Part shown: piece after piece, positions 1 to 64,000 of the stretch
Layout of the letters: each line of letters opens with the position of its first letter
Numbering within the stretch: position 1 is the first letter of the stretch
Source of the DNA: an uncultured Candidatus Saccharibacteria bacterium
GTDB lineage: Bacteria; Patescibacteriota; SICC01; CAYSOT01
Assembly: GCA_964432765.1 (NCBI GenBank)
Contig: CAYSOT010000001.1
Span: forward strand, 66,096-130,095
Length of the DNA: 64,000 nt
Direction: 5' to 3'
The notes under the pieces: generated by a model
What the model was told of the DNA's origin: nothing
What the model saw: the letters and a program-made list of their open reading frames with translations, nothing else
Database searches by the model: none
Position numbers and translations under genes: made by a program

Positions 1-332
1 TCGATAAAGGCTGCCAGACCGCCTTGGCGCTGAACTTCAGCGATCATGTGGGAGGCAAGCGTCGTTTTACCTGATGATTCCGGTCCGTAGATTTCTATGA
101 TTCGACCCTTGGGGATACCACCGACGCCAAGCGCCAAATCTAGCGCCAGTGATCCGGTAGGAATTGCCTCGATGTGAAGCTTTGAACTTTCATCGAGCTT
201 CATGATCGCGCCCTTACCGAATTGCTTTTCGATTTGAGAGAGTGCTAGATCAACTGCACGCTGCTTTTCTGCGCGCACAGCCGTGTCTTTTTGCGTGGAA
301 GACTGCTTAGTGGGTTCGGTTGGTTTAGTCAT
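1..332 (-). CDS. recA: Recombinase RecA, N-terminal ~110 aa (gene continues beyond window start)
   Basis: The reverse-complement translation reads [10 protein letters not shown]...[12 protein letters not shown]...[33 protein letters not shown], which is the RecA Walker A/P-loop and the conserved N-terminal core. The ATG is at 332..330. It is not in the ORF track because it is truncated by the window edge. Confidence 0.85.
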
Positions 333-456
333 AGTGGCTGTGTTCATAGTAGCGTATCCTCTCTCTGTACTATTGTTGGTTGTTAGTATATATATAGTCG
401 CCTGCTTAGTCAATATCTGGCTATTTTCTGCCGAATATATTGGCTACGAAAAGAAT

Positions 457-474
457 AGTATACATTTGTATACT
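457..474. promoter_or_regulatory. Perfect palindrome AGTATACA-tt-TGTATACT in the AT-rich recA upstream region; candidate LexA/SOS-type operator
   Basis: The inverted repeat agtatacatttgtatact is read directly; it fits a GTAT-N8-ATAC pattern reminiscent of the E. coli CTGT-N8-ACAG SOS box. It lies about 125 nt upstream of the recA start codon. Confidence 0.4.
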
Positions 475-504
475 CTTTGTCAACTATCGCTCTGTTTGGG
501 CACT

Positions 505-1488
505 TTACGGCACAGGAGAGGGCGAAGGTGCGGGTGTAGGTGCGAGGAATTCTTTTCCAACCCGGCGCTGGCCTTCAGCACCAAGCGCTCCCCGGTCTTG
601 GCCATTGATAAAGACGCGGGTACTGCCCCCGTTTGAAGTCGTAATGAGTGCACGTGACTGCACGCTGAACGTCTGCTCAGAGTTTGGCAGGAGCAGTCCT
701 TGGAAGGCGACTTTCCCATCGACATTGACACCGACATAGGCAGAGTTGGGACCAACTTTGACGGTGAGCAGCATCCCGGAAGCAACTGGGGCAGGGGTTG
801 GTGTAGCAGCTATCTGGCCTGTTAGCACCACCGAGCGCGTGACGACCTTTTCTTTGCCCGATTTGTTCTTGGCCGAAACACGTAATGTATTTGGTCCGGA
901 CAGCAGACGGACTTCTTCACGGAATCCGCCGTTTGGATCGGTGGGGACGGGTTGTCCGTTAATACTTAACTCGGCACCGGCGTCGGTAGTGCCTTCGACG
1001 GTTACTGATTCGGTTGAAACCTGGGCGTTAGCAACCGGAGTTAAGACCTCGAGTTTTGGTGGAGCTGCTACGAACCCAAAAATCTGAGACAGCAGATAGC
1101 CCGATGCAAGCAATAGGCTGAAGATACCTCCGGCAATCCAGAGCGTTCGGGGTGTAATCGTGATTGGCGATTGCTTGGCACGGGTCATAGGAATCTTCGG
1201 AAGTTTCGGGGTCTGCTTTGCGAGTCCCCGTTCACGGCGATATTGGAGCAAGATTTCATCTGATGGAAAACCGAGAAACGCCGCATAGTTTTCCAAGAAC
1301 CCACGTGCGTACACGTCGGCTGGAAATTCTTCGTAACGCCCTTCTTCGAGCGCCTCTAGAAATTTATGGTGAATCTTGGTTTGCCTGGCAACTTCTTCTA
1401 GTGATAATTTCGCTGTTTTACGAACATCCCGTAGCTGCCGGCCAACCGGTACATCAGACGCTATTTCTCGCTTCTTGAATTCAGCCAT
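505..1488 (-). CDS. rodZ: RodZ-like cytoskeleton protein (N-terminal XRE-type HTH, single TM segment, C-terminal extracytoplasmic domain)
   Basis: The N-terminus GRQLRDVRKTAKLSLEEVARQTKIHHKFLEALEEG is a helix-turn-helix. A hydrophobic segment LWIAGGIFSLLLASGYLL follows, then a Pro/Thr-rich linker and a beta-rich C-terminal domain. Confidence 0.6.
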   Translation of the reverse strand: MAEFKKREIASDVPVGRQLRDVRKTAKLSLEEVARQTKIHHKFLEALEEGRYEEFPADVYARGFLENYAAFLGFPSDEILLQYRRERGLAKQTPKLPKIPMTRAKQSPITITPRTLWIAGGIFSLLLASGYLLSQIFGFVAAPPKLEVLTPVANAQVSTESVTVEGTTDAGAELSINGQPVPTDPNGGFREEVRLLSGPNTLRVSAKNKSGKEKVVTRSVVLTGQIAATPTPAPVASGMLLTVKVGPNSAYVGVNVDGKVAFQGLLLPNSEQTFSVQSRALITTSNGGSTRVFINGQDRGALGAEGQRRVGKEFLAPTPAPSPSPVP

Positions 1489-1537
1489 ACAGGAATTTCC
1501 CGACTCTGTTCAGAATACCGAAGTCGGACTGATTCGG

Positions 1538-3616
1538 CTAGAAGTCGTCTGATTCGACGAGGATCTCGCGAGGTTTTGCTCCCTCACCCGGGCCAATGAC
1601 GCCATTTTCTTCAAGCATGTCGAGAAGCCGTGCCGCACGTGCGTAGCCAACCTTCAAGCGCCGCTGCAGAAGCGATGCTGAAGCCTTACGAGAGCGGATA
1701 ACTTCGGCCTTTGCTTCTTGGTAAAGTGGATCTTCGTCATCGCCACTGAGCATATCGCCACCGGCGCCGGCGCCCTGCGGTGTTTCGGTAACCGATTCGT
1801 CATAGGCCGGGGCGCCTTTGCCTTTTAGGAAGTCGGTTAAGCGTTTCACTTCTTTCGTTTCCATAAACGCCGACTGGACGCGAAGTGGTTTGGCCACGTT
1901 TCCTGGCAAGAAGAGCGAATCTCCACGGCCAAGTAGCTTTTCTGCCCCACCCATGTCGAGAATAGTTCGTGAGTCAGTCTGCGACGTGACCGTAAAGGCA
2001 ATTCTACTCGGGAAGTTTGCTTTAATGAGTCCGGTAATGACATCGACCGATGGCCGCTGTGTTGCCAAGATTAAGTGTATTCCGGTTGCGCGAGCCAACT
2101 GGGCAATACGGACGATTGCTGCTTCTACGGCCTTCCCTGACACCATCATTAGGTCTGCCAGCTCGTCGATAACCACGACAAGGTAGGGCAACTCTTCGTC
2201 CTTATGGCGACCATTGTATTCACCAATATTTCGTACTCGCTCGTCTTGGAAGAGCTTATAGCGACGATCCATTTCTGCGGTTAGCCATTTCAGCGCATTA
2301 ATCACTTTGGGGGGATCGACTATAACCGGCGCCAAGAGATGTGGGATGTCATTATAGGCATTTAGTTCGACTCGCTTTGGGTCAACCAGCAACAGCCGCA
2401 AGTGCTTTGGCGAGTGAGTAAACAGAAGTGAGCCGAGAATCGCGTTGATACCGACAGATTTTCCGGATCCAGTCGCACCGGCGATCAACAGATGAGGCAT
2501 CGTGGTGAGATCAGCCACTACAGCCTCACCAGAGACGTCGAGGCCGAGCGCGAGCGGCAGCGTACCGCCTCCCTTCCACTGCTCCGAAGAAAGCAGCTGG
2601 GAGAGCCTGACAGTCGCAGCGCGCTGGTTGGGCACCTCGATACCGACTGTCGACTTGCCGGGAATCGGCGCTTCGATCCGAATTGGATGGGCCGCCAGTG
2701 ACAGAGCCAGGTCGTTATTGAGAGCGGTTATTTGATTTAGTTTCACGCCCGGGTCTGGCCGAAGTTCATATTGGGCAACCGTCGGGCCAACATTCACAGA
2801 AACAACAGAGGCAACCACCCCGAAGTTAGCAAGCGTTTGCTCTATGATGGCTGCTGAACGTTTAAGATCTCCTGCTTGGGCACTCGATGTAGCCGAAGAC
2901 AAGAGTGAGAGCGGCGGCTGCTCCCAGGTAGAGTCGACTGCGCGCGGTACAAAATCCGGCTCTGCGGAGCTCTGTGGTCGTGCTTTGGCGGGAGTCGGGG
3001 TCGGCGCTGGCGCTGGCGGTGCCTGAGGGGTCGGTCGCACCACCGCGGGAGCTGCATCGACCGCTTCTTCCTTCTCTCTACGCAGCGGCCTGTTGCGAAC
3101 AATGACGATACCGGCAAGTACAAGGGCGAGAAAGATCAGATACGAACCAAGTGAGCCGAGGGCGTAGAGGGTTGTGTTCGAGAGCGCATACCCAAGGAGG
3201 CCGCCGCCATGACCATCGCGCGCCGCAGCAAGCGGCTCATTAGCAATAAAGAGGTGCAGAAAACCGGTTGCACCAAGGATGATCAAGCTTACGCCAATTG
3301 GCTGACGGCGTGGTGTGTCTTGTTTGAGCAAGGTGACGACGCCAAAGTACAGAGCGGCGGCGGCTACGGCCCAGGCAGCCCATCCAAACAGCTGACCTAC
3401 CCAACGCGCAACGACTGAACCAAGCGGACCCCCAACACCAGCAAGTGCTAGCAAAAGAATCAGTCCAAAGAGTGACAGTAAAATCCCACCAACTGTGCGC
3501 TGTGCTTCTTCGGAGAGCAACGGTTCAGCAGGCGCCGGCTGTTGCCGTCGCCTTGCGGGGCGACGAGTCTGGGGGCTTCGTCGTGTCGTTTTTCTGCGTC
3601 GTTTTGTTTGAGCCAT
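1538..3616 (-). CDS. ftsK: DNA translocase FtsK/SpoIIIE
   Basis: It has N-terminal transmembrane helices and a Pro-rich linker. The Walker A motif is GATGSGKS and the Walker B motif is LVVVIDELADLMM. The C-terminal gamma domain LLQRRLKVGYARAARLLDMLEENGVIGP is present. Confidence 0.9.
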   Translation of the reverse strand: MAQTKRRRKTTRRSPQTRRPARRRQQPAPAEPLLSEEAQRTVGGILLSLFGLILLLALAGVGGPLGSVVARWVGQLFGWAAWAVAAAALYFGVVTLLKQDTPRRQPIGVSLIILGATGFLHLFIANEPLAAARDGHGGGLLGYALSNTTLYALGSLGSYLIFLALVLAGIVIVRNRPLRREKEEAVDAAPAVVRPTPQAPPAPAPTPTPAKARPQSSAEPDFVPRAVDSTWEQPPLSLLSSATSSAQAGDLKRSAAIIEQTLANFGVVASVVSVNVGPTVAQYELRPDPGVKLNQITALNNDLALSLAAHPIRIEAPIPGKSTVGIEVPNQRAATVRLSQLLSSEQWKGGGTLPLALGLDVSGEAVVADLTTMPHLLIAGATGSGKSVGINAILGSLLFTHSPKHLRLLLVDPKRVELNAYNDIPHLLAPVIVDPPKVINALKWLTAEMDRRYKLFQDERVRNIGEYNGRHKDEELPYLVVVIDELADLMMVSGKAVEAAIVRIAQLARATGIHLILATQRPSVDVITGLIKANFPSRIAFTVTSQTDSRTILDMGGAEKLLGRGDSLFLPGNVAKPLRVQSAFMETKEVKRLTDFLKGKGAPAYDESVTETPQGAGAGGDMLSGDDEDPLYQEAKAEVIRSRKASASLLQRRLKVGYARAARLLDMLEENGVIGPGEGAKPREILVESDDF

Positions 3617-3638
3617 GTAAATTCACTATACCGTTCGG

Positions 3639-5222
3639 CTACGCCTTCCGGAACCGCCTGAGAAGTACTTTTGCTTCTGGCAAACCCATTCTGTTTGTAA
3701 GCCACAGATAGACCGCGGCCCCGAGCAAAGATCCAACCACCAGCTGCGTAAAGAAGTAAGCGAAGGTAAATCGACTTGAGATTTCCTCGACCAAGAACGC
3801 GACGCCATAGAGACTTCCATAGATAACGACACCCATAACCAGCGAGGCAACAAGCATTTTGGTGACAGCATTGATCATGGCCTGGTCTTCAAGCTGCGGC
3901 ACTTTGGCTGACAAGAAGAAAAAGAGGAGCGAAAGCTGCACAATACTGGCGATCGTGAACGACACCGCTAAGCCGACAACCCCGAGATAGTGCGACGCAA
4001 TTAGCGCTAGGGCGATATTCAGCAGCATACACAACCCGGAAATAATAACTGGCGTCTTGGTGTTGCGTAGAGAATAGAAGGCGCGTGTAAGTAGTGGGAT
4101 CAGCGCTTGGGCGAAAAGACTGACCGCCAATATACCGAGCAGTGAGGTGACATAGCGCGTGTCGGTAAAGTCGAACTTTCCTGAACCAAACGCGACACGA
4201 ACGATTTGGGCGCGCAAAAGCATCATTGCCACTGAGGCTGGAATCACGACGTAGAGAATATTTCGGATCACTTCAAGTAGTGTCGCGAGAAACTTATCGG
4301 TATCGCGCACGCTCGCAGCTCGCGCCAGCACCGGAAATGCGGCGGTCGCAAAAGATGCGCCGACGACTCCGACGGGGATCATCGAAAGACTTGTGGCAAG
4401 CATGAACTGGGAAAGAGAGCCGGGGCGCAGCGTTGTGGCGATTACTGTTTCGATCAAGAGATTAAACTGCAGAATCGCTACGCCGATGGTCGTTGGGATC
4501 ATCAAGATGAATATTCGGCGCACACCCGGGTGTTTAATCTCAAGCACAGGGCGGAACCGAAACTTCGTCCGTACCACCCCAATCAGCTGAACCACCATTT
4601 GCAAAAACGCACCCGAAACAACGCCGATTGCGAGCCAGACCAGACCGTACCTTGGAGCTAGTAGTGCGCCGATGATAATACCAACGTTGTAAATAAGCGG
4701 CGCAATGGCATAGGCCAAGAAACGTTGGTAGGTATTGAGAATGCTGCCAAAGATACCCGACAGACCAAAGAAGATTGGTGAAAGCAGCATGATCCGAGTG
4801 AGTAAGACGACTTCATCGAGCTGCGAAGGCGTAAAACCTGGCGCAACAAGAGGCATGATCTGTGGCGCAAAAATGGCAATAATGCTTGCCGCAAAGATGA
4901 GGACGATCAGCGCAAGCGTCAGAATAGTGGAGCCGACATTGTCTGCTTCACGTTGCTGATGTTTAGCAACATAGCCAGCAAATATTGGGATGAAGGCAGC
5001 CGAGATTGCACCCCAAACGAGAATGTTGAAGACAAAGTCCGGAACTCGAAAAGCCGCATAATAAATATCGAGTTGTGGCCCGGCGCCAAAACCAGACGCC
5101 AGCAAGCGATCGCGCACCAACCCAAGCACACGTGACGCGAGCGACGCGGAGGCAAGAATAACAGTCGCCCCGCCGATCGTGGCAGTAAAGATAGAAAACC
5201 GATTGAGTGTTCGTTTAATCAC
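3639..5222 (-). CDS. murJ: Lipid II flippase MurJ/MviN
   Basis: The 527 aa polytopic membrane protein begins with the MurJ-typical TATIGGATVILASASLASRVLGLVRDRLLASGFGAGPQLDIYYAAFRVPDF. Confidence 0.85.
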   Translation of the reverse strand: MIKRTLNRFSIFTATIGGATVILASASLASRVLGLVRDRLLASGFGAGPQLDIYYAAFRVPDFVFNILVWGAISAAFIPIFAGYVAKHQQREADNVGSTILTLALIVLIFAASIIAIFAPQIMPLVAPGFTPSQLDEVVLLTRIMLLSPIFFGLSGIFGSILNTYQRFLAYAIAPLIYNVGIIIGALLAPRYGLVWLAIGVVSGAFLQMVVQLIGVVRTKFRFRPVLEIKHPGVRRIFILMIPTTIGVAILQFNLLIETVIATTLRPGSLSQFMLATSLSMIPVGVVGASFATAAFPVLARAASVRDTDKFLATLLEVIRNILYVVIPASVAMMLLRAQIVRVAFGSGKFDFTDTRYVTSLLGILAVSLFAQALIPLLTRAFYSLRNTKTPVIISGLCMLLNIALALIASHYLGVVGLAVSFTIASIVQLSLLFFFLSAKVPQLEDQAMINAVTKMLVASLVMGVVIYGSLYGVAFLVEEISSRFTFAYFFTQLVVGSLLGAAVYLWLTNRMGLPEAKVLLRRFRKA

Positions 5223-5280
5223 GTCGCGCCCACTATCAAAAGTATACGCTTCGCAGAGGGAAAACGGCGATCACACGAAC

Positions 5281-7116
5281 CTACTTTGTGGCGTGCCGGT
5301 TCTTAAGCTTTTCTACGTCGGGGAAGAGCTTGTCGTAGTCTTCGCCTTCGATTGTTTCGTCTTTGAGTAGTCGCTCAGCAATCTCATTGAGCTTCTTGCG
5401 GTTCTTGCGAATGATATCGGCAGCAGTTTTATAAGCAGAGTCGATAATCTGCTTCACTTCAGCATCAATTTCACTGGCAACACGTTCGGAGTAATGCCGT
5501 TGCTCACCCAGTTCGCGACCCAAGAAAACCATTTCCTCACGCTCGCGGTAAGCGATCGTGCCAAGCTTCTCGCTCATTCCGTAATCAACAACCATGCTTC
5601 GTGCAAGCTCGCTCGCCTTTTGAATATCAGATGAAGCACCCGTGGTAACCTCACCGAAGACTGCACGCTCTGCCGCGTGCCCAGCCAAAGCTGCAGCTAG
5701 ATCTTCTTCAAAATCCGGTCGTGATCGAAGGTAGCGTTCTTCATCGGGCATATACCACGTAACGCCGCCTGCTGTTCCCCGGGAAATAATACTCACCTTA
5801 TGCACTGGATCTGGTCTTGGCAGCAGTGTCGCCACAAGCGCGTGCCCTGCTTCGTGATAGGCCACAATCTTCTTTTCCTTCTCGTTCATCATGCGGCTGC
5901 GGCGCTCTGGTCCGAGCAGCACTTTCTCGATCGAGGCCATCAGTTCGGCCTGTCCAACTTTCTTTTTATTACGCCGGGCAGTGAGGATTGCGGCTTCGTT
6001 AAACAGGTTTGCCAGGTCAGCTCCAGCAAATCCTGGGGTCTGTTTCGCTACTTTACCGAGATCGACATCCGAGGCAAGTGGCTTGCCCTTCGCGTGTACG
6101 GCGAGGATTTCTTCGCGCTCGCGCCTGTCTGGACGATCAATGACGACACGCCGATCGAACCGACCTGGGCGCAAAAGCGCTGGATCGAGTACGTCTGGTC
6201 GGTTAGTCGCCGCCATAACAATCACATTCGTATCTTGCTCGAAGCCATCCATCTCGGTAAGGATTTGGTTGAGTGTCTGCTCGCGCTCATCATGGCTTCC
6301 TCCAAGCCCGGCGCCTCGCTGACGTCCGACCGCATCAATTTCGTCGATGAAAATAATGCACGGCGCATTTCGCTTGGCCTTGGCAAAGAGATCACGAACA
6401 CGTGATGCGCCGACACCAACGAACATCTCGACAAATTCGGAACCTGAAATCGAGAAGAAGGGCACGTCGGCTTCACCAGCAACAGCGCGCGCCAGCAGCG
6501 TCTTACCGGTTCCCGGAGGACCAACGAGCAGCACACCCTTTGGAATACGCGCTCCGACGCCAGCAAACTTAGCCGGATACTTGAGAAAATCGACTACTTC
6601 GCGCAGTTCCTCCTTCGCTTCTGTTACACCGGCGACGTCGCTAAACGTGACGCGCTTTTGATCGGCATTGAAGAGTCTGGCACGGCTACGACCAAACGAC
6701 ATGGCCTGGTTATTACCAGATTGCGCCTGGCGAAGCATAAAGTAGAGAAAACCGCCGATCAAAAGAAGCGGAATGATGAATGAGAGTATATTCACCCACG
6801 TCGAGTAGTCTTTCGGAGTCGACTCAGTAACCTCGACTTTAGAGAGCTGTTCATCGGTCACGCCAAACGACTTCAGATAGGCAGGGAGGGACTCACCGAT
6901 ATACTGCGACTCAATCTTTTTGCCACTAGTCGTTTCAACAGTTACCTTACGACCTTCGGTCTGAATAGATTTGACCTGACCGGTCTTCACTTCATCTATC
7001 ACATTTGAGATCGGAACCTGTGAAGGTTGGGTACTCGTAGAAGCGGTAGCCGAATAGATCGCGGCCACAATGAGGACGGCTCCGACAAGATACAGCAGAC
7101 TGCGGAAACTTCGCAT
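5281..7116 (-). CDS. ftsH: ATP-dependent zinc metalloprotease FtsH
   Basis: It has two TM segments, an AAA module ([28 protein letters not shown]) and the zinc protease HEAGHALV motif. Confidence 0.95.
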
Positions 7117-7155
7117 ACGCTCTAAAGTCTAGCCGTCAGCGCTGCTGCCGACAAG

Positions 7156-8523
7156 CTACCGACGACCACAACTGAGTGTCACGTGCGCCTGAGTGGAGTC
7201 GGCTGCAAAGCGACGATCGGCGCGGAATCCGGCCACCCAGACGATATCGCCTGCTTCGGTTGTAATGATCGGAACGAATGGCCGCTCTGCCCTTGGCACT
7301 TTTTGGTCCGTCAGTAAATCGGATATTAATTTGCTGCCTCGCATTCCGGACGGCTTAAAACGGTCACCCACTTTCGGTGACCTAACAATGAGTCGATCCC
7401 CGATAAGCCGACTATCAATTCGGATAGATTCCGCAGGGGCCTCTTTTCGATCTGCACCGATCTCGATATCGCCAAAACGAATATGCCCTGGGATCGTAAG
7501 AGTTTGCTTGCTGGGGGGCGCTATGGGCTCGCCACGATGTAGTCTGACTGTCCCGTATTCATGAACTGCAACAATACCGTGCGGTAGGTGGAGTTGACTG
7601 CCGGGTGCGCGCGCTAAGAGGGCGTCGAGATCTTCAACATGTCGAAGATGAAATCCGACTAGGTTTCCCTGGAGCGTTTCGAACGCTTCGCGCCATACAA
7701 GATGCCGCAGTGCCCGCGATTCAGCGTTGAGCCGCCTGACAGAAAGAGAAACCTCACCTTCGCGATTCTCAGCGACTCGCTCGAAGGCTTCGCGAGCAAT
7801 ATGGCGAAGTAGTAAGTATTCATCAGAAAAAACCTCCATGCTCTGTGAAACTGTCTCGATGAGCTGTGGGTTAATTTTCTGAAGACTTTTTATGACAACG
7901 TGCCTGATCCGATTTCTGGCATACCGTAGAGATCTGTTGGTTGGGTCAAGTCGGTACTTTAACTTGTGTTTTCGCACATACTTTGCGATTTCCCGGCGCG
8001 GGATTGGCAAGAGTGGGCGGATAAGTTTGCCGTTTTCTACGTCCATCCCGCGAAGTCCAGCGAGACCGCTCCCCCTTGAGAGGTGCAAAAGAAGTGTCTC
8101 TACCTGATCATCCGCTTGGTGGGCAGTTACGATGTAGTCTGCCTTTTTCCGCAGACGAGCTTCTTCGAGCCACGTGTAGCGAGCCTTCCTTGCTTCATCT
8201 TCAGATCGCTTCTTTGAAGGCCGCGCTCGTTTAGAAACGAATGGAAGACTGTAGTCTTTAGCTAGTTTCTTAACAAATTCGGCGTCTTTCGCCGATGAAC
8301 TGCGCCACCCATGGTCGAAGTGTGCAACAACTAACTCGAGATTAAGTGCCGCTCTTAAGCGCAACAACATATCAAGCAGAGCTACCGAATCGACTCCCCC
8401 GGAAACGGCAACCAGTAGGCGCTTGTCGTGATACGGCTCAAGATTCTCGCCAACAATGGCCAATACATTCATCCCGCAAACTCCTGCGAGAACATCTTGC
8501 CACGTGCGCCACCATTCATACAT
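7156..8523 (-). CDS. tilS: tRNA(Ile)-lysidine synthetase TilS
   Basis: The PP-loop SGGVDS is present in LLVAVSGGVDSVALLDML. The 455 aa length is typical of TilS. The true start may be the internal Met at about 8472 (MNVLAIVG...), which would remove the 55 nt overlap with the upstream gene. Confidence 0.85.
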   Translation of the reverse strand: MYEWWRTWQDVLAGVCGMNVLAIVGENLEPYHDKRLLVAVSGGVDSVALLDMLLRLRAALNLELVVAHFDHGWRSSSAKDAEFVKKLAKDYSLPFVSKRARPSKKRSEDEARKARYTWLEEARLRKKADYIVTAHQADDQVETLLLHLSRGSGLAGLRGMDVENGKLIRPLLPIPRREIAKYVRKHKLKYRLDPTNRSLRYARNRIRHVVIKSLQKINPQLIETVSQSMEVFSDEYLLLRHIAREAFERVAENREGEVSLSVRRLNAESRALRHLVWREAFETLQGNLVGFHLRHVEDLDALLARAPGSQLHLPHGIVAVHEYGTVRLHRGEPIAPPSKQTLTIPGHIRFGDIEIGADRKEAPAESIRIDSRLIGDRLIVRSPKVGDRFKPSGMRGSKLISDLLTDQKVPRAERPFVPIITTEAGDIVWVAGFRADRRFAADSTQAHVTLSCGRR

Positions 8524-9476
8524 CCGATACCTAAGCGACGATACTCTGGCTTCAGGATATTGGCGCGGTGCCCTGGTGAGTTCATTAAGCCTTCATGCGC
8601 TACATCCACGTTTGGCGCCAAAGCTATGTTTTCACCTGCGAGCTGGTATTTAATGCCGGCTGCATCCATGCGATCGAATGGAGTCAAACCATCAGGCGTA
8701 TCATGTGCGAAATATCCCCTCGCAAACATGTCTTTCGAGTGCGCCCTCCCAACATCCCGTAGCTCTGAATCAGCTTGAACTGGCCGCAAACCATTAGCTG
8801 TGCGCTCCTTGTTTACAAGTGCGAGCATCGCCTCTTCGTCGGCGGCACAAACCGTCGGGTTGGCAACGGAAAATCCGAGCGTCAACGATTCTCCGGGTTC
8901 TGTTTTGACTGTGCGAAGTTTTACAAACTGCTGCAGTGCCCCGCCAAAAAGTGAATCAAAGGTGGGACTTAGTGCAGTACTCACTGCGATTGCAGGTTTC
9001 GCCAGAGGGTTTGCTTCAACGTCGGCTTTTACTGCATCAGCTACTGGAGCCGTCAGCACAATTTGAGCCACAACGCACAATAAAATGAATCCGCGAACCA
9101 ATGCTGGGAATATCCCAAGCGTGCGAGTTGCCTGGTTAAGTGGCGGTACATGCACCCGGATGCGACGCCAAATAAGCGTACCGAGCGCTTCGGTTCCTAT
9201 CCAGATTATGAAGAAGGCGATGAAACGCCACATCTCTATGCTCAGTAGGCCCGACATGTTCAGCAAAGAGCCGAGCGGAGAGGCAAGAGCCAGCGCTAGA
9301 GCGAACGAGATGATCAGTATCACAAGGTCAGCAAGCTGTTCCCAAAACCCCTGCCGCCAGCCCACAAAAGCGTAGAGGGCAAGGAGTGCCAAAATTAGAA
9401 GCGTGATAATCACGTCCTTAGTATAGGCCGCTAACGCACGGTGATGTCTTCGTAGACACCAAAGTCTTCGAGCCAA
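8469..9476 (-). CDS. Membrane protein with C-terminal CAP (SCP/PR-1, YkwD-like) domain
   Basis: There are 5-6 N-terminal TM helices. The C-terminal GYFAHDTPDG...GENIA...HEGLMNSPGHRANIL...GIGC matches the CAP superfamily signature. Confidence 0.7.
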   Translation of the reverse strand: MARRLWCLRRHHRALAAYTKDVIITLLILALLALYAFVGWRQGFWEQLADLVILIISFALALALASPLGSLLNMSGLLSIEMWRFIAFFIIWIGTEALGTLIWRRIRVHVPPLNQATRTLGIFPALVRGFILLCVVAQIVLTAPVADAVKADVEANPLAKPAIAVSTALSPTFDSLFGGALQQFVKLRTVKTEPGESLTLGFSVANPTVCAADEEAMLALVNKERTANGLRPVQADSELRDVGRAHSKDMFARGYFAHDTPDGLTPFDRMDAAGIKYQLAGENIALAPNVDVAHEGLMNSPGHRANILKPEYRRLGIGCMNGGARGKMFSQEFAG

Positions 9477-11929
9477 GCAAATCCATCAGCCACCAGGCGG
9501 AAGTACTGTCGATATGGCTGCACCCTGGCAGAAACAGTGCTTGCATCGAGTGCGACCATGAATCGGGCGGTCTCTCCTGGGTCTATTTGGTTATTTGAAT
9601 CGGCGACCACGGTCCCTCCGACCACCTTGCCAGCCATGAATGTCCCGACGCGATACCGTGTCAGCCAGTTGTCGGTGTCAGTTGGCAGTTGACCACCACT
9701 AAGGCCAATTGCCGCAAATGGTGAATTTTGGTCCATAGGCGTTGGTGCAAGACTGACAACCCCGCCACGTACCCACGGATATGTACCGGTATTTTTGAAG
9801 TCTACGAATATACTTCCGTAAGGACTGGTGGCTTTAGTAATAGTTGGAAACGCTGATTGACCAGCCCACTGCGCCCTGTAGCCCTGAGAGATAGACACCG
9901 GCCAGTAAATGCCGCTGTCATTAAGCCAAGCTTTTCCATCTACAACGAGATTGAAGAACTCGGCTGCAGCATATGGCCGATTCGGGCTCAGAGCCTGGAA
10001 AACGAATGTGGCTGCTTCGCCAGGCTGAACACTCGTCGCTGTATTGTCGTACGTTACATTGCCGCCACCATCACGTATCGGCTGGCCGGAACCATCCAAA
10101 TACGTCTTGCCAGCAAATGTTCCGATGCGGTGTGGCCCTTGCCAACTTGGATCCGCAATACCGCTACTGCGATCATTCGGCCTACTTGTACCGATCCGGA
10201 TAGTGTTGGCATCACCCGTATTAGTCCAGGCAACATTCCCGGTATTCTTGATGGTTAGAGAAAGTGTCGATGGCGTATTTGGTAGATTTGAGACGCTTCC
10301 GCTCTGTGTGAGCCACTGATATGAGAAACTGTCCGGTACGTTTGTAACAGTCCAGTAGATTCCAAGGTCGCGGCTAAACCAGGTGAGCCCTTCGGCGAGG
10401 GGACGATAATAAACCGCGTGCGTTCCGCTGAACGTACCGCCGCGCAGTGTGAAGCTGAACCTGGCAATTTCTCCTGGGGCAATCGACGTGGCGGAAGAGG
10501 TGGTCTTTGAGCCATCGCCGTTAATCGTGACTTTTTCAGTGAATGTGCCGGGACGAGCTGGATTAACCCAAGACGGATCGGCAAAACCGTCTGGCCTATC
10601 CCGATAGCGATCGGTACCGAGACGGACTGGGTTTGCCCCAGAGTTTTGCCAGGTGGCTAGACCTTCATTTTTCAGATCGAGATACACACTCGCAGTCTGT
10701 CCTGTGCGAAGTGTGAGCGTGCTACCCGAGCTGCCGTTTACTCCCTGCCCCTGGTAGGAATAGTCGTAATTACGGAATCCCATGTAATACGAAACGTAGT
10801 CATTGGTGCGATTCCGCACATTGCCAAGCTGGGCGTATTCGTACTGACCCGGACAAGCAGTGCTTGTATAGTCACGGTGCCCACTAAGCATATATTGAGT
10901 ACGTCCACTTGAATCTACGTAGGTCCGCCACGGTGCAAGGTTTGCCTTTGACATTAAGTATCCCGCGATATTGCTGACACTCTCATTAAGCTGCCCATAG
11001 GGCTGGCTAACGTCGAAGTTGCCAATCGTTGCAATGCCGGCACTATAGCGATTGAAGCCAAGTGTATGGCCCCCCTCAACAACAACGTTGTTAGTATTCG
11101 CAAAAGCCGCGTCGAAGTAACGACCCTGGAAAATGTTCCCTGAAACATCAACGAGATAATTGTAGCCAATATCTCCCCAGCCCTGATTGACGGCGTGGCT
11201 CTGCCAAATGCTCCGTACTGCGGCCGCACCATTTGGCGGATTGCCAGCTGTCACCGTATGGTGAACCATCACGCGCTGCAGAGCCCAATATTCCGGTGTC
11301 CAACTCGGTGAACTCGTCGCTTCAGGACACCCCCACTCTGCCCGAGAAATGATCCGCGGCGCTACATCAGCCGCCTTCGCCCGGGAAACTAAACTCGTTT
11401 TCTTGGCCGTCGGGTCTGGCCCTACACTGGCATCGATAAAGCTGAATCGGGGATTCTTGAAACTGACGGTCTGGCCTTCGCCATTCAAGCTGGCTCGATA
11501 CTGTACGTCTTTGGCACCATCGGCCAAGACAAACCCCGAATGTGCTCCATTGACCGGGGCAGTATCGGGGCGATCCTCGTCATCAACCGTCACCCAATCC
11601 GTCCAGCCCGTCTTGGTCTGGACACGAACTTGAACTTCGACTGCGTCGTGAGCGCCATCTTGATCCCACTGAAGTGCCACACCCGTTGTGTGTGCTTGTT
11701 CAGTTTTCACTGGCTGCGCCTCATAGCTGAGTGCTCCACTCGTTTTGAGCTCGGCACCACCTCCTAGATTCTCTCCACTTGTCACGCGACCTTCAGCGAG
11801 ATTGCCTTGTTTGTAGGACTGCTTAATATCGGCCTTAGTAGGTGAACCATCGGTAAGCAACAGCCCAACCGAAAGCGCCCCGAGTAGAGCTGCCGAGGCA
11901 ATGATAACTGTACTAAGTTTTTGTTTCAT
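9431..11929 (-). CDS. Secreted multidomain N-acetylmuramoyl-L-alanine amidase (PGRP/Amidase_2 domain) with four C-terminal ~110-aa repeat modules
   Basis: Signal peptide: MKQKLSTVIIASAALLGALSVG. Amidase_2 core: WGCPE...VMVHHTVT...GWGDIGYNYLVDVSGNIFQGRYFD...EGGHTLGFNRYSAGIATIGNF...GHRDYTSTACPG. After this come four repeats, each containing a (R/T)xGTF ... ADPSW ... FxF pattern. Confidence 0.8.
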   Translation of the reverse strand: MKQKLSTVIIASAALLGALSVGLLLTDGSPTKADIKQSYKQGNLAEGRVTSGENLGGGAELKTSGALSYEAQPVKTEQAHTTGVALQWDQDGAHDAVEVQVRVQTKTGWTDWVTVDDEDRPDTAPVNGAHSGFVLADGAKDVQYRASLNGEGQTVSFKNPRFSFIDASVGPDPTAKKTSLVSRAKAADVAPRIISRAEWGCPEATSSPSWTPEYWALQRVMVHHTVTAGNPPNGAAAVRSIWQSHAVNQGWGDIGYNYLVDVSGNIFQGRYFDAAFANTNNVVVEGGHTLGFNRYSAGIATIGNFDVSQPYGQLNESVSNIAGYLMSKANLAPWRTYVDSSGRTQYMLSGHRDYTSTACPGQYEYAQLGNVRNRTNDYVSYYMGFRNYDYSYQGQGVNGSSGSTLTLRTGQTASVYLDLKNEGLATWQNSGANPVRLGTDRYRDRPDGFADPSWVNPARPGTFTEKVTINGDGSKTTSSATSIAPGEIARFSFTLRGGTFSGTHAVYYRPLAEGLTWFSRDLGIYWTVTNVPDSFSYQWLTQSGSVSNLPNTPSTLSLTIKNTGNVAWTNTGDANTIRIGTSRPNDRSSGIADPSWQGPHRIGTFAGKTYLDGSGQPIRDGGGNVTYDNTATSVQPGEAATFVFQALSPNRPYAAAEFFNLVVDGKAWLNDSGIYWPVSISQGYRAQWAGQSAFPTITKATSPYGSIFVDFKNTGTYPWVRGGVVSLAPTPMDQNSPFAAIGLSGGQLPTDTDNWLTRYRVGTFMAGKVVGGTVVADSNNQIDPGETARFMVALDASTVSARVQPYRQYFRLVADGFAWLEDFGVYEDITVR

Positions 11930-12035
11930 TATGGGAAAATACCACCATTAAGGTATTTTTGCAAATAGAGGAGAGACACAATCCCATTCTAGTAAGGTCT
12001 CTCTACGATTGCGAGCGGGCAACAAGGCCAAGATG

Positions 12036-12108
12036 TGGCAGTGGGTGGATTCGAACCACCGACCAACAGCTTATGAGTCTGCTGCTCTAACCACTGAGCT
12101 ACACTGCC
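12036..12108 (-). tRNA. tRNA with CAT anticodon (elongator tRNA-Met or tRNA-Ile2)
   Basis: RC = GGCAGTGTAGCTCAGTGGTTAGAGCAGCAGACTCATAAGCTGTTGGTCGGTGGTTCGAATCCACCCACTGCCA. It folds as a cloverleaf: G1-C72 closes a 7-bp acceptor stem, a T-arm GGTGG/CCACC is present, and the anticodon loop is cuCAUaa. The CCA end is not encoded. Confidence 0.85.
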
Positions 12109-12183
12109 GGGTTTAGACGCCAAAGCGGCGCACATCAAGTATGCCGAGCTTCGGGATGAACCTCAAGCGTGCTGCCAACCTTG

Positions 12184-12255
12184 TAGCGGGGGCAGGACTC
12201 GAACCTGCGACCTCGTGGTTATGAGCCACGCGAGCTGCCACTGCTCCACCCCGCA
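12184..12255 (-). tRNA. Initiator tRNA-fMet (CAT)
   Basis: RC = TGCGGGGTGGAGCAGTGGCAGCTCGCGTGGCTCATAACCACGAGGTCGCAGGTTCGAGTCCTGCCCCCGCTA. It is very similar to E. coli tRNA-fMet (CGCGGGGUGGAGCAG...CCCCCGCAACCA). Position 1 is unpaired with 72, as expected for an initiator, and the anticodon stem carries G-C pairs. Confidence 0.85.
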
Positions 12256-12305
12256 TCGTGCGTACGTCGTACGGTACCTTATGGTACCTCCTCCATAGCG
12301 CTCTA

Positions 12306-12710
12306 TCAAGCGTTGTGACTACCAAAGAAGTAGCGCCACCATGCCTCTGGGTTCGACGGGGGCGGTGTTGGCTTTGTCTCGATTCCTGGACGAGTAAGGT
12401 TTGAAGAGTCATCACCTGTCGGCATCGGCACTACGATCACTCTCTCACCAGGTTTTTGATAGTTTAGTCTGGTCCGGGCTTCTTTTTCTTTAAACGAATC
12501 TGTTCGGTAATACGCGGTTAAGTTCTTAAGCTGGGTGTTTTGCTCTTCAAGCGAGCTTATCTCATTCTTTAGAGAAATTCTGTCTTGGTGAATTCTGTAG
12601 TTTTCAACGATCAGCTTTACCGACCCGAGCAGTAGATAGCCGATCACAATAAGAGCAAAGATATTGCCGGAACGTTGCCTGATCCATGAACTGATGTTTG
12701 ATTTCGCCAT
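12306..12710 (-). CDS. ftsB: Septum formation initiator (FtsB/DivIC-like) protein
   Basis: It has a single N-terminal TM helix (IFALIVIGYLLLGSV) and a coiled-coil segment ISLKNEISSLEEQNTQLKNLTAYYRTDSFKEKEARTRLNYQKPGE. The KEKEAR...LNY..PGE tail is typical of FtsB/DivIC. Confidence 0.65.
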   Translation of the reverse strand: MAKSNISSWIRQRSGNIFALIVIGYLLLGSVKLIVENYRIHQDRISLKNEISSLEEQNTQLKNLTAYYRTDSFKEKEARTRLNYQKPGERVIVVPMPTGDDSSNLTRPGIETKPTPPPSNPEAWWRYFFGSHNA

Positions 12711-12742
12711 ACGGCTCTAGCCTACACTACCGAATCGTCTTG

Positions 12743-12815
12743 TGGGCCCGCTAGGACTTGAACCTAGGACCTACCGGTTATGAGCCGGCTGCTCTAACCA
12801 CTGAGCTACGGGCCC
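12743..12815 (-). tRNA. tRNA with CAT anticodon, resembling tRNA-Ile2 (lysidine, LAU)
   Basis: RC = GGGCCCGTAGCTCAGTGGTTAGAGCAGCCGGCTCATAACCGGTAGGTCCTAGGTTCAAGTCCTAGCGGGCCCA. This is a good cloverleaf and is strikingly similar to E. coli ileX (GGCCCCUUAGCUCAGUGGUUAGAGCAGGCGACUCAUAAUCGCUUGGUCGCUGGUUCAAGUCCAGCAGGGGCC). The choice between Met and Ile2 identity is not certain. Confidence 0.8.
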
Positions 12816-12829
12816 GAATTGTATCTCCA

Positions 12830-13144
12830 TTATGCGACAGCATCGTCTCGTGTGGCAGTCCGCCACACCCACAACCCTAGCAGCGCCCCAACAAACGAAC
12901 CAATCAAGTTGCCGTATGTCAGCGGTCCGTTCGAGACAGCGATGCGAGCCTCAACGGCCATGAGATATCCTGCACAGATGGCGCTGAGTATGCCCACAAC
13001 CAAGAGTGCAGCTACACCACCTGTAGCTCTGCGCCTCGATAATAAATAGCTTAGAACTGCGGCCACTGCACCGCAGATAGACCAGCTAATCAGAAATGTT
13101 GTCATATTATTTAACGCTGTCCGCTTCGAGATAGACTTTCTCAC
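12830..13144 (-). CDS. Small membrane protein, GlsB/YeaQ/YmgE (transglycosylase-associated) family-like
   Basis: It has two or three Gly/Ala-rich TM helices (ISWSICGAVAAVLSYLL; ALLVVGILSAICAGYLM; IGSFVGALLGLWVW). The probable start is Met at about 13105. Confidence 0.45.
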   Translation of the reverse strand: MRKSISKRTALNNMTTFLISWSICGAVAAVLSYLLSRRRATGGVAALLVVGILSAICAGYLMAVEARIAVSNGPLTYGNLIGSFVGALLGLWVWRTATRDDAVA

Positions 13145-13679
13145 CCTTCAACTTGGCGGTCAGGGAAGAATCGTTGTCTGGCCAATTTTGTTCTGTTTTC
13201 CACGTTGCCAGCTGGTCCTTAAACTCAACTATTTTGCCACGAACTGTTGCCGACGAAGTCGGGATAGAATCTTTCCAGCGAACCCAAAGGTAGGTGCCAT
13301 CCTGATCTTGAAGAAAGAAGCCAACACCCTGAACTGGGTTGGTAACCTTACCCACCACATCAACGTTTTTGTCTATGAACTGGGTCGGGGACTTATTGAT
13401 ACCGGAGACGGTAGTGCTTGGTTGAGCGGCGGACTCTACTTGGACCGAAGGTGTCGGGGTGACGAGCTTCTGCTCAATTGCGCTGAGCCGATCGTTGATC
13501 TTCTGCAGATCTTTATCGCTCGAAGAACCATTTGGAATGATCGCGCTGATGATCCAACTGACTATCAAACCGACAACGATGCCCGCAATGAAAACATTTC
13601 GGACCCGGTTTGAGCTGGAATAGCGAGCTGCCGCCATGCCTGTACTATATCGCGAAGTGTTAAATTCTGCGATATCCAA
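13107..13679 (-). CDS. Membrane-anchored hypothetical protein (N-terminal TM, extracytoplasmic beta-rich domain)
   Basis: The TM helix is VFIAGIVVGLIVSWIISAII, followed by a hydrophilic domain. There is no recognisable catalytic motif. Confidence 0.45.
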   Translation of the reverse strand: MDIAEFNTSRYSTGMAAARYSSSNRVRNVFIAGIVVGLIVSWIISAIIPNGSSSDKDLQKINDRLSAIEQKLVTPTPSVQVESAAQPSTTVSGINKSPTQFIDKNVDVVGKVTNPVQGVGFFLQDQDGTYLWVRWKDSIPTSSATVRGKIVEFKDQLATWKTEQNWPDNDSSLTAKLKGEKVYLEADSVK

Positions 13680-14332
13680 TACCAGAGCCGTACTGTGTGT
13701 GCGGTTTCAGCCGCCGCCTGTGTGCGTACCTGCTTGGCCGCTCGTTCACATTCGGCATCCCCAGATTGTTGAAAACTCTGTATTGACCAGCTTTTTCCAG
13801 TTGCTAGGATGGCTGCGACACGGAGCGCAATGGAGATTCTTGCAATCACATTCTTCCCGCGACATACCCGGCTAACGGTCCGGTTTCGTCACCACCTCTA
13901 CTCCGGACAGCTCCCCACTCTCGCTACATCACTCATCTCAATGCTCCCCTCATTACGGGAGCATCTTTGTACAAACGCCCGCGGGCTTTCATTTGAACAA
14001 GAATTACACGACACCGAACTGGGACATGTGTTCGAGCATGTGATGCTCGCCATACTGGCTGATCGAGGTCTGTGTACACGGGGTCAAACGACCTGGAATT
14101 GGCATCGCGATCCAGTCGGAACGTACCATGTCACTATTTCGACCGGCAGAAAAATGTTAGTGAAAGAAAGCTTGCTCGTCGCCCAGGCGCTCTTCACGAA
14201 TGTGCTCGTAGGTCCGCCTTTGTCGGTTTGCTGTGGGGAAGGACTCTACCGGTCAGCCACCAGAGAAGAGGCACTTTCTGGTGCCCCAAGAACCGTGCTG
14301 GCGATAACCAGATAGATATGCCTGTATCGTTC

Positions 14333-14369
14333 TTAAAATAAAACCGGCGAAGCGCCTGAGCTTCGCCGG
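14333..14369 (-). terminator. Rho-independent terminator (minus strand)
   Basis: A perfect 10-bp stem CCGGCGAAGC/GCTTCGCCGG with a 6-nt loop is followed on the minus strand by TTTTATTTTAA. Confidence 0.7.
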
Positions 14370-14625
14370 TTGTCAGATGTCGATGGATCTTCGGAGTGCT
14401 CAAACCCCATTGATGAGGTGGGTGTGTGCCACCTCGACCCTCGAGTCGAGATGAGCAACAGTCCCTATGTTGAACGTGTTGGAGTCGCCCTGCCGAAGAC
14501 CCTATATGTAAAGGATATCCGCCCTAGACATTACTGCGTCTGCTTTTGGGAGACGATGGAAGTACTTCCAAACTTTTCCGCATCTCATCGTTTTCTTTTG
14601 GGAAAACACTTTGAGTTTTCCACCA

Positions 14626-14652
14626 TCAAAAACGCCCCGCAGCAGCGGGGCG
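14626..14652 (-). terminator. Rho-independent terminator downstream of the KGG stress-protein gene
   Basis: The stem CGCCCCGC/GCGGGGCG (8 bp, loop AGCA) is followed on the minus strand by TTTTTG. It lies 18 nt after the stop of ORF 14670..14897. Confidence 0.7.
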
Positions 14653-14669
14653 CTCATGTTTTAATTCTT

Positions 14670-14897
14670 TCAGGCCGCAGTGCCGCGACGACCCGCTTTG
14701 CCGCCCATGCGACCGATTTTGGCAAAGTATGAACTACCTCGCTTTGCGGTCACTTTACCTCCGGCCTTACCAATCATCGCCATATTGTGCGTTGTGGCAG
14801 TTTTTTTGCCGCCTTTGCTGGCTACCTGTCGCACGCGCTCTGGTGTCATTGATGCGAATCCACGTCGAGATTTGGACATACGTACCTCCTTAAACAA
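14670..14897 (-). CDS. KGG-repeat general stress protein (YciG-like)
   Basis: MSKSRRGFASMTPERVRQVASKGGKKTATT...GKAGGKVTAKRGSSYFAKIGRMGGKAGRRG contains repeated KGG/GGK stress-induced motifs. Confidence 0.7.
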   Translation of the reverse strand: MFKEVRMSKSRRGFASMTPERVRQVASKGGKKTATTHNMAMIGKAGGKVTAKRGSSYFAKIGRMGGKAGRRGTAA

Positions 14898-14991
14898 CTA
14901 AGTAATTATGTTTGTATGGTACCACCCTACGCTGAGATAGCACTGAGGAGCTTTAGTGAACCTTACAATTTTTTCGACCCTGCCTTGGAAG

Positions 14992-16119
14992 CTACTCGAG
15001 ATCAAGCAGAGTAAGGGCAATTTTCAGTTGGACTGCATCGTCAAATGTTTCCGGGTCGAGCCCGATAAGCTCACGAATCTTTCCGAGGCGGTAGATAAGC
15101 GTGTTGCGATGTATGTGTAGAGCTTTTGAAGCGTTAGTGAGATTGAGACTATGTTCGAAATAGCCACGCAGAGTTTTTGTAAGATCTGGATCTTTCAGCA
15201 TGGGCGCAAGCGCTCGCTTAGCTATTTGTACCTGCTTATCCAAATCCAGATCAGCAAAGACGATGTTCAGACCAATATCGTCGATGTAGTACGCTTTTCC
15301 GGGCTCGTAGAGCTTCGAGCCGAGGCGAAGTGCCGCCGCAGCTTCACGGTATGAAGTTAAAAGCCCTTCGATACCAAGGTGCAAACCACCGATACCAACC
15401 GTAATACCCGCCCCAAGATTAGCCATCATTTGCTGCGCCTTTTGCCTGAATAGATCTAGGGTTTCGTCGTTTCTAGCAGCGTCCTTCAAAATAAGAAACG
15501 TGTTATAGCCAAAATAGGTGACCGTGTTGTCGCTTGAAGATGGAAAGAGGGCCGTAATCTCACGGGCAAGCTTTTCCTTGAAACGCGCTATCGGTTCATT
15601 TTTATCAGCAGCAGGGGCAAGTTTATCTTGGAAATCAGGGACTTCAACAAGGGTCACAAATCGTTGTTTTGTGAGATCTATGCCGAGCAGCTTGGCTTCA
15701 TCGACTAGGCGTTCTCGCTCTGCATCGCTCAAGCTGTGAAAAAGCTGCCACAGTACCTGATCAAGACTCTCTGTAACCCTTTGTTGAGACTCTTGTTCCA
15801 GCAGCAGTTCAGCAAAGCTCTTTGTCACGGGAACAACGTCCTTAACGTGGGGCAGGTCGCTATGCAGCACAAGCCCAGCAACTATTTCACCGCCTTGTCT
15901 GAGCGGAATGACGACTGCTGAGTCACCGTCGAGTTCGAATATGTCGCCTTTTGTGAGAGATCCAGAAACACCGGACAGCATGGATCCGGCAAGATTTGGG
16001 TCGTAAGAAGCTATTAATTCGCCGCTTGGGCTTACAAGGCTCGCATCACGCCCCAAAAGACTCATCACCTGAGTGACGAGAGTTTTCGCAAGATGCGGAC
16101 TAATGGTCTGCATACGCAT
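14992..16119 (-). CDS. CdaR/PucR-family transcriptional regulator (C-terminal PucR HTH)
   Basis: The C-terminus LNLTNASKALHIHRNTLIYRLGKIRELIGLDPETFDDAVQLKIAL is the PucR-type HTH. The N-terminal region resembles a CdaR sugar-diacid sensing domain. Confidence 0.7.
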   Translation of the reverse strand: MRMQTISPHLAKTLVTQVMSLLGRDASLVSPSGELIASYDPNLAGSMLSGVSGSLTKGDIFELDGDSAVVIPLRQGGEIVAGLVLHSDLPHVKDVVPVTKSFAELLLEQESQQRVTESLDQVLWQLFHSLSDAERERLVDEAKLLGIDLTKQRFVTLVEVPDFQDKLAPAADKNEPIARFKEKLAREITALFPSSSDNTVTYFGYNTFLILKDAARNDETLDLFRQKAQQMMANLGAGITVGIGGLHLGIEGLLTSYREAAAALRLGSKLYEPGKAYYIDDIGLNIVFADLDLDKQVQIAKRALAPMLKDPDLTKTLRGYFEHSLNLTNASKALHIHRNTLIYRLGKIRELIGLDPETFDDAVQLKIALTLLDLE

Positions 16120-16210
16120 GGTGCACTATACACTAGCCGATTGCTCCAGTGATGTCTTGGATGTTTTCCTGTTGCTCCGAGTGAGCAGCGCGAGTATCAT
16201 TGGGCGCACT

Positions 16211-16606
16211 ATGAACGAGCGCATCACCGTTTTGCTGATTGAAGACGATCCCATGTTGACCGAACTGTATCAGACAAAACTGGAAATGGATGGATACGAT
16301 GTGCACGTCGTAACCGACGGAGAGGCGGGAATCTCCACAGCTCAACGCGTTGTGCCACAGCTGATCCTTCTCGACATTATGCTCCCAAAGCTTAATGGGT
16401 TTGAGGTCCTCAAGTCGCTGAAACAGGATCCGAACACAGCCTCCATTCCTGTAATCGTGGTGACTAATCTTGGTGGATCTAAGGCCGACACTGACAAAAA
16501 GCTTGCTCTTTCACTCGGCGCTGAAGAGTTTTTAGTGAAAACGTTTCATTTGCCTGACGACATTGTCGGAAAAATCCAAGCAGTTCTTGCAAAAAAGCAG
16601 GCTTAG
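16211..16606 (+). CDS. Single-domain response regulator (CheY-like receiver)
   Basis: MNERITVLLIEDDPMLTELYQ...LLDIMLPKLNGFEVLKSLK...PVIVVTNLG carries the receiver acidic pocket and the conserved Lys. There is no output domain. The track ORF begins at 16073, but the conserved domain starts at Met 16211. Confidence 0.8.
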   Translation: MNERITVLLIEDDPMLTELYQTKLEMDGYDVHVVTDGEAGISTAQRVVPQLILLDIMLPKLNGFEVLKSLKQDPNTASIPVIVVTNLGGSKADTDKKLALSLGAEEFLVKTFHLPDDIVGKIQAVLAKKQA

Positions 16607-16689
16607 TTATCCACCATCTGTCCACATGGTGCTGTTCTTCATGGATTTTCTAAGTTAACTAGGCAAAACAGAGACCAGATGCGGCTTGC

Positions 16690-16718
16690 TTGACATGGTC
16701 AGTCGCCAGAATTATGCT
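16690..16718 (+). promoter_or_regulatory. Sigma70-like promoter candidate (TTGACA - 17 nt - TATGCT)
   Basis: The -35 TTGACA is at 16690-16695 and the -10 TATGCT at 16713-16718, with a 17-nt spacer. A small ORF lies 57-66 nt downstream. Confidence 0.4.
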
Positions 16719-16774
16719 GCAGACCCTACTTTTGTGGGAGCAGCAGATAGAGATAAACCGCCGGAGGCGGTTCT

Positions 16775-16966
16775 TTGCGCACAATGCAACCTCTCTACGT
16801 CCAACAATTGCTCAAAGTCCTTATTGAAGAGTATGAAGATATCGATTTCATGCTGAGTGCACTTGATAGTACGAGCAAACGTGACGCTGAATCGATCCGC
16901 CAACTACTGACAGTGCTCGGCACAAAAAACCGAGCGCTCATCGCTCGCTTTGATGCCGTAGATTGA
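16775..16966 (+). CDS. Small hypothetical protein (63 aa)
   Basis: The ORF has a GGAGG motif 8 nt upstream and a candidate promoter, with no similarity I recognise. The ATG at 16784 is an alternative start. Confidence 0.3.
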   Translation: MRTMQPLYVQQLLKVLIEEYEDIDFMLSALDSTSKRDAESIRQLLTVLGTKNRALIARFDAVD

Positions 16967-17074
16967 CATACGGCGCATTTGTTGCTACGCTACGGGGCTT
17001 TCCTTGAAAGCACCCAGCGGTCGTTCGGACTTCCCCCCTTGGTCTGAACGTCCGCATTTGGGTATGGTAAGAGT

Positions 17075-18208
17075 ATGAAAAGAATTGCTTTCGGCCTACT
17101 CGCCCTCTGTCTTATCGCTCTTCCTCAAGGAGCATGGGCTGTCTCGACACAAACTGGCGAGGATATCGTGATCCCAGCAGCGCAGCCTCTCCAGGACGAT
17201 CTCTACGCCGTAGGAACAAACATTACAATCGATGGCACACTGGAGGGGGATCTCGTCGTGTTTGGTTCCACCGTGACAATTAACGGGGTGGTCAACGGAA
17301 ACGTCTGGGCGATGGCAGAAACGGTTAACGTTAAAGGAACCGTGACCGGCTCAGTTCGAGCTGCGGCAGGTACGGTGGAAATTTCTGGAAATGTGAAGAG
17401 GGATGCGGTAGTTGCTGCAAGCACCTTTAGGCTCACAAAAACCGGTATTATTGGTCGCGACGTAAAGCTTGCGGCTGCAACTGCAAACTTCGATGGGGCC
17501 GTTGTTCGAAATGTTTCAGTGCAAGCGCAGCGACCAGAAATTAATGGGGCCATCGGCGGAACGGCTCGGGTATCATCGGCAGAGGGGACAAAACTTGGCT
17601 CGACAGCCAACATCGCTGGCAATCTTACGGTAATAAGTAGCAACAGTATCAATCGCGACCCAGGGGCTGTAGTCCAAGGCACATTCAGTGAGGAAAAGCC
17701 CCAAAAATCCTACTCGGGCCACCTTCTCAGTCAATGGTACTGGTTCTTGGCTTCGCTGATTTTGCTGTTAGGCATGCTCGCCTATGCTCGTCGCGCCGTC
17801 TTGCGAGGACGAGACATCTTACTTGAGCGACCGTTGCTTGCCCCGCTACTGGGTATCGGGTTTGTGCTGCTTGTCCCCCTAGTGGCGCTGTTGATGATTG
17901 CCATTCTGGTTGGAATTCCGGTGGCGCTTGTTACTCTCGGGCTCTACGTACTTGTTCTCTACACGGCAAAAATATTCGTATCTATCCTGATTGGTTCAGT
18001 CCTTTTGCGGCTGCCAAACGCTCACGATGCGGCGTTTTGGAAAGTAGCCCTGGCTGGCATTCTGGGGCTTGCGTTCTACTACTTGCTGACCGCGGTACCG
18101 TTTATCGGAACACCGCTTGTAGTCTTGATCATGCTCTGGGGCGTCGGGGCACAGCTCCTGCTCGCCAAGGAAGTTTATGCCTCACTCAGAGCAAAGTACG
18201 GCGCCTGA
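17075..18208 (+). CDS. Signal-peptide protein with bactofilin/DUF583-like beta-helix repeats and a C-terminal polytopic membrane domain
   Basis: Signal peptide: MKRIAFGLLALCLIALPQGAWA. Repeated G(T/S)V-x-I/V-x-G-x-V segments follow (TIDGTLEGDLVVFGSTVTINGVVNGNVWAMAETVNVKGTVTGSV...), then 4-5 TM helices. Confidence 0.55.
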   Translation: MKRIAFGLLALCLIALPQGAWAVSTQTGEDIVIPAAQPLQDDLYAVGTNITIDGTLEGDLVVFGSTVTINGVVNGNVWAMAETVNVKGTVTGSVRAAAGTVEISGNVKRDAVVAASTFRLTKTGIIGRDVKLAAATANFDGAVVRNVSVQAQRPEINGAIGGTARVSSAEGTKLGSTANIAGNLTVISSNSINRDPGAVVQGTFSEEKPQKSYSGHLLSQWYWFLASLILLLGMLAYARRAVLRGRDILLERPLLAPLLGIGFVLLVPLVALLMIAILVGIPVALVTLGLYVLVLYTAKIFVSILIGSVLLRLPNAHDAAFWKVALAGILGLAFYYLLTAVPFIGTPLVVLIMLWGVGAQLLLAKEVYASLRAKYGA

Positions 18209-19276
18209 TCAAAGCATATGACCGTAGAGGGTAATGATCCCAGTCTTGTGGCGGATCATTATGTAATGGCCAAATCCTGACCCATCAGTGCGATTGTCAC
18301 GAATCACGACGCCATCGGCAGCGGCACGTATAGGAGAACCACAAGGTTGAACAAAGTCGATACCATTGTGAATATTGCCACCATACGCTCCTCCACGTGC
18401 CCAATCTGTCATCCCAAACGGTTGACTGATACTTCCATCGGGCTGATGAAGAATCGTCCAGAAGTTCGCGGGATCGACCCAGCGCCCATTCTCTATGACC
18501 GAAAAGTGGAGGTGGCATCCAGTTGAGTTCCCCGTTGAACCTTCAAATCCGATGATGTCTCCCTGGCGCACAGAAGCTCCGTCTTTATAGGTGCCCCACA
18601 ACGCGCCTCCGCTGCCTGCAAGGATTGCATCCTGAGCAGACTTTTCCCGCGCAATTTTTTCGTTAAGATAGGCTGCCTCATTCGCGCGGTTGGCAATCAT
18701 ATCGGCAAGTTCGGTTTTTTGTTGCGCCGTACCTTCCGAAAGCGCAACTAGTTGACGCTGCAGTACCTCGAGTGTCGAACGTTTTAGATCAAGGTCTGAC
18801 TTTGTGGTTTGCATACTTTCTGCGCTCTCTTGTGCTGAGTCAGAGATGTCTCTTAGCCTAGATTCGATCTGCTGTGCATAGGCAACCCGTGTCAGCGTAT
18901 CGCTTACAGAACCCCCTTCAGCCAAGAGGCGATATGGGTCTACCGGAGTTGTTGTGTAGTCTTTTTGAATTGCCGATTTCAAAATATCGAGACGGTGTCG
19001 ATACTCTTTCGTTTTCTGCTCGAGAGCCGGAACCAACTTATCTGACTCCGCCGACATTTGCGCAATCTTTTGCTCTGTTTCAGCTCGTTTGGCATCGGCG
19101 GTAGCAATGGTCGCCTGAAGCGCTTCAATCCGAGTGCCAAGCGCCCCGATTTCCGTATTGATTCCGTCAAGCGCTTGCTGATCTTTGGCTACCTGTTGAC
19201 CGAGATAGTCCTCATTTGCACTCACGGCCAGCGGCAGGGTTAAGCAAAGTGCCAGCAGAATTATATTTAGTCGCAT
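18209..19276 (-). CDS. M23 family metallopeptidase with N-terminal coiled-coil (EnvC-like murein DD-endopeptidase/activator)
   Basis: The signal peptide is followed by a long coiled-coil. The C-terminal M23 motifs are HNGIDF, GSTGNSTGCHLHFSV and HxH. Confidence 0.8.
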   Translation of the reverse strand: MRLNIILLALCLTLPLAVSANEDYLGQQVAKDQQALDGINTEIGALGTRIEALQATIATADAKRAETEQKIAQMSAESDKLVPALEQKTKEYRHRLDILKSAIQKDYTTTPVDPYRLLAEGGSVSDTLTRVAYAQQIESRLRDISDSAQESAESMQTTKSDLDLKRSTLEVLQRQLVALSEGTAQQKTELADMIANRANEAAYLNEKIAREKSAQDAILAGSGGALWGTYKDGASVRQGDIIGFEGSTGNSTGCHLHFSVIENGRWVDPANFWTILHQPDGSISQPFGMTDWARGGAYGGNIHNGIDFVQPCGSPIRAAADGVVIRDNRTDGSGFGHYIMIRHKTGIITLYGHML

Positions 19277-19331
19277 TTGTGGTTTTGGTAATCTAAAAAT
19301 TAGCTTACCTTACCACATTTTGAGCCTCTTG

Positions 19332-20174
19332 TCAATGCCTGGAGAGAATCTCGTGGGCTATGCTGCGCGCATCCTTCAGGGCTGCTGCTAACATGTTCGG
19401 ACCATGGTGCGCTTCTCCGGAAATGTAGAGTCGTTCGTGGTTTGTCCGACCATTGCCTGTGTGTTTGAACCCGCTATCACCAAGGATTTCTTCGTCGCGT
19501 CGCTGTCCTACCGCAACGACAACGATATCTGCTGTGATAAATTGCCTTCCGCGTACAGATTCGAATTGTACGTTGAGCGATGAGTTACGTGCGATGGCTC
19601 TCGCATGAACGCCATGGATGAATTCCACACCTCGCTCTTTTGCGAGCGTCACTTCGCGATCTTGAGCGGGGGCTTCGCCAGATGGGTGTTTCATTGCCAC
19701 CGTCGCTTTTGAAGCTCCTGACCAGAGCGACGCCATTGCCACATCTACGGCCGTATCACCACTACCAATCACGAGTACATCCCCTTTTGGCATGAGGTGA
19801 CCGCTGCGCAGTTGATACATATATTCAAGAGCTTGATACACATTGCCAAGTGTTTCACCCGGGATTGAAAGTGCTCTCCCTCGCGGAGCTCCAATAGCCA
19901 AAACAACGGTGTTGTATCGTTCAAGGAGCTCATCGAGATGGATGTGTTGCCCAAGTGTCTGGTTGTAGTGGTACATAACACCCGATTCTTGCAAGCGCCT
20001 GGCGGTTCGGCGAGATATAGCCGCTGGCATTCGATATCCTGGATACCCGTATCGTAATAATCCTCCGGGCTCAGATTGTTTTTCATAAATATCGACATGC
20101 CAGCCCGCCTTCGCAACGGTACGTGCGATTTCTGTGCCGGCCGGACCTGCCCCGACGACGGCTAGCTTTTTCAT
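19332..20174 (-). CDS. FAD/NAD(P)-binding oxidoreductase (GltD / pyridine nucleotide-disulfide oxidoreductase-like, lacks N-terminal Fe-S domain)
   Basis: The Rossmann motifs VVGAGPAG and VIGSGDTAVD are present, and PGGLLRYGYPGYRMP is GltD-like. It overlaps the upstream ALDH gene by 4 nt. Confidence 0.6.
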   Translation of the reverse strand: MKKLAVVGAGPAGTEIARTVAKAGWHVDIYEKQSEPGGLLRYGYPGYRMPAAISRRTARRLQESGVMYHYNQTLGQHIHLDELLERYNTVVLAIGAPRGRALSIPGETLGNVYQALEYMYQLRSGHLMPKGDVLVIGSGDTAVDVAMASLWSGASKATVAMKHPSGEAPAQDREVTLAKERGVEFIHGVHARAIARNSSLNVQFESVRGRQFITADIVVVAVGQRRDEEILGDSGFKHTGNGRTNHERLYISGEAHHGPNMLAAALKDARSIAHEILSRH

Positions 20175-21553
20175 TTTGGATTGCTGATGTAGGCTTTCGG
20201 TTTGCTCATCGCCTCAAGAGCGAAGCGTATGCCCTGAGCACCAAAGCCGGATTTCTTGTGGCCAATGAATAGAAATGAGTCTGGACCTCGTTGGTCTGGC
20301 CCATTGATATGAACGCCGCCCGCCTCGATTTGCTCGGCAATCGTTCGCGCTCTCGTGAAATCATTGCTAAATATACTTGCCTGGAGACCGTATTCGGAGT
20401 CATTCGCATATGCTACTGCCTGATCTTCTGAAGTAGTTGAAACCACCGGCAGAATTGGACCAAACTGCTCCTCAACAACAAGGCGAGTATTATGGGGGAT
20501 ATTATCTACGACGGTCGGTTCAAAAACTCTCCCGGTGCGCCCGCCGCCGTAGACTATCCGCCCGCCCGATCCGACTGCGTCATCCAGAAGTGTTTGTAGG
20601 TAATCTGCCTGTTGATCAGATATAACCGGACCGACGGAGTGTTGCCTTGGGTCGCCAGCCGAGGGAAATTGACGAGAGACTTCTTGTGTAAGCGCCGCAG
20701 TAAAACGCTCAGCAACTGATTCATCGACATAGACGCGCTTGACCGCTGTGCAGCGTTGCCCCGAATACTGAAAAGCGCCTTTTGCAATATGCTTTGCAGC
20801 GAGCTCGATATCCGCGTCCTTCAATACAAGAGCCGGATCATTACCTCCCAGTTCAAGCAGGAGCGAAACCATTCCAGTCTTCGCAGCAATTTTTTGACCG
20901 ACGCCGGTTGAACCAGTCATGGCCACCATCGCCAGTGATTCGTGCTCGAGCAGTGCATCACCAATTACGCCCCCGGATCCCGTTAGGCAAATAAGCACAT
21001 CCGCCGGTATGCCAGCCTCAATAAATAGTTCCGTCATGCGACTTCCAACAAGCGAACCAGCCGTTGGCGGCTTAAACAGAACTGTATTGCCTACCATTAG
21101 CGCTGGTGCAAGTTTTGAGACCGCCAAATTTACCGGATAGTTGAATGGGGCAATTGCCAAAACAACGCCGAGCGGAACTCGTACAATCTCCTGCACTCGT
21201 CCAGCGGGCGTGCCTGGCATACTCTCGGAGCCAATTTTTTCGGGCTTCATGGCCTCTGCTGTCTCGACTGTTACATCGATAAGGTCTGCTGTGCGCAGCA
21301 CTTCTGTCTTAGCCTCTGAGGGAGTCTTAGCAATTTCACGCACAATCAGTTCCGCGAGTTCATCGACGCTATCGCGCAGTGCGCTTGAGCAGGCGTGTAA
21401 CAACTTGGCCCGCTCTACCGGTGGCTTTTCGGCCCATTCGGGCTGGCTGGCAGCAAGACGGTCATAAGCCTGCGCAACATCGATGGGACGAGCAGCCGGA
21501 ACTGTGCCAACAATGGTGTTATCGATCGGGGATGTAATTTTGATCTTTTCCAT
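20171..21553 (-). CDS. NAD(P)-dependent aldehyde dehydrogenase (GapN-like non-phosphorylating G3P dehydrogenase family)
   Basis: The 460 aa ALDH superfamily protein has a catalytic Cys in FQYSGQRCTA and Glu in LELGGNDP. The GapN-like call is by overall resemblance only. Confidence 0.75.
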   Translation of the reverse strand: MEKIKITSPIDNTIVGTVPAARPIDVAQAYDRLAASQPEWAEKPPVERAKLLHACSSALRDSVDELAELIVREIAKTPSEAKTEVLRTADLIDVTVETAEAMKPEKIGSESMPGTPAGRVQEIVRVPLGVVLAIAPFNYPVNLAVSKLAPALMVGNTVLFKPPTAGSLVGSRMTELFIEAGIPADVLICLTGSGGVIGDALLEHESLAMVAMTGSTGVGQKIAAKTGMVSLLLELGGNDPALVLKDADIELAAKHIAKGAFQYSGQRCTAVKRVYVDESVAERFTAALTQEVSRQFPSAGDPRQHSVGPVISDQQADYLQTLLDDAVGSGGRIVYGGGRTGRVFEPTVVDNIPHNTRLVVEEQFGPILPVVSTTSEDQAVAYANDSEYGLQASIFSNDFTRARTIAEQIEAGGVHINGPDQRGPDSFLFIGHKKSGFGAQGIRFALEAMSKPKAYISNPK

Positions 21554-21578
21554 GCAATCTGTGCGTATTGTACCACCG

Positions 21579-23747
21579 CTACGCTCGTCGTCTCGGAAAG
21601 AGCATTGTTACTGTTGTTCCCACGTCCTGTTGTGAATCAATCATTAACCGGCCGCCCATACGCTCTATAAGCTCTTTGGTTATGAAGAGTCCCAGGCCAG
21701 TACCACCGGCTTTCACCGACAGTGATGTGTATTCGCGGAAGAACTTATCGTAAATACGCTTGAGATTTTCCTGATGAATTCCGATCCCATTATCTACGAC
21801 ACGTATCGCGATATTACGCCCTTCTCGCAACGTCTCTACCGTCACTTTACCCCCACTGGGCGTGTATTTGTTTGCATTATCAAGGACGTTCGAAATTATC
21901 TGGCGCAGCTTCAGCACATCAACTCGCATCCGGTCGGAATTTTCTAGAGAATCCTTATACGATAGACGGGTTTTACGGGCGGCAAATGCTGGTCGCATTT
22001 CGCGGATAACCTCTCGCACTAACTTGGCTGGCTTTATCTGCTCATAATGCAAAGTGGTACGACCCTCTTCTAGACGGGCAACGTTTAGAAGGTCTTCAAT
22101 CAACTTCGAAAGGCGTATCGCCGCTTCAAAAGCACGGTCAGTAAACTGGGGAAAACGATCTTCTGGTACACCGTTTTTCATCATTGCCAGATAGCCCATG
22201 AGTGCCGTTATGGGGGTACGCAATTCGTGTGAAGCGATGCTGACAAACTCTCGCTGTCGTTGTTGGAGTTCATACTGTTCTGTAATATCACGCGCCGTTC
22301 CAACAAGACGTGCATTACGCCGGGAGCTTCCAGCCAAACGTTCACCACGGATTTCCAAAATACGAACAGCTCCATCGTCATCCCGAACAATACGATGAAC
22401 ACCGTTCATGGGTTTACCGGATGTGCGTGCTTTTTTAACCATTTCCTCGAATTCTTCGCGGTCTTCGGGGTGCACCAATTTCAAATAATGCTGATAGGTT
22501 GGTCGTTTCAAAGAATGGAACCCGAGTATTCTAAACAGCTCCGGTGACCACTCCATGAAACGCTTCGATGGATCCCAGCGCCAACTGCCGATGTGCGCAA
22601 TTTCTTGGGCTGCCTCTAGGGTTGCGGTACTTTCGCGAATCCGCTGTTCCATAGTCTTGTAGAGCCCTTGCAACTCAGTTGCCATGTGGTTTACAGAAAT
22701 TGCCAAGCCCCCGAGTTCGTCGCTTGACTCAACCGTTACGCGACGGGAGAAATCCCCGCGGGCATAACGTTTTGTTGCTTCGGTAATCCGGTTGAGGGGA
22801 CGAACGATGAGACGCGTCAGCTCAAGCGTAAGGATGATCATTAAAACTGCCAGCACGATACCGAAAAAGAGAACGAGGTTTCTCAGATTACGGACAGCTT
22901 GAAGCGCTTCGGCGCGATCCTGTTTTACAACCAGTCCCCAACCCGGATCATCGAGATAGCGCGTCGCTACGAGTACTTGTTTGTTACGATAATCTACAAG
23001 ATCTCTAAATGTGCCTTCACTTGTGCTAAGCGCCTGGGTCGTAGGCTTGCGCGGATTCATTACAGTGAATTTCTTACTAAGCGGTGCACTGGAGTCATTA
23101 CGCAGCGGTGTTAGAACCACCATGGAACCATCGTCAACCTGATGTACTAGGTAGAACTCTCCTGTCGTGCCAAATCCTTGGGCATTATTCATTGCAGCAA
23201 TGAGAGAATCAGCGGGATAGGCAATCTGAATTGCACCAATAAATAATCCCCCTTCCACAACCGGTTTATTGATCAAGACAGCGAGACTTTGATCGGGCAG
23301 CCTTATAATGTCGGCTACTCGTTTACCCGATCTTAGGACTTCAGCGTCGCGTTTGCTAAGTGCTGATAGGGAGTCGCCCGGACCAAAGGTGGAAGTCCTA
23401 ACTGTCATGTCTGGACCAAGTACCGATACTCCCCTTATTTCGGGAAGCTGATTCTTTGCATTCGCGATGTCAGAATTCACAGTAGCGATTGGTGCAGTGC
23501 CTGTAAGGTACTGCTTTGTGCTCTCTTCAAGCGCAAAAGAGCTCAAGGCTACTGAGGCTTTCTCGTAATAAAGGTTTGTAACGTCATTGATACGACCCTC
23601 TTTTTCAGCAGCAAGAGACCTTAAGTTGTCCAGCGTTGTACGTTCAAGGGACGAACGCGCATTGCTATAGAGAACCAAACTTAATACCAGAAGCGGTATC
23701 AGCGACACAATTAAAAACAGCGCGATTAGTTTCTTCGTAATGCTCAT
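21579..23747 (-). CDS. Sensor histidine kinase (extracytoplasmic Cache-like domain, HAMP, PAS, HisKA, HATPase_c)
   Basis: TM1 is followed by a ~250-aa periplasmic domain and TM2. Then come a HAMP domain (RPLNRITEATKRYARGDFSRR), a PAS domain, the H-box SHELRTPITAL, and the N/G boxes NANKYT and GGTGLGL. Confidence 0.85.
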   Translation of the reverse strand: MSITKKLIALFLIVSLIPLLVLSLVLYSNARSSLERTTLDNLRSLAAEKEGRINDVTNLYYEKASVALSSFALEESTKQYLTGTAPIATVNSDIANAKNQLPEIRGVSVLGPDMTVRTSTFGPGDSLSALSKRDAEVLRSGKRVADIIRLPDQSLAVLINKPVVEGGLFIGAIQIAYPADSLIAAMNNAQGFGTTGEFYLVHQVDDGSMVVLTPLRNDSSAPLSKKFTVMNPRKPTTQALSTSEGTFRDLVDYRNKQVLVATRYLDDPGWGLVVKQDRAEALQAVRNLRNLVLFFGIVLAVLMIILTLELTRLIVRPLNRITEATKRYARGDFSRRVTVESSDELGGLAISVNHMATELQGLYKTMEQRIRESTATLEAAQEIAHIGSWRWDPSKRFMEWSPELFRILGFHSLKRPTYQHYLKLVHPEDREEFEEMVKKARTSGKPMNGVHRIVRDDDGAVRILEIRGERLAGSSRRNARLVGTARDITEQYELQQRQREFVSIASHELRTPITALMGYLAMMKNGVPEDRFPQFTDRAFEAAIRLSKLIEDLLNVARLEEGRTTLHYEQIKPAKLVREVIREMRPAFAARKTRLSYKDSLENSDRMRVDVLKLRQIISNVLDNANKYTPSGGKVTVETLREGRNIAIRVVDNGIGIHQENLKRIYDKFFREYTSLSVKAGGTGLGLFITKELIERMGGRLMIDSQQDVGTTVTMLFPRRRA

Positions 23748-23823
23748 CAGGAGTCTCGATGCTCATCTATACCGTGAGAGCGGACACAATGCAACGTGAT
23801 AGTTGCCAGTTCTCACTTGCTTG

Positions 23824-23897
23824 TCGGGGCGGCGGGATTTGAACCCACGACCTCATCGTCCCGAACGATGCGCGCTACCAGGCTGCGCCACGCCCCG
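23824..23897 (-). tRNA. tRNA-Pro (CGG)
   Basis: RC = CGGGGCGTGGCGCAGCCTGGTAGCGCGCATCGTTCGGGACGATGAGGTCGTGGGTTCAAATCCCGCCGCCCCGA. The anticodon stem is CATCG/CGATG, the loop is uuCGGga, and the acceptor is 7 bp. Confidence 0.9.
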
Positions 23898-23913
23898 ATC
23901 AGGTCAATTCTAG

Positions 23914-24555
23914 CTAGTTTTGGGCTGCCAGGCGAGCGGCGAACGTGGGCGCATACGATCCAACCAGTTGCCGTGGCTCAAATGGCGCATAGCCCTCTAG
24001 ATTCCAAATATCAGAAAAATAAGCTTCGAGCTCAGCTTTAGTCCGAACGAGTGGGTATAATTCTCCCCACCTAAGCTCTCGACGATATTGAGCATGCTCT
24101 GCTTTATCCATATGCGTTGCCTGGAAACGCACAACAACCATTGCAGCCCATTCGGCTACAAGTGGGATTTCGCTCCGTCGGAAAATAGCGATCTTCTCTT
24201 CTGGAAAGACGGGCGAATCCGGCCTGTTTTCATAGTCTTCTACCATACCGAACTGTCTAAAGAACTGGCTAAACGTTGCGTCAATTAAAAGCGGATCATC
24301 CGCATCGACTACAGCAATTACGTGGCTCGAATACTCATCTTGAACTGGGATACGATGCCTAATCATCGACTGTGCAGGAAATCCTTCAGCTTGTAGGAAC
24401 AGGGCGATACTTTCCGAACAAATTCCACAGCGGCTTTGCCGCAAACGGAGATCTGAGGGTAACACAGAATCGACTGAGTTAAATTCTCCCAATAACTCTT
24501 CGAGTGCTTCGGCTTTAGATTCAATTAATTCGACTGGTGGTATCTTTTCCGGCAT
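23914..24555 (-). CDS. Hypothetical Cys-His-Asp protein, arylamine N-acetyltransferase (NAT)-like fold
   Basis: RCGICSESIALF resembles the NAT R-G-G-x-C-x-E-x-N catalytic Cys motif. A downstream SSHVIAVVD...DATF could supply the His and Asp. At 213 aa it is shorter than canonical NATs, so this is tentative. Confidence 0.35.
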   Translation of the reverse strand: MPEKIPPVELIESKAEALEELLGEFNSVDSVLPSDLRLRQSRCGICSESIALFLQAEGFPAQSMIRHRIPVQDEYSSHVIAVVDADDPLLIDATFSQFFRQFGMVEDYENRPDSPVFPEEKIAIFRRSEIPLVAEWAAMVVVRFQATHMDKAEHAQYRRELRWGELYPLVRTKAELEAYFSDIWNLEGYAPFEPRQLVGSYAPTFAARLAAQN

Positions 24556-24572
24556 AGCGCCCTATATTAGCT

Positions 24573-26060
24573 ATGATAGAGAGGAACGTAAACTACGCTA
24601 TGAAGATTTCTACCGGCACAAGTTTTCCTAAATCACTGCGGGCTCTTGTATTGGTGATACCTGAAAACGGTTCCACGCAGCTTGGCATCTTAAGTAAAGG
24701 CGCTGCGAAGATTGTTTCGTCAGAAATTTCGCGACGGAAACTTAAGGGCGCCCCCGGTGAGGCAGCGGTTATTCGAACTGGTCTAGTGGGTCCTGAAGGT
24801 CACGTTATCGTCATCGGAGGCGGAAAGGATGCTGACTCAGAAACGTGGCGATCCGTTACAGCGGCGGCTATTAAAACTGCCACCGAACACGCTTTGACAA
24901 GCGTGGGGATGGATCTTCCGAAGGCGTCTACTGCTGAATTCACGCGTGCTATTGCTGGCTCTGCCCATCTTGCTTCGTATCGCTATACGAAACACCACAG
25001 CAAGGCGACCCAAACCCGCGAAACGCTTCTCTATCTAAGAACCACCAGTGGCAAGCTTAATGACACAAAACAGGCAATCCAGGCCGGTGTCATCGAAGCA
25101 GAGGCTACCATTCTGGCGCGCGATTTGGTTAATGAACCACCATCGCTGCTTACTCCGCGCAACTTGGCTGCAGAGGCTAAACGGATCGGACGGGCAGGCG
25201 GACTAACTGCAACCGTACTTAGCAAGAAGCAGATGGAGCGCCTTGGTTTTCATGCGACACTCGCTGTTGCTAAAGGCTCGAACGAAGAGCCGTGTTTTAT
25301 CAAGCTAAGTTACTCACCTCGCAGCACACGTAAGCACGTCGTTCTAGTCGGAAAGGGAGTCACCTACGATGCCGGCGGAATTAATATCAAGCCAAGTCGT
25401 GGTGGCAGCCTCGAAGACATGAAAATGGACATGGCCGGAGCAGCCGCCGTGATGGCAACTTTGTCGGCCCTTCCTAAGCTGAAACTCCCGGTTAAAGTAA
25501 CGGCTTACGTCGCTGCGACAGAAAATCTGCTCGGCGGATCTGCATATAAGCCGGGCGACGTCGTGCGGGCATACAACGGCAAGAGTATTGAGATTACAAA
25601 TACCGACGCAGAGGGCAGGCTAACACTTGCCGATGCTCTCTCATACGCAATCGCTAAAGATAAGCCAGATACTATAATCGACTTGGCCACTCTCACCGGG
25701 GCGGCCATAGTTGCGCTTGGTGATAAGATTGCAGCACTTTTTTCAAATAATGATGAGCTTTCCCGCGCGCTCTGGAAGGCAAGCAAACAGAGCGGTGAAC
25801 GTATTTGGAAAATGCCACTCCCACACGATTACAACGAGATGATAAAAGGCCGAATCGCGGATCTTGATAACTCGGGCGCAAGCGGTGCCGGAACCATTAC
25901 GGCAGCCCTCTTTCTGCAAAATTTTGTTGGCAATACACCCTGGGCTCATCTCGACATCGCTGGCCCAGCTTTCTCGAGTAAGGAGTCTGGGTACTTGGCC
26001 CGCGGCGGAACTGGTTTTGGCGTACGTCTTTTGCTCGAGTATCTTGGGTCAATCAAGTAA
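24573..26060 (+). CDS. pepA: Leucyl aminopeptidase (M17 family)
   Basis: The M17 signature NTDAEGRLTLADAL is present, together with metal ligands in VGKGVTYDAGG and DMAGAAAV. Confidence 0.9.
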   Translation: MIERNVNYAMKISTGTSFPKSLRALVLVIPENGSTQLGILSKGAAKIVSSEISRRKLKGAPGEAAVIRTGLVGPEGHVIVIGGGKDADSETWRSVTAAAIKTATEHALTSVGMDLPKASTAEFTRAIAGSAHLASYRYTKHHSKATQTRETLLYLRTTSGKLNDTKQAIQAGVIEAEATILARDLVNEPPSLLTPRNLAAEAKRIGRAGGLTATVLSKKQMERLGFHATLAVAKGSNEEPCFIKLSYSPRSTRKHVVLVGKGVTYDAGGINIKPSRGGSLEDMKMDMAGAAAVMATLSALPKLKLPVKVTAYVAATENLLGGSAYKPGDVVRAYNGKSIEITNTDAEGRLTLADALSYAIAKDKPDTIIDLATLTGAAIVALGDKIAALFSNNDELSRALWKASKQSGERIWKMPLPHDYNEMIKGRIADLDNSGASGAGTITAALFLQNFVGNTPWAHLDIAGPAFSSKESGYLARGGTGFGVRLLLEYLGSIK

Positions 26061-26434
26061 TGCTGTCATCGCACTTCGCAAACGATGTTGAGCGCATCGT
26101 GAAGATGGTCCCGCGGGGCCGCCTGGTTACTTATGGTCAAATAGCAGCTTTACTTGGGATGCCGCGTGCCGCGCGGGCTGTTGGGTGGACCGCCCATTGG
26201 GGAGATCCGGATGTTCCCTGGCAGCGAGTAGTCAACCGGAATGGACGGGTTGCGCCGGGTTGGCCAGGAGGCATGCATGCGCACGCCGCCGCACTTGCCA
26301 AAGAGGGTATCAGTATTAACGAAGACTTCTGTGCGGAATTAGAAAAATACCAATGGATACCGTCGGAAAAGGTAATCCAGGAGCTTGGCCTCGAGCCGCT
26401 AGATAAGAAAAACTTTCCCTACGCTTCCGGGTAG
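26060..26434 (+). CDS. Alkyltransferase-like (ATL) protein: MGMT DNA-binding domain with Trp replacing the active-site Cys
   Basis: RLVTYGQIAALLGMPRAARAVG...VPWQRVVNRNGRV carries PWQRV in place of the PCHRV active site of O6-alkylguanine-DNA alkyltransferases. This is the hallmark of ATL damage-sensor proteins. Confidence 0.75.
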   Translation: MLSSHFANDVERIVKMVPRGRLVTYGQIAALLGMPRAARAVGWTAHWGDPDVPWQRVVNRNGRVAPGWPGGMHAHAAALAKEGISINEDFCAELEKYQWIPSEKVIQELGLEPLDKKNFPYASG

Positions 26435-26649
26435 AGCTGCTTTCCGTTTTCATCGTAAACCGTAATGGCAGCAGTTGGACACGATTTTGCAGCATCGAGA
26501 ATCATTTCAAGATCTTCGAGGCTGGCACCTTCTTTCACATAAGCCTTCCCATCGTCACCAAGATCAAAAACGTCTGGGGCAATAGCAACGCAGCTTGCCG
26601 CACCGATACAGAGATCTTCGTTCACGACCACTTTAGAAATTCTCGTCAT
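26419..26649 (-). CDS. Ferredoxin (single-cluster, Cys-x-x-A-x-x-C...CP type)
   Basis: The 76 aa protein has VVNEDLCIGAASCVAIAPDVF...AAKSCPTAAI, a ferredoxin fold with three or four Cys. Confidence 0.7.
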   Translation of the reverse strand: MTRISKVVVNEDLCIGAASCVAIAPDVFDLGDDGKAYVKEGASLEDLEMILDAAKSCPTAAITVYDENGKQLYPEA

Positions 26650-26879
26650 GCTATTGTCTCGTTTATACGCCCGAGCATCTCGTCTACTTCAACTTCTGTC
26701 ATTCCGTGGATCCTCGCGCCCATCTCGACCGTATCAAACTGATTAGCAAAACAGCCGACACAGTGAAGTCCATACTCGAGCATGACTGCTGCAGCCTGAG
26801 GATACGATTTTGCAATGTCGCCAAGATTGCTGTCACGCGTTACGGTAGTGGCTTTGGACATACCAGTAGAATACGCCAT
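26646..26879 (-). CDS. DUF1858-type small redox protein (hybrid-cluster-protein-associated family)
   Basis: The 77 aa protein has LGDIAKSYPQAAAVMLEYGLHCVGCFANQFDTVEMGARIHGMTEVEVDEML, the typical DUF1858 CxGC motif and length. Confidence 0.55.
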   Translation of the reverse strand: MAYSTGMSKATTVTRDSNLGDIAKSYPQAAAVMLEYGLHCVGCFANQFDTVEMGARIHGMTEVEVDEMLGRINETIA

Positions 26880-26884
26880 GCAGC

Positions 26885-27343
26885 TTATTTGGACGAGTCC
26901 AGAGATTGCTCCTGCTTACGCGGATGCGCCAATCTAGCGGCCGCTTCAATGGTCCAGCAGAGATAGAGCTCCGTCCTGTTCTGTTCAGTTATGGCAGTGG
27001 CAAATGGAGTAAATACTCCCGACGGATCACCTGTACTATCATGGCGTTCAATTACCACCCCGTCTGGACGTATTACGACCTCGCTGACACCAGCGGCATG
27101 GTGCTGGCATGCTGTACGTCTGAACGAGAGGTTTGCGCTATAGCTAACGTATTCTTGGCCTGCGTGCTGATAGCGCCGCACGTCATGTTGGACGGTCAGA
27201 AAAAGCGTATCCTCGACGGGTATTTCCGTCTGGGGCGGTATTTGCTCAGCAAATGTACAAATTGCAGACGTCCATTCATCATCTACACGCAAAATGACGC
27301 CTTCAGGTGCTTTCTCTGCGGGCTGTTTGGCTTCTTTGTCCAT
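26885..27343 (-). CDS. Hypothetical protein (152 aa) in the suf/ferredoxin operon
   Basis: The ORF is compact and joined in an operon with its neighbours. No motif is recognised. Confidence 0.4.
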   Translation of the reverse strand: MDKEAKQPAEKAPEGVILRVDDEWTSAICTFAEQIPPQTEIPVEDTLFLTVQHDVRRYQHAGQEYVSYSANLSFRRTACQHHAAGVSEVVIRPDGVVIERHDSTGDPSGVFTPFATAITEQNRTELYLCWTIEAAARLAHPRKQEQSLDSSK

Positions 27344-27349
27344 AGCTGC

Positions 27350-27730
27350 CTACTCTAGCTTCTTGAGTGCTGCTTGAAAAGCACCTCGGGCGAGCCCAGC
27401 GCACTTTACTCTGGCACCAGTGATATCAATGCCCAGTTCATCGGACAAAGGAATATTTTCATTGCTCAGAGCTTCGGCAACGCTTTTGCCAAGAACGCGC
27501 TCCATGAGGATTGATGCAGAAGCGATTGAAATCGCACATCCTGCTCCGTCAAAGCGAATATCGCTAATGACTCCATTTTCTATCTGGATATCAATCGTTA
27601 AGCTATCCCCGCACACCGGGTTGTGGGCAGTATGCGAAATTGTTGGATTTTTGAGGGTCCCCCGGTTGCGAGGATTTCGGTAATGGTCGAGGATGTGCTC
27701 TCGATACAAATCCACTAGACAACTTTCCAC
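27350..27730 (-). CDS. sufU: Fe-S cluster assembly scaffold/sulfur-transfer protein SufU (NifU N-terminal-like)
   Basis: The N-terminus is HYRNPRNRGTL. The three conserved Cys lie in NPVCGDS, GAGCAIS and RVKCAGL. Confidence 0.85.
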   Translation of the reverse strand: MESCLVDLYREHILDHYRNPRNRGTLKNPTISHTAHNPVCGDSLTIDIQIENGVISDIRFDGAGCAISIASASILMERVLGKSVAEALSNENIPLSDELGIDITGARVKCAGLARGAFQAALKKLE

Positions 27731-28323
27731 GAATCGCCGTGGACGATAACGGCATGCTCATTGCTTAGCCCGATGATGTCTTGTCGTTTTTCCCGTTTCA
27801 ATATCTCACTAGTCTGAGGCTCAAATCGCGGATCGTTCAGATGCGGAACAATATCTACTGGACACCATCCAAGACCCTTCGTGTCGGCCAGTGTCGGTGC
27901 GACAGCGGCTTCGTCTATGGCATCAATATAGGCAATATCCCGACAGGCAATAATTGAACCGGCCGACGAGCCAATGTAGAGATTTCCTTGTTCAACATAT
28001 GCGTTCAACACATCTTCGATGTTACTTTTCTTGATTTGGTCGAGAAGGTAGTAGGTGTTTCCTCCAGCCACAAACAATACATCTGCTTTCGAAAGCGCCT
28101 TGGCGGTATCTTCAGAGTTAGTGTCGGCAAAATCATAGATATCTATCTGGAAACCAAAGGACCGAAGCGCCTGAAACGAGCCGCTCATTTCCACCGGGTC
28201 GCTCTCGAGATTCTTCGCGGTTTTCACATACAGTAGCCGCAGCGATTCCGGACTACGGGGCAGGACTTCATAGAGCTTTTGAAGCGACTGGTCGATTTGA
28301 GAAGCAAGAAAGAGAGTTTTCAT
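27715..28323 (-). CDS. Peptidase S51 family (dipeptidase E / cyanophycinase-like), copy 1
   Basis: VLFVAGGNTYYLLDQ and IGSSAGSIIA fit the S51 Ser nucleophile motif, and a His lies near the C-terminus. Confidence 0.7.
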   Translation of the reverse strand: MKTLFLASQIDQSLQKLYEVLPRSPESLRLLYVKTAKNLESDPVEMSGSFQALRSFGFQIDIYDFADTNSEDTAKALSKADVLFVAGGNTYYLLDQIKKSNIEDVLNAYVEQGNLYIGSSAGSIIACRDIAYIDAIDEAAVAPTLADTKGLGWCPVDIVPHLNDPRFEPQTSEILKREKRQDIIGLSNEHAVIVHGDSWKVV

Positions 28324-28943
28324 CAGAGAATTGTTACTTGTCCATCCTTAACGCAGATGGCTTGCTCATCGCGTATCGGTTGAAGACGGTGGGCAGTATA
28401 TCCGCTTTCAAGAACTTCTTTGGCCTGAGCAGCCCAGAGGTCACTGTTAACATGGGGAACCGGAATAAAATCAAGAAGTCCTATCCCTTTGGTGTCGGTG
28501 ATGTTGGCGAGAGATGGATCATCCATTGGCTCTATCGGACCAATGTCTGGACCGAGCACAATTGCCCCGGCTGACGAACCAACAATTGTGAGGTTTCTCT
28601 TGATTGTGTGCAGATAGGTATCGAATCCGCTTTCCCGAACTGCTTGCAGCAAGTAGTAAGCACTACCGCCGCCAATATGAATTACCTCCGCCTCATCAAG
28701 CATTTTCTTTAGTGATTCTGGTGATTGTTGAACGAGCCAACACAATTCAATCTTGAAATGCTTCTCGTACATGTGACGGTCCTCGTCTTGGTCGTAGGTA
28801 TATCCAAGCGGCGTTGCAGCATCGGGTACCATATGGACCACACCTTTCTTTGCCGCGCTCTTCAGTTCAGGCAAAAATTTGCGCAGACTTAGTGCGGTTT
28901 GAGAGCAGAGATAGTATGTCGTTTTAGCCATGAAAGGTTTCAA
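28323..28943 (-). CDS. Peptidase S51 family, copy 2 (tandem paralog)
   Basis: VIHIGGGSAYYLLQA and VGSSAGAIVL give the same architecture as the adjacent gene. The two genes abut at 28323. Confidence 0.7.
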   Translation of the reverse strand: MKPFMAKTTYYLCSQTALSLRKFLPELKSAAKKGVVHMVPDAATPLGYTYDQDEDRHMYEKHFKIELCWLVQQSPESLKKMLDEAEVIHIGGGSAYYLLQAVRESGFDTYLHTIKRNLTIVGSSAGAIVLGPDIGPIEPMDDPSLANITDTKGIGLLDFIPVPHVNSDLWAAQAKEVLESGYTAHRLQPIRDEQAICVKDGQVTIL

Positions 28944-30129
28944 GAGCAGTCTTTAGTGCTTGATGTGCTTGCTCAATATCTTCCTTTGTATTGTAAACCG
29001 CCAGCGAGATTCGTGCGCTAGCGGGAATTCCAAGACGAGTATGTAGCGGCTCGGCACAGTGATGTCCCGACCTGATTGCAACACCCTGCTGATCAAATAT
29101 CGTCGCTAAATCGTGAGGATGGATACCGTCGACCACAAACGAGACTACTCCGACACGCTCCGCTGAACCAAGAACCGAAACGCGCTTTTCGGTGCTGAGC
29201 ATCTCAAGAAGCTCTCTGGTCAGCATCTGTTCATGGTCGCTAATCGTCTTCAGCCCGATCTTTTCGATAAACTCGAAAGCTGCCTGCATACCAATCGCTT
29301 CTGCCACAGGCATTGTCCCAGCCTCAAATCGATACGGCGGATCGGCATACGTTGCGTGCCCAAGCTCAACTGAACGAATCATCTCTCCTCCGCCATAGAC
29401 TGGCGGGAGTTCGGCTAGTAGTTCAGGTTTTACCCATAAAGCTCCGACACCGAAGGGCCCGTAAGCTTTGTGCCCTGAAAAGGCATACGCGTCGACCCCA
29501 AGATCCCGAACGTCAACGGCGAGTCTGCCGACGGCCTGAGCACCGTCGACAATCATGTGAGTATTAGCATCTTTTGCCATGCGTGAAAGTTTTTTGATTG
29601 GATTTATACATCCAAGCACATTCGAAACATGGCAGCAGGCAAAAACCGATGCGCCTTCGAGTTTCCGCTCAACATCTTCGAGATCTAGCGATCCATCGTC
29701 GGCAATGGAGGCAAAACGTAGTTGTATGCCTTTCTCTTCCGCTAACAGATACCACGGAATGAGGTTCGCGTGATGCTCCATCTCTGTCAGCAAAACTGTG
29801 TCACCTTGTCGCAGGTACTTTTTTGCATATGACAAAACGAATTGATTGAGGCTTTCAGTAGTGCCCCGCGTAAATACAACTTCCTCACTGGATGCGCCTA
29901 TAAAACTCGCGACCTTCCTGCGCGCATTCTCAAATGCATTCGTAGCAGCCTCCGAAAGACTGTGTACACCCCGATGCGGATTCGCGTTTGAGTTGCGATA
30001 AAAATAATCCATTGCATCCAAAACGTGCTGCGGTCGCTGGGTTGTGGCAGCGTTATCAAGGTATGAAAGCCTGGTTGTGCTTGCCTTAGCAAAAATCGGA
30101 AATTGCGCGATGATCTTGTTTTCGTCCAT
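28924..30129 (-). CDS. sufS: Cysteine desulfurase SufS (class V aminotransferase)
   Basis: Pyridoxal-phosphate Lys region: FSGHKAYGPFGVGAL. Catalytic Cys: RSGHHCAEPL. The protein is 401 aa. Confidence 0.9.
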   Translation of the reverse strand: MDENKIIAQFPIFAKASTTRLSYLDNAATTQRPQHVLDAMDYFYRNSNANPHRGVHSLSEAATNAFENARRKVASFIGASSEEVVFTRGTTESLNQFVLSYAKKYLRQGDTVLLTEMEHHANLIPWYLLAEEKGIQLRFASIADDGSLDLEDVERKLEGASVFACCHVSNVLGCINPIKKLSRMAKDANTHMIVDGAQAVGRLAVDVRDLGVDAYAFSGHKAYGPFGVGALWVKPELLAELPPVYGGGEMIRSVELGHATYADPPYRFEAGTMPVAEAIGMQAAFEFIEKIGLKTISDHEQMLTRELLEMLSTEKRVSVLGSAERVGVVSFVVDGIHPHDLATIFDQQGVAIRSGHHCAEPLHTRLGIPASARISLAVYNTKEDIEQAHQALKTALETFHG

Positions 30130-30145
30130 AGTGCCAGTCTACCGA

Positions 30146-31381
30146 CTAACCCTTCTGCTTAGCGAGCTGGCTGCCAGATAATCGTTCGGTTATTTCTGAG
30201 AGAAATGATTCCCGCACACTTTTACTTGGAATGTTTTGAATCAGATCGGTAAAGAAGCCTTCGACAATCAGGCTCTTTGCGGCTTCTTCCGGCAAACCCC
30301 TGCTCATGAGGTAAAAGAGCGCCTGTTCATCTATTTGCCCCACAGTAGCCCCATGTCCCGCCGTCACATCATCGGCATCAATCTCGAGACCAGGAATTAA
30401 GTCGGCATGGGCGGTGTCTGACAAAAGCATGGCATGACCATTTTGATCTGCACTCGTTCCATGTGCACCTGGCTGGATCTTGATCATTCCCCGATAGACT
30501 GCGCGCGCAGTTTCGTCGACTACTCCGCGTGCGTACGTTTCGGATGTAGCGTGACCCGAAACATGGTTTGCCTCAAGCGTGAAATCAAAGTGCTGACTAC
30601 TGCTTCCAAAGAACGTAGAGCGGACGTTCGACTGTGCGCCTTCGCCAATAAGCTTTGATTCAACATGAATCTGGGATTTGCCAGATCCAAACGTTCCAAT
30701 CATCCAATCAAGTGATGCGTCACGTGCGATGGCTGCCTGGTAGACCGCCAAATTTATGACTGATTCTGGCCAAGCTTGTTTTGCGGTATAGGAGACTCGT
30801 GACTCGTCGTGTGCATAGACTTCCACGCCATGCAGAGCAATAGAGTCTTCACCCATATCGGAAGCAGTAGTTGTTGAATCATAGATATCAGCTACTGCAC
30901 CCTCTCCCACAATAAAAAGACTTCGCCACACATTAAGTGCGCCGGTTTTGGCGCTAAATCGTGTCTCTACTCTGAGTTTTGTCCGTGGTGGTACCACGAC
31001 GACAATCCCGTCTCGAAAAAAAGCACCTGAAAGAGCCGAGAAAAGATGGTCTTCGGCAGGTAGGGCATCACCGAGCATTGAGGCAGCAACGTGCTCTGGC
31101 CAATCATGAATGGCCTTGGACAGCGGTATGGCGATTGGCTTCAGACCGGTGCCGCAATCATCTGCTTCAAACGCAATCTCGGGTGTATCACCAGCGAGCG
31201 GCAAAGAGCTAAGTAAATCAGCAAGTCCGTATCGTTCCCAGCTGAAATACTTCTTGTCGGATGGAATAGCTAGCTTAGGGGCAATGTTTCGTGCCAAACG
31301 CCGTTTAGTTGCAATCGATTTCGGCTCTGCGGGAACGTACTTTGGCAGCCGTAGGTTGGGCTGTGTGCTTGTCTTATCCAA
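30146..31381 (-). CDS. sufD: Fe-S cluster assembly protein SufD
   Basis: It has the SufB/D family C-terminus (ADLIPGLEIDADDVTAGHGATVGQIDEQALFYLMSRGL) but lacks the sufB-specific N-terminus. Its position after sufB also supports the call. Confidence 0.8.
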   Translation of the reverse strand: MDKTSTQPNLRLPKYVPAEPKSIATKRRLARNIAPKLAIPSDKKYFSWERYGLADLLSSLPLAGDTPEIAFEADDCGTGLKPIAIPLSKAIHDWPEHVAASMLGDALPAEDHLFSALSGAFFRDGIVVVVPPRTKLRVETRFSAKTGALNVWRSLFIVGEGAVADIYDSTTTASDMGEDSIALHGVEVYAHDESRVSYTAKQAWPESVINLAVYQAAIARDASLDWMIGTFGSGKSQIHVESKLIGEGAQSNVRSTFFGSSSQHFDFTLEANHVSGHATSETYARGVVDETARAVYRGMIKIQPGAHGTSADQNGHAMLLSDTAHADLIPGLEIDADDVTAGHGATVGQIDEQALFYLMSRGLPEEAAKSLIVEGFFTDLIQNIPSKSVRESFLSEITERLSGSQLAKQKG

Positions 31382-32783
31382 CGCTTCCCTCCATCTCGAG
31401 TTGGATTAATCGATTTAGCTCTACGGCATACTCAAGCGGTAGTTCCTTGACGACTGGTTCAAGAAATCCTGAAACAATCATCGAGATTGCTTCTTCTTCG
31501 GTCAGGCCACGACTCATCAGGTAGAAAAGTTGCTCCTGGCCAATTCTCCCCACAGTTGCTTCGTGAGCAACGGTTACTTTGTCTTCAGATATTTCGATAT
31601 GCGGCAACGTGTCGGACACACTCCGCTCGTCCATAATCAGCGCATCACATTGAATATTTGCCGTGGCTCGCTCTGCTCCTTTTACAATCTTCAATAGCCC
31701 CCGATAGGCACCGCGTCCGCCATCTTTTGAAATCGACTTGGCAACAACTCGTGATTTCGTATCGGGAGCACCATGAATGACTTTGGCTCCGGTATCCTTG
31801 TCGACCTTTCCGACGGCCAAGGCAATATTGAGATGCTCGCAAGACGCCCCTCGTCCTACTAGCCACGAGGCCGGGTACAGCATAGTTGTTCCACTACCGA
31901 GACTTCCTCCGACCCACTCATGGTGCGCATCCTGCTGGATTATGGCTCGCTTAGTGTTGAGGTTATAGACATTCTTTGACCAGTTCTGAACCGTTGTGTA
32001 GCGTGACCGTGCACCCTGCCCAACAAAGATTTCAACAACCGCGGAGTGGAGTGAAGCGCTCGAATAAAGAGGGGCTGTGCATCCTTCGATGTAATGAACT
32101 TCGGCTCCCTCTTCAACAATAATTAGGGTGTGCTCAAACTGACCTTGGCCAGATGCGTTCATACGGAAGTATGTCTGCAATGGCATTTCCACTTTCACCC
32201 CTGCCGGTACATACAAGAACGAACCGCCCGACCAAACTGCGCCGTGCAATGCTGAAAACTTATTATCGTGTCGCGGCACGCATTTGGTCATGAAGTACTG
32301 GCGCACGAGCTCTTCGTGTTCCTTTAGAGCCGTATCCATGTCGCAGAAAATAACACCTTGTTTTTCCCATGGTCGTTGAAGCGATTTATAGACGGTTTCA
32401 GAATCATACATCGCAACAACACCAGCGAGCATTTTTTGCTCAGCTTCCGGAATCTTAAGCTTGTTAAAAGTTTCCTTCATTTCTGCAGGCAAATCGTCCC
32501 ATGATGGTTTGATCTCGTCAGTTGGGCGAATGTAGTAGGTGAGCGCATCGAAATCGATACCTGATAGATCGGGGCCCCAGGTCGGTACTGGTTTTGATTC
32601 AAAGATTTCGAAGGATTTAAGCCGGAACTGGCGCATCCATTCGGGCTCGCCCTTTTGGTATGAGATGTCTTCGACAACTCCGCGTGTGAGTCCGGGTTTT
32701 GATCGATAAACAGACCTATCGGGATCTTGATGACGGAACCTATCGAGACCGGCTGTAACCCCCCGAACAACCGAGTCACTCAT
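31374..32783 (-). CDS. sufB: Fe-S cluster assembly protein SufB
   Basis: The 469 aa protein has GGSFLYVPAGV and ISEDKVTVAHEATVGRIGQEQLFYLMSRGLTEEEA. Confidence 0.9.
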   Translation of the reverse strand: MSDSVVRGVTAGLDRFRHQDPDRSVYRSKPGLTRGVVEDISYQKGEPEWMRQFRLKSFEIFESKPVPTWGPDLSGIDFDALTYYIRPTDEIKPSWDDLPAEMKETFNKLKIPEAEQKMLAGVVAMYDSETVYKSLQRPWEKQGVIFCDMDTALKEHEELVRQYFMTKCVPRHDNKFSALHGAVWSGGSFLYVPAGVKVEMPLQTYFRMNASGQGQFEHTLIIVEEGAEVHYIEGCTAPLYSSASLHSAVVEIFVGQGARSRYTTVQNWSKNVYNLNTKRAIIQQDAHHEWVGGSLGSGTTMLYPASWLVGRGASCEHLNIALAVGKVDKDTGAKVIHGAPDTKSRVVAKSISKDGGRGAYRGLLKIVKGAERATANIQCDALIMDERSVSDTLPHIEISEDKVTVAHEATVGRIGQEQLFYLMSRGLTEEEAISMIVSGFLEPVVKELPLEYAVELNRLIQLEMEGSVG

Positions 32784-33570
32784 CGAGGGGTTCCTGGTCC
32801 TTTCGGCGAATCAAGCGGATCGAGTTCTGAGTTGGGTCTTCTTCAGAATGGTCTTCATCAATCAGGTTGAGCAGACCTTCCGGAAAATCGACCCCGGCAC
32901 CGATGTGTTTGAGAATACCAATTTCAGTTTCGATATCGGGAATTCCAAGCCAGTCTGCATCCTGATACTCGAGCCGAAGTTGGGGTTCTCGAAGCTCTCG
33001 GGGCAAAAGGTCTTCCTGATCTGGCTGGTCCGGGTGCACCACTTCAATTGACGGAGCATTTGGCACAGCACCAATAAACTCATGGATGATTGCCGCAGCC
33101 GCCCCGGGATTTTGGCAGGCTTCTCTGGTCAACCAAATACGCCAGTCTGCGGCTGTGTCTGGCTCGTCTTGCCAGGCTTCATCAATCGGATCTTCAACCT
33201 CAACTGACGATACTGCTTCCATTGCCTCTTGGAGAGCATCGCCTCCGTCAACATCGGGCGTATCCATTACCATCCGCGTAACGCTCACCGTATAGGGAGT
33301 ATCGTCATGCGATGCGAGAAAACCAAATTCTCCCCGATCAATATGTCTTAGAAATGAGTCTACGGCTGCATCGCCTCCAAGCTCTGGGTGAAGCTCGCCA
33401 AAATCAACAACCCCATCTCCGTATAGTGGTTCATCGGAGACTATTCGCTCAGCTAAAGATACGTGGACATCATCAAGCTCATCAGGATTAAATGAGACTT
33501 CCTCTTCCTCCGAAGCTGGGAAAAATAGCAGCTCTGCGCGAAAATAATTCTCTTCGCGTTCGGGCATCAC
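32776..33570 (-). CDS. Highly acidic hypothetical protein (264 aa) embedded between sufC and sufB
   Basis: It is rich in Asp/Glu ([10 protein letters not shown]...EEEEVSFNPDELDD...) and has no recognisable domain. An 8-nt overlap with sufB and a 4-nt overlap with the upstream gene imply co-translation. Confidence 0.45.
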   Translation of the reverse strand: MMPEREENYFRAELLFFPASEEEEVSFNPDELDDVHVSLAERIVSDEPLYGDGVVDFGELHPELGGDAAVDSFLRHIDRGEFGFLASHDDTPYTVSVTRMVMDTPDVDGGDALQEAMEAVSSVEVEDPIDEAWQDEPDTAADWRIWLTREACQNPGAAAAIIHEFIGAVPNAPSIEVVHPDQPDQEDLLPRELREPQLRLEYQDADWLGIPDIETEIGILKHIGAGVDFPEGLLNLIDEDHSEEDPTQNSIRLIRRKDQEPLDE

Positions 33571-34025
33571 GAATCACATGGGTTATGCGGATAGGGTGTA
33601 CCGTGCCAGCCTGGCCGGCGAGGATGGTAGGGATATTTCCCGGGATCAAGCGATTCGCGTCGACGCTCCTCTTCGGGTGAAATGATTCGCTCCTCATTCT
33701 CCTGCAGAGTCTGAAACACGGCCTCATCTAAAATGGCTTGCCGGTTGAGATAGTACTCTTCTGCGTAGGCTCCATCTAGACCGGTTGGTGGGAGTGTATC
33801 TAGCGAATCAGCCGAAGGGAAATCATCCAGCGAACACCCTTCGCTACCCCGCGTTCTGGTGCTCGGTAAGTGCGTTGCCATAATTAGCCCGAGCATAGTC
33901 TGGTAATCCTCGGCAGTGCGCAGTGCTGTCGGTTTGGCCAGCTCAAATTCAAACGGCGCTTCTTTTAGTTGTTCTATTATCCGCTCAATATCGCCTGGTT
34001 GGTTTCGCTCTACTTCTTTAGCCAT
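33567..34025 (-). CDS. Hypothetical protein (152 aa) embedded between sufC and sufB
   Basis: It overlaps sufC by 16 nt and has a Pro/Tyr/His-rich C-terminus ([23 protein letters not shown]). Nothing in it is recognisable. Confidence 0.45.
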
Positions 34026-34798
34026 GCGTATCCTTTTTGTTCAAGTTCGGCGACTAGTTCTGGTGGTCCAGTCTCGATAATCTTGCCTTCAGCCATGACA
34101 TGAACAATATCAGGCTTAACGTAATTAAGAATCCGCTGATAGTGCGTTATCAACAGAATGGACATCTCTGGACTGTCTTTTTTCAAAGCGTTGATTCCTT
34201 TAGCCACAATCTGCAGCGCATCAATGTCGAGTCCCGAATCAGTTTCGTCGAGTATCGCGAGCTTGGGTTGCAATAGAGCCATCTGCAGCATTTCAGCCCG
34301 TTTTTTTTCACCGCCGGAGAAGCCTTCGTTTAGGTAGCGATCGCTAAAGTCTTCGGACATTTCGAGCAGACTCATTTTCTCTTTTAAAACCCTGCGGAAT
34401 TCTAAGACGGTTAGTGGCGTCTCGCCACGTGCTTCACGAACCGCATTCACAGCTTGGCGAAGAAAATGCGCAACAGACACACCGGCAATTTCTTGCGGAT
34501 ACTGAAATGCCAAAAATACGCCTGCTTTTGCACGCTCATCTGGCGAAAGCTTAAATAGTGAATTGCCGTTAAAGACAGCATCACCTTGTGTCACTTCGTA
34601 CTTTGGGTGACCCATCAAGACTGAGGACAGCGTCGACTTGCCTGAACCATTTGGCCCCATCAAGGCATGCACTTTGCCGGCAACAACGTCGAGATCGACC
34701 CCCTTGAGTATTTCAGTCTCTTCGACCCGCGCGTGTAGGTTCTTTATGCGCAGTATACTCATGTGCACATCATACCTTGGTATTGACAAATCTCTCAA
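34010..34798 (-). CDS. sufC: Fe-S cluster assembly ATPase SufC
   Basis: Walker A: [12 protein letters not shown] signature: FSGGEKKR. Walker B: [12 protein letters not shown]. The length of 262 aa is typical of SufC. Confidence 0.95.
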
Positions 34799-34820
34799 CC
34801 GTGAGCAAAATTGACAAGCT

Positions 34821-35234
34821 ATGGCAATAGAAGGAACGCCAGATTACCCCATCGACGAAGGCCGTCCGGCCCGCAGGCCTGAGGAAATGCGCACTGATCC
34901 GCATGCCGAACGTAACCCAGATGCCGCGCGCGGGATCGCTGTACTAACCCAGCTTAGCGAAGTAGCGAAGGCAAGCCGTGAAGGCGCCCTACACGAAGAA
35001 GAGCGTACAGAAGTGACCCGCAGACTACGGCATTCGCTAGCGGCGCTTGGGATCGTACTGGAGCAAGACTCAGCTCTGATGCGCGAGGTTGTTTTCTCGC
35101 ACTATGGCTTGCACGCAGATGAGCCCCCACGAACATTGGTTGAGATAGCAGAAGCAACAGGGGAAGATCTCGCCTATGTCGGCACGCTTGTCGACCACGG
35201 GGCGACGCTTGTTGGCGCTCATTTCCACGAATAA
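34821..35234 (+). CDS. Hypothetical small protein with possible C-terminal HTH
   Basis: [22 protein letters not shown] resembles a sigma70 region-4-like HTH. The rest is a charged N-terminus. Tentative. Confidence 0.35.
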
Positions 35235-35248
35235 ATACCTTGCAAATA

Positions 35249-35278
35249 AAAACCGCATCTCGTATGAGATGCGGTTTT
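35249..35278. terminator. Bidirectional Rho-independent terminator between convergent genes
   Basis: AAAAACCGCATCTC-gtat-GAGATGCGGTTTTCT is a 10-bp perfect stem flanked by an A-run and a T-run. Confidence 0.8.
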
Positions 35279-35289
35279 CTAGTTCTGAC

Positions 35290-35859
35290 TTAGTACGTGT
35301 ACGTGCTTGTCGTATCGATGGTTGATGCTGCAGCAAATACTCCGAGCGCGATTAGCAAGAAGAAGAATAGCCACATGGCGGCCCCGATGACCGTAACGGC
35401 GATTTCACCGCCGCTGAACTTAGCTTCAGTTGCCTGACCTGCAGACTTCGTGTCCCAGTACTTGTTTAGCTCGCTAATAACAAGCCCCATAATAATGTAG
35501 TTGATGGGGCTTATTAGCATTAGTACCGCATAGAGCACTGCTTGGAAACCTGACGCACCGGCAGAGCGCTGTAGCTTATCGATGTCACGATAGAGCCAGT
35601 AGAGAACAAAGATATTGAGAATTGGTACGAACAAACCTAGTGTCTGCAAACCTGTATTGTCGTTGCTTCCAAGCTCGTTGGTAACTTTCTCTCGTGTCAC
35701 GTAAAACCAATAAATCATATAAAGGCCAAATGAAACGAGCGTGAGCAGCAATACGCGCACAACGCTTCGCTTTACGGCCCAATTGCCACTGGCATTTTGA
35801 ACACTCGGCGCTGGTTGTTCAGCTGGAGTTTCTTGAGTTGGTTGTACTTCGTCTAGCAT
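35290..35859 (-). CDS. DUF4234-like small membrane protein, copy 1
   Basis: The motifs WAVKRSVVRVLLLTLVSFGLYMIYWFY...NDNTGLQTLGLFVPILNIFVLYWLYRDI match those in the adjacent gene, which makes the two a tandem paralog pair. Confidence 0.55.
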   Translation of the reverse strand: MLDEVQPTQETPAEQPAPSVQNASGNWAVKRSVVRVLLLTLVSFGLYMIYWFYVTREKVTNELGSNDNTGLQTLGLFVPILNIFVLYWLYRDIDKLQRSAGASGFQAVLYAVLMLISPINYIIMGLVISELNKYWDTKSAGQATEAKFSGGEIAVTVIGAAMWLFFFLLIALGVFAAASTIDTTSTYTY

Positions 35860-35877
35860 GTTTCTCCTTAGTTGTTA

Positions 35878-36612
35878 TTAGTAGCTAAAGTCGACAGAAT
35901 TATTAGTCTTTACTGTATCGGTTGAAGAAGTGTCACTCAGCGCTCCGGTAATTCCGTTGAGCACCCACAGAACGACTCCGATGATGATCACGATAATCTC
36001 GCCCTGTGAGAATTTGGCATCAGACGCCTGATTATTACTTCTAACATCCCAGTAGTTATTAAGTTTGCTAATCGCCAGCCCAGCAAAGACGTAATAGAGG
36101 ATACCCCCAACGATCATGAGCAAGATTGCCGGAATGATAAACAATGCAGCTCCTCCGATCGCAAGGCCCGCATTACCTGAAACTGCTGCACCTGCACCAA
36201 CAATGAGGCCGAGTATAAACAGAGCAATCCCACCAAAGAGAAGGCCCAGTGGGAGAAATACGTACATTCCAGCGGAAAATCCTTCAAGATTGTTTTCTCG
36301 GCGCACGCGGTTAATATCTCGGAAAATCCAGTAGATAATAAAGAGATTCAAAATCGGAACGATGAGCCCGATTGTCTGAAGACCCGCATTGTCATCGGTT
36401 TTCAGCTCCCGAGAGAGAATCCGCCGGTTTTGATAAAACCAATAAAACCAGTAGAGTCCACTCGTAACCCACGAAAGTCCAAAGACTCGGATTACGCTGT
36501 ATTTGATTTTCCATTCTTCTGGACGATTAACATCCTTCGCAAGTGGAGACGCCGCAGGCGCTGTGGGCGCTTCTACGGGAGCGGGTGTTGGCTGTTCATT
36601 TTCGTCGGCCAT
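35878..36612 (-). CDS. DUF4234-like membrane protein, copy 2 (extra Gly/Ala-rich TM region)
   Basis: KIKYSVIRVFGLSWVTSGLYWFYWFY...DDNAGLQTIGLIVPILNLFIIYWIFRDI parallels the motifs of copy 1. Confidence 0.55.
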   Translation of the reverse strand: MADENEQPTPAPVEAPTAPAASPLAKDVNRPEEWKIKYSVIRVFGLSWVTSGLYWFYWFYQNRRILSRELKTDDNAGLQTIGLIVPILNLFIIYWIFRDINRVRRENNLEGFSAGMYVFLPLGLLFGGIALFILGLIVGAGAAVSGNAGLAIGGAALFIIPAILLMIVGGILYYVFAGLAISKLNNYWDVRSNNQASDAKFSQGEIIVIIIGVVLWVLNGITGALSDTSSTDTVKTNNSVDFSY

Positions 36613-36688
36613 AATTTCCTTTTTATGTTAGTTGAAGGCTTCTACCCACAGACTAACAAGATGCGTGGCGAGCAGCAATACAAAACGT

Positions 36689-37282
36689 CTACGTATGCTT
36701 GGCAGCGTTGAACGCCTCTTCAACTGCAGCCCAGTCCATGTTCCGCAAAAAGGCCTCGATGTACTTGGGTCGTGCGGTAGAGAAATCAGCAATATACGCA
36801 TGCTCGTAAACGTCGAGCGCGACTACTGGGTGAGCGTTCCAAATCGGGAAGGTGTCTTGGCTATCGCCAATACAATTGTAGAGAGCTTGAAAATCATCGT
36901 CCCAAGCAGTCCACGCCCAACCTCGCCCTGCCATACCGGCCGCTGTTAAATCGGCAATGTAGTTGTCCCAGGATCCAAAATCTATCTCAACTTGGTACTT
37001 AAACGCTCCCTCAACCGGTGTTCCGTCACCGCCGAGGTGCCCGAAGTAAATCTCATGATTCTTAATTCCCCCGACCGCAAAAGTCGCGCCTAGCGAAGCC
37101 GCCCGGTAATCAGAAAAGGCCTGGTTTGCCTTGCTCTTATCTGCTTCTGCAAGCCTACCCATGGCTTCGTTGAATTTCGCGACATAGCCTTCGTAGAGTT
37201 TGTAGTGAGCCTGAACCGACTGGGCCGAAATCCCCTGCAGGGAATTCAGACGGTCATTGTACGGCTTGGCTTGATATTCCAT
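36689..37282 (-). CDS. sodA: Fe/Mn superoxide dismutase
   Basis: N-terminal HHxKHH-type motif: AQSVQAHYKLYEGYV. C-terminal DVYEHAYIADF with DxWEHAYY-like metal ligands. Confidence 0.9.
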   Translation of the reverse strand: MEYQAKPYNDRLNSLQGISAQSVQAHYKLYEGYVAKFNEAMGRLAEADKSKANQAFSDYRAASLGATFAVGGIKNHEIYFGHLGGDGTPVEGAFKYQVEIDFGSWDNYIADLTAAGMAGRGWAWTAWDDDFQALYNCIGDSQDTFPIWNAHPVVALDVYEHAYIADFSTARPKYIEAFLRNMDWAAVEEAFNAAKHT

Positions 37283-37382
37283 GGTCTCCTTTGGTTACTT
37301 CACCAGTATACCTTGTTCGAAATCTTCGCTTGCCAACAAATGGCAAAAGCGCGAAACTAAACTGTCGACAGAAAGGAGCGGG

Positions 37383-37652
37383 ATGACTCCCGACAACCCC
37401 GTCTCGCTCTTCTTCACCTACGTCACCGAGCACCTTCAGACCCTCATCGCTTCTTCGCTTCCCTATGTGCTTTCCCTTTCCATGTGGTTTGGGGTCGGCA
37501 CGGTAACGTGGCAGGTACGTCACGCCATCCGCGAGGAGAAGATCGTCATCACCACGATCGATGAGGCCGAAGAGGATGACGAAGAGGATGACGAAGATGA
37601 CGAGATCGACCCTGGTCTAGACGACTCTCACGAGTTCCCACTCTGGGCCTGA
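37383..37652 (+). CDS. Small membrane protein with poly-acidic C-terminal tail
   Basis: MTPDNPVSLFF... has two hydrophobic segments and ends EAEEDDEEDDEDDEIDPGLDDSHEFPLWA. The track ORF starts at 37281, but the Met at 37383 is the more plausible start. Confidence 0.4.
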   Translation: MTPDNPVSLFFTYVTEHLQTLIASSLPYVLSLSMWFGVGTVTWQVRHAIREEKIVITTIDEAEEDDEEDDEDDEIDPGLDDSHEFPLWA

Positions 37653-37705
37653 AACACGCTTTGCTAACCCCTTCAGGTTCCCAGAGCGTGTTTCCCTTGT
37701 TGTAA

Positions 37706-38260
37706 CTACTTCTGCCAGGGTGTCTCGAGCACACCGGCGCGGTGATTGACAGTACGTGCAAGCACAAACAAAAGATCGGAAAGCCTGTTGATGTAGACCA
37801 GACTATGTGGATTAATCGGCTCTTCCTCTGCCAGTGCCGCGAGGCGCCGTTCTGCTCTACGACAGATGGTTCGTGATTGATGCAATAGTGCGCCCGGCCT
37901 AGACCCACCAGGCAAAATAAAGGTGGTCAGCGCCGGTAATTCCCCATCAAAATGGTCTATCCATTGTTCGAGCTGGGACACCTTCTCTTTGTTAACACGT
38001 AGAGAATCGTCGATCATGCGCTTTGCTTTGGTACCACCTTCCGCCGCTTCGGCACCGATATTGAAAAGCGTGTTTTGAACCTGGGTAAGAATGTTTGTCA
38101 GTTCTTCGTCTGTAATCTCTGCCTGGGCAACCCCAAGCGACGCATTTAGCTCATCAAGCGATCCAAATACCGCCACGCGTGTTTTGAATTTAGGAACACG
38201 CTGGCCCCCATAAAGGCTGGTAAGTCCCTGGTCACCGGTTCTGGTGTATATTCGCGGCAT
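37706..38260 (-). CDS. ATP:cob(I)alamin adenosyltransferase, PduO-type
   Basis: MPRIYTRTGDQGLTSLYGGQRVPK is the canonical PduO-type N-terminus. The 184 aa protein also has LxxLSDLLF. Confidence 0.85.
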   Translation of the reverse strand: MPRIYTRTGDQGLTSLYGGQRVPKFKTRVAVFGSLDELNASLGVAQAEITDEELTNILTQVQNTLFNIGAEAAEGGTKAKRMIDDSLRVNKEKVSQLEQWIDHFDGELPALTTFILPGGSRPGALLHQSRTICRRAERRLAALAEEEPINPHSLVYINRLSDLLFVLARTVNHRAGVLETPWQK

Positions 38261-38347
38261 CTAGTGTCAGTCTACCGCGAAACACTTGAGTCGGCACTGA
38301 GAGCGGGGTTCTAGCAGGGAAGAACGCTTGCAGGTAGGCTAAAGGCG

Positions 38348-38938
38348 ATGTCGACACAAAAACCATTTGTTGCACTCGTCGGGGGCCTTGCCTCCGGCAA
38401 ATCTACTACGGGAGCACTTGTTGCCAAGCATCTTGGCTGGAGCTTTGTGACAGAAAACTTTGAGTCACATCCATTTCTTCAAAAATTTTATGAAGATCCA
38501 CGTGCCTACGGCTTTGAAACTGAGTTAGCCTTCTTCGCCATACACGCGCACCAGTTGAACCTTGCTCGGAATACGAGGCCCCTGCTTACTGATTTTTCAA
38601 TTACAAATAACCTTCCCTACGCTGAAAACGTCGTCGATCGTAAGCACTTTGATTCGCTTATTAGGATTCACGATGCGCTACTTCAGCATGTCCCCGAGCC
38701 CGACCTAACAATATTTCTAGACGTTCCGCCGGAAGTACAGCTGGCGCGAATCAAGGAGCGAGGCCGTCATATAGAGCAGGGCGTCACACTTGATTACCTC
38801 ACACACCTCAGGCAAAAGTTCTTGGAGCATTTGGAACGTTTGCCAAGCTACAGCCGCATTTGCGTAAGCGCAACAGATACCCCGGAGCAAGTGGCAGCAA
38901 CGGTTGAAGCAGAAATACAACGATTCTCTCTTAACTAG
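38348..38938 (+). CDS. Deoxynucleoside kinase (dAK/dGK family)
   Basis: The P-loop is VALVGGLASGKST, an LID/ERxxR region is KERGRHIEQG, and the protein is 196 aa. Confidence 0.8.
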   Translation: MSTQKPFVALVGGLASGKSTTGALVAKHLGWSFVTENFESHPFLQKFYEDPRAYGFETELAFFAIHAHQLNLARNTRPLLTDFSITNNLPYAENVVDRKHFDSLIRIHDALLQHVPEPDLTIFLDVPPEVQLARIKERGRHIEQGVTLDYLTHLRQKFLEHLERLPSYSRICVSATDTPEQVAATVEAEIQRFSLN

Positions 38939-40125
38939 TAGCGCAAAAGCTTGTGCGCACCACCATTTTGCTGATCGTAAACGTACCTCTCGACTTCAGC
39001 GCGCCAATCTAAGTCTGTATCCGACAGGCGTACAATCTGCCCATCTCGCATAAAGTGCGGATTAATCACCCGCCGTTTGTGACGGATTGCCGTTTCGCGT
39101 GGATTGTCGAGAACTAATTGCGGCGCGAATGGATCATCCATTTGACGACGCAACCAGTCCAGCTCAGCATCAGAGGCGCAGAATGTCTGGAGGTGCTCAA
39201 GAAGCTCTGCTTCATCTACGTGATAAAGATCTTCTTCATTGATGTATGCCATCGCTATTGCATGACGAAGCCATTCCGTCGTAGCGCGATGAACCGCAAC
39301 ACTCCGATCACCCGTGTAGAAGTTTTCGTTTAAGAAGCTGAACGTTTCTGCCATTTCTCTGGCGTCTTCCCATGTTCGAAGCACCCAGGTAGGAACACCA
39401 TCTATCTCGCTAACCGTTAAACCGTCGATAATCTCTTGAGCCCTTGGAAGAGTAATAATTGTTCGGCCATACCGACTGCCTGAAACAGCGTCCCGACGCC
39501 AATAATCGATACGATCTGCACAGAGATCTGGCAAAGGGCGTTCCTGCAACGGATGCCGAGATAGATCGAGTACATTTTCAACTTCGATACCATACTCTGG
39601 ATGTGCGGCCAGAATTGTCGCGAGCTCCTGTCGTGCCTCTGAGGGAGTCTCCGCGTCAGCTAGACGGTCATCGTGGTGCGTTTGGTGAAGCGTGTCCTGG
39701 TGAAGATAGTCTATGCAGTGTGAGAAAGTCCCGTGGTCAGTATCATGCCATGCGCCTGCAAGCTGCTCTTCTCGACTAGCCCCGTGACGACGCAGTAGCA
39801 GCCACACGCCAATTGCGTGATCAAACCGCGTATGAGGGCCGACTTCAAGTGCTGCTAAGTAGCCCGGACGATGCCCGAGCTGGCTTATTTCGCGCTGCTT
39901 TTGAAAGCTTCGGGACCGAAGAATTGCTAAATCGAGCGGATCGCGAAAATCTGCAGGACCGTGAAACCAGTCGATGACCCTGATTCCACCATCGGCGAGC
40001 TCTATTTGCTTGGTAGTGTCGGGAAGTGATTTCTCGTCAAACGGACGCTCATACTCGGCGCGGGATTTTCCCCCACCTAACTCAGTTGTCGTTGACACGT
40101 TTTTCAGTATATCGGAGCTACCCAA
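38935..40125 (-). CDS. HD-domain phosphohydrolase (dGTPase-like family member)
   Basis: The HD motif is RFDHAIGV...AWHDTDHGTFSH...DYLH. The protein is 396 aa. It converges on the kinase gene with a 4-nt overlap. Confidence 0.65.
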   Translation of the reverse strand: MGSSDILKNVSTTTELGGGKSRAEYERPFDEKSLPDTTKQIELADGGIRVIDWFHGPADFRDPLDLAILRSRSFQKQREISQLGHRPGYLAALEVGPHTRFDHAIGVWLLLRRHGASREEQLAGAWHDTDHGTFSHCIDYLHQDTLHQTHHDDRLADAETPSEARQELATILAAHPEYGIEVENVLDLSRHPLQERPLPDLCADRIDYWRRDAVSGSRYGRTIITLPRAQEIIDGLTVSEIDGVPTWVLRTWEDAREMAETFSFLNENFYTGDRSVAVHRATTEWLRHAIAMAYINEEDLYHVDEAELLEHLQTFCASDAELDWLRRQMDDPFAPQLVLDNPRETAIRHKRRVINPHFMRDGQIVRLSDTDLDWRAEVERYVYDQQNGGAHKLLRY

Positions 40126-40141
40126 GCACGCCCAGAGGAAC

Positions 40142-41008
40142 CTACATTAAGTCTTTGAGCAGAGGGGCGAGCTTGGGCGCACTTTTTCTAGCCGCCAAAG
40201 GCGCCTTAAGATGTTCAATCTCCTCGGTATAAACCGGTCGTTCTTCGGTGTAGATAATTCCGATTGGCAGCTCGTCGCCCCATTTATGGGCCTGTTGGTG
40301 TGCCGCTTCGTGCGAGGCCGGATTATAGTCGGCTAGATCATCAAGTTTATAGAGACGTTCTCGGTAGTAGTCATACGTTTGAACGTGATTAAACGTCACA
40401 CATGGCTGAAATACATCTACAAGGCTGTAGCCTTGATGCTGCATCGCTGACTTTATCAACTCCTTGAGATGATTGTGTTCTCCGGCAAACCCTCGCGAAA
40501 TAAATGAAGCACCCGCCTCAAGCGCCAACCCCAAAGGGTTCACTTGGCGTTCTATCACTCCATCAGGTGTCGATTTTGTCTTAAATCCCTGCTCTGAGGT
40601 CGGGGACGTTTGTCCCGTCGTGAGTCCGTAAATCAAGTTGTCGTGAACGATATGTGTAATGTTGTGGTTTCCACGCATTGCATGAATCCAGTGGCTAAGC
40701 CCTTCGCCGTAGTTGTCTCCATCTCCGTTAACCACCAGAACCGGCAGGTCGTGGTTTGCGAGCTTGGCTCCGATTGCCGTTGGCAGTGCCCGACCATGGA
40801 GGGCATGAAACCCATAGGCATTCAAAAAGGAGCACATGTTGCCACTGCAGCCGATTCCATACACTACGATCAGCTCATGAGGTGCGATCCCAAGCTCCGC
40901 GAGCGCTTGTTTGATAGCACCCCAAATAGACCAGTCACCACAACCGGGACACCACGTAGGAAATACTTCCGTCTCAAAATCAGTGGCTACTAGTCTTTTC
41001 TTAGCCAT
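40142..41008 (-). CDS. korB: 2-oxoacid:ferredoxin oxidoreductase, beta (TPP-binding) subunit
   Basis: FETEVFPTWCPGCGDWSIWGA...GIGCSGNM is the KorB/PorB thiamine-diphosphate binding fold. The TPP motif is GDGD-x-Y. Confidence 0.85.
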   Translation of the reverse strand: MAKKRLVATDFETEVFPTWCPGCGDWSIWGAIKQALAELGIAPHELIVVYGIGCSGNMCSFLNAYGFHALHGRALPTAIGAKLANHDLPVLVVNGDGDNYGEGLSHWIHAMRGNHNITHIVHDNLIYGLTTGQTSPTSEQGFKTKSTPDGVIERQVNPLGLALEAGASFISRGFAGEHNHLKELIKSAMQHQGYSLVDVFQPCVTFNHVQTYDYYRERLYKLDDLADYNPASHEAAHQQAHKWGDELPIGIIYTEERPVYTEEIEHLKAPLAARKSAPKLAPLLKDLM

Positions 41009-42905
41009 GCATGACTCCTTCTATTGCTTCGACGACTTCTTCTGGGTAGATTGGCCGACCATCGTATTTAAGGAGTCGGTTAGTAAGATTAATACCGGTT
41101 TGCTCCCGAATGAGACCGCCGAGTTGACCCGTCATGTTAGTTTCTACAAGCAAGGTTGATGCCGAATCCGTAAGCAGTGTTTCTACAATCTTCTGAGGAA
41201 AGGGCCAAATCGTCTTGAGCTGCAAGAACCGCGTCTGGATACCGCGAGCCGTAAGGTGTTTTTGTGCTTCGAGAATCGCTCCCTTCGTCGAGCCCCAAGA
41301 AACAATCGTTACCTCTGCATTTTTGGGGCCGTAAAGCTGGGGTGCGGGGACACTTTTTTGCAATTCTGGGAGCTTGGCAAATCGTTTTTGCATCATCGCT
41401 ATCCGCACCTTTGCATCTTCGGAGCTATAGCCAAATTCGTCATGCTCATCAGAATTAGCCATGAAGATACCGCCTTCTTGCCCAGGAAAACTACGTGGGC
41501 TTACGCCATCTTCCATTAGTTCGTATCGCTTGAATCGACGTTTCATTTTTTTAAGCGCCGCGTCTGTGACAACTTTTCCGCGGTTAACCTTCGGTGCACT
41601 AGCGAAAGGCAGTGTCGTCCAATGAGATTCGTTAAGATACTTGTCGGTCAAAACAAAGACTGGGAGCTGATACATGTCGGCCAGGTTGAATGCTTCCGCA
41701 GTCATCAGAAATGCTTCGTCGACGTCACCTGGAGCAAGTATGACTCGGGGAAACTCGCCTTGCGCCGAATGCAGCACGAACCGCAAATCTCCCTGATCCG
41801 TCCAAGTTGGCAAACCCGTTGCTGGCCCGGGTCGCATCGCTTCCATAATTACCAGCGGGGTTTCGGTAATTGCCGCAAGTCCAAGCGCTTCGACCATCAA
41901 GGCAAAGCCGCCACCCGCTGACCCTGTCATAGCTCGCGCTCCAGCAAATGAAGCACCAATTGCCTGGTTTATAGCCGCTATTTCATCTTCGGCATGTTTC
42001 ACGACCATACCGAGCGCCTCTTGGTTCGCTGCGAGATAGTGCATCACCGGTGTCGCAGGAGTCATTGGGTAAGCCGAGTAAAAGGTACACCCTGCTGCTG
42101 CTGCTCCAAGGGCAAGTGCCTCTGCACCAGTGACGGCAATTTGTGCCGATTTCTTCTTAAGTGGTGCGAGGGAGTAGCTAAACTGCTCGGGATATGTGTC
42201 TAGGACATATCGATATCCCGCCGCAGCAGCGGCTTTATTTGCATCAATAGCGGCTTGTTTCTTCTTTGCACCAAAAACATCTTCGATCACTGCTTCGAAA
42301 AGCGGTAAGGGATATCCGCATAGTGCTAAAAACGCTCCAAGCGCGACAGTGTTGCGCATGAGCTTCTGTCCCGCCGCCTCAAGGGCTAGCGACTCTAGAG
42401 GAACACCATAGTGTCGCAGTGAAGGACGCGATAAATCGCCGTGATCGATTGTGATCTCGTCGCTGTCATAAAGAATTGCCCCGTCATCGGTCAGTTCATG
42501 CTCATGTAGAAACACCGTCGCTTTGTTGAGCGCCACTAGTACGTTGATTTTTCCAAGCGCAGCATGGACTTGCTCTTCATCGACACGTAGCAAGAACGTG
42601 TTGTGCCCGCCGCGAATTAATGAGGGGTATTCCGTGTAGTCAAAGACACTTAGACCGCCACGGGAAAGCGTCTTGGTTAGCAAAAGCCCTGAAACAGCGA
42701 TACCGAACCCGGCTTCGCCGCCAATTTTCACGGTAAGTCGATTTGGTCGCGGGCGACTCTGCTCATCAGTTGCAGCAACCGACGGGGTGTCGTGACGAGG
42801 ATCACGAGGATACGTATAGGGATGAGGGGCTCCGGCTCGCCGACTTGCTGGAGCAAGTGCTGTTTCACGCTGTGCGCGTGCCCCCTTTGCACTGCGCTCT
42901 TTCAT
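41001..42905 (-). CDS. korA: 2-oxoacid:ferredoxin oxidoreductase, fused gamma-alpha subunit
   Basis: The N-terminal gamma-like domain is KIGGEAGFGIAVSGLLL, followed by an alpha domain (AAAGCTFYSAYPMTPATP). It overlaps korB by 8 nt. Confidence 0.85.
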   Translation of the reverse strand: MKERSAKGARAQRETALAPASRRAGAPHPYTYPRDPRHDTPSVAATDEQSRPRPNRLTVKIGGEAGFGIAVSGLLLTKTLSRGGLSVFDYTEYPSLIRGGHNTFLLRVDEEQVHAALGKINVLVALNKATVFLHEHELTDDGAILYDSDEITIDHGDLSRPSLRHYGVPLESLALEAAGQKLMRNTVALGAFLALCGYPLPLFEAVIEDVFGAKKKQAAIDANKAAAAAGYRYVLDTYPEQFSYSLAPLKKKSAQIAVTGAEALALGAAAAGCTFYSAYPMTPATPVMHYLAANQEALGMVVKHAEDEIAAINQAIGASFAGARAMTGSAGGGFALMVEALGLAAITETPLVIMEAMRPGPATGLPTWTDQGDLRFVLHSAQGEFPRVILAPGDVDEAFLMTAEAFNLADMYQLPVFVLTDKYLNESHWTTLPFASAPKVNRGKVVTDAALKKMKRRFKRYELMEDGVSPRSFPGQEGGIFMANSDEHDEFGYSSEDAKVRIAMMQKRFAKLPELQKSVPAPQLYGPKNAEVTIVSWGSTKGAILEAQKHLTARGIQTRFLQLKTIWPFPQKIVETLLTDSASTLLVETNMTGQLGGLIREQTGINLTNRLLKYDGRPIYPEEVVEAIEGVMHG

Positions 42906-43243
42906 GTTGCCGCCAGACCTGGGTGTGAAAGTAGTGCTTCGCGGACTACCTCGAGCCTCGAGGGCAATTCGAGCGCCCTGAGCTCATCGGCAAATTGGCT
43001 GCGCTCGTCGGCAAGTAAGCCAGTGTCATTCGTTAAACCAGCCCAGGCTGTAAGCCACACCTCTTGTGACTCTGGCTCTTCATGGCTGAGCGCCCAGACC
43101 ACCTCTGCTATTGCCGCGTCTTCCATTACGACAGATTCCGCGGATCTTACGAGCCTGAGGCTACTTGGGTGGGGTGTTACGTCCGCGCCCTGTGTACTTG
43201 TTTCTGGCCTGCCCATTGCTGTAAGCATACCTTTTATAGGCAA
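42902..43243 (-). CDS. Hypothetical protein (113 aa) co-transcribed upstream of korA
   Basis: A 4-nt overlap with the korA start points to operon membership. No motif is recognised. Confidence 0.35.
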   Translation of the reverse strand: MPIKGMLTAMGRPETSTQGADVTPHPSSLRLVRSAESVVMEDAAIAEVVWALSHEEPESQEVWLTAWAGLTNDTGLLADERSQFADELRALELPSRLEVVREALLSHPGLAAT

Positions 43244-43275
43244 CGAGTTGAAAGCTCTCCTGCTACAATAGCTCC

Positions 43276-43932
43276 GTGCCTAAAAAAACGCATATCATCA
43301 TGGATTTCGACCGGACAATTCTCGACACCGGCAGTTTAAGTAAGGGCATGTATGAAGCAGTGCGGGGTTTTGGAATAAGCCGGGAAAAGTGGAACAGTGC
43401 ACTGGCGGAACGAGGAGAAGAAAATATACTACGAATCGAAAGGTTGGCGGAGCAACTGAATCCACGCAAACCGGGTCATCTTATAGACGCCCTACAGAAA
43501 GAAATTAGCGATGCAACGTGGTATCTGTATCCGGACGTTAGACCCTTTTTGTCTTTTGTGTCACAGCATGCTGAACTTCATCTTTTGACGCTAGGCGATG
43601 CTGATTTTCAGCGCTCTAAAATCGAAGCAACCGGAATCGCTTCCTTTTTTAGTACCATCACAACCACCGAGAAGCCAAAGCATGAACTAAAAAATTTACC
43701 TGTTTCGACTGTCGAACACGGGATCTTCATTAACGACAGCATCCAAGAAACACGCGACATGGCAGGTGTATATCGCTGGGCAAAACACCTCCATATCAAC
43801 CGTGATGGCGTTCAGCTTCCGCTCGACTTTCCATTCAAGAGTTTTCAGAACCTAGTTGAATTACAGATATACCTTTCGGAGCTATTGGATGTTCAGGTTG
43901 CTACTAATCAAGCCGATCAGATACCCAATTAG
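43276..43932 (+). CDS. HAD-superfamily hydrolase
   Basis: The N-terminal motif I is HIIMDFDRTILDT, which is DxD/T. Confidence 0.6.
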   Translation: MPKKTHIIMDFDRTILDTGSLSKGMYEAVRGFGISREKWNSALAERGEENILRIERLAEQLNPRKPGHLIDALQKEISDATWYLYPDVRPFLSFVSQHAELHLLTLGDADFQRSKIEATGIASFFSTITTTEKPKHELKNLPVSTVEHGIFINDSIQETRDMAGVYRWAKHLHINRDGVQLPLDFPFKSFQNLVELQIYLSELLDVQVATNQADQIPN

Positions 43933-44502
43933 AGCAGCACTTCCACCAAGCAGAAAGAATTGGAGTGCGCTTTTACGAAGCGATGTCTTAGTCGCAACGC
44001 CCTTGAATATGCCGACCATAATAAATGTGATGGCCCCAAGCACCACGGTGACCTTTGCCGCCGTGGCCGGCTCAAGTCCAAAAAAGAATGGAATGAGCGG
44101 GATCATGCCACTAATTACGTAGACGACCCACATCACCCCGGCAGCAACAAACGGGTTTGCGAGCACCGAATCGATGCGGTGTTTATCATGTTGATCCAGC
44201 GACAACCTAAAGTAGTCATCTTCTGAGGTGCGCGAAAGATACGTTCCGGTCGACATGGCAAAGGCACTCGTGAAAACATCGACGAGAACGGCCAAAATAA
44301 TCAACCGATTTGAAACGAGTGATGCTGTGAATCCGGTAATGATGCCGATGTTAGTCAGAAGAGCATCGTTGGTTCCAAACACAATATCACGTATGAATTG
44401 TCCGGCTACAGGTGTTTTTTCATTGTTGTTTGCCATGTTGTAAGTATACGCGTGAAGAGAAAAAGAAGCGCGGCGGTTGGGTCTCTGGATGAGATGTTCC
44501 AA
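43882..44502 (-). CDS. VIT1/CCC1-family (DUF125) iron/manganese transporter
   Basis: FGTNDALLTNIGIITGF and later TM helices match the VIT family. The start may be Met at about 44436. Confidence 0.65.
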   Translation of the reverse strand: MEHLIQRPNRRASFSLHAYTYNMANNNEKTPVAGQFIRDIVFGTNDALLTNIGIITGFTASLVSNRLIILAVLVDVFTSAFAMSTGTYLSRTSEDDYFRLSLDQHDKHRIDSVLANPFVAAGVMWVVYVISGMIPLIPFFFGLEPATAAKVTVVLGAITFIMVGIFKGVATKTSLRKSALQFFLLGGSAALIGYLIGLISSNLNIQ

Positions 44503-44522
44503 CCGCCGCGCGGTAGAGGTTT

Positions 44523-44873
44523 TTACCTTCTGCGTCTTGTCCGGACTCCGAGCCCAAGATGAGGATCGAGGGTGACGATTGCCAGGATGAACAGAAGGCT
44601 GAAGCCGACGAAAGCGGCACGTGCAATGACGGCGATACTGCCATCTCCGGAGAGATATGCAACTGCCCAGACTCCTAGCGCCGCCAGAGCGCCGAAGAGT
44701 GGGATCGCCATCGCGACCGCTGCGATGTTGTCCGTCAGCTCATCCGGCGCGAACATCGCGATGATTGCAAGCGCCAGGATGCCGGCATAGACACCCCAGG
44801 GAGCCTCCTGCGCGACTGCCACGAGGAAGGCGAAGAGGATGCCCAGGAGCAGCCAGCTGCGCACTGACTTCAT
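44523..44873 (-). CDS. Hypothetical small membrane protein on GC-rich island
   Basis: It has three or four hydrophobic helices, about 65% GC against about 48% in the neighbours, and the RBS AAAGGTAGG upstream. Confidence 0.5.
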   Translation of the reverse strand: MKSVRSWLLLGILFAFLVAVAQEAPWGVYAGILALAIIAMFAPDELTDNIAAVAMAIPLFGALAALGVWAVAYLSGDGSIAVIARAAFVGFSLLFILAIVTLDPHLGLGVRTRRRR

Positions 44874-44938
44874 GCTTACCTACCTTTCAACGAGCCTGGA
44901 CGAAGAATACGTCTTGTGCGAAATGGCGGCAAGTAGAC

Positions 44939-45283
44939 CTAGCGGAAGCTGTGCCCTCCCTTGCCGCTGAAGCCGCGGCGATTCGGGCCACGGAAGCGCG
45001 CATCGGGAACGGGCCGCTTCGGCATCTGCTGGTGCGAGTCGCTGATCACGACGCGACGCAGGACGGGCTCTGCGTTGCTGGCACCGGGCTCGTGACCCTC
45101 CGTGGTCACCTCTTCGAGCGTCATCTCACCGGCGAGGATGAGATCGACGAGACTGCGGATCTGGTTGACTGGAACGCCGGCCTGCAGCAGTCGCCGGTTG
45201 AGTTCGACACGCTCAGCGAGCATCTGCGAACGTGCGTCGTCGGTGTGGACCACAACGCCAGTGATGGTGTCGATGGTGGTCAT
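44939..45283 (-). CDS. Hypothetical protein on GC-rich island (Arg/Gly-rich C-terminus)
   Basis: MTTIDTITGVVVHTDDARSQ...RFRGPNRRGFSGKGGHSFR is about 65% GC with high third-position GC, which is unlike the rest of the window. Confidence 0.45.
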   Translation of the reverse strand: MTTIDTITGVVVHTDDARSQMLAERVELNRRLLQAGVPVNQIRSLVDLILAGEMTLEEVTTEGHEPGASNAEPVLRRVVISDSHQQMPKRPVPDARFRGPNRRGFSGKGGHSFR

Positions 45284-45775
45284 GGGGGTGTACTCACTTT
45301 CATTCGGGGAACGATACTGCCCACTAGCAACGATGATTCGTTACCGGTGAGCAGTATCGTCTATGCCTACATGATGCTAAGGTGCTGCCTTGACAGGGTG
45401 CTGCCAAAGCCATCAAAGGTACTATATTTTCCCTTTATTGTCAATAAAAATAGACTTCACCAATAGAAAGAACGCGAAGTATTTGGAGATAACTTCGCGC
45501 TCATGCGCACGCTAGGATGGGAGAATGTGGCGGTGCCGGAGAGGGGGCAGGGGATGATTCCTCTCCGGCACCAGCCGTTTACCGCCAGGGTCGTTGTTGC
45601 TCGGGAATACGGGGACCAGGGGGTCCGGCGTGCTCTCGAGTGGCGCGGATTCCGTGGCGGAGCCTGTCGACGTCGGCGCGATCGTGATGACCAGGGCCAT
45701 CTGGACGATGGGCAAACGCCCGGTTGGGGACAGCCTCTTGCTGCCTGTCGTCGTTTCGCCGATCATCCATGATCG

Positions 45776-46030
45776 TTACACCTGGCCGTGATACCGCGGT
45801 GCCGCCTTCGAAGCGTCGGGGATGAGCCCGACGAGACAGGCCGTCATCTGCAGCATCGACTGCTTTGCCGGCGGACCCTCGACTCGCGAGACGTAACCGC
45901 AACCGCGACAAACCCGAAGGCCGTTGCGCTCGTTGTGGATCCGGTCCGTGCCGCACTGCGCGCAGTGCTCTCTCGTCTCGAGAATTGGCTCGAACCCGGT
46001 TCGGATTTCGGTACTACAGGTTTGGACCAT
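45776..46030 (-). CDS. Hypothetical zinc-ribbon protein (CxxC...CxxC), GC-rich
   Basis: The motif CAQCGTDRIHNERNGLRVCRGCG is present. Overlapping alternative ORFs exist on both strands, so this may be a gene remnant. Confidence 0.3.
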   Translation of the reverse strand: MVQTCSTEIRTGFEPILETREHCAQCGTDRIHNERNGLRVCRGCGYVSRVEGPPAKQSMLQMTACLVGLIPDASKAAPRYHGQV

Positions 46031-46105
46031 AACCGCTCCCGGTTGTTGAACGTGCTGGTTGCATGCTACGCCCCTGGAAGAACTAGGGCAAGAATGCCAT
46101 ACTGA

Positions 46106-46873
46106 TTGTTGATGAACTCAACTAATGCCATTTCGGTAAAGAATCTGCGGAAGCAGTATAAAGATGGTCCTGAAGCGCTTAAAGGGATCGATTTAGAAAT
46201 TGCTGAAGGCGAATTTTTTGGTTTGCTTGGCCCAAACGGTGCCGGTAAATCAACTCTCATTCATTCCATCACCGGCCTTGCTATTCCAACTAGCGGGGAA
46301 ATTTCTGTGTTTGGCCACGATGCGGTAAAGGATTACCAGCATGCCCGCAGCTACGTCGGTCTCGCTCCGCAGGAGCTGAATTTGGACTGGTTCTTAACCG
46401 TCGAGGAAACACTTGATTATCACGGCGGCTATTTCGGGATGCAAAAACCAGATCGTAAAAAGCGTATCACTGAACTACTCGAAGCGTTTTCACTTTCAGA
46501 TAAGCGTAAAACTAACATTCGGATGCTCTCCGGCGGCATGAAACGACGGCTTGTCATAGCACGTGCCCTTATGCACGAACCTCGAATGCTGATTCTTGAT
46601 GAACCAACTGCTGGGGTTGATGTTGAGCTACGTCTTGAGCTTTGGCACTACATGCGCGACGTCAATAAATCCGGTACAACCATTCTGTTAACGACGCACT
46701 ACATCGAAGAAGCTGAGGAGCTGTGCAGCAGGATAGCCCTGATCAACCATGGCCAGCTTGTTCAAATTGGCACGACCGCTGAACTAAAGAAGGAATACGG
46801 CAAGAAGACGCTTGAAGACGTTTACCTCCAGGTGGTAGGCCGAGAAGAGCTGGCAAGGACGGCAGAAGTATGA
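46106..46873 (+). CDS. ABC transporter ATP-binding protein (ABC-2/DrrA-like)
   Basis: Walker A: GPNGAGKST. ABC signature: LSGGMKRR. Walker B: LILDEPTAGVD. Confidence 0.9.
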   Translation: MLMNSTNAISVKNLRKQYKDGPEALKGIDLEIAEGEFFGLLGPNGAGKSTLIHSITGLAIPTSGEISVFGHDAVKDYQHARSYVGLAPQELNLDWFLTVEETLDYHGGYFGMQKPDRKKRITELLEAFSLSDKRKTNIRMLSGGMKRRLVIARALMHEPRMLILDEPTAGVDVELRLELWHYMRDVNKSGTTILLTTHYIEEAEELCSRIALINHGQLVQIGTTAELKKEYGKKTLEDVYLQVVGREELARTAEV

Positions 46874-47640
46874 AATTACTTCCTTCAATCCGCTTCCGAA
46901 CGATGCTTCGCCGAGAAGTCACGAGGTTCTGGCTTATAAAACGACAGACTATTCTCACACCACTGCTTGAGACATACCTCTACATTGCCGTCTTTGGCGC
47001 ATCACTGGGGTCTCGCGTTGGCGAGCTCAACGGTGTTCCCTACCAGACGTTCATCCTGCCTGGATTAATCATGATGGCGATGGCGATGAACTCATTTGCC
47101 AACAATGTCGCCAGCGTCTTCCAGCAACGTTTTCAGCGCGCCATCGACGACCAGCTTACATCGCCACTTGCTAACATCGAGCTCGTGACGGCCTTTACCC
47201 TTGGCGGATTTCTGCGTGGAGCGATTGTCGCGACCGTAACGTTCCTCACAGCAAGTACATTTGTTGATCTTCCAATTACTCATCCTCTACTATTGCTGGC
47301 AAGCCTGACACTGATTGGTTTATTCTTCGCAATGCTCGGCGTCTTGCTCGGCACCATAGCCGAAAGTTTTGATAATATCTCTCTCTACCAAAGCTTTATT
47401 TTGCAGCCGCTCATCTTCCTTGGCGGAGTCTTCTATTCTGTAACACTGCTCCCAGAACCCTTCAAGACGATTACGCACTTCAATCCCGTTTTTTACATGA
47501 TCAATATGGTCCGCTACGGATTTCTTGGTAAAGCCGATGTACAACCATGGCTCGCATTAAGCATTTTGTTCATAATCGTTGCTATTCTCTATCTCGCACT
47601 GCTGCGGCTCTTCAAGTCCGGCTATAAGCTACGTTTTTAA
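46870..47640 (+). CDS. ABC-2 type transporter permease
   Basis: It has six TM helices and overlaps the ATPase gene by 4 nt. Confidence 0.8.
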   Translation: MKLLPSIRFRTMLRREVTRFWLIKRQTILTPLLETYLYIAVFGASLGSRVGELNGVPYQTFILPGLIMMAMAMNSFANNVASVFQQRFQRAIDDQLTSPLANIELVTAFTLGGFLRGAIVATVTFLTASTFVDLPITHPLLLLASLTLIGLFFAMLGVLLGTIAESFDNISLYQSFILQPLIFLGGVFYSVTLLPEPFKTITHFNPVFYMINMVRYGFLGKADVQPWLALSILFIIVAILYLALLRLFKSGYKLRF

Positions 47641-47656
47641 GTCACTCAAAGCGAAA

Positions 47657-47697
47657 GTGGCAGACAAGTCTCAGGGTGGTGAGGGCTTGTCTGCCAC
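47657..47697. terminator. Long hairpin (12-bp stem GTGGCAGACAAG/CTTGTCTGCCAC, 17-nt loop) after ABC operon; possible terminator
   Basis: The inverted repeat is read directly. There is no clear T-run on the plus strand, but the segment is T-rich on the minus side. Confidence 0.35.
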
Positions 47698-47958
47698 TGG
47701 GCGCGTCTTCATGAAGTGCGAGGGGTCCTTCTGGTGACGGGTCGGCGGATCGAAGGGCGGGTGGTCGGAGCGGGTCGCGCATTGCGTCGCTTTTCCTCCA
47801 GCTTCCTTCTGCGTCGCTCTTCCATCACCATCGCTACCTTCTTCTTCTGCACGTGAGTCCTTCCTCTGTAGACACGGTCGAAGCGCAAAACCTATCATAC
47901 CGTGACCAAAGGCTCGTGTCATGGCAGCACGTCTAGAAATATGAAGTTTCGCTTGTGA

Positions 47959-48456
47959 TTATTTCTGAACGGACGAGGTGGCTCGGCGTGGAGTAAACGT
48001 CTTCTTGACCCAATCAGTAACCAGCGAATGTTGATGTTCAGGAAAACCATCAACACGCAAAGGCTCGCCAAGCGGTTGTCCACCGATGTCCCGAATCAGT
48101 GCTATGAGGTGATCAGCACTCGCGCAGAAGTTACTGTATTCATGGCGTCCTAGCGAAAACACGGCGACTGGCTTACCGGCAAGGTCCGCGCCAGCACGAA
48201 GAAGCTCGGCAAACTTGAACCACTGACTTGGGAGCTGGCCTTCAGTCAAACCAACGCCGATATCTGTCAGCCAGGTATTAGATCCGAAAACCAAGAGTTC
48301 GGGGGCATCAACCGCGTGCGGATCAAGATGCGTGACATCGGCTACAGTAACTTCGTATTTTTTTTGAAGCGCTTCGCCAATCCATTCGGCCACCATTTTG
48401 GTATTCCCCGAGTTTGATCCATAAACGATGAGTGCTCTTTGGCGCGCCATGCTCAC
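47959..48456 (-). CDS. Flavodoxin
   Basis: ALIVYGSNSGNTKMVAEWI is the flavodoxin FMN phosphate-binding loop. The protein is 165 aa. Confidence 0.8.
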   Translation of the reverse strand: MSMARQRALIVYGSNSGNTKMVAEWIGEALQKKYEVTVADVTHLDPHAVDAPELLVFGSNTWLTDIGVGLTEGQLPSQWFKFAELLRAGADLAGKPVAVFSLGRHEYSNFCASADHLIALIRDIGGQPLGEPLRVDGFPEHQHSLVTDWVKKTFTPRRATSSVQK

Positions 48457-48468
48457 ACCCTACCAGAA

Positions 48469-51400
48469 TCAGTGATGTTCTGGCATATGGAAGCGTCTGC
48501 GCACCTTTTCTGAAAGCCGCCGGAAAGCAATGTACATGATCGGAGAAACAAACAACGACAGGAAACCAGACGTAAGCAAGCCAAACATTACGACTACGGC
48601 TAGCGAGCGATAGAACGGAGCAAATACGGCCAGCGGCGTGAGTGAAAAAAGCGCCGTTAACTTAGTCAGAATGATTGGCCGGAAACGGATGCCGGAAGCG
48701 TAGGTAATCGCCTCTTTGTCGTCCCAACCATCGCGAACTTTGTGGTTCGCGAGGTCCATCAAGAAGATCGCCACATTTACGACGAGTCCGACAAGGATAA
48801 TCAGGCCTATAATCTCCAAGAAGCCAAACTGGCTACCACCAACGAAGGCGAGCGCTGGGAAGACGCCAATAAATGTCAGAGGGATGGCAAAGAGAATAAT
48901 CAGCGGCTGCAGAAGCGAGTTGAAGAAAATTACGAGGCTGAGGTAGATCAGCAATATTGCGAGCAGTAGGGCGAGCCCAAGCTCTGTAAACGACTTCGCA
49001 ATCGATGCGACATCACCTTCGGAGTAGTTTTCCACTACTACATCTCTGTACTTAGAAGCGTAGTCTTTCTTGAATGCATCAATCGCGGCTTTTTGGATCA
49101 TTGCGTTGGTTTGCTGATCATTAACATCGCCGGTTGGCTTGGCCTTAACTACTCCGACGGTTTCGCCTTTAACACGCGTTATTGAACCAAGTGACGGTAC
49201 TTGCGATATATTTGCGACGCTGCCCAGCGCAACCGCTTGACCGGTCAGTGTTGGGACGGGTGTCGCAGCAAGTGCCTCGATAGTAGTAGGCTGCGGTACA
49301 GCAAGCTTCACAACGACATCCAAATCTTCGCCAGTATCGTTGACGGTTGTTACCTTCTTCCCATCGTTGAGACCATACAGACTGGCGAGCGTTTGACGCA
49401 CTGCAAGCGGCTGAACTGGTATCGCGGCGGTCTTTGCTGGATCAAGCTTAACTTCTACAAACGTTACTGGTCTCGAATCAAATCCGTTGTCGACCCGCGC
49501 TACGGCCTTTTGGTCAGTTGGGCAGTCTGCCTTAACCACATATGATGAGCCCTCTTTACAGACCTGCGTGAGAATTGTGCCGAGATCTTTGGATACCGAC
49601 TCTTGTGTGGTTAGGTTCTCGGTCTTAATTCCTATCGAGATCGGGAAATTAGATGTACTTGGACCAGCTCCGGCAACACCCGAAGTGATCTCAAAGAATC
49701 TATTCTGAATTGAACTCTCCTTGAGACGCCCAGTTATGCCGTTGTTAATTTCTTCGGCAGAAATCTTTCGTTCGTTTAGATCCGTCAAACCAATCACGTA
49801 CGTGTTTTCACTCGGTGACGTGGCAAACTCTTGCAGAGGTGTAACGTAGCGCACCTCTGATGATTTCATGACCGCCTGCACTACGGCTTCAGTGTCTTGC
49901 CGTCGCTGCTCAGCGGTGCGTTGTGGATATGGAATTGTCGTGAGGATGAGATAGTTGGCTTCTTTTGATTTCGCGAACTGGACAATTTTTAGTGCACCTG
50001 TGCCGATCATGACCTGGGCTATTAGAACCGGAACTATAAGAGCGCTGATTACGATAAGTGATCGTTTCCATTTGGCTGAATGCAAAATCTTCTTGTTAGT
50101 TCGCATCATCCAGCGTGCTGCCGGCCAAAGATTCTCTTCTTCGGCAGTCTTCGCACCAGGTCGTCGGCGCAAGAATCGTCTCGCTACTGGAGCCAAGAAA
50201 ACCAGCGGAACTACGTATGAAGCAAGAATCGCCGGAATAACCGTCAGTGGAATATAGGAAATAATTTCACCAAAGACACCTGAAACGACGCCAAATGGCA
50301 CAAAGACGAGCGTCGAACAAAGAACCGCCATAAAGAGTCCACCACCGATCTCGTTGATTGCGGCGAGAACGGCTTTGGTTCCCTTCAGCCCAGCGTCCAC
50401 CTTACGCTGAATCACTTCCAGCACTACAAGTGCTGGATCAACCACCAGTCCAATCACCAGTACCAGCGAGAAGAGTACGAGTGTGTTGAGTTCATTGCCG
50501 GTAAGCCAAATCAGAATCGTCGAGAAGAAGAACGACAATGGTATCGCCAACGCTGAAAGAATTGCCGCTCGCCAGGAGACAAGCAGAAGCATGATTACAA
50601 AGACAAGCTGGATACCACCGAAGAGATATCCAACCCACCCAATTGGTCCGAGATTCCAGTCTCGACCAAATAGACCTGTTTTGATCTCTTTTACCTGCTC
50701 GCGATTATCCGCGGCCGTATCGAAGGCTGTAACCGTCTCATAGCCTTCTAGCTGTTGCTTCGTTTCTTGTGGGAGTGCTTGGTATTCCGAAGATGATTGA
50801 TCAAAGTACTTTTTCAGAAGCGCTTGCAGTCTCTCGTCATAAGTACCAAGGTTTTCTCCATCGGCTACGTCGATTGAGAAGATAACGCCTTGTGCGAATC
50901 GTTGTTCGCCATTTTGGCGATACCCAACCCATGAAAGATTCGGTTCTTCATAGGTGTATGTGTCCTGAATCGTGCCAAGATCACGAAGCGCGACGACACT
51001 GCCCGGCTTGGAGGGCGAAAGGATTGTCAAATTTCTTAAGTCGGTAACTGATGCTCCGCCCGTCGAAAGTAGGATGTTGGTTTCTTTGCCGTTTAGCTCC
51101 GCATTATCCGTAACGGGTATTTGCAAGCCGAAACCTTGCAGCTGTGAAGTAACATCGCTGGGTGAAAGCCCTGCCGCTGCCAGCTTGGCGGGATCCAGCG
51201 ATACGGTGTATTGTTTTTCAAACGTATTAGAGAAATTCACGGCCGCTACAGCTGTGTCTTTCTCTATCTCGCGCTGAAGCAATTTCGTGACTTGATATGC
51301 ACGTGCCAGATCGGCCTGACCATTCCTCGGCACTACTGCGAAATAGTATTCGTCTGAACTGACTTTCGGCGTGAAGATTGTCGGCTTTTCTGCACCATCC

Positions 51401-51792
51401 GGAAGCTTGAGCGACTTCACGGCCCCATCAATTTTTCCTGACAGTGAATCAACGGCGACATCTGGATTCGCGACTACTGAAATCGTGGAGCTGTTGTTCG
51501 AAGACGTCGACGAGTAAGACTTTACCCCGGAGATAGATTTAATTTCGCCTTCAATTGGCTTTGTCACGGTCTCCTGAACGGTCTGCGCAGAAGCGCCCGG
51601 GTACACCGTTTGAACAATCAGCAGGTCAAGTTTTGGAGAGGGGAATCCGGATGTTCGAAGCGACACAATCGAGAGCGACCCAAGAACCACTAACAGCATC
51701 AACAACATCGCTGTCAGGCGGGTGCGCCTCAGAAAGAACTGAGCGATGCGGGCGTTGATGCCGAGTTTGTCAGAAGGCTTCGTTTCGGCCAT
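48469..51792 (-). CDS. RND-superfamily / MMPL-type membrane exporter
   Basis: The topology is 12 TM helices with two large extracytoplasmic loops. The track ORF extends to 52059, but the likely start is Met 51792 (MAETKPSDKLGINARIAQFFLRR), which avoids overlap with the divergent sppA. Confidence 0.75.
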   Translation of the reverse strand: MAETKPSDKLGINARIAQFFLRRTRLTAMLLMLLVVLGSLSIVSLRTSGFPSPKLDLLIVQTVYPGASAQTVQETVTKPIEGEIKSISGVKSYSSTSSNNSSTISVVANPDVAVDSLSGKIDGAVKSLKLPDGAEKPTIFTPKVSSDEYYFAVVPRNGQADLARAYQVTKLLQREIEKDTAVAAVNFSNTFEKQYTVSLDPAKLAAAGLSPSDVTSQLQGFGLQIPVTDNAELNGKETNILLSTGGASVTDLRNLTILSPSKPGSVVALRDLGTIQDTYTYEEPNLSWVGYRQNGEQRFAQGVIFSIDVADGENLGTYDERLQALLKKYFDQSSSEYQALPQETKQQLEGYETVTAFDTAADNREQVKEIKTGLFGRDWNLGPIGWVGYLFGGIQLVFVIMLLLVSWRAAILSALAIPLSFFFSTILIWLTGNELNTLVLFSLVLVIGLVVDPALVVLEVIQRKVDAGLKGTKAVLAAINEIGGGLFMAVLCSTLVFVPFGVVSGVFGEIISYIPLTVIPAILASYVVPLVFLAPVARRFLRRRPGAKTAEEENLWPAARWMMRTNKKILHSAKWKRSLIVISALIVPVLIAQVMIGTGALKIVQFAKSKEANYLILTTIPYPQRTAEQRRQDTEAVVQAVMKSSEVRYVTPLQEFATSPSENTYVIGLTDLNERKISAEEINNGITGRLKESSIQNRFFEITSGVAGAGPSTSNFPISIGIKTENLTTQESVSKDLGTILTQVCKEGSSYVVKADCPTDQKAVARVDNGFDSRPVTFVEVKLDPAKTAAIPVQPLAVRQTLASLYGLNDGKKVTTVNDTGEDLDVVVKLAVPQPTTIEALAATPVPTLTGQAVALGSVANISQVPSLGSITRVKGETVGVVKAKPTGDVNDQQTNAMIQKAAIDAFKKDYASKYRDVVVENYSEGDVASIAKSFTELGLALLLAILLIYLSLVIFFNSLLQPLIILFAIPLTFIGVFPALAFVGGSQFGFLEIIGLIILVGLVVNVAIFLMDLANHKVRDGWDDKEAITYASGIRFRPIILTKLTALFSLTPLAVFAPFYRSLAVVVMFGLLTSGFLSLFVSPIMYIAFRRLSEKVRRRFHMPEHH

Positions 51793-51853
51793 ATGGCATA
51801 AGTTTAACGCAGCTAGAATTGTTTGTCCCCGTGGCGAAGGGTAGGATACCTGT

Positions 51854-52915
51854 ATGCGCAGCTTAGGAATTTTTGCGGCAAAGACAGCGATCGTCACGAT
51901 GGCGGCAATGATGGCTTTTTCCTTAATCGTGATTGTCCCTATCTTTCTAATCTTCGCGTTGCTTATCGCAAGCATTGGCGGTTCTGGTTCCGGCTCGACC
52001 AGCTTTGGGTCTGGCGGCGCTTCGCACACGTTTTTGGCAATTCCGGTCAAGGGCGTCATTGAAGGGACCGAAACTCAGTCTAATGACCCCTTTGGACTTT
52101 CCGACGAAAGCGTCGCGTATGGATATGCAATCAAAAGAGAGCTTTATCAGGCTGCGAAGAATGATTCTGTCGACGGCGTGGTGCTCGATATAGACTCCCC
52201 AGGCGGCACGATATACGGAGCTCGGGCAATTGCAGATGGAGTTGATCACTATAAACAGAAAACAAACAAACCCGTTTTTGCGTTTATTAGCGGGCTGGGT
52301 GCCAGCGGTGGATACTGGGCCGCCGCATCAGCAGATAAAATCATCGTTGATTACGGAAGCACCGTTGGCAGCATTGGAGTAATCAGTGGACCGTTCAAAT
52401 TCTACGACCGGCCAACTGCCGAAGACGGTGGAATTCTTACCGGGGGCATCGTAACTCAAAATGGAATTGAAACTGTCACCCTAACAGCCGGCAAGTCAAA
52501 GGATATTGGCAATCCTTACCGCCGTTTAACGGAGGGTGAAATCGCAACTCTGCAAACTGGCCTAAACAATGAATACGATGACTTTGTCTCTTATGTCTCG
52601 CAGAGGCGGGGTATCGATCAAAAAGTGTTGCGAGAACAGATTGGTGCTCTCATCTATGACAGCAAAACGGCAACTTCAATAAAGCTTACTGATGCCATTG
52701 CACCTCGCGAAGAAGCCTACGGTATGCTTGCCGATACAGCCGGTGTTCCGAGACGGGATTTCAAAGTCGTCGAGTCGTCATCGGGTAGTGGTACAGCTGC
52801 CATTGCGAGTAGTTTGCTTGGCAAAGAGAGGGAGTCCGACTCTTCTAGAAGCTGCTTTGAATCAACGATTCTGTTTGCCTTTTATGGCAACATCGACTCA
52901 ATCTGTAGTCGCTGA
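51854..52915 (+). CDS. sppA: Signal peptide peptidase SppA (S49 family)
   Basis: There is an N-terminal TM segment. Matching motifs are VVLDIDSPGGT and ISGLGASGGYWAAASADKIIV, with a Ser-Lys dyad. Confidence 0.8.
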   Translation: MRSLGIFAAKTAIVTMAAMMAFSLIVIVPIFLIFALLIASIGGSGSGSTSFGSGGASHTFLAIPVKGVIEGTETQSNDPFGLSDESVAYGYAIKRELYQAAKNDSVDGVVLDIDSPGGTIYGARAIADGVDHYKQKTNKPVFAFISGLGASGGYWAAASADKIIVDYGSTVGSIGVISGPFKFYDRPTAEDGGILTGGIVTQNGIETVTLTAGKSKDIGNPYRRLTEGEIATLQTGLNNEYDDFVSYVSQRRGIDQKVLREQIGALIYDSKTATSIKLTDAIAPREEAYGMLADTAGVPRRDFKVVESSSGSGTAAIASSLLGKERESDSSRSCFESTILFAFYGNIDSICSR

Positions 52916-53605
52916 TCATGTTCGCTTGAGCCCGGCTCTGGGCATCACACCGAACGTCAAAATAAGTGCTAAGAGAAGCGCAAAGCCGCACATAATCGAG
53001 GGCACCGCTATTCGCGTTGTGGCATTAATAACATTGACGAAAAACGTTGGTAGCAAGATGGCGAGATAGCCAACAAAGAGCCAGCGTGCAGCGGCTGACT
53101 TTTTCTCGCCCGCCATCATAGTTTGGTATGCGTACAACATTCCTATTCCAATGAGACCAAAGTAGTAAACACCGTACAGCAGATTTGCTGGATGCGCGAG
53201 CGTGAGAATTGTGTAATTGCCGGTGCATGCCACAGTCGTAATCGAAAATGGTAAAACTAGAAATAGTACGCACCAGACTGCGGCAAGAAAGAGTGAATAT
53301 CGCGCAACTTGTTCATCGCGCCCGGCCAGTGTCGTGGCAAGACGAATCCCCAGTGGCGGCAACAAGGTAATCGCAATATAGCCAAGTATCGCTACTGGTC
53401 TCGATGGTTCGATCAAACAAATGACATATTCTGCAAGCTGAAATGCTCCGAGTAGCACTAAGAGACCAAATACTGATGAGCCGATTCGGTCCATTCGGTA
53501 GCGGGTGTAGATCCAGCCAGCCAGCGCCCACTCAAGAAAGAAGGTAGCGAGCATCACGCCTGGTGAAAAGCACCAGACTCGAGCGTTTCCCCTAGCGGGC
53601 ATCAA
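52916..53605 (-). CDS. Polytopic membrane protein of unknown function
   Basis: It has about 7 TM helices and no recognisable motif. Confidence 0.45.
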   Translation of the reverse strand: MMPARGNARVWCFSPGVMLATFFLEWALAGWIYTRYRMDRIGSSVFGLLVLLGAFQLAEYVICLIEPSRPVAILGYIAITLLPPLGIRLATTLAGRDEQVARYSLFLAAVWCVLFLVLPFSITTVACTGNYTILTLAHPANLLYGVYYFGLIGIGMLYAYQTMMAGEKKSAAARWLFVGYLAILLPTFFVNVINATTRIAVPSIMCGFALLLALILTFGVMPRAGLKRT

Positions 53606-53987
53606 CCAGATTTACAGTAATCTGTCGCTCGCGAGGACCATCAAATTCGAAGAGTACTACGCGTTGCCAGTTTCCCAGCTGCAGCGTACCTTCCTTTACT
53701 GGCACCGCGACATTCGGGCCAATCAGCGTAGCGATGATGTGGTCTGGTGTATGTTTCGGATTGTGAGGGTGACGATAATGTAATTTCGGCACCATCTTGT
53801 AGAAAGCATCTAGCATGTCGAGGTCAGTTCCAGGATCAAGGTCTGCCGTCGTCAACGCAGTGGTGGTATGTTGCACGAAAGCATGGCAAACGCCTTCTTG
53901 CAGGCCTGATTCCGTCACAATATTTTGCAGTCGCTCAGTAATATCGACGACTTGTTTGTTTTCTGCCGTTGGTTCACTAAATTCCAT
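53592..53987 (-). CDS. YjbQ/UPF0047 family protein (secondary thiamine-phosphate synthase-like)
   Basis: LQLGNWQRVVLFEFDGPRERQITV and HxxHxxxxH...DH match the UPF0047 motifs. The protein is 131 aa. Confidence 0.7.
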   Translation of the reverse strand: MEFSEPTAENKQVVDITERLQNIVTESGLQEGVCHAFVQHTTTALTTADLDPGTDLDMLDAFYKMVPKLHYRHPHNPKHTPDHIIATLIGPNVAVPVKEGTLQLGNWQRVVLFEFDGPRERQITVNLVDAR

Positions 53988-54114
53988 CTTTAACCTCGTT
54001 TGTTTGCCTTCACGCTACCACGTCCAAGGAGAGCCAAACAACTACTTTGCAGTTGTCTACAGATTTTCGGCGCGCTACAGTGAGCGTAGCAACAAAAATT
54101 AAACAAGAGGCCTT

Positions 54115-54474
54115 ATGCCACCCGCAAAGAAAACCACGACCCAGACCCCTGCTAAACCAGAGGTAATTGAGCTCACTTACGAACAGCCAATGTACCAGCG
54201 AGTAATTTATTTACTGCTCGGGATTATTAACGGCCTGCTTTTTTTCCGCCTGTTTTTCTTAATCTTCGGCGCCAACCCGCTTAACAACATTGTTGACGCT
54301 GTTTACCAGGTAACAAAACCCCTGGTACAGCCGTTTGTTGGAATGTTTCCTGGCATTGGAGATAAGGGATGGGATGGTTCAACCATCATGGCAATAATTT
54401 GTTACACCTTGCTTGCGCAGCTAGTGATTTACGTTATTCGCCCCTTTGTGCCAAACCGTACTGTCCAGCAGTAG
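54115..54474 (+). CDS. YggT-family membrane protein
   Basis: LLFFRLFFLIFGANPLNNIVDAVYQVTKPLVQPF...GWDGSTIMAIICYTLLAQLV follows the YggT pattern. Confidence 0.5.
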   Translation: MPPAKKTTTQTPAKPEVIELTYEQPMYQRVIYLLLGIINGLLFFRLFFLIFGANPLNNIVDAVYQVTKPLVQPFVGMFPGIGDKGWDGSTIMAIICYTLLAQLVIYVIRPFVPNRTVQQ

Positions 54475-55464
54475 TCAGGCCGGCTTTTTAACGACGAAGC
54501 GCTGCGCTAGCTGACCCTTTTTGCCGTCCAGTTCATAGAGCGTATCTTCACACATTTCCCAACCGGGGAAGGCATGTTCAAGCTCTCCATACATAAATGG
54601 ATATCGACACTCTGAATCATCTCTCAGGGTGCCAAGCCAGCCTTCGACATACAGCATCCCTTGAGGTTTAAGTGCATCACCCAACTTTCGGAATGCCTCC
54701 ATCCGGAAAACTGGATCGAGGAAATGGAGCGAGTGCCTGGCAACGATACCGTCATATTCACGGGCAAGCTGTGTTACCTCAATTCTCGCTTGCAGTGTTT
54801 CAAACGGAATTCCGAGCAGTTTTTGGAGCTCAACGAGTCTGGTGTGTTCTCCCGTGTCTGGTTCCACTGCTGTAACTTGTGCTCCCTTTCTCGCCATTTC
54901 TTGGGTAAGCAGTCCCCAGCCAGCGCCAACATCAAGAATTCTTCCGCTTGAAAAATGCTCTGCATGCTTGCCAAGCAAAGACTCGCGCTCTGAAAGCGTA
55001 ATGGTCATAGGCGTTTCCTGATACAACCGATCTGTGCGCAGAAAGCGGTACCCGAGTTGCATCAAGTAGCTTCGCCCGAGGCTTGGCGGAAGATTGATTG
55101 CCACTGTATCAATGTCTCGTTCAGTCGCGGCAGCTTCTGCATGAAGTGCAGCGGCAATGTACGCGATACCATCAGGAGCCGGTTCAACTTCGTAGATATT
55201 CTGCACAAACGTGGCGGGCGACTGGAGCAAACTACCGTCTGGTAGTTCGCTAACTCCGTGGCGCAAATTAACCAGGAGCTGGGGGTTTACTTCTGGTCCA
55301 AGCCGGAGCACCTCGGTCCGCGGAAGCGACGTGTTTTCTGGCGGACGCCCCTCAGTAAATTGGCCGTGAGCTCGCCAACGTTCCATATCGGCATGACTAG
55401 CCATTATTTTGTCCTGGGCCACGTTCAATCGGCAGTCGAAGTAGCGAGTCAAGCATTTTTGCAT
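54475..55464 (-). CDS. Class I SAM-dependent methyltransferase with ~150-aa N-terminal extension
   Basis: Motif I ILDVGAGWGLLTQEMARKG, and a post-I acidic residue in VTAVEPD. The start may be Met 55404. Confidence 0.7.
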   Translation of the reverse strand: MQKCLTRYFDCRLNVAQDKIMASHADMERWRAHGQFTEGRPPENTSLPRTEVLRLGPEVNPQLLVNLRHGVSELPDGSLLQSPATFVQNIYEVEPAPDGIAYIAAALHAEAAATERDIDTVAINLPPSLGRSYLMQLGYRFLRTDRLYQETPMTITLSERESLLGKHAEHFSSGRILDVGAGWGLLTQEMARKGAQVTAVEPDTGEHTRLVELQKLLGIPFETLQARIEVTQLAREYDGIVARHSLHFLDPVFRMEAFRKLGDALKPQGMLYVEGWLGTLRDDSECRYPFMYGELEHAFPGWEMCEDTLYELDGKKGQLAQRFVVKKPA

Positions 55465-56158
55465 ACTCTTCCTCGCCCAGACCGGTGTCCGGATCCGCTA
55501 CAAGACTCCTAACATCGTGCTCGCCAACCGCAATTTCCAGGATCGGTCGATCATTAAAAAATGTGAAGCCGTGCATCATGGTGCCTGATTCTTTTGGAAC
55601 CAGCTCCGAGACTTGGCGATCTAACGCCCCCTCGAGAGGCGTATAAAGGTTAGATCCCAAATCAGAACGCAACGAATCGTGAATTACTAAGGGACTAGCT
55701 TGTGCTCTCCCGGCACGCGCTCCGTGCACTGCATGTGTTTCAGTTGGAAAGGCCCAGCAAAATCCGCTTTGATCAAACCTGAGGCCACCTCCTGATAAAA
55801 TTCCAAGACCGTGCGATTCGACCGCGAAAGGATCGGTTAAACCCTTTCCGAATGTGTGTCCGGCGTATTTAATTTCGCGAAAAACAACGAGCACCGGCTC
55901 GCCGGCATGAGCTCTAACCTGTGCATCCAAATTTCGGTACAGGTCTGCGACCTCTGGATCAAACCCCTCTACGCGACGAATCGAAAAGTCGAGTGCTTGA
56001 TCCCCGGTTGTTTCGCCATCACGTATACGTTCAAACAGCTCTCTATTGCGTTCGGCAACCAACGCTTCTGCCTCTTCTGTCTTTGCCTCGGCTGCCCCAA
56101 CCGCGTGCTGCGCGTCTCTTACCGCTTCGATAGCTCCATGTATTTCAGCGTCTGGCAT
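55397..56158 (-). CDS. Hypothetical protein (253 aa)
   Basis: It sits in an operon with the methyltransferase. No domain is recognised. Confidence 0.4.
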   Translation of the reverse strand: MPDAEIHGAIEAVRDAQHAVGAAEAKTEEAEALVAERNRELFERIRDGETTGDQALDFSIRRVEGFDPEVADLYRNLDAQVRAHAGEPVLVVFREIKYAGHTFGKGLTDPFAVESHGLGILSGGGLRFDQSGFCWAFPTETHAVHGARAGRAQASPLVIHDSLRSDLGSNLYTPLEGALDRQVSELVPKESGTMMHGFTFFNDRPILEIAVGEHDVRSLVADPDTGLGEEEYAKMLDSLLRLPIERGPGQNNG

Positions 56159-56224
56159 ATCGACTCCTTATCGCTTTGCTAACGGAAAATCCTACCACAC
56201 CCAGTCAGCACTTAACAGGCCTTC

Positions 56225-57856
56225 TTAGTGCGTTCGGGGCAAGCGGCAGGAACTGAAAACACCAAGCAGCCCGACTACTGCCAGCGCTATAACTGAGGCA
56301 GCAAGTGCTTTGTCGCGCGCCTGATCGTTGATCGATTGTACCTCGCTAACAACTTCCTGTGGTTGCCCCTCGAGGTAGGTATTGAGTTGCGCATCACTTA
56401 CTACTTCCACCTTTCCCTGCACCTTCGGCTCTAATTCTTGCTTCTGCGCGTCTGTAAGAACACTGCTCTGGGCAATGAGATTCTGGCCAGTCGTCGACAA
56501 GACAACTACCACAACTGAACCGGCCACGGCCGTACCAAGCGACCCGCCAAGATTCTGAAATGTAGACATGATTCCAGAGGCTTCGCTCGTTTGGCTAGGT
56601 CTTACAGATGACTGCACAAGGTTCATCAGCTGCGAAGCGACGAGCCCAATGCCAGTACCAACCAGCAGCATTGTCGGTATAAACTCGACCCCTGAAGCGC
56701 TTTTGCCAATATTTAGACCAGCCAGCACAACTCCGACTAAAATGACTACAAAACCGCTCTGAATAATGCGACGAGATGAAAACCTTGCAGCAATTCTCGC
56801 CCCCTGGCTCGCAACGGCTAGCACCGCGATCGAAAGCGGTAAGAGCGTTAAGCCGGTTTGGAATGCGGAATAGTTGAGCGCCACTTGCAAGAATAGCGAG
56901 AAGGAAAAGATAAGGCCTGCCATGACTACTTGCATGGCTAATTGTGTGACAGCTGCTGGACGAAGTGTGCGCTGAGAAAAAAGTTCTGGCGTTACGAGAA
57001 ATGGTTTCTTCAGGCGAAACCTTCTCCACTGCCACGCAATAAAGAAACCAAGAATCATAACTCCGAGCGCGACCGTCCAGATCACCGGGGAGATTCCGCC
57101 CTTACTGATAATCGTAGTGTTACCGAGCATGAAGTCTTGCCGTGCCACAAAGAAACCGTAGGTATTCGCCATCAGCACACCGGCAACAATTGTTGTCAAA
57201 CCAAGTGCAGACAGGATAAGTCCGATTGAATCGAAGCCTTTTGTGACAGTAGCCACCGGAGCGTCTTTTATAGAGCGACGGTTAAGAAGAACGTAGAGCA
57301 CGACAAGCACTTCACCGATAAAACCCCACCGCCAAGACGCGTACGTCGTCAGCAATCCACCCACGATAGGTCCTGCCGCTGCGCCAAGTGCGGCAATTGC
57401 CGCCAAAGTCCCATAGGCCTTTACTCGCTCGGCGCCCTCGCGGAAGTTACCAGTCACAAGAGACATCATTGCTGGGATAACAAGTGCGGCACCGACGCCC
57501 TCAAGAAACGACCAGCCAAAGATCAAAGTAGGAAGATTTTGGCTTAGTCCGGTGATAAACGATCCGACACCGTAAATCACCAGGCCGATAGTAAAGGCTC
57601 TTTTACGACCAATGATGTCGCCGATCTTGGCGCCAGCAATCATTAATGACGCCATAACAAGTGAGTAAAGGGTGATCGCTGATTGAATTCCGGTGACAGT
57701 CGTATCGAGATCTTTAACGAGTGTCGAAATCGACACGTTCATGAAGGTCGTATCTAGCGTAAATACGAACTGGGCCAAAGCGAGTAATAGTATTATTTGT
57801 TTCGAATTCATACCGCATTTATCGTGCGCGCAATTGCTGGTCGATTCAACTGCCAC
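56225..57856 (-). CDS. MFS transporter (DHA2-like, 14 TM)
   Basis: Motif A-like GDIIGRKR, multiple TM helices, and MFS-typical LDTTFMNVSI near the N-terminus. The start is probably Met 57811. Confidence 0.8.
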   Translation of the reverse strand: MAVESTSNCAHDKCGMNSKQIILLLALAQFVFTLDTTFMNVSISTLVKDLDTTVTGIQSAITLYSLVMASLMIAGAKIGDIIGRKRAFTIGLVIYGVGSFITGLSQNLPTLIFGWSFLEGVGAALVIPAMMSLVTGNFREGAERVKAYGTLAAIAALGAAAGPIVGGLLTTYASWRWGFIGEVLVVLYVLLNRRSIKDAPVATVTKGFDSIGLILSALGLTTIVAGVLMANTYGFFVARQDFMLGNTTIISKGGISPVIWTVALGVMILGFFIAWQWRRFRLKKPFLVTPELFSQRTLRPAAVTQLAMQVVMAGLIFSFSLFLQVALNYSAFQTGLTLLPLSIAVLAVASQGARIAARFSSRRIIQSGFVVILVGVVLAGLNIGKSASGVEFIPTMLLVGTGIGLVASQLMNLVQSSVRPSQTSEASGIMSTFQNLGGSLGTAVAGSVVVVVLSTTGQNLIAQSSVLTDAQKQELEPKVQGKVEVVSDAQLNTYLEGQPQEVVSEVQSINDQARDKALAASVIALAVVGLLGVFSSCRLPRTH

Positions 57857-58034
57857 TCAAGTAAAGCGTGACGCAGGGCTCACTTATTGCCATTTTATCG
57901 ACAGATTGTAAAAGCCAATAAAGATCTAGAATATATCAGCGGAGCTTTTACCTTCGTATCACCATTGCGGCACTGATCGCACCTTAATCAACCGCGATCG
58001 TTTGACTTGTTCCAGACCGGCGGCTTGTCTTGAG

Positions 58035-58448
58035 CTACGTCCCAATAAGGCCGATTACGACCCCCATAACCAGGAGTGTCACAAGTTCGTTGCCGACATT
58101 AAGCAATGTTAGCTTTCCTGGCCTTCCCTCAAATAGATCGTGGGCGAGGAACCGCACCGCTATAAACCCGAGCCATAGCCAGAAAGCAGTAGTTACAGCA
58201 TCACTCAAGAAGCTGTGCTCGAAATACTGGTTTGCCAAATATGCGACATGAGCCAGAACGTACGCTGTTATTACGCTGGCGACAAACATTACAATCAGTG
58301 GCACAACTGGGCTACCACCATCCATTTTTACCTTTGCCAAACGCATCCATGTGGCTCCGAAAACACCACGCGCATACCAGATGCTTCCCACGACCATTGA
58401 GCTTGCCGCAGCAGCGAGAACTCCCAAATAGTTCACTTGTACGTCCAT
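58035..58448 (-). CDS. DUF1761-like small membrane protein
   Basis: It has four TM helices (VNYLGVLAAAASSMVVGSIWY...). The track ORF starts at 58532, but the Met at 58448 is the likely start. Confidence 0.45.
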   Translation of the reverse strand: MDVQVNYLGVLAAAASSMVVGSIWYARGVFGATWMRLAKVKMDGGSPVVPLIVMFVASVITAYVLAHVAYLANQYFEHSFLSDAVTTAFWLWLGFIAVRFLAHDLFEGRPGKLTLLNVGNELVTLLVMGVVIGLIGT

Positions 58449-58583
58449 CGACCCTCCTTCTTTAATGCGCTCATTGTAGCTCTGATATGACCCGCTGCAA
58501 GCCAAAGTTGCGTGGATAGGCGGGCACATCAAAACCTACCTGCATCACAAGTGCTGCAGGTACGGCTAAACTGCTCTGTCGTG

Positions 58584-59705
58584 CTATTTACTGAGTTCCG
58601 CTTGCGCTTTGAGCATATCAATCAAAGCTGAAAGTTGACTCGCGACCTTAACCTCGCCTGGAACATTCCTGAGGCTTTGTTCAGCCCTGGCCAGCAAGTC
58701 GGATATTCTTCGTCTACCGGCAGCAAGCGCACCTGTGGATTCAAAAAGATCGCTGACTTGCTCCACTTCAGGTTCCGTAATCGGTGAGCCGAGCCAGCCG
58801 CTTAGTTTTCGCTGCTGCGCAGGACTGCCATGATCAAAAACGTATTGTGTAAAGAAGGTGTGCTGATGCTCGCGAATATCCGAGTAGCGTGCTTGCACAC
58901 CCTTTGCACTGTCCCCGGTAAGGTCTTTGAGATCGTCGAGCATTTGAAATGCTTCACCTATTGCTTCTCCGAACTCGGAGCACCATTCTGCGAGGTCTGG
59001 GCTACCACCTGCCAGAGCAACACCTAGTTGCATCGGCCTGGTAAACGTATACCCAGCGGTTTTGAGTCTGGTTTTTCGCGCAACGATATCTGAAGTCACG
59101 GCCTGTCTGCTCATAGCATCGACGTCGACCATCTGGCCAACCACTACATCTTCGACCATGTTTTTGACTACTTTGTTAGCAGATTCTCGCTGCGTATCGC
59201 TAAACCCGTCGGCACTATTTAGGCGCTGCTGGGACCAGTAGAAAATGAGGTCGCCTACCAACATTGCTTGACCTTCGCCTATTTGCGATACATCTCCGAC
59301 TCGTCCTTCTTCAGCCATTCGTCGCGAAATTTCTACATGCAACGTTGGCTGACGATGTCTTACCGCGCTGTGATCGATGATGTCGTCGTGTATGAGGCAA
59401 AACGTATGAAAGAGTTCTACCCCTGCTGCATAGTGCATCGCATATTCAGTCTGCCTACCGCCCGTCGCTTCAAACATAACCATCAAAACGTATGGACGGA
59501 TTCGTTTGCCGTGAATAGCAAACGTTTCGAGCAAGTACTCAAAGTATTCATCCAGATACGGATCCTCGGTAGTTGAGCGTATCTCAGCAAGGTGTTTACG
59601 CAGGATTTTGCCAAAGACCAAATCGAAACGCTGCTTAAAATCATGTAGCGTTTCGCTTACCCCGTTACTTCGGGAAGAATCTTTTGCCTGCTCGTTGATT
59701 CTCAT
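58584..59705 (-). CDS. Polyprenyl diphosphate synthase (trans-isoprenyl diphosphate synthase family)
   Basis: The first DDxxD motif is CLIHDDIIDHS and the second is FQMLDDLKDL. Confidence 0.85.
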   Translation of the reverse strand: MRINEQAKDSSRSNGVSETLHDFKQRFDLVFGKILRKHLAEIRSTTEDPYLDEYFEYLLETFAIHGKRIRPYVLMVMFEATGGRQTEYAMHYAAGVELFHTFCLIHDDIIDHSAVRHRQPTLHVEISRRMAEEGRVGDVSQIGEGQAMLVGDLIFYWSQQRLNSADGFSDTQRESANKVVKNMVEDVVVGQMVDVDAMSRQAVTSDIVARKTRLKTAGYTFTRPMQLGVALAGGSPDLAEWCSEFGEAIGEAFQMLDDLKDLTGDSAKGVQARYSDIREHQHTFFTQYVFDHGSPAQQRKLSGWLGSPITEPEVEQVSDLFESTGALAAGRRRISDLLARAEQSLRNVPGEVKVASQLSALIDMLKAQAELSK

Positions 59706-59796
59706 TCGTTATTCACTTTCAAAAACAATGCGCTCAGCTTCTTCGCGCTCATCATACACCTGACCAAACAAAAACGATTGATGCTCGCCGATATCT

Positions 59797-60198
59797 CTAG
59801 GCAGCGACTGGAGCTGCTTGCTCTATACGCGTGAGCACACCAAAAATTCTGTCTGGTCCCAGGGTTCTTTCGACTGGATGTTTGTGGTGCGGTATCGGCA
59901 GAAATTGTGTTGCCAGGCCGCCATCCGGAGAAATCTTTACGACTCCACTAAGTGGCCGTTCGTTTCGATCCCAGAAATGGACTTCATAGGATCCATTGTC
60001 GCACTGATGAAGAGCTATTCTCCCTTCATCGTCCTCTCTACTGACCTGTATAAAATGCAAACCTCGCACCGCGTCGGTTACGGCAGAACTGTCTTCGCTT
60101 TGTTGCTCAAATGCGTCTTCGCAGACTTTTTTAAGGTCTGCAGGTGTTGCAGTTTCAGCGGTTACCTCGCGATCAACTGATTGAATTTCTGTGTCCAT
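59797..60198 (-). CDS. Hypothetical protein (133 aa)
   Basis: No motif is recognised. It has the same orientation as the two paralogous genes upstream. Confidence 0.35.
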   Translation of the reverse strand: MDTEIQSVDREVTAETATPADLKKVCEDAFEQQSEDSSAVTDAVRGLHFIQVSREDDEGRIALHQCDNGSYEVHFWDRNERPLSGVVKISPDGGLATQFLPIPHHKHPVERTLGPDRIFGVLTRIEQAAPVAA

Positions 60199-60248
60199 AA
60201 AACGAACCGTTGAATATCCTACTCCGAGAGCGGCAAAAGCAACAAGCC

Positions 60249-60779
60249 TTACTCACTTCCTTGTTCGATGAAGTGTGAACCTGCGACGAGGTCGGGAAGC
60301 GACTCTGCAAGTTCTGTAGCTGCCACCGAGCGACTCGTTTCGGCAGTGTCTACCACCCCAACCTGATATGGTTTTGCGAGCTCTGGATGTGAGTCAGGTG
60401 ATTGAGTTAAGACGGCTGCGTAGTGTTTTCCGTGCTCTGCAATACTGCCCGCCGGTCCTGGATCACCCCATTTTTGTAAAATAAGCGTATCTCCATTTGG
60501 CAATTCTTTTGTGAGCGTTATGCTTCGCCTGGTATAGAGCACTTTTCCACTCCGGGTTTTGTGTTCCCAGTCCTTTGCTGCACACCCTTCATAACGGTCA
60601 GGGTTAGTACCGGCTTGGGCTATTGCGGATTCAACTCCACCTTTTAGTGACTTTGTTGCTCGCTGTTCGCGTTCTCTTCGCTCCGCACGAGCAGCCTCCA
60701 CTCGGCTCTCGCGCTCTTGGCGTCGTTTATAGCCAGGCACAAATCGCTCGAATCCTCCTCGTTCTGGTGAAACACTCAT
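60249..60779 (-). CDS. Hypothetical protein, paralog B of tandem pair (charged N-terminus; conserved KWG and LPDLVA-x-x-H motifs)
   Basis: SGKVLYTRRSITL...LILQKWGDPGPAG...ELAESLPDLVAGSHFIEQGSE aligns with the upstream neighbour. Confidence 0.45.
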   Translation of the reverse strand: MSVSPERGGFERFVPGYKRRQERESRVEAARAERREREQRATKSLKGGVESAIAQAGTNPDRYEGCAAKDWEHKTRSGKVLYTRRSITLTKELPNGDTLILQKWGDPGPAGSIAEHGKHYAAVLTQSPDSHPELAKPYQVGVVDTAETSRSVAATELAESLPDLVAGSHFIEQGSE

Positions 60780-60802
60780 ATCTTTTCCTTATCGAAACTT
60801 AA

Positions 60803-61279
60803 TTACTCGCTTGCGTTTTGGATCATCTCCGATTCTGAGGGAATGTGGCCACGTGCCACCAAGTCTGGTAACTGCCGCGCCAGCTCACGCTGCTCATCCG
60901 TCCGATTTGTAGCAAGATCGGCAATGGCTATCTTCGACGCATCTCCGCCTTCGCCCGTCTTTAACAACACCGCACCGCGACAGGCGCCGCGCTCGTTGAT
61001 TCCATCCGCGGTGTCGTTGCTCGGGCCCCATTTTGCCAGAAAGAGTCGATCGCCACTTTCGGTAATGATAGTGCATTCTTGCTTGCGCATCACAATCGAC
61101 TGGCCACCAGATCGCATCGTCCAAACTTCTTCAGACGCGCCGGGGACGCGACGAAGATCGCGACCACAGCGTTCAAGGGACGCATCTACACCCTCAGTTA
61201 ACCCGCGCTGCTGGCGCTGATAATCAGACTCAACAGTGTGTTCTGGTTCGGGACTATCTGTTTCTGGATGAGTACTCAT
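60803..61279 (-). CDS. Hypothetical protein, paralog A of tandem pair
   Basis: SGGQSIVMRKQECTI...LFLAKWGPSNDTADG...ELARQLPDLVARGHIPSESE aligns with the downstream neighbour. Confidence 0.45.
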   Translation of the reverse strand: MSTHPETDSPEPEHTVESDYQRQQRGLTEGVDASLERCGRDLRRVPGASEEVWTMRSGGQSIVMRKQECTIITESGDRLFLAKWGPSNDTADGINERGACRGAVLLKTGEGGDASKIAIADLATNRTDEQRELARQLPDLVARGHIPSESEMIQNASE

Positions 61280-61325
61280 ATGGATTTTTATAATTGGCTT
61301 ATCTTAGCACTTTTTTCGCTATTTT

Positions 61326-64000
61326 TCAAGCAGGAATAAGGGTTTTCCTCGAGCTTCTTGCCTGCCTTCGCGCTCTTTGGACTGTTGCGAGACGTTGGAT
61401 TTCACGAATGAGCAAAAAGAGCGCGGCTGCAGCGGCTGCAAAAGCCCAATCGATCAAAGACAATGGACCGGCGCCAAAATATGTATTGAGCGGCGAGTAA
61501 ATGATCGTTATGACACAGACAAGGCTGAGCGTCATGGCTCCCCAGAGAACTGCGTTATGTAATTGATAGCGACTAAACAACCCGTCCGGTGTACGGCGCT
61601 GCAAAATGTTGCCAAGCTGACACAGCACAATAGTGAGGTATGTCATAGCCGCCGCCTGCAGATGCAGAGCGCTCCCGCCCTGTAGAGCACTCGCCTCCAT
61701 TCCTCCCCTGCTAATCACACCCAGATAGTTAGCATAGGCGAGACCGCCGATAATAATTCCACACCAGAACAAATCAACAATATTCCACTTGCTCAAGATG
61801 TGGTCGTGAACATCCCGCGGTTCTTCATCAAGAAGATGACCATTCCCCCGATCCCAGCCAAGGGCTGCAATTGGAAATAACTCAGCAATAAGGTCGATCG
61901 CCAAAATAAGCATGACCGATATCGCGAGGGGTATGCCAAGCAGCGTCGCACAAGCAAGGCTGGTTAGATTTACAACGAGCTCTGCTGCGTTACTTGTAAA
62001 ACACGACAACGCACCCTTGTGAATATTTTGGTAAATCACCCGACCTTCCTTCACGGCACCGACCAGTGTATGGAAGCTATCGTCGAGGAGAATAATTTCA
62101 GACGATTGCTTGGCGACATCTGTCCCAGTTTTGCCCATCGCCACACCAATGTCCGCCCGTTTTAGCGCAGGTGCATCATTAATCCCGTCCCCAGTAACCG
62201 CAACTACATGGTCGTGTTCTTTTATAAGTGAAACGATTCGTAGCTTATGCTCCGGGCTCACCCGCGAAAAAATACACCCGCCACGCTCGATATAATGCAT
62301 AATCTGAGAATCGCTCATTGCATCAAGCTCATCACCCAGAACAACCGCTAGCTGAGACGGCTTACTCGCAAGCCCGGCCTTGATCGCGATAGCCTTGGCA
62401 GTCGGAGCAAAATCGCCAGTGATAATTGAGATTTTGATATGTGCGCGTCCTGCTTCTGCAAACGCCGCCGGGACTTCTTCGCGCAAAGGATCCATCATGC
62501 TGACCATGCCAAGCCACACAAGATTCTGCTCGGCATCAGGCATCTTTAAAGATGTATACTGCTCGTTATTGGTGAGCTTACGGTAGGCAAAACCCAGATT
62601 GCGTTTGGCTTGTTCTGCTCGCTGAAGATTGTAGTCCTGGATTAAACGTATTTGAGTTCGCTGCAGTTTCTTTTCTCCTGCCCCAGACTGCCAAGCAATG
62701 CATCGCTTAAGCACTTCTTCCGGAGCTCCTTTTACGAAGACATAGTATTCTCCGTCTATCTTCCGGATGGAACTCATCATTTTCCTGGCTGAATCAAAAG
62801 TAAACTCCTTAAGCTCTGGGGATGTTCGATCAAGCTCTGAAGGCTTTAGCCCCGCCTTGCGGGCAAGCGTGATGAGAGCACCCTCTGTCGGATCTCCGAC
62901 GCAGTACCAGGTTGCGTGCTCATCATCGGGTTCGTGTATCGAAGCATTGCTGGCATAGACTCCAGTTGCGAAGAAGCGTTCTAGTTTCGTAATTTCACTG
63001 GGTGATATTCGTTTACCGTCTTTTCTAATCTCGCCCTTGGGCTCATATCCCGTCTCAGTAATGGTGTAGATGTTTCCCTCGGCCATAAATTCATCAACGG
63101 TCATCTCGTTTTTTGTGAGAGTGCCTGTTTTGTCAGTACAAATCACGCTTGTCGCACCAAGCGTTTCTACCGCCGAGAGCTTTTTCACGAGCGCTCTGGC
63201 TCGCACTAATCGACCTGCCGCTTGGGCAAGCGCCGTATTAATCTCGGCCGGAAGTCCTTGAGGAATTATTGAGCTAGCAAATCCGATTGCAAACAAGAAT
63301 GCGTCTTTAATGCCCAGGTTGGCAGCAATCGCAATCGGTAACAGAAAAAGGCATAAAACGAGCGTCCCTATCGTTACACGTCCCGCGATGTGATTCATCT
63401 CTTTTTGCAGCGGCGACAATTCATTAGGCGTCGATTCACTCAGATTAGCGATTCTGCCAAGCTCGGTAGCCATGCCTGTCCCTACGACTACCCCAAAAGC
63501 ATGTCCTGTCGCGACAGTCGTACCCAAAAAAACAAGGTTTCCTCTGTTTCCCAGCGGAACTGTGCCGCTAATGGCGTGGGTAAATTTTCGACTCGGATTG
63601 CTTTCACCCGTAAGAGCAAAGTCGTTTGTCGACAATTCATATTCATCTATTACTCGAAGGTCAGCCGGAACAGCATCACCTTCTTCGATATAGACTATTT
63701 CGCCCGGAACAAGTTCAGATGCAGCAACTTCCTCGACTGCCCCTGCTCGCAAGACTTTAGCGGATGGTACGACGAGCTTCTCGAGAGATTCCATGATTCG
63801 CTCTGCCTTAAACTCCTGGGCGAAACCAATCGCCGTATTAAAGAGCACTAAGAATCCAAGCACCACAGCCGTACGAACATCGCCGAGATAGGCTGATAAG
63901 GCTGCGCTGACGACCAGCAGTAGAATAATGGTGTCTCGAAACTGTCGCAGGTACTTTCGAAGGTATGATTCCTTATTTACTTCGATTAGCCTGTTTTCGC
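61326..64000 (-). CDS. P-type cation-transporting ATPase (P2-type, Ca2+/Mg2+-like), N-terminus beyond window end
   Basis: CTDKTGTLT phosphorylation motif, TGDGINDAPAL hinge and PQGLPA transport motif. The reading frame stays open through 64000 (KYLRQFRDTIILLLVVSAALSAYLGDVRTAVVLG...), so the gene is partial. Confidence 0.9.
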   Translation of the reverse strand, partial: ENRLIEVNKESYLRKYLRQFRDTIILLLVVSAALSAYLGDVRTAVVLGFLVLFNTAIGFAQEFKAERIMESLEKLVVPSAKVLRAGAVEEVAASELVPGEIVYIEEGDAVPADLRVIDEYELSTNDFALTGESNPSRKFTHAISGTVPLGNRGNLVFLGTTVATGHAFGVVVGTGMATELGRIANLSESTPNELSPLQKEMNHIAGRVTIGTLVLCLFLLPIAIAANLGIKDAFLFAIGFASSIIPQGLPAEINTALAQAAGRLVRARALVKKLSAVETLGATSVICTDKTGTLTKNEMTVDEFMAEGNIYTITETGYEPKGEIRKDGKRISPSEITKLERFFATGVYASNASIHEPDDEHATWYCVGDPTEGALITLARKAGLKPSELDRTSPELKEFTFDSARKMMSSIRKIDGEYYVFVKGAPEEVLKRCIAWQSGAGEKKLQRTQIRLIQDYNLQRAEQAKRNLGFAYRKLTNNEQYTSLKMPDAEQNLVWLGMVSMMDPLREEVPAAFAEAGRAHIKISIITGDFAPTAKAIAIKAGLASKPSQLAVVLGDELDAMSDSQIMHYIERGGCIFSRVSPEHKLRIVSLIKEHDHVVAVTGDGINDAPALKRADIGVAMGKTGTDVAKQSSEIILLDDSFHTLVGAVKEGRVIYQNIHKGALSCFTSNAAELVVNLTSLACATLLGIPLAISVMLILAIDLIAELFPIAALGWDRGNGHLLDEEPRDVHDHILSKWNIVDLFWCGIIIGGLAYANYLGVISRGGMEASALQGGSALHLQAAAMTYLTIVLCQLGNILQRRTPDGLFSRYQLHNAVLWGAMTLSLVCVITIIYSPLNTYFGAGPLSLIDWAFAAAAAALFLLIREIQRLATVQRARRQARSSRKTLIPA

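Follow-up and report, generated by a model that had tools for sequence, protein, structure and literature searches.

The suf operon and the two genes inserted in it

The stretch of DNA analyzed here (the window; 64,000 bp from an uncultured Candidatus Saccharibacteria bacterium) carries on its minus strand a suf operon with the gene order sufC, orf152, orf264, sufB, sufD, sufS, in which stop and start codons overlap (Table 1). The NCBIfam equivalog models and Pfam agree on the identities of SufC, SufB, SufD, and SufS. The sufC open reading frame extends to 34798 when it is read from a TTG codon, and the start sites of its homologs move its beginning to the ATG at 34762, giving a protein of 250 amino acids. 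The first-pass annotation had drawn attention to two ORFs lying between sufC and sufB, and the ORF list and the suf family models confirm this arrangement. The overlaps of 16, 4, and 8 nt that it reported (sufC/orf152, orf152/orf264, and orf264/sufB, respectively) are correct for the ORFs as read, with the 4 nt value using the GTG at 33570. The orf264 start is most likely the ATG at 33567, since the public record has a 263-aa protein and the homologs begin at the equivalent codon; from this ATG, the overlap with orf152 is a 1-nt TGATG.

Table 1. Features of the suf operon region and their positions in the window
Feature	Position	Strand	Remarks
Sigma-70-like promoter match	34769..34798	-	TTGAGA-18-TATGAT; ends 7 nt before the sufC ATG
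sufC (Fe-S assembly ATPase)	34010..34762	-	First gene of the operon; TIGR01978 (NCBIfam), 3.8e-108
orf152	33567..34025	-	152-aa orphan protein; acidic body and Pro/Tyr/His/Arg-rich tail
orf152 C-terminal module (residues 73-152)	33570..33809	-	Match to the L018 239-aa protein
orf264	32776..33567	-	Polyanionic orphan, 263 aa (264 aa from the GTG, ORF to 33570)
sufB	31374..32783	-	TIGR01980, 6e-208
sufD	30146..31381	-	TIGR01981, 1.9e-70
sufS (cysteine desulfurase)	28924..30129	-	TIGR01979, 2e-149
Two tandem Peptidase_S51 genes	27715..28943	-	sufS-sufU interval; Pfam marks in the syntenic locus L001
sufU-type scaffold (NifU_N)	27350..27730	-	
Orphan 152-aa ORF	26885..27343	-	After sufU
DUF1858 gene	26646..26879	-	Downstream of sufU and the orphan ORF
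Ferredoxin gene	26419..26649	-	Downstream of sufU

The orf152 ATG lies within the last codons of sufC (…GCATGGCTAAAGAAGTAG), 5 nt past a Shine-Dalgarno-like AAAGGA motif, and at the other end the orf264 stop codon overlaps the sufB start (ATGAGTGA). The sole sigma-70-like promoter match near the operon is the one upstream of sufC, and a search for promoter-like or terminator-like sites within orf152 and orf264 found none. Strand, the lack of an internal promoter or terminator, and coupling to the neighbors all place both ORFs in the SUF operon as predicted from sequence, and the overlapping stops and starts show that the two would be translated as part of a sufC-orf152-orf264-sufB-sufD-sufS operon. 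Where an operon is translationally coupled, a gene placed between those for two subunits of a complex usually has a functional link to that complex. The tandem pair of Peptidase_S51 genes in the sufS-sufU interval is a further lineage-specific insertion into this operon.

Coding status, composition, and conservation of orf152 and orf264

By comparative criteria, orf152 and orf264 truly code for proteins; they are confined to one small clade, where they evolve under purifying selection. Their frames are kept in three related metagenome lineages in the same position by sufC and sufB, all of their indels are in frame, their GC3 resembles that of the neighboring genes, and the NG86 ω values are 0.06–0.084 for orf152 and about 0.115 for orf264 (0.065 for sufC). 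There is virtually no chance that they are fortuitous open frames or a mis-annotation of an enlarged intergenic region; the lack of database homologs and the low AlphaFold confidence would fit such a view, but the conserved frames, the ω of ∼0.1, the exclusively in-frame indels, and the coupling to the neighboring genes refute it. The first-pass annotation made its case depend on conservation of the gene pair outside this genome, and the pair is indeed kept next to sufC and sufB in three lineages. The co-occurrence with sufBCD that it proposed to check holds across this genus-level clade of three lineages and breaks down in the sister lineages, which have different ORFs at this location.

The two proteins are the most acidic products of the 51 ORFs in the window. 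That of orf264 has a pI of 4.05 and a net charge of about −51 (67 Asp + Glu vs 16 Lys + Arg). It had been described as poly-acidic with many D/E runs; extremely acidic it is, but its acidity is diffuse, and there are only three runs of at least three such residues (EEEE, DED, and EED). The orf152 protein (pI 4.67) is acidic too, its tail excepted, and it consists of an acidic body joined to a tail of charge +4. A charge-hydropathy plot puts the two in its disordered region, and none of the nine comparators. The AlphaFold2 models (mean pLDDT 32.4 and pTM 0.27 for orf264; pLDDT 44 for orf152) are of too low a confidence for fold comparison.

The orf152 protein is 87–92% identical across the three lineages, and its conservation is about that of SufC (91% vs 86%). 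Its tail, invariant over 25 residues, is of proline, aromatic, and arginine character and includes histidines, and it has an invariant cysteine three residues from the C-terminus. The orf264 protein is 54–58% identical in the two other lineages, with its hydrophobic and aromatic patches conserved. Synonymous divergence in orf152 is low. An overlapping reading frame is rejected as the cause by stop codons in every alternative frame, and a structured RNA by a z score of −0.7, the lack of covarying pairs, and the lack of an Rfam match; the site patterns indicate recombination between lineages. The orf152 phylogeny conflicts with that of its flanks, which suggests that the gene has moved between lineages by recombination.

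Relatives of the two proteins and the sufC-sufB junction in sister lineages

Neither protein matches any family in the whole of Pfam-A and NCBIfam (hmmscan, E ≤ 1) or any PADLOC or PHROGs model, and no relatives were found in viral contigs and plasmids, so that nothing in these models or in plasmid and viral DNA marks either ORF as a defense, toxin-antitoxin, or phage gene. PDB sequences gave chance matches only (E 0.41 for orf264). In a word-indexed search of 5.8 billion clusters, the matches to the two proteins were confined to their own clade; an orf264 HMM profile run against 1.84 billion representative proteins returned only itself and a fragment, both from the same clade; and a metagenome scan added one further contig, from the window's own lineage. 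The models for SufE (PF02657), SufA/IscA (PF01521), SufT/DUF59 (PF01883), and SufU/NifU_N (PF01592) are matched by neither ORF, in accord with the earlier remark that no described Suf accessory resembles the two (none of SufA, SufE, SufT, SufU, and SufR matches). There is likewise no Pfam match of either ORF to SUFBD_core (PF01458) that would mark it as a SufB/SufD paralog, and hhalign comparisons of each ORF family with the SufB, SufD, SufC, and SufS of the window gave probabilities of ≤0.3%, which rejects an origin from the Suf genes or from a paralog in the window. A likeness of the orf152 tail to the SufB N-terminus (R..DP...Y...PG) that can be seen by eye is borne out by neither BLAST nor hhalign. 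A mobile-element origin is unsupported, as flanking repeats are absent and GC3 is native. A literature search for SUF in Patescibacteria turned up no account of inserts of this kind.

The sister lineages, whose SufB proteins are 82–89% identical to that of the window (78% in the outgroup L015), give a wider view of this location. Family-less ORFs occupy the sufC-sufB junction in eight of the nine sampled lineage groups of the clade; in L015 sufC overlaps sufB directly, which is the canonical arrangement. The usual content in the sisters is a 45–58 aa arginine-rich peptide that ends in RHYDYEVKK, together with one to three mostly acidic proteins. This basic micro-protein (net charge +11 to +14) is present in seven sister lineages, and the HYDYE peptide is absent from the window in every frame. 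Apart from L012_124 (pI 6.1), the junction ORF proteins have pI values of 4.05–4.96, and ten sister-cassette proteins match nothing in Pfam, NCBIfam, PADLOC, or PHROGs. The ORFs immediately before sufB can diverge very quickly; lineages L013 and L021 have SufB proteins that are 96% identical, but their 84-aa and 81-aa proteins encoded at this location are only 17% identical.

Residues 73–152 of orf152 are the sole part of either ORF with a detectable relative beyond the window's own lineage. They match the tail of a 239-aa acidic protein from a sister cassette (L018_239) by BLASTP, hhalign, and Smith-Waterman alignment alike, the cysteine at −3 included. The hhalign probability is 91% (E 1e-6), and the Smith-Waterman score of the tail is 88, compared with a mean of 25.7 (SD 5, maximum 66) for shuffled sequences, none of 5000 of which reaches 88. 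These alignments show the C-terminal half of orf152 to be homologous to part of L018_239. No homology between orf264 and the sister-cassette proteins is detectable, and only position and composition are common to them; among the other cassette proteins no Cys/His motif is conserved, the L018_239 tail excepted. As judged by position and by the homology of this orf152 module, orf152 and orf264 are this lineage's version of a rapidly evolving cassette found at the sufC-sufB junction in one clade, which probably belongs to the Patescibacteria. That placement comes from one named NCBI member of a SufB cluster with 81% identity. These lineages are known from metagenomes alone, and their only documented source is wastewater (PRJEB14051 comprises wastewater metagenomes).

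The other suf junctions of the sister lineages (sufB-sufD, sufD-sufS, and sufS-sufU) hold genes for NUDIX, PNPOx, CutA1, HD, FtsX_ECD, and S51 peptidase proteins as well as further orphans. The presence of such variable and unrelated genes suggests that the suf operon tolerates passengers, and it makes operon position weaker evidence for an Fe-S role than the first-pass annotation had assumed.

Possible roles of the junction proteins

The reading tentatively preferred here, although it may well prove wrong, is that the products of orf152 and orf264 form an accessory or adaptor pair peculiar to this clade and synthesized alongside SufC and SufB; a role in iron-sulfur cluster assembly is plausible. 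The two would be non-catalytic proteins, made at the same place as SufC and SufB and probably in fixed proportion to them, that act on or beside the SufBC2D scaffold. The orf152 protein might dock, or relay sulfur or metal, by means of its invariant tail with its histidine and the cysteine at −3, and the orf264 protein would be a polyanion, disordered for the most part but with a few hydrophobic patches conserved, that binds either cations, most obviously iron, or a partner of basic charge. Synteny, selection, translational coupling, the persistent occupancy of the junction, the tail shared by orf152 and L018_239, the conservation of orf152, and the predicted disorder all point in this direction. 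Against it, SufB, SufC, and SufD are themselves acidic (pI 5.4–6.1), so a protein of charge −51 has no obvious electrostatic partner among them, and such extreme turnover just before sufB would not be expected of a protein that partners so highly conserved a machine. Suf operons in general need no such cassette, and the outgroup L015 manages without it. Like SufE, SufU, SufA, SufT/DUF59, and SufR, the two proteins are small, encoded in a suf operon, and predicted to be co-expressed with SufBC2D. Those canonical accessories are widespread, whereas orf152 and orf264 occur in a few closely related lineages, have no family match at E ≤ 1, exceed them greatly in acidity, are predicted to be disordered, and sit in an operon that already has SufU and SufS. 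That the whole cassette forms a hitherto unrecognized, clade-specific SUF module, in which the polyanionic proteins handle iron, orf152 relays or docks through its Cys-bearing tail, and the sisters add the arginine-rich micro-protein, is quite improbable; were it so, the clade would give a natural handle on the route of iron to SufBC2D.

The main rival to an accessory role, somewhat unlikely in its turn, is that the suf operon is a permissive, constitutively expressed landing site and that orf152 and orf264 are hitch-hiking orphans whose function is unrelated to Fe-S clusters. They would borrow the suf promoter and the coupling, for example for a lineage-specific interaction with a host or with the environment. 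The varied genes and orphans at the other three junctions of the sisters speak for this view, as do the turnover of the sufC-sufB slot between very close lineages, the lack of relatives of the proteins beyond one genus-level clade, and the recombination suggested by the conflict of the orf152 phylogeny with its flanks. On the other hand, the content of the sufC-sufB slot is always alike (a basic micro-protein and family-less, mostly acidic proteins) where the other junctions hold many kinds of genes, and this uniformity points to one inherited, position-specific cassette. Furthermore, purifying selection on orf152 is as strong as on SufC, and even the NUDIX, CutA1, adjacent SOD, and DUF1858 genes could share a theme of metals or oxidative stress. 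The orphan genes of other conserved Patescibacteria/CPR operons are similarly family-less, narrowly distributed, and fast-evolving, in dense genomes with overlapping genes; orf152 and orf264 differ from these in occupying one specific junction between subunits that has the same kind of content in the sisters, and in that the orf152 tail and the RHYDYEVKK motif of the micro-protein can be traced across lineages.

It is also improbable that the window preserves the remnant of a charge-paired module in which acidic partners neutralized an arginine-rich micro-protein, the basic peptide having been lost and the acidic proteins kept. The ancestral micro-protein could have been toxic, or have bound nucleic acid or membranes, and the basic orf152 tail may cover part of its lost role. 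The basic peptide does adjoin mostly acidic, family-less proteins in the seven sister lineages that have it, the window does lack it, and orf152 does join an acidic body to a +4 tail. However, no toxin, antitoxin, or defense model matches, features of mobile elements and flanking repeats are absent, and there are no phage or plasmid relatives; in addition, acidic genes should decay after the loss of their partner, yet purifying selection acts on these. Polyanionic decoys and DNA mimics such as Ocr and ArdA, and acidic solubility or "entropic bristle" proteins, resemble the two proteins in overall charge (pI about 4); there is no homology to them, and orf152 and orf264 lie in no phage, plasmid, or defense context.

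Very little credence can be given to the idea that the ORFs are translated spacers, acting mainly in cis to tune sufB relative to sufC translation by termination-reinitiation, with the proteins themselves nearly irrelevant. The stop/start overlap at every boundary agrees with this, as does the extremely fast divergence of the sister 81–84 aa ORFs at similar length, and a disordered acidic composition of the kind predicted would be harmless to the cell. But the ω of ∼0.1 and the 91% identity of orf152 indicate that amino acid sequences are selected in the window lineage, and the conserved hydrophobic patches and the invariant 25-residue tail also argue against spacers.

It is less probable still that orf264 serves the SUF system in the manner of frataxin/CyaY, as iron donor or regulator. 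The first-pass annotation had floated a frataxin-like, chaperone, or metal-buffering role, and nothing links either ORF to one, there being no Pfam match. In its favor are acidity and location only, in a system whose iron donor is, to our knowledge, not known; CyaY/frataxin is an acidic protein linked to the delivery of iron, or to regulation, during Fe-S assembly. It is, however, a small, slowly evolving partner of ISC with a compact fold of ∼110 aa, whereas the orf264 protein is encoded in a SUF operon, has 263 residues, a charge of −51, and a largely disordered predicted structure, evolves fast, and has no match to PF01491, to any other Pfam or NCBIfam model at E ≤ 1, or to a PDB sequence.

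Whichever reading holds, the finding is a narrow one that concerns predicted proteins in a handful of uncultivated lineages. If the cassette does work with SufBC2D, it would represent a new class of SUF accessory factor, and it would give a clue to how iron is delivered or buffered for SUF. If it does not, the locus would be a clean natural case in which orphan genes rapidly arise, replace one another, and diverge, a turnover that takes place in a reduced genome, inside an essential operon that is highly conserved in other respects, and it would be a caution against reading function out of operon position in genomes of this sort.

Two selected genes between sufC and sufB

Six minus-strand ORFs in the window ORF listing are arranged head to tail, in the order sufC, orf152, orf264, sufB, sufD and sufS; the four suf genes are identified by NCBIfam equivalog models (E 1e-70 to 1e-208) and by Pfam. 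Downstream of sufS come a pair of Peptidase_S51 genes, a SufU-type gene (NifU_N), an orphan ORF of 152 aa, and genes for a DUF1858 protein and a ferredoxin. The first-pass annotation had the positions, sizes and overlaps of the two intervening ORFs right, as direct inspection of the junctions shows: the last sufC codons (GCA TGG CTA AAG AAG TAG) contain the orf152 ATG, 5 nt past AAAGGA; the orf152 stop and orf264 start form TGATG (GTGATG with the GTG start); and the orf264 stop overlaps the sufB start (ATGAGTGA). The ATG is the probable start of orf264; the product then has 263 aa, the length given in its public record. The sole promoter-like match, TTGAGA-18-TATGAT just upstream of sufC, ends 7 nt ahead of the sufC ATG, and the operon mRNA may thus have little or no leader; a scan of the orf152 and orf264 interiors found no promoter-like or terminator-like site.

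Positions of the suf operon ORFs and other features
Feature	Locus	Position	Strand
sufC (longest ORF; ATG at 34762 per homologues, 250 aa)	window	34010-34798	minus
orf152	window	33567-34025	minus
orf264	window	32776-33570	minus
sufB	window	31374-32783	minus
sufD	window	30146-31381	minus
sufS	window	28924-30129	minus
Promoter-like match	window	34762-34798	minus
Peptidase_S51 pair	window	27715-28943	minus
137-aa orphan ORF	window	34821-35234	plus
DUF4234-type pair	window	35290-36612	minus
GC-rich stretch	window	44900-46100	
84-aa ORF	window	45776-46030	minus
SufC with extension	L013	4718-5584	
Micro-protein	L012	4443-4592	
Micro-protein	L013	5581-5757	
Micro-protein	L017	5617-5757	
Micro-protein	L018	4905-5057	
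Micro-protein	L019	3-140	
Micro-protein (uncalled)	L020	about 230-364	
Micro-protein	L021	4555-4731	

Orf152 and orf264 are genuine, coupled and selected genes. The order sufC-152-267-sufB recurs on syntenic contigs of other metagenomes (loci L001-L005 and L011; L006 is identical to the window), several of them from the wastewater metagenome project PRJEB14051, and a third lineage (L007-L010) has the same arrangement from sufC to sufB. Amino acid identities between the window and L001 are 95% for SufB, 91% for orf152, 86% for SufC, 76% for SufS, 73% for SufD and 57% for orf264; all orf264 indels are in frame, and the GC3 of both ORFs is that of the flanking genes. Nei-Gojobori ω, calculated for L001-L007 as the less saturated pair, is 0.065 for sufC, 0.084 for orf152 and 0.115 for orf264.

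Among the 51 window ORFs, orf264 ranks first and orf152 second in acidity. Orf264 (D+E 67 vs K+R 16; net charge about -51; pI 4.05) is as acidic as first proposed, but its acidity is diffuse, the many D/E runs first reported being an overstatement; some of its hydrophobic and aromatic patches (LAERIVSD, PYxVSVTR, WRxW, AAAIIxEF and TEIGILKHIGAGVD) are conserved, so it is more than low-complexity sequence. Orf152 has an acidic body and a 25-residue tail, invariant in all five known variants, with Cys at position -3. In a Uversky charge-hydropathy plot both proteins are on the disordered side of the boundary, where none of nine window comparator proteins lies; AlphaFold2 models from very shallow alignments are unusable (pLDDT 32.4 for orf264 and 44.1 for orf152).

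Neither protein has a match in Pfam, NCBIfam, PADLOC, PHROGs, PDB sequences, plasmids or viral contigs, in agreement with the earlier view that both are unknown. A word-indexed search of 5.8 billion clusters matched each to its own clade only, and an orf264 profile run with HMMER against 1.84 billion representatives returned only itself and one fragment. Within the window neither has a paralogue or is related to the Suf proteins. Judged by sequence, both are strict orphans.

A fast-evolving cassette in sister lineages

A SufB search delimits a tight clade at 78-95% identity, the next step being down to 66%. One 90% SufB cluster in it includes an NCBI protein labelled 'Patescibacteria group bacterium', and the clade's contigs of 575-607 kb are compatible with small genomes. 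Eight of nine sampled lineage groups carry the same kind of content in the sufC-sufB slot, a cassette of ORFs none of which has a family match; the basic peptides aside, these proteins have pI 4.05-4.96, the single exception being the 124-aa protein of L012 (pI 6.1).

Content of the sufC-sufB junction by lineage (lengths in aa)
Lineage	SufB identity to window (%)	Junction ORFs
L015/L016 (outgroup)	78	none; sufC-sufB overlap 8 nt (canonical state)
L020	82	uncalled basic peptide + 83
L018	84	50 basic + 239 acidic
L013	85	58 basic + 84 acidic
L021	85	58 basic + 81
L017	86	46 basic + 84 acidic
L019	88	basic (at least 45, interrupted by contig end) + 118 acidic + 128 acidic
L012	89	124 + 49 basic + 196 acidic + 265 acidic
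window / L001 / L007	100 / 95 / -	152 + 263-267

Homology links residues 73-152 of orf152 with residues 156-239 of the 239-aa L018 protein (BLASTP E 1e-6; hhalign probability 91%; Smith-Waterman score 88, reached by none of 5000 composition-preserving shuffles), and the Cys at position -3 falls inside the alignment; orf264 has no detectable similarity to the sister cassette proteins. Turnover is extreme: L013 and L021 are 96% identical in SufB, 62% in the basic peptide and 17% in the ORF directly before sufB. The cassette evolves very fast, and both ORFs belong to it as a junction-specific unit that was either gained after the split from L015 or lost in L015.

Seven sister lineages encode, directly after sufC, an arginine-rich micro-protein (45-58 aa; net +11 to +14) that has no family match and ends in RHYDYEVKK; a peptide of this type is absent from the window lineage (in the window itself, from all frames) and from outgroup L015. 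The L013 SufC has a 38-aa basic Ala/Lys/Pro-rich C-terminal extension missing from the clade's other SufC proteins.

Probable recombination within orf152, and other loci of the window

Synonymous divergence of orf152 is unusually low: when the window is compared with L001, 33% of identical residues have different codons, against 53-60% in the six neighbouring genes. No alternative frame is open that could account for this through an overlapping ORF, and no RNA structure is supported (z = -0.7, no covariation, no Rfam match). L001 and L007 group to the exclusion of the window in sufC and orf264; in mid-orf152 this signal vanishes while lineage-specific changes persist. The orf152 phylogeny conflicts with those of the two genes beside it. 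About 12 clustered sites in the 3' third of orf152 separate L001 from L004, two loci with identical sufC and orf264. The data suggest recombination, confined to orf152, between the lineages; nucleotide-level constraint explains them less well.

The 137-aa orphan ORF runs divergently from sufC, 58 nt away from the sufC start, and matches nothing in Pfam or NCBIfam. Sister loci keep it, with 66% identity in L001 and an equivalent of 142 aa in L012. By eye, the C-terminal third of its product looks like a helix-turn-helix, and the protein might regulate the suf operon. Between this ORF and a SOD gene is a pair of neighbouring paralogues that encode DUF4234-type membrane proteins (34-37% identity across paralogues by tblastn against L001), for which sister lineages have a single copy or a BLIP-domain variant. 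The ORFs of the GC-rich stretch (0.60 vs about 0.50 elsewhere) are all short and overlap one another on both strands; one, of 84 aa, has a zinc-ribbon-like CxxC…CxxC pattern. The stretch may be foreign or non-coding DNA.

Possible roles of the cassette

We tentatively favor a non-catalytic accessory or adaptor role for orf152 and orf264 at or near the SufBC2D scaffold, a possibility short of even probability. Four points argue for such a role: the genes on either side of the slot encode subunits of one complex, its type of content is kept in eight of nine lineage groups, orf152 is as constrained as SufC, and the orf152 tail is a conserved proline-rich arm bearing His/Cys. The tail could dock, or relay sulfur or metal, and orf264 would supply a polyanionic surface to cations or to a basic partner.

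The main rival, only a little less likely in our judgment, is that the two genes are passengers exploiting a permissive, well-expressed operon. Three observations favor it: the slot's content is replaced rapidly, the outgroup is without a cassette, and many unrelated insertions occur elsewhere in the operon. Suf operons outside the clade are likewise not known to have such a cassette. Among the insertions, the tandem Peptidase_S51 pair, between sufS and sufU, is confined to the window/L001 lineage, and sister lineages have instead, at other suf junctions, NUDIX, PNPOx, CutA1, HD, FtsX_ECD or orphan genes, so the whole operon is a mosaic of lineage-specific insertions. That the pair is a remnant of a basic-peptide/acidic-partner pair is improbable, and cis-acting translated spacers, contradicted by ω of about 0.1, are more improbable still. 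The first-pass annotation rightly found the pair unlike any described accessory; its suggested frataxin- or chaperone-like role gained no support, and a strict frataxin-like donor is very improbable. Chance ORFs are scarcely credible.

No earlier description of the cassette was found in the sources searched, and its function we only infer. The clade cassette is real and its distribution narrow: the finding is a SUF operon in which sufC and sufB are separated by a rapidly turning-over cassette specific to the clade.

Follow-up and report, generated by a model that had tools for sequence, protein, structure and literature searches.

Three small genes outside known protein families between a P-type ATPase and a polyprenyl synthase: an old tandem duplication confined to a small clade of uncultured bacteria

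Introduction

Three small genes stand in a row between a P-type ATPase and a polyprenyl synthase in an uncultured Candidatus Saccharibacteria bacterium, and two of their products resemble each other. This raises the question of what kind of proteins they are, and whether the similar pair belongs to any of the known systems that are built from small tandem genes. Here, we address this question by comparing the locus with its counterparts in related lineages and with sequence, domain and structure collections. The stretch of DNA that we analysed, referred to as the window, is 64,000 nucleotides long.

Results

Layout of the locus

The three genes all lie on the minus strand and are called A, B and C from upstream to downstream. 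A (60803-61279) encodes a protein of 158 aa with a pI of 4.9, the A-type paralogue, and B (60249-60779) encodes the B-type paralogue of 176 aa with a pI of 7.0. C (59797-60198; 133 aa, pI 4.8) is always found directly downstream of B. These open reading frames match exactly the three co-oriented genes of 158, 176 and 133 aa that the initial annotation of this DNA had placed between the ATPase and the polyprenyl synthase. The gene upstream of A, with which it is co-oriented, is a SERCA-type P-type ATPase (61326-63866) that is cut by the end of the window; its orthologue in locus L007 has 933 aa. The gap between the ATPase and A measures 46 nt. Downstream of C follow the polyprenyl synthase (58584-59705) and, past it, a DUF1761 membrane protein, an MFS transporter, a 253-aa protein without a Pfam match, and a methyltransferase.

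The other genes of the window are ordinary chromosomal core genes, among them those for RodZ-like, FtsK, MurJ, FtsH, TilS, histidine kinase, SUF, 2-oxoacid:ferredoxin oxidoreductase and flavodoxin proteins as well as tRNAs, and the GC content of the cluster (0.47-0.55) is the same as that of its surroundings. A search for further copies of A, B or C within the window found none. Both A and B start with M-x-x-[S/H]-P-E, and M-x-x-S-P-E was not a common signal at the N-terminus of other proteins of the window.

Coding status and selection

Orthologues were taken from short-read assemblies and metagenome contigs (loci L001-L003 and L007-L020), part of which come from metagenomes of Swedish wastewater treatment plants (PRJEB14051). 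All copies belong to about four closely related lineages and occupy the same chromosomal slot throughout. These are the window type (L001, L002 and L011-L013), the L008/L009 type, the L003/L020 type and the L007 type (L007, L010 and L014-L019).

Between pairs of orthologues, pN was 0.13-0.15 for A, 0.21-0.23 for B and 0.22 for C, as compared to pS values of 0.72-0.77, 0.70-0.89 and 0.83, respectively. Synonymous sites are saturated in these comparisons (pS 0.70-0.89 overall), and the sole unsaturated pair, L003 versus L007, gave a dN/dS of 0.096 for B. C is 65-67% identical to its orthologues. Comparable values were obtained for neighbouring genes (pN of 0.26 for the polyprenyl synthase and 0.23 for the 253-aa protein), and the cassette diverges at about the rate of its slower neighbours, with no diversifying selection. 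Since pN is far below pS in the called frame, and the neighbours behave alike, the open reading frames on the antisense strand are shadows.

Judged by these substitution patterns, A, B and C are evidently real, expressed-type protein-coding genes under purifying selection. One could object that they have no homologues beyond the clade and that A is missing in one lineage (see below), as might be expected of spurious or decaying reading frames without function. We give next to no credence to this reading, which is effectively refuted by the strong purifying selection on all three genes across saturated lineages. Furthermore, the frames are intact in three to four lineages, a conserved promoter sequence lies upstream, and the fold of A is predicted with confidence, all of which speaks against it.

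A and B are paralogues, and C is unrelated

In a single BLASTP comparison, A and B were 30% identical, with 48% positives over 133 residues (E=2e-14). The alignment spans the non-repetitive core of both proteins, while the charged low-complexity tail lies outside of it. Hence, the earlier description of A and B as clear paralogues with divergent charged N-termini, and the assertion that their likeness is no artefact of low complexity, are both borne out.

Across six family members, 31 columns are invariant, including G76-D77, K83-W84-G85, A103-V104-L105 and L137-P138-D139-L140-V141-A142. The motifs that had been proposed for the pair are thus confirmed in part. KWG and ELAxxLPDLVA are invariant in all six members, whereas the "TI" and the final histidine are not universal: the position in question is T-I in A-type and T-L in B-type proteins, and the histidine is absent from one B orthologue.

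A further 31 positions are type-specific fixed differences between A-types and B-types. A orthologues are 78-80% identical among themselves and B orthologues 64-68%, as opposed to about 30% between A and B. Since orthologues group by type and the two types are only about 30% identical, the duplication must be much older than the sampled clade. On the strength of these alignments, A and B are clearly the products of a tandem duplication that took place before the clade carrying them radiated, and the type-specific differences show that they have, at the level of sequence, subfunctionalised since then. Relatives beyond the sampled clade either are unsampled or no longer have the genes.

C was considered as a possible third, strongly diverged paralogue. 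It gave a BLASTP E-value of 31 against A and B and an hhalign probability of 0.45%, and on the latter value this possibility was rejected.

The family is restricted to a small clade

Scans of A, B and C against Pfam, NCBIfam, PADLOC and PHROGs yielded no matches, and scans of each member against the family libraries at E<=10 yielded nothing consistent. Against PDB sequences, the profiles produced chance matches only (ochratoxinase, E=1.5; a designed protein, E=0.56). The statement of the initial annotation that the three proteins lack any recognisable motif therefore holds in these five collections as well. Existing annotation of the members does not go beyond "hypothetical protein".

In a word-indexed search of 5.8 billion clusters, the A+B profile retrieved six proteins, all of them the family itself, and the C family had three members (P0007, P0014 and P0015). 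An exhaustive HMMER search of 1.84 billion representative proteins returned the A/B family and one weak match, P0008 (E=6.5e-5). This is an LPXTG surface adhesin that matches on a repeated beta-hairpin unit, and it was judged spurious. The phage, plasmid and IMG/VR collections do not contain the family, and a scan of a genome collection for the A/B/C family found none; relatives of the polyprenyl synthase in this collection were only Actinomycetota MAGs, with 31-37% identity and no synteny in common.

A comparison of the window type with the L007 type gave identities of 88% for the ATPase, 77% for the DUF1761 protein and 64% for the synthase, and we infer that the carrying clade is shallow, roughly at the level of a genus. 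In the collections searched, A, B and C belong to no known sequence family, and they have no significant analogue among solved structures (see below).

B and C are core to the clade, and A was lost in one lineage

The gene order ATPase-[A]-B-C-synthase-DUF1761 is kept in every lineage, within a collinear block. B was found in all of the loci L001, L003, L007-L010, L012 and L014-L020, and B and C are both present in every lineage that covers the relevant position. There is some gene flux nearby: at the site of the window's MFS transporter, the L007 type carries a peptidase S51, and an AcrB-like gene is present in the window only and not in other lineages.

In the L007-type lineage, A is deleted, with the promoter, B and C intact and B and C under constraint. 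About 165 nt are left there between the ATPase and B. The 5′ flank of this remnant, which includes the promoter, is identical to L003 at 104 of 106 positions. In the remnant, an ATG is soon met by a stop codon; another frame reads "...LSELVAHGHVPASAEL", which is recognisable as the A C-terminus "...LPDLVARGHLPSAAEM". The identical remnant recurs in eight loci that stem from at least seven samples, Swedish wastewater plants among them, which means that the deletion of A is fixed in the L007 lineage. The question whether the genes are accessory or core, which had been raised together with the first description of the cluster, can hence be answered: B and C are core to the clade, A is dispensable, and the family as a whole is limited to this small clade.

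Promoter elements and the relationship to the ATPase

A consensus scan located a conserved, putative sigma-70-type promoter, P1, on the minus strand at 61301-61329, just upstream of A. It consists of TTGAAA and TAAGAT, separated by 17 nt, and has an extended -10 TG; the stop codon of the ATPase falls within the -35 hexamer. The 41-nt block around it, cTTGAAAAA..AAAAAAGTGCTAAnnTAnGCCAATTAT, shows about 85% identity between lineages that have reached saturation at synonymous sites, and it is kept intact where A has been deleted. There is thus good comparative evidence that this block is a functional cis element, and we infer that P1 acts as a promoter. If so, it implies a leader of about 15 nt for A without a Shine-Dalgarno sequence. 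B has an AGGA-type ribosome-binding site 7-9 nt upstream.

An alignment of the B-C spacer from three lineages revealed a second block on the minus strand (60216-60245; TTGTTG, 18 nt, TAGGAT), in which GGAGTAGGATAT is nearly invariant. It scored below the threshold of the consensus scan and is a weak candidate for a separate promoter, or another cis element, for C. The spacer between C and the synthase was not conserved between lineages, and a scan found no terminator-like sites between the genes.

These elements bear on the relationship of the cluster to its upstream neighbour. A, B and C are immediately downstream of the SERCA-type ATPase and co-oriented with it in all lineages, across a short gap, and they are acidic proteins with many Asp and Glu residues, such that they could be accessory or regulatory partners of the pump, for instance cytoplasmic cation-buffering proteins or regulators. 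However, the cluster has its own conserved promoter with a -35 element that overlaps the ATPase stop codon, and the cassette, at 65-80% identity, is much less conserved than the ATPase (88%). The known small partners of P-type ATPases, namely KdpF, phospholamban/sarcolipin and FXYD, are membrane peptides; A, B and C, in contrast, lack transmembrane segments. An EF-hand, a metal-binding motif or a Pfam match was likewise not found in them. We therefore consider a partnership with the ATPase to be very unlikely.

Comparison with conflict and regulatory modules

Small proteins, tandem paralogues, the presence/absence polymorphism of A, which is the one trait reminiscent of accessory or immunity genes, and an extremely narrow family distribution would together suit an effector/immunity, toxin-antitoxin or other conflict module. 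In such a module, A and B would have arisen by duplication of an immunity-type protein, and the effector would be C or a neighbour. The remaining evidence points away from this, and leaves it a slim chance. PADLOC, Pfam and PHROGs gave no match, the neighbourhood is without a toxin, secretion or mobility gene, and the family is absent from phages, plasmids and IMG/VR. The genes stay in a fixed chromosomal slot and diverge in an ordinary manner, with no sign of diversifying selection. Furthermore, the invariant polar residues that are common to the cytoplasmic paralogues A and B argue for a common activity rather than for the relation of a toxin to its antidote. The effector/immunity pattern that had been mentioned for the pair is thus not supported: neither the cluster nor the genes next to it contain a toxin or defence domain, mobile-element collections gave no matches, and the genes sit in a collinear block.

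A type II toxin-antitoxin pair, which consists of two unrelated small proteins (a toxin whose fold is known and an antitoxin carrying a DNA-binding domain), was also rejected: A and B are each other's paralogues rather than unrelated, and no TA family was matched in Pfam or PADLOC. Partner-switching modules (RsbV/RsbW/RsbU), for their part, are defined by STAS, HATPase_c anti-sigma kinase and PP2C domains. No STAS, HATPase_c or PP2C Pfam domain occurs in A, B, C or the adjacent genes, and the suggestion that the pair follows a partner-switching pattern is not upheld.

Protein features and predicted fold

A, B and C are hydrophilic (GRAVY of -0.8) with acidic cores. Transmembrane segments or signal peptides were found in none of them, the maximal Kyte-Doolittle mean over 19 residues being below 0.7. 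From an alignment of six sequences, AF2 modelled A with a pLDDT of 82 and a pTM of 0.76; two of the five models were confident, and the other three had a pLDDT of about 62. The model predicts a disordered acidic N-terminus, a helix at residues 19-38 and a five-strand meander (48-57, 60-72, 78-87, 100-107 and 115-120). These are followed by a helix at 128-143, which carries LPDLVA, and a short terminal helix. When the sequence is read against this model, strands 3-5 have hydrophobic residues on both faces, which suggests that a sheet face is buried by a partner. For C, a single-sequence AF2 model had a pLDDT of 40 and was unusable.

Foldseek returned no match for the A model in the PDB at E<=0.001, and nothing significant among the viral folds of BFVD. 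The top PDB matches were CapZ subunits, which were likewise not significant (E of 5.7e-3 to 0.1, TM of 0.21-0.27, rmsd of 12-16 Å); the best of them had an E of 5.7e-3, a TM of 0.23 and an rmsd of 16 Å. CapZ alpha and beta are paralogous subunits made as separate proteins. Each combines a helix and an antiparallel sheet of five strands with a long C-terminal helix, after which comes a short terminal one, and in these respects they resemble the prediction for A. However, the CapZ subunits are larger (270-286 aa) and have an additional N-terminal three-helix bundle, they are eukaryotic and bind actin, and they have no sequence similarity to A or B. The loss of A in one lineage also argues against an obligate A-B heterodimer. 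CapZ may thus serve only as an analogy for a paralogue pair that builds one extended sheet.

A second likeness is to the Bet v 1/START (SRPBCC) proteins, which are also small and in which a long C-terminal helix grips an antiparallel sheet, and the neighbouring isoprenoid gene would be a conceivable source of a ligand. A and B could accordingly be imagined as helix-grip-like binders of lipids or isoprenoids that serve the polyprenyl synthase and the DUF1761 protein, e.g., by carrying or presenting polyprenyl products. This idea would fit with the order [A]-B-C-polyprenyl synthase-DUF1761, found in every lineage, with the invariance of the long amphipathic C-terminal helix (L133, A134, L137, L140 and V141), and with the appearance of Ara h 8, LlPR-10 and a Xanthomonas START protein among the weak Foldseek matches. 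Nonetheless, these matches are not significant (E of at least 0.035, TM of at most 0.29), and no SRPBCC/START Pfam match or Pfam clan match emerged even at E<=10. Compared with Bet v 1 domains, the core is shorter by about 40 residues, and the A model has neither their first strand nor their two short helices. The proteins are also very hydrophilic, the spacer between C and the synthase is not conserved, and at the shallow depth indicated by the 88% identity of the ATPase the synteny is explained by descent alone. We consider this function improbable.

Finally, Esx/WXG100 and PE/PPE proteins are likewise encoded by tandem small genes, and the Trp-Gly motif as well as the conserved N-terminal Pro-Glu (M-x-x-[S/H]-P-E) of A and B recall them. 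WXG100 proteins, however, are helical hairpins of about 100 aa with a central W-x-G, as opposed to the predicted beta-rich core with K-W-G in A. There were no matches to the WXG100, PE or PPE Pfam families, and the window contains no type VII secretion genes.

Discussion

Each of the systems with which the cluster was compared (effector/immunity, partner switching, toxin-antitoxin, WXG100/PE-PPE, CapZ and Bet v 1/START) fails at least one of the defining features that were tested. A and B differ systematically in their N-terminal tails. The tail of A is acidic and rich in Pro and Glu, with a net charge of -2 to -5 in all lineages. The tail of B, which is 18 residues longer, is rich in Arg, Lys and Glu, with a net charge of +4 to +5 in all lineages, and has a conserved motif, PG-x-KR-[RK]-QE, followed by an Arg/Lys/Glu-rich segment. 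One B member matched PF11438, the arginine-rich RNA-binding peptide of lambda N, with an E-value of 0.46, which is at the level of chance; peptides of this class are short Arg-rich helices that bind structured RNA.

With due reservation, we propose a model that strikes us as possible, though we would not rely on it, in which A and B, as paralogous subunits, assemble into a cytoplasmic oligomer, with B as the core that engages a polyanion through its tail and A as a modulator. A and B would be soluble, cytoplasmic proteins with an alpha/beta core of two helices and a five-strand meander. Their assembly would be mediated by the cores, giving an A-B heteromer where both proteins exist and a B homomer after the loss of A. 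B would be the functional, indispensable core, able to work alone as in the L007 type, and its basic, Arg/Lys-rich helical tail would contact a polyanion, which may be RNA or DNA or an acidic membrane surface. A would be a dispensable modulator whose acidic tail could mask the B tail or compete with it. Both genes would be transcribed from their own promoter P1, beyond read-through from the ATPase, and C would be a co-located third component or a neighbour, possibly with a promoter of its own.

The points behind the model are the hydrophobic strand faces, the CapZ subunits as weak top fold matches and the lambda-N-like resemblance. Against it stands that the CapZ likeness is not significant and that the lambda-N-like match is at chance level, and charged tails are common in unrelated proteins, which weighs against our reading of the tails. 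It is also uneasy for a mere accessory protein that A evolves more slowly than B (pN of 0.13-0.15 as compared to 0.21-0.23). A more specific version would hold that A and B represent an unseen fold family that forms a clade-specific two-subunit charge-switch complex, in which an RNA- or membrane-binding tail of B is gated by the A tail and C is a third component. This version we regard as unlikely.

In this context, it is worth comparing the cluster with the taxonomically restricted orphan families of uncultured bacteria. Like these, it comprises short, hydrophilic, unnamed proteins that are limited to a clade. It differs from many of them in that the genes are under purifying selection, stem in part from an ancient internal duplication, have a conserved promoter sequence and encode, in the case of A, a protein with a confidently predicted fold.

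Should the predicted fold and the orphan status be confirmed, A, B and C would be a small, clean example of a taxonomically restricted protein family whose constraint demonstrates that it is functional. Duplication, subfunctionalisation and the loss of one copy would then all have taken place within a shallow clade, which would make the locus a tractable case for studying how lineage-specific genes originate and become integrated. Furthermore, an uncharacterised fold would join the "dark" proteome of bacteria from wastewater and the environment.

A protein outside the A/B family

Only one protein outside the family of the A/B paralogues was matched in the exhaustive profile search, namely P0008, an adhesin of 1326 aa from outside the window that contains tandem repeats and has an LPXTG anchor. 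Its repeated beta-hairpin unit, VTGDVLVHYVDK.GN, matches family positions 76-118 weakly (E=6.5e-5) and does so in four stretches. We judge this to be a chance match that is inflated by the repeats.

Genes flanking the cassette

The ORF of the P-type ATPase (61326-63866) is cut by the end of the window and is therefore incomplete there. Its orthologue in L007, a locus of the sister lineage that lacks gene A, has 933 aa and carries a Cation_ATPase_N domain, and the ATPase is therefore a SERCA-like, type IIA enzyme. On the other side of the cassette, the sequence of the polyprenyl synthase (58584-59705) contains both DDxxD motifs, DDIID and DDLKD, with a Phe five residues ahead of the first of them. 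According to textbook chain-length rules, such a pattern of Phe and DDxxD accompanies short-chain (C15-C20) products.

Other genes of the window

The window contains a cluster of three tRNA genes whose anticodon is CAT (12035-12108, 12183-12255 and 12742-12815), a few kb away from the gene for TilS, the tRNA-Ile lysidine synthetase (7156-8523). Presumably one of the three encodes not a tRNA-Met but tRNA-Ile2, on which TilS acts. Two window proteins display unusual domain combinations: the one at 8469-9476 joins a membrane domain of the CvpA (colicin V production) type to a CAP/SCP domain, and a RodZ-like HTH protein at 505-1488 carries a Glucodextran_B domain.

Four further proteins of the window had no match in Pfam, with lengths of 190 aa (13107-13679), 396 aa (38935-40125), 229 aa (52916-53605) and 253 aa (55397-56158). 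The last two have orthologues in the sister lineage represented by L014 and L015, with 79% identity for the 229-aa and 66% for the 253-aa protein. The gene for the latter extends into the beginning of the methyltransferase gene that follows it, which suggests that the two are translationally coupled.

At the place where the window carries an MFS transporter (56225-57856), a peptidase S51 is encoded in the sister lineage (L014, 12162-12869). Furthermore, a large AcrB-like gene (48469-52059) sits between the NfeD and flavodoxin genes of the window, and at the corresponding place in L015 there is merely a short stretch that resembles it (12144-12434). The AcrB-like ORF, as called at 1196 aa, runs into the NfeD-like gene of the opposite strand, so that its 5′ end has probably been set too far out. 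This gene flux is local, and the block is otherwise collinear between the window and the sister lineage.
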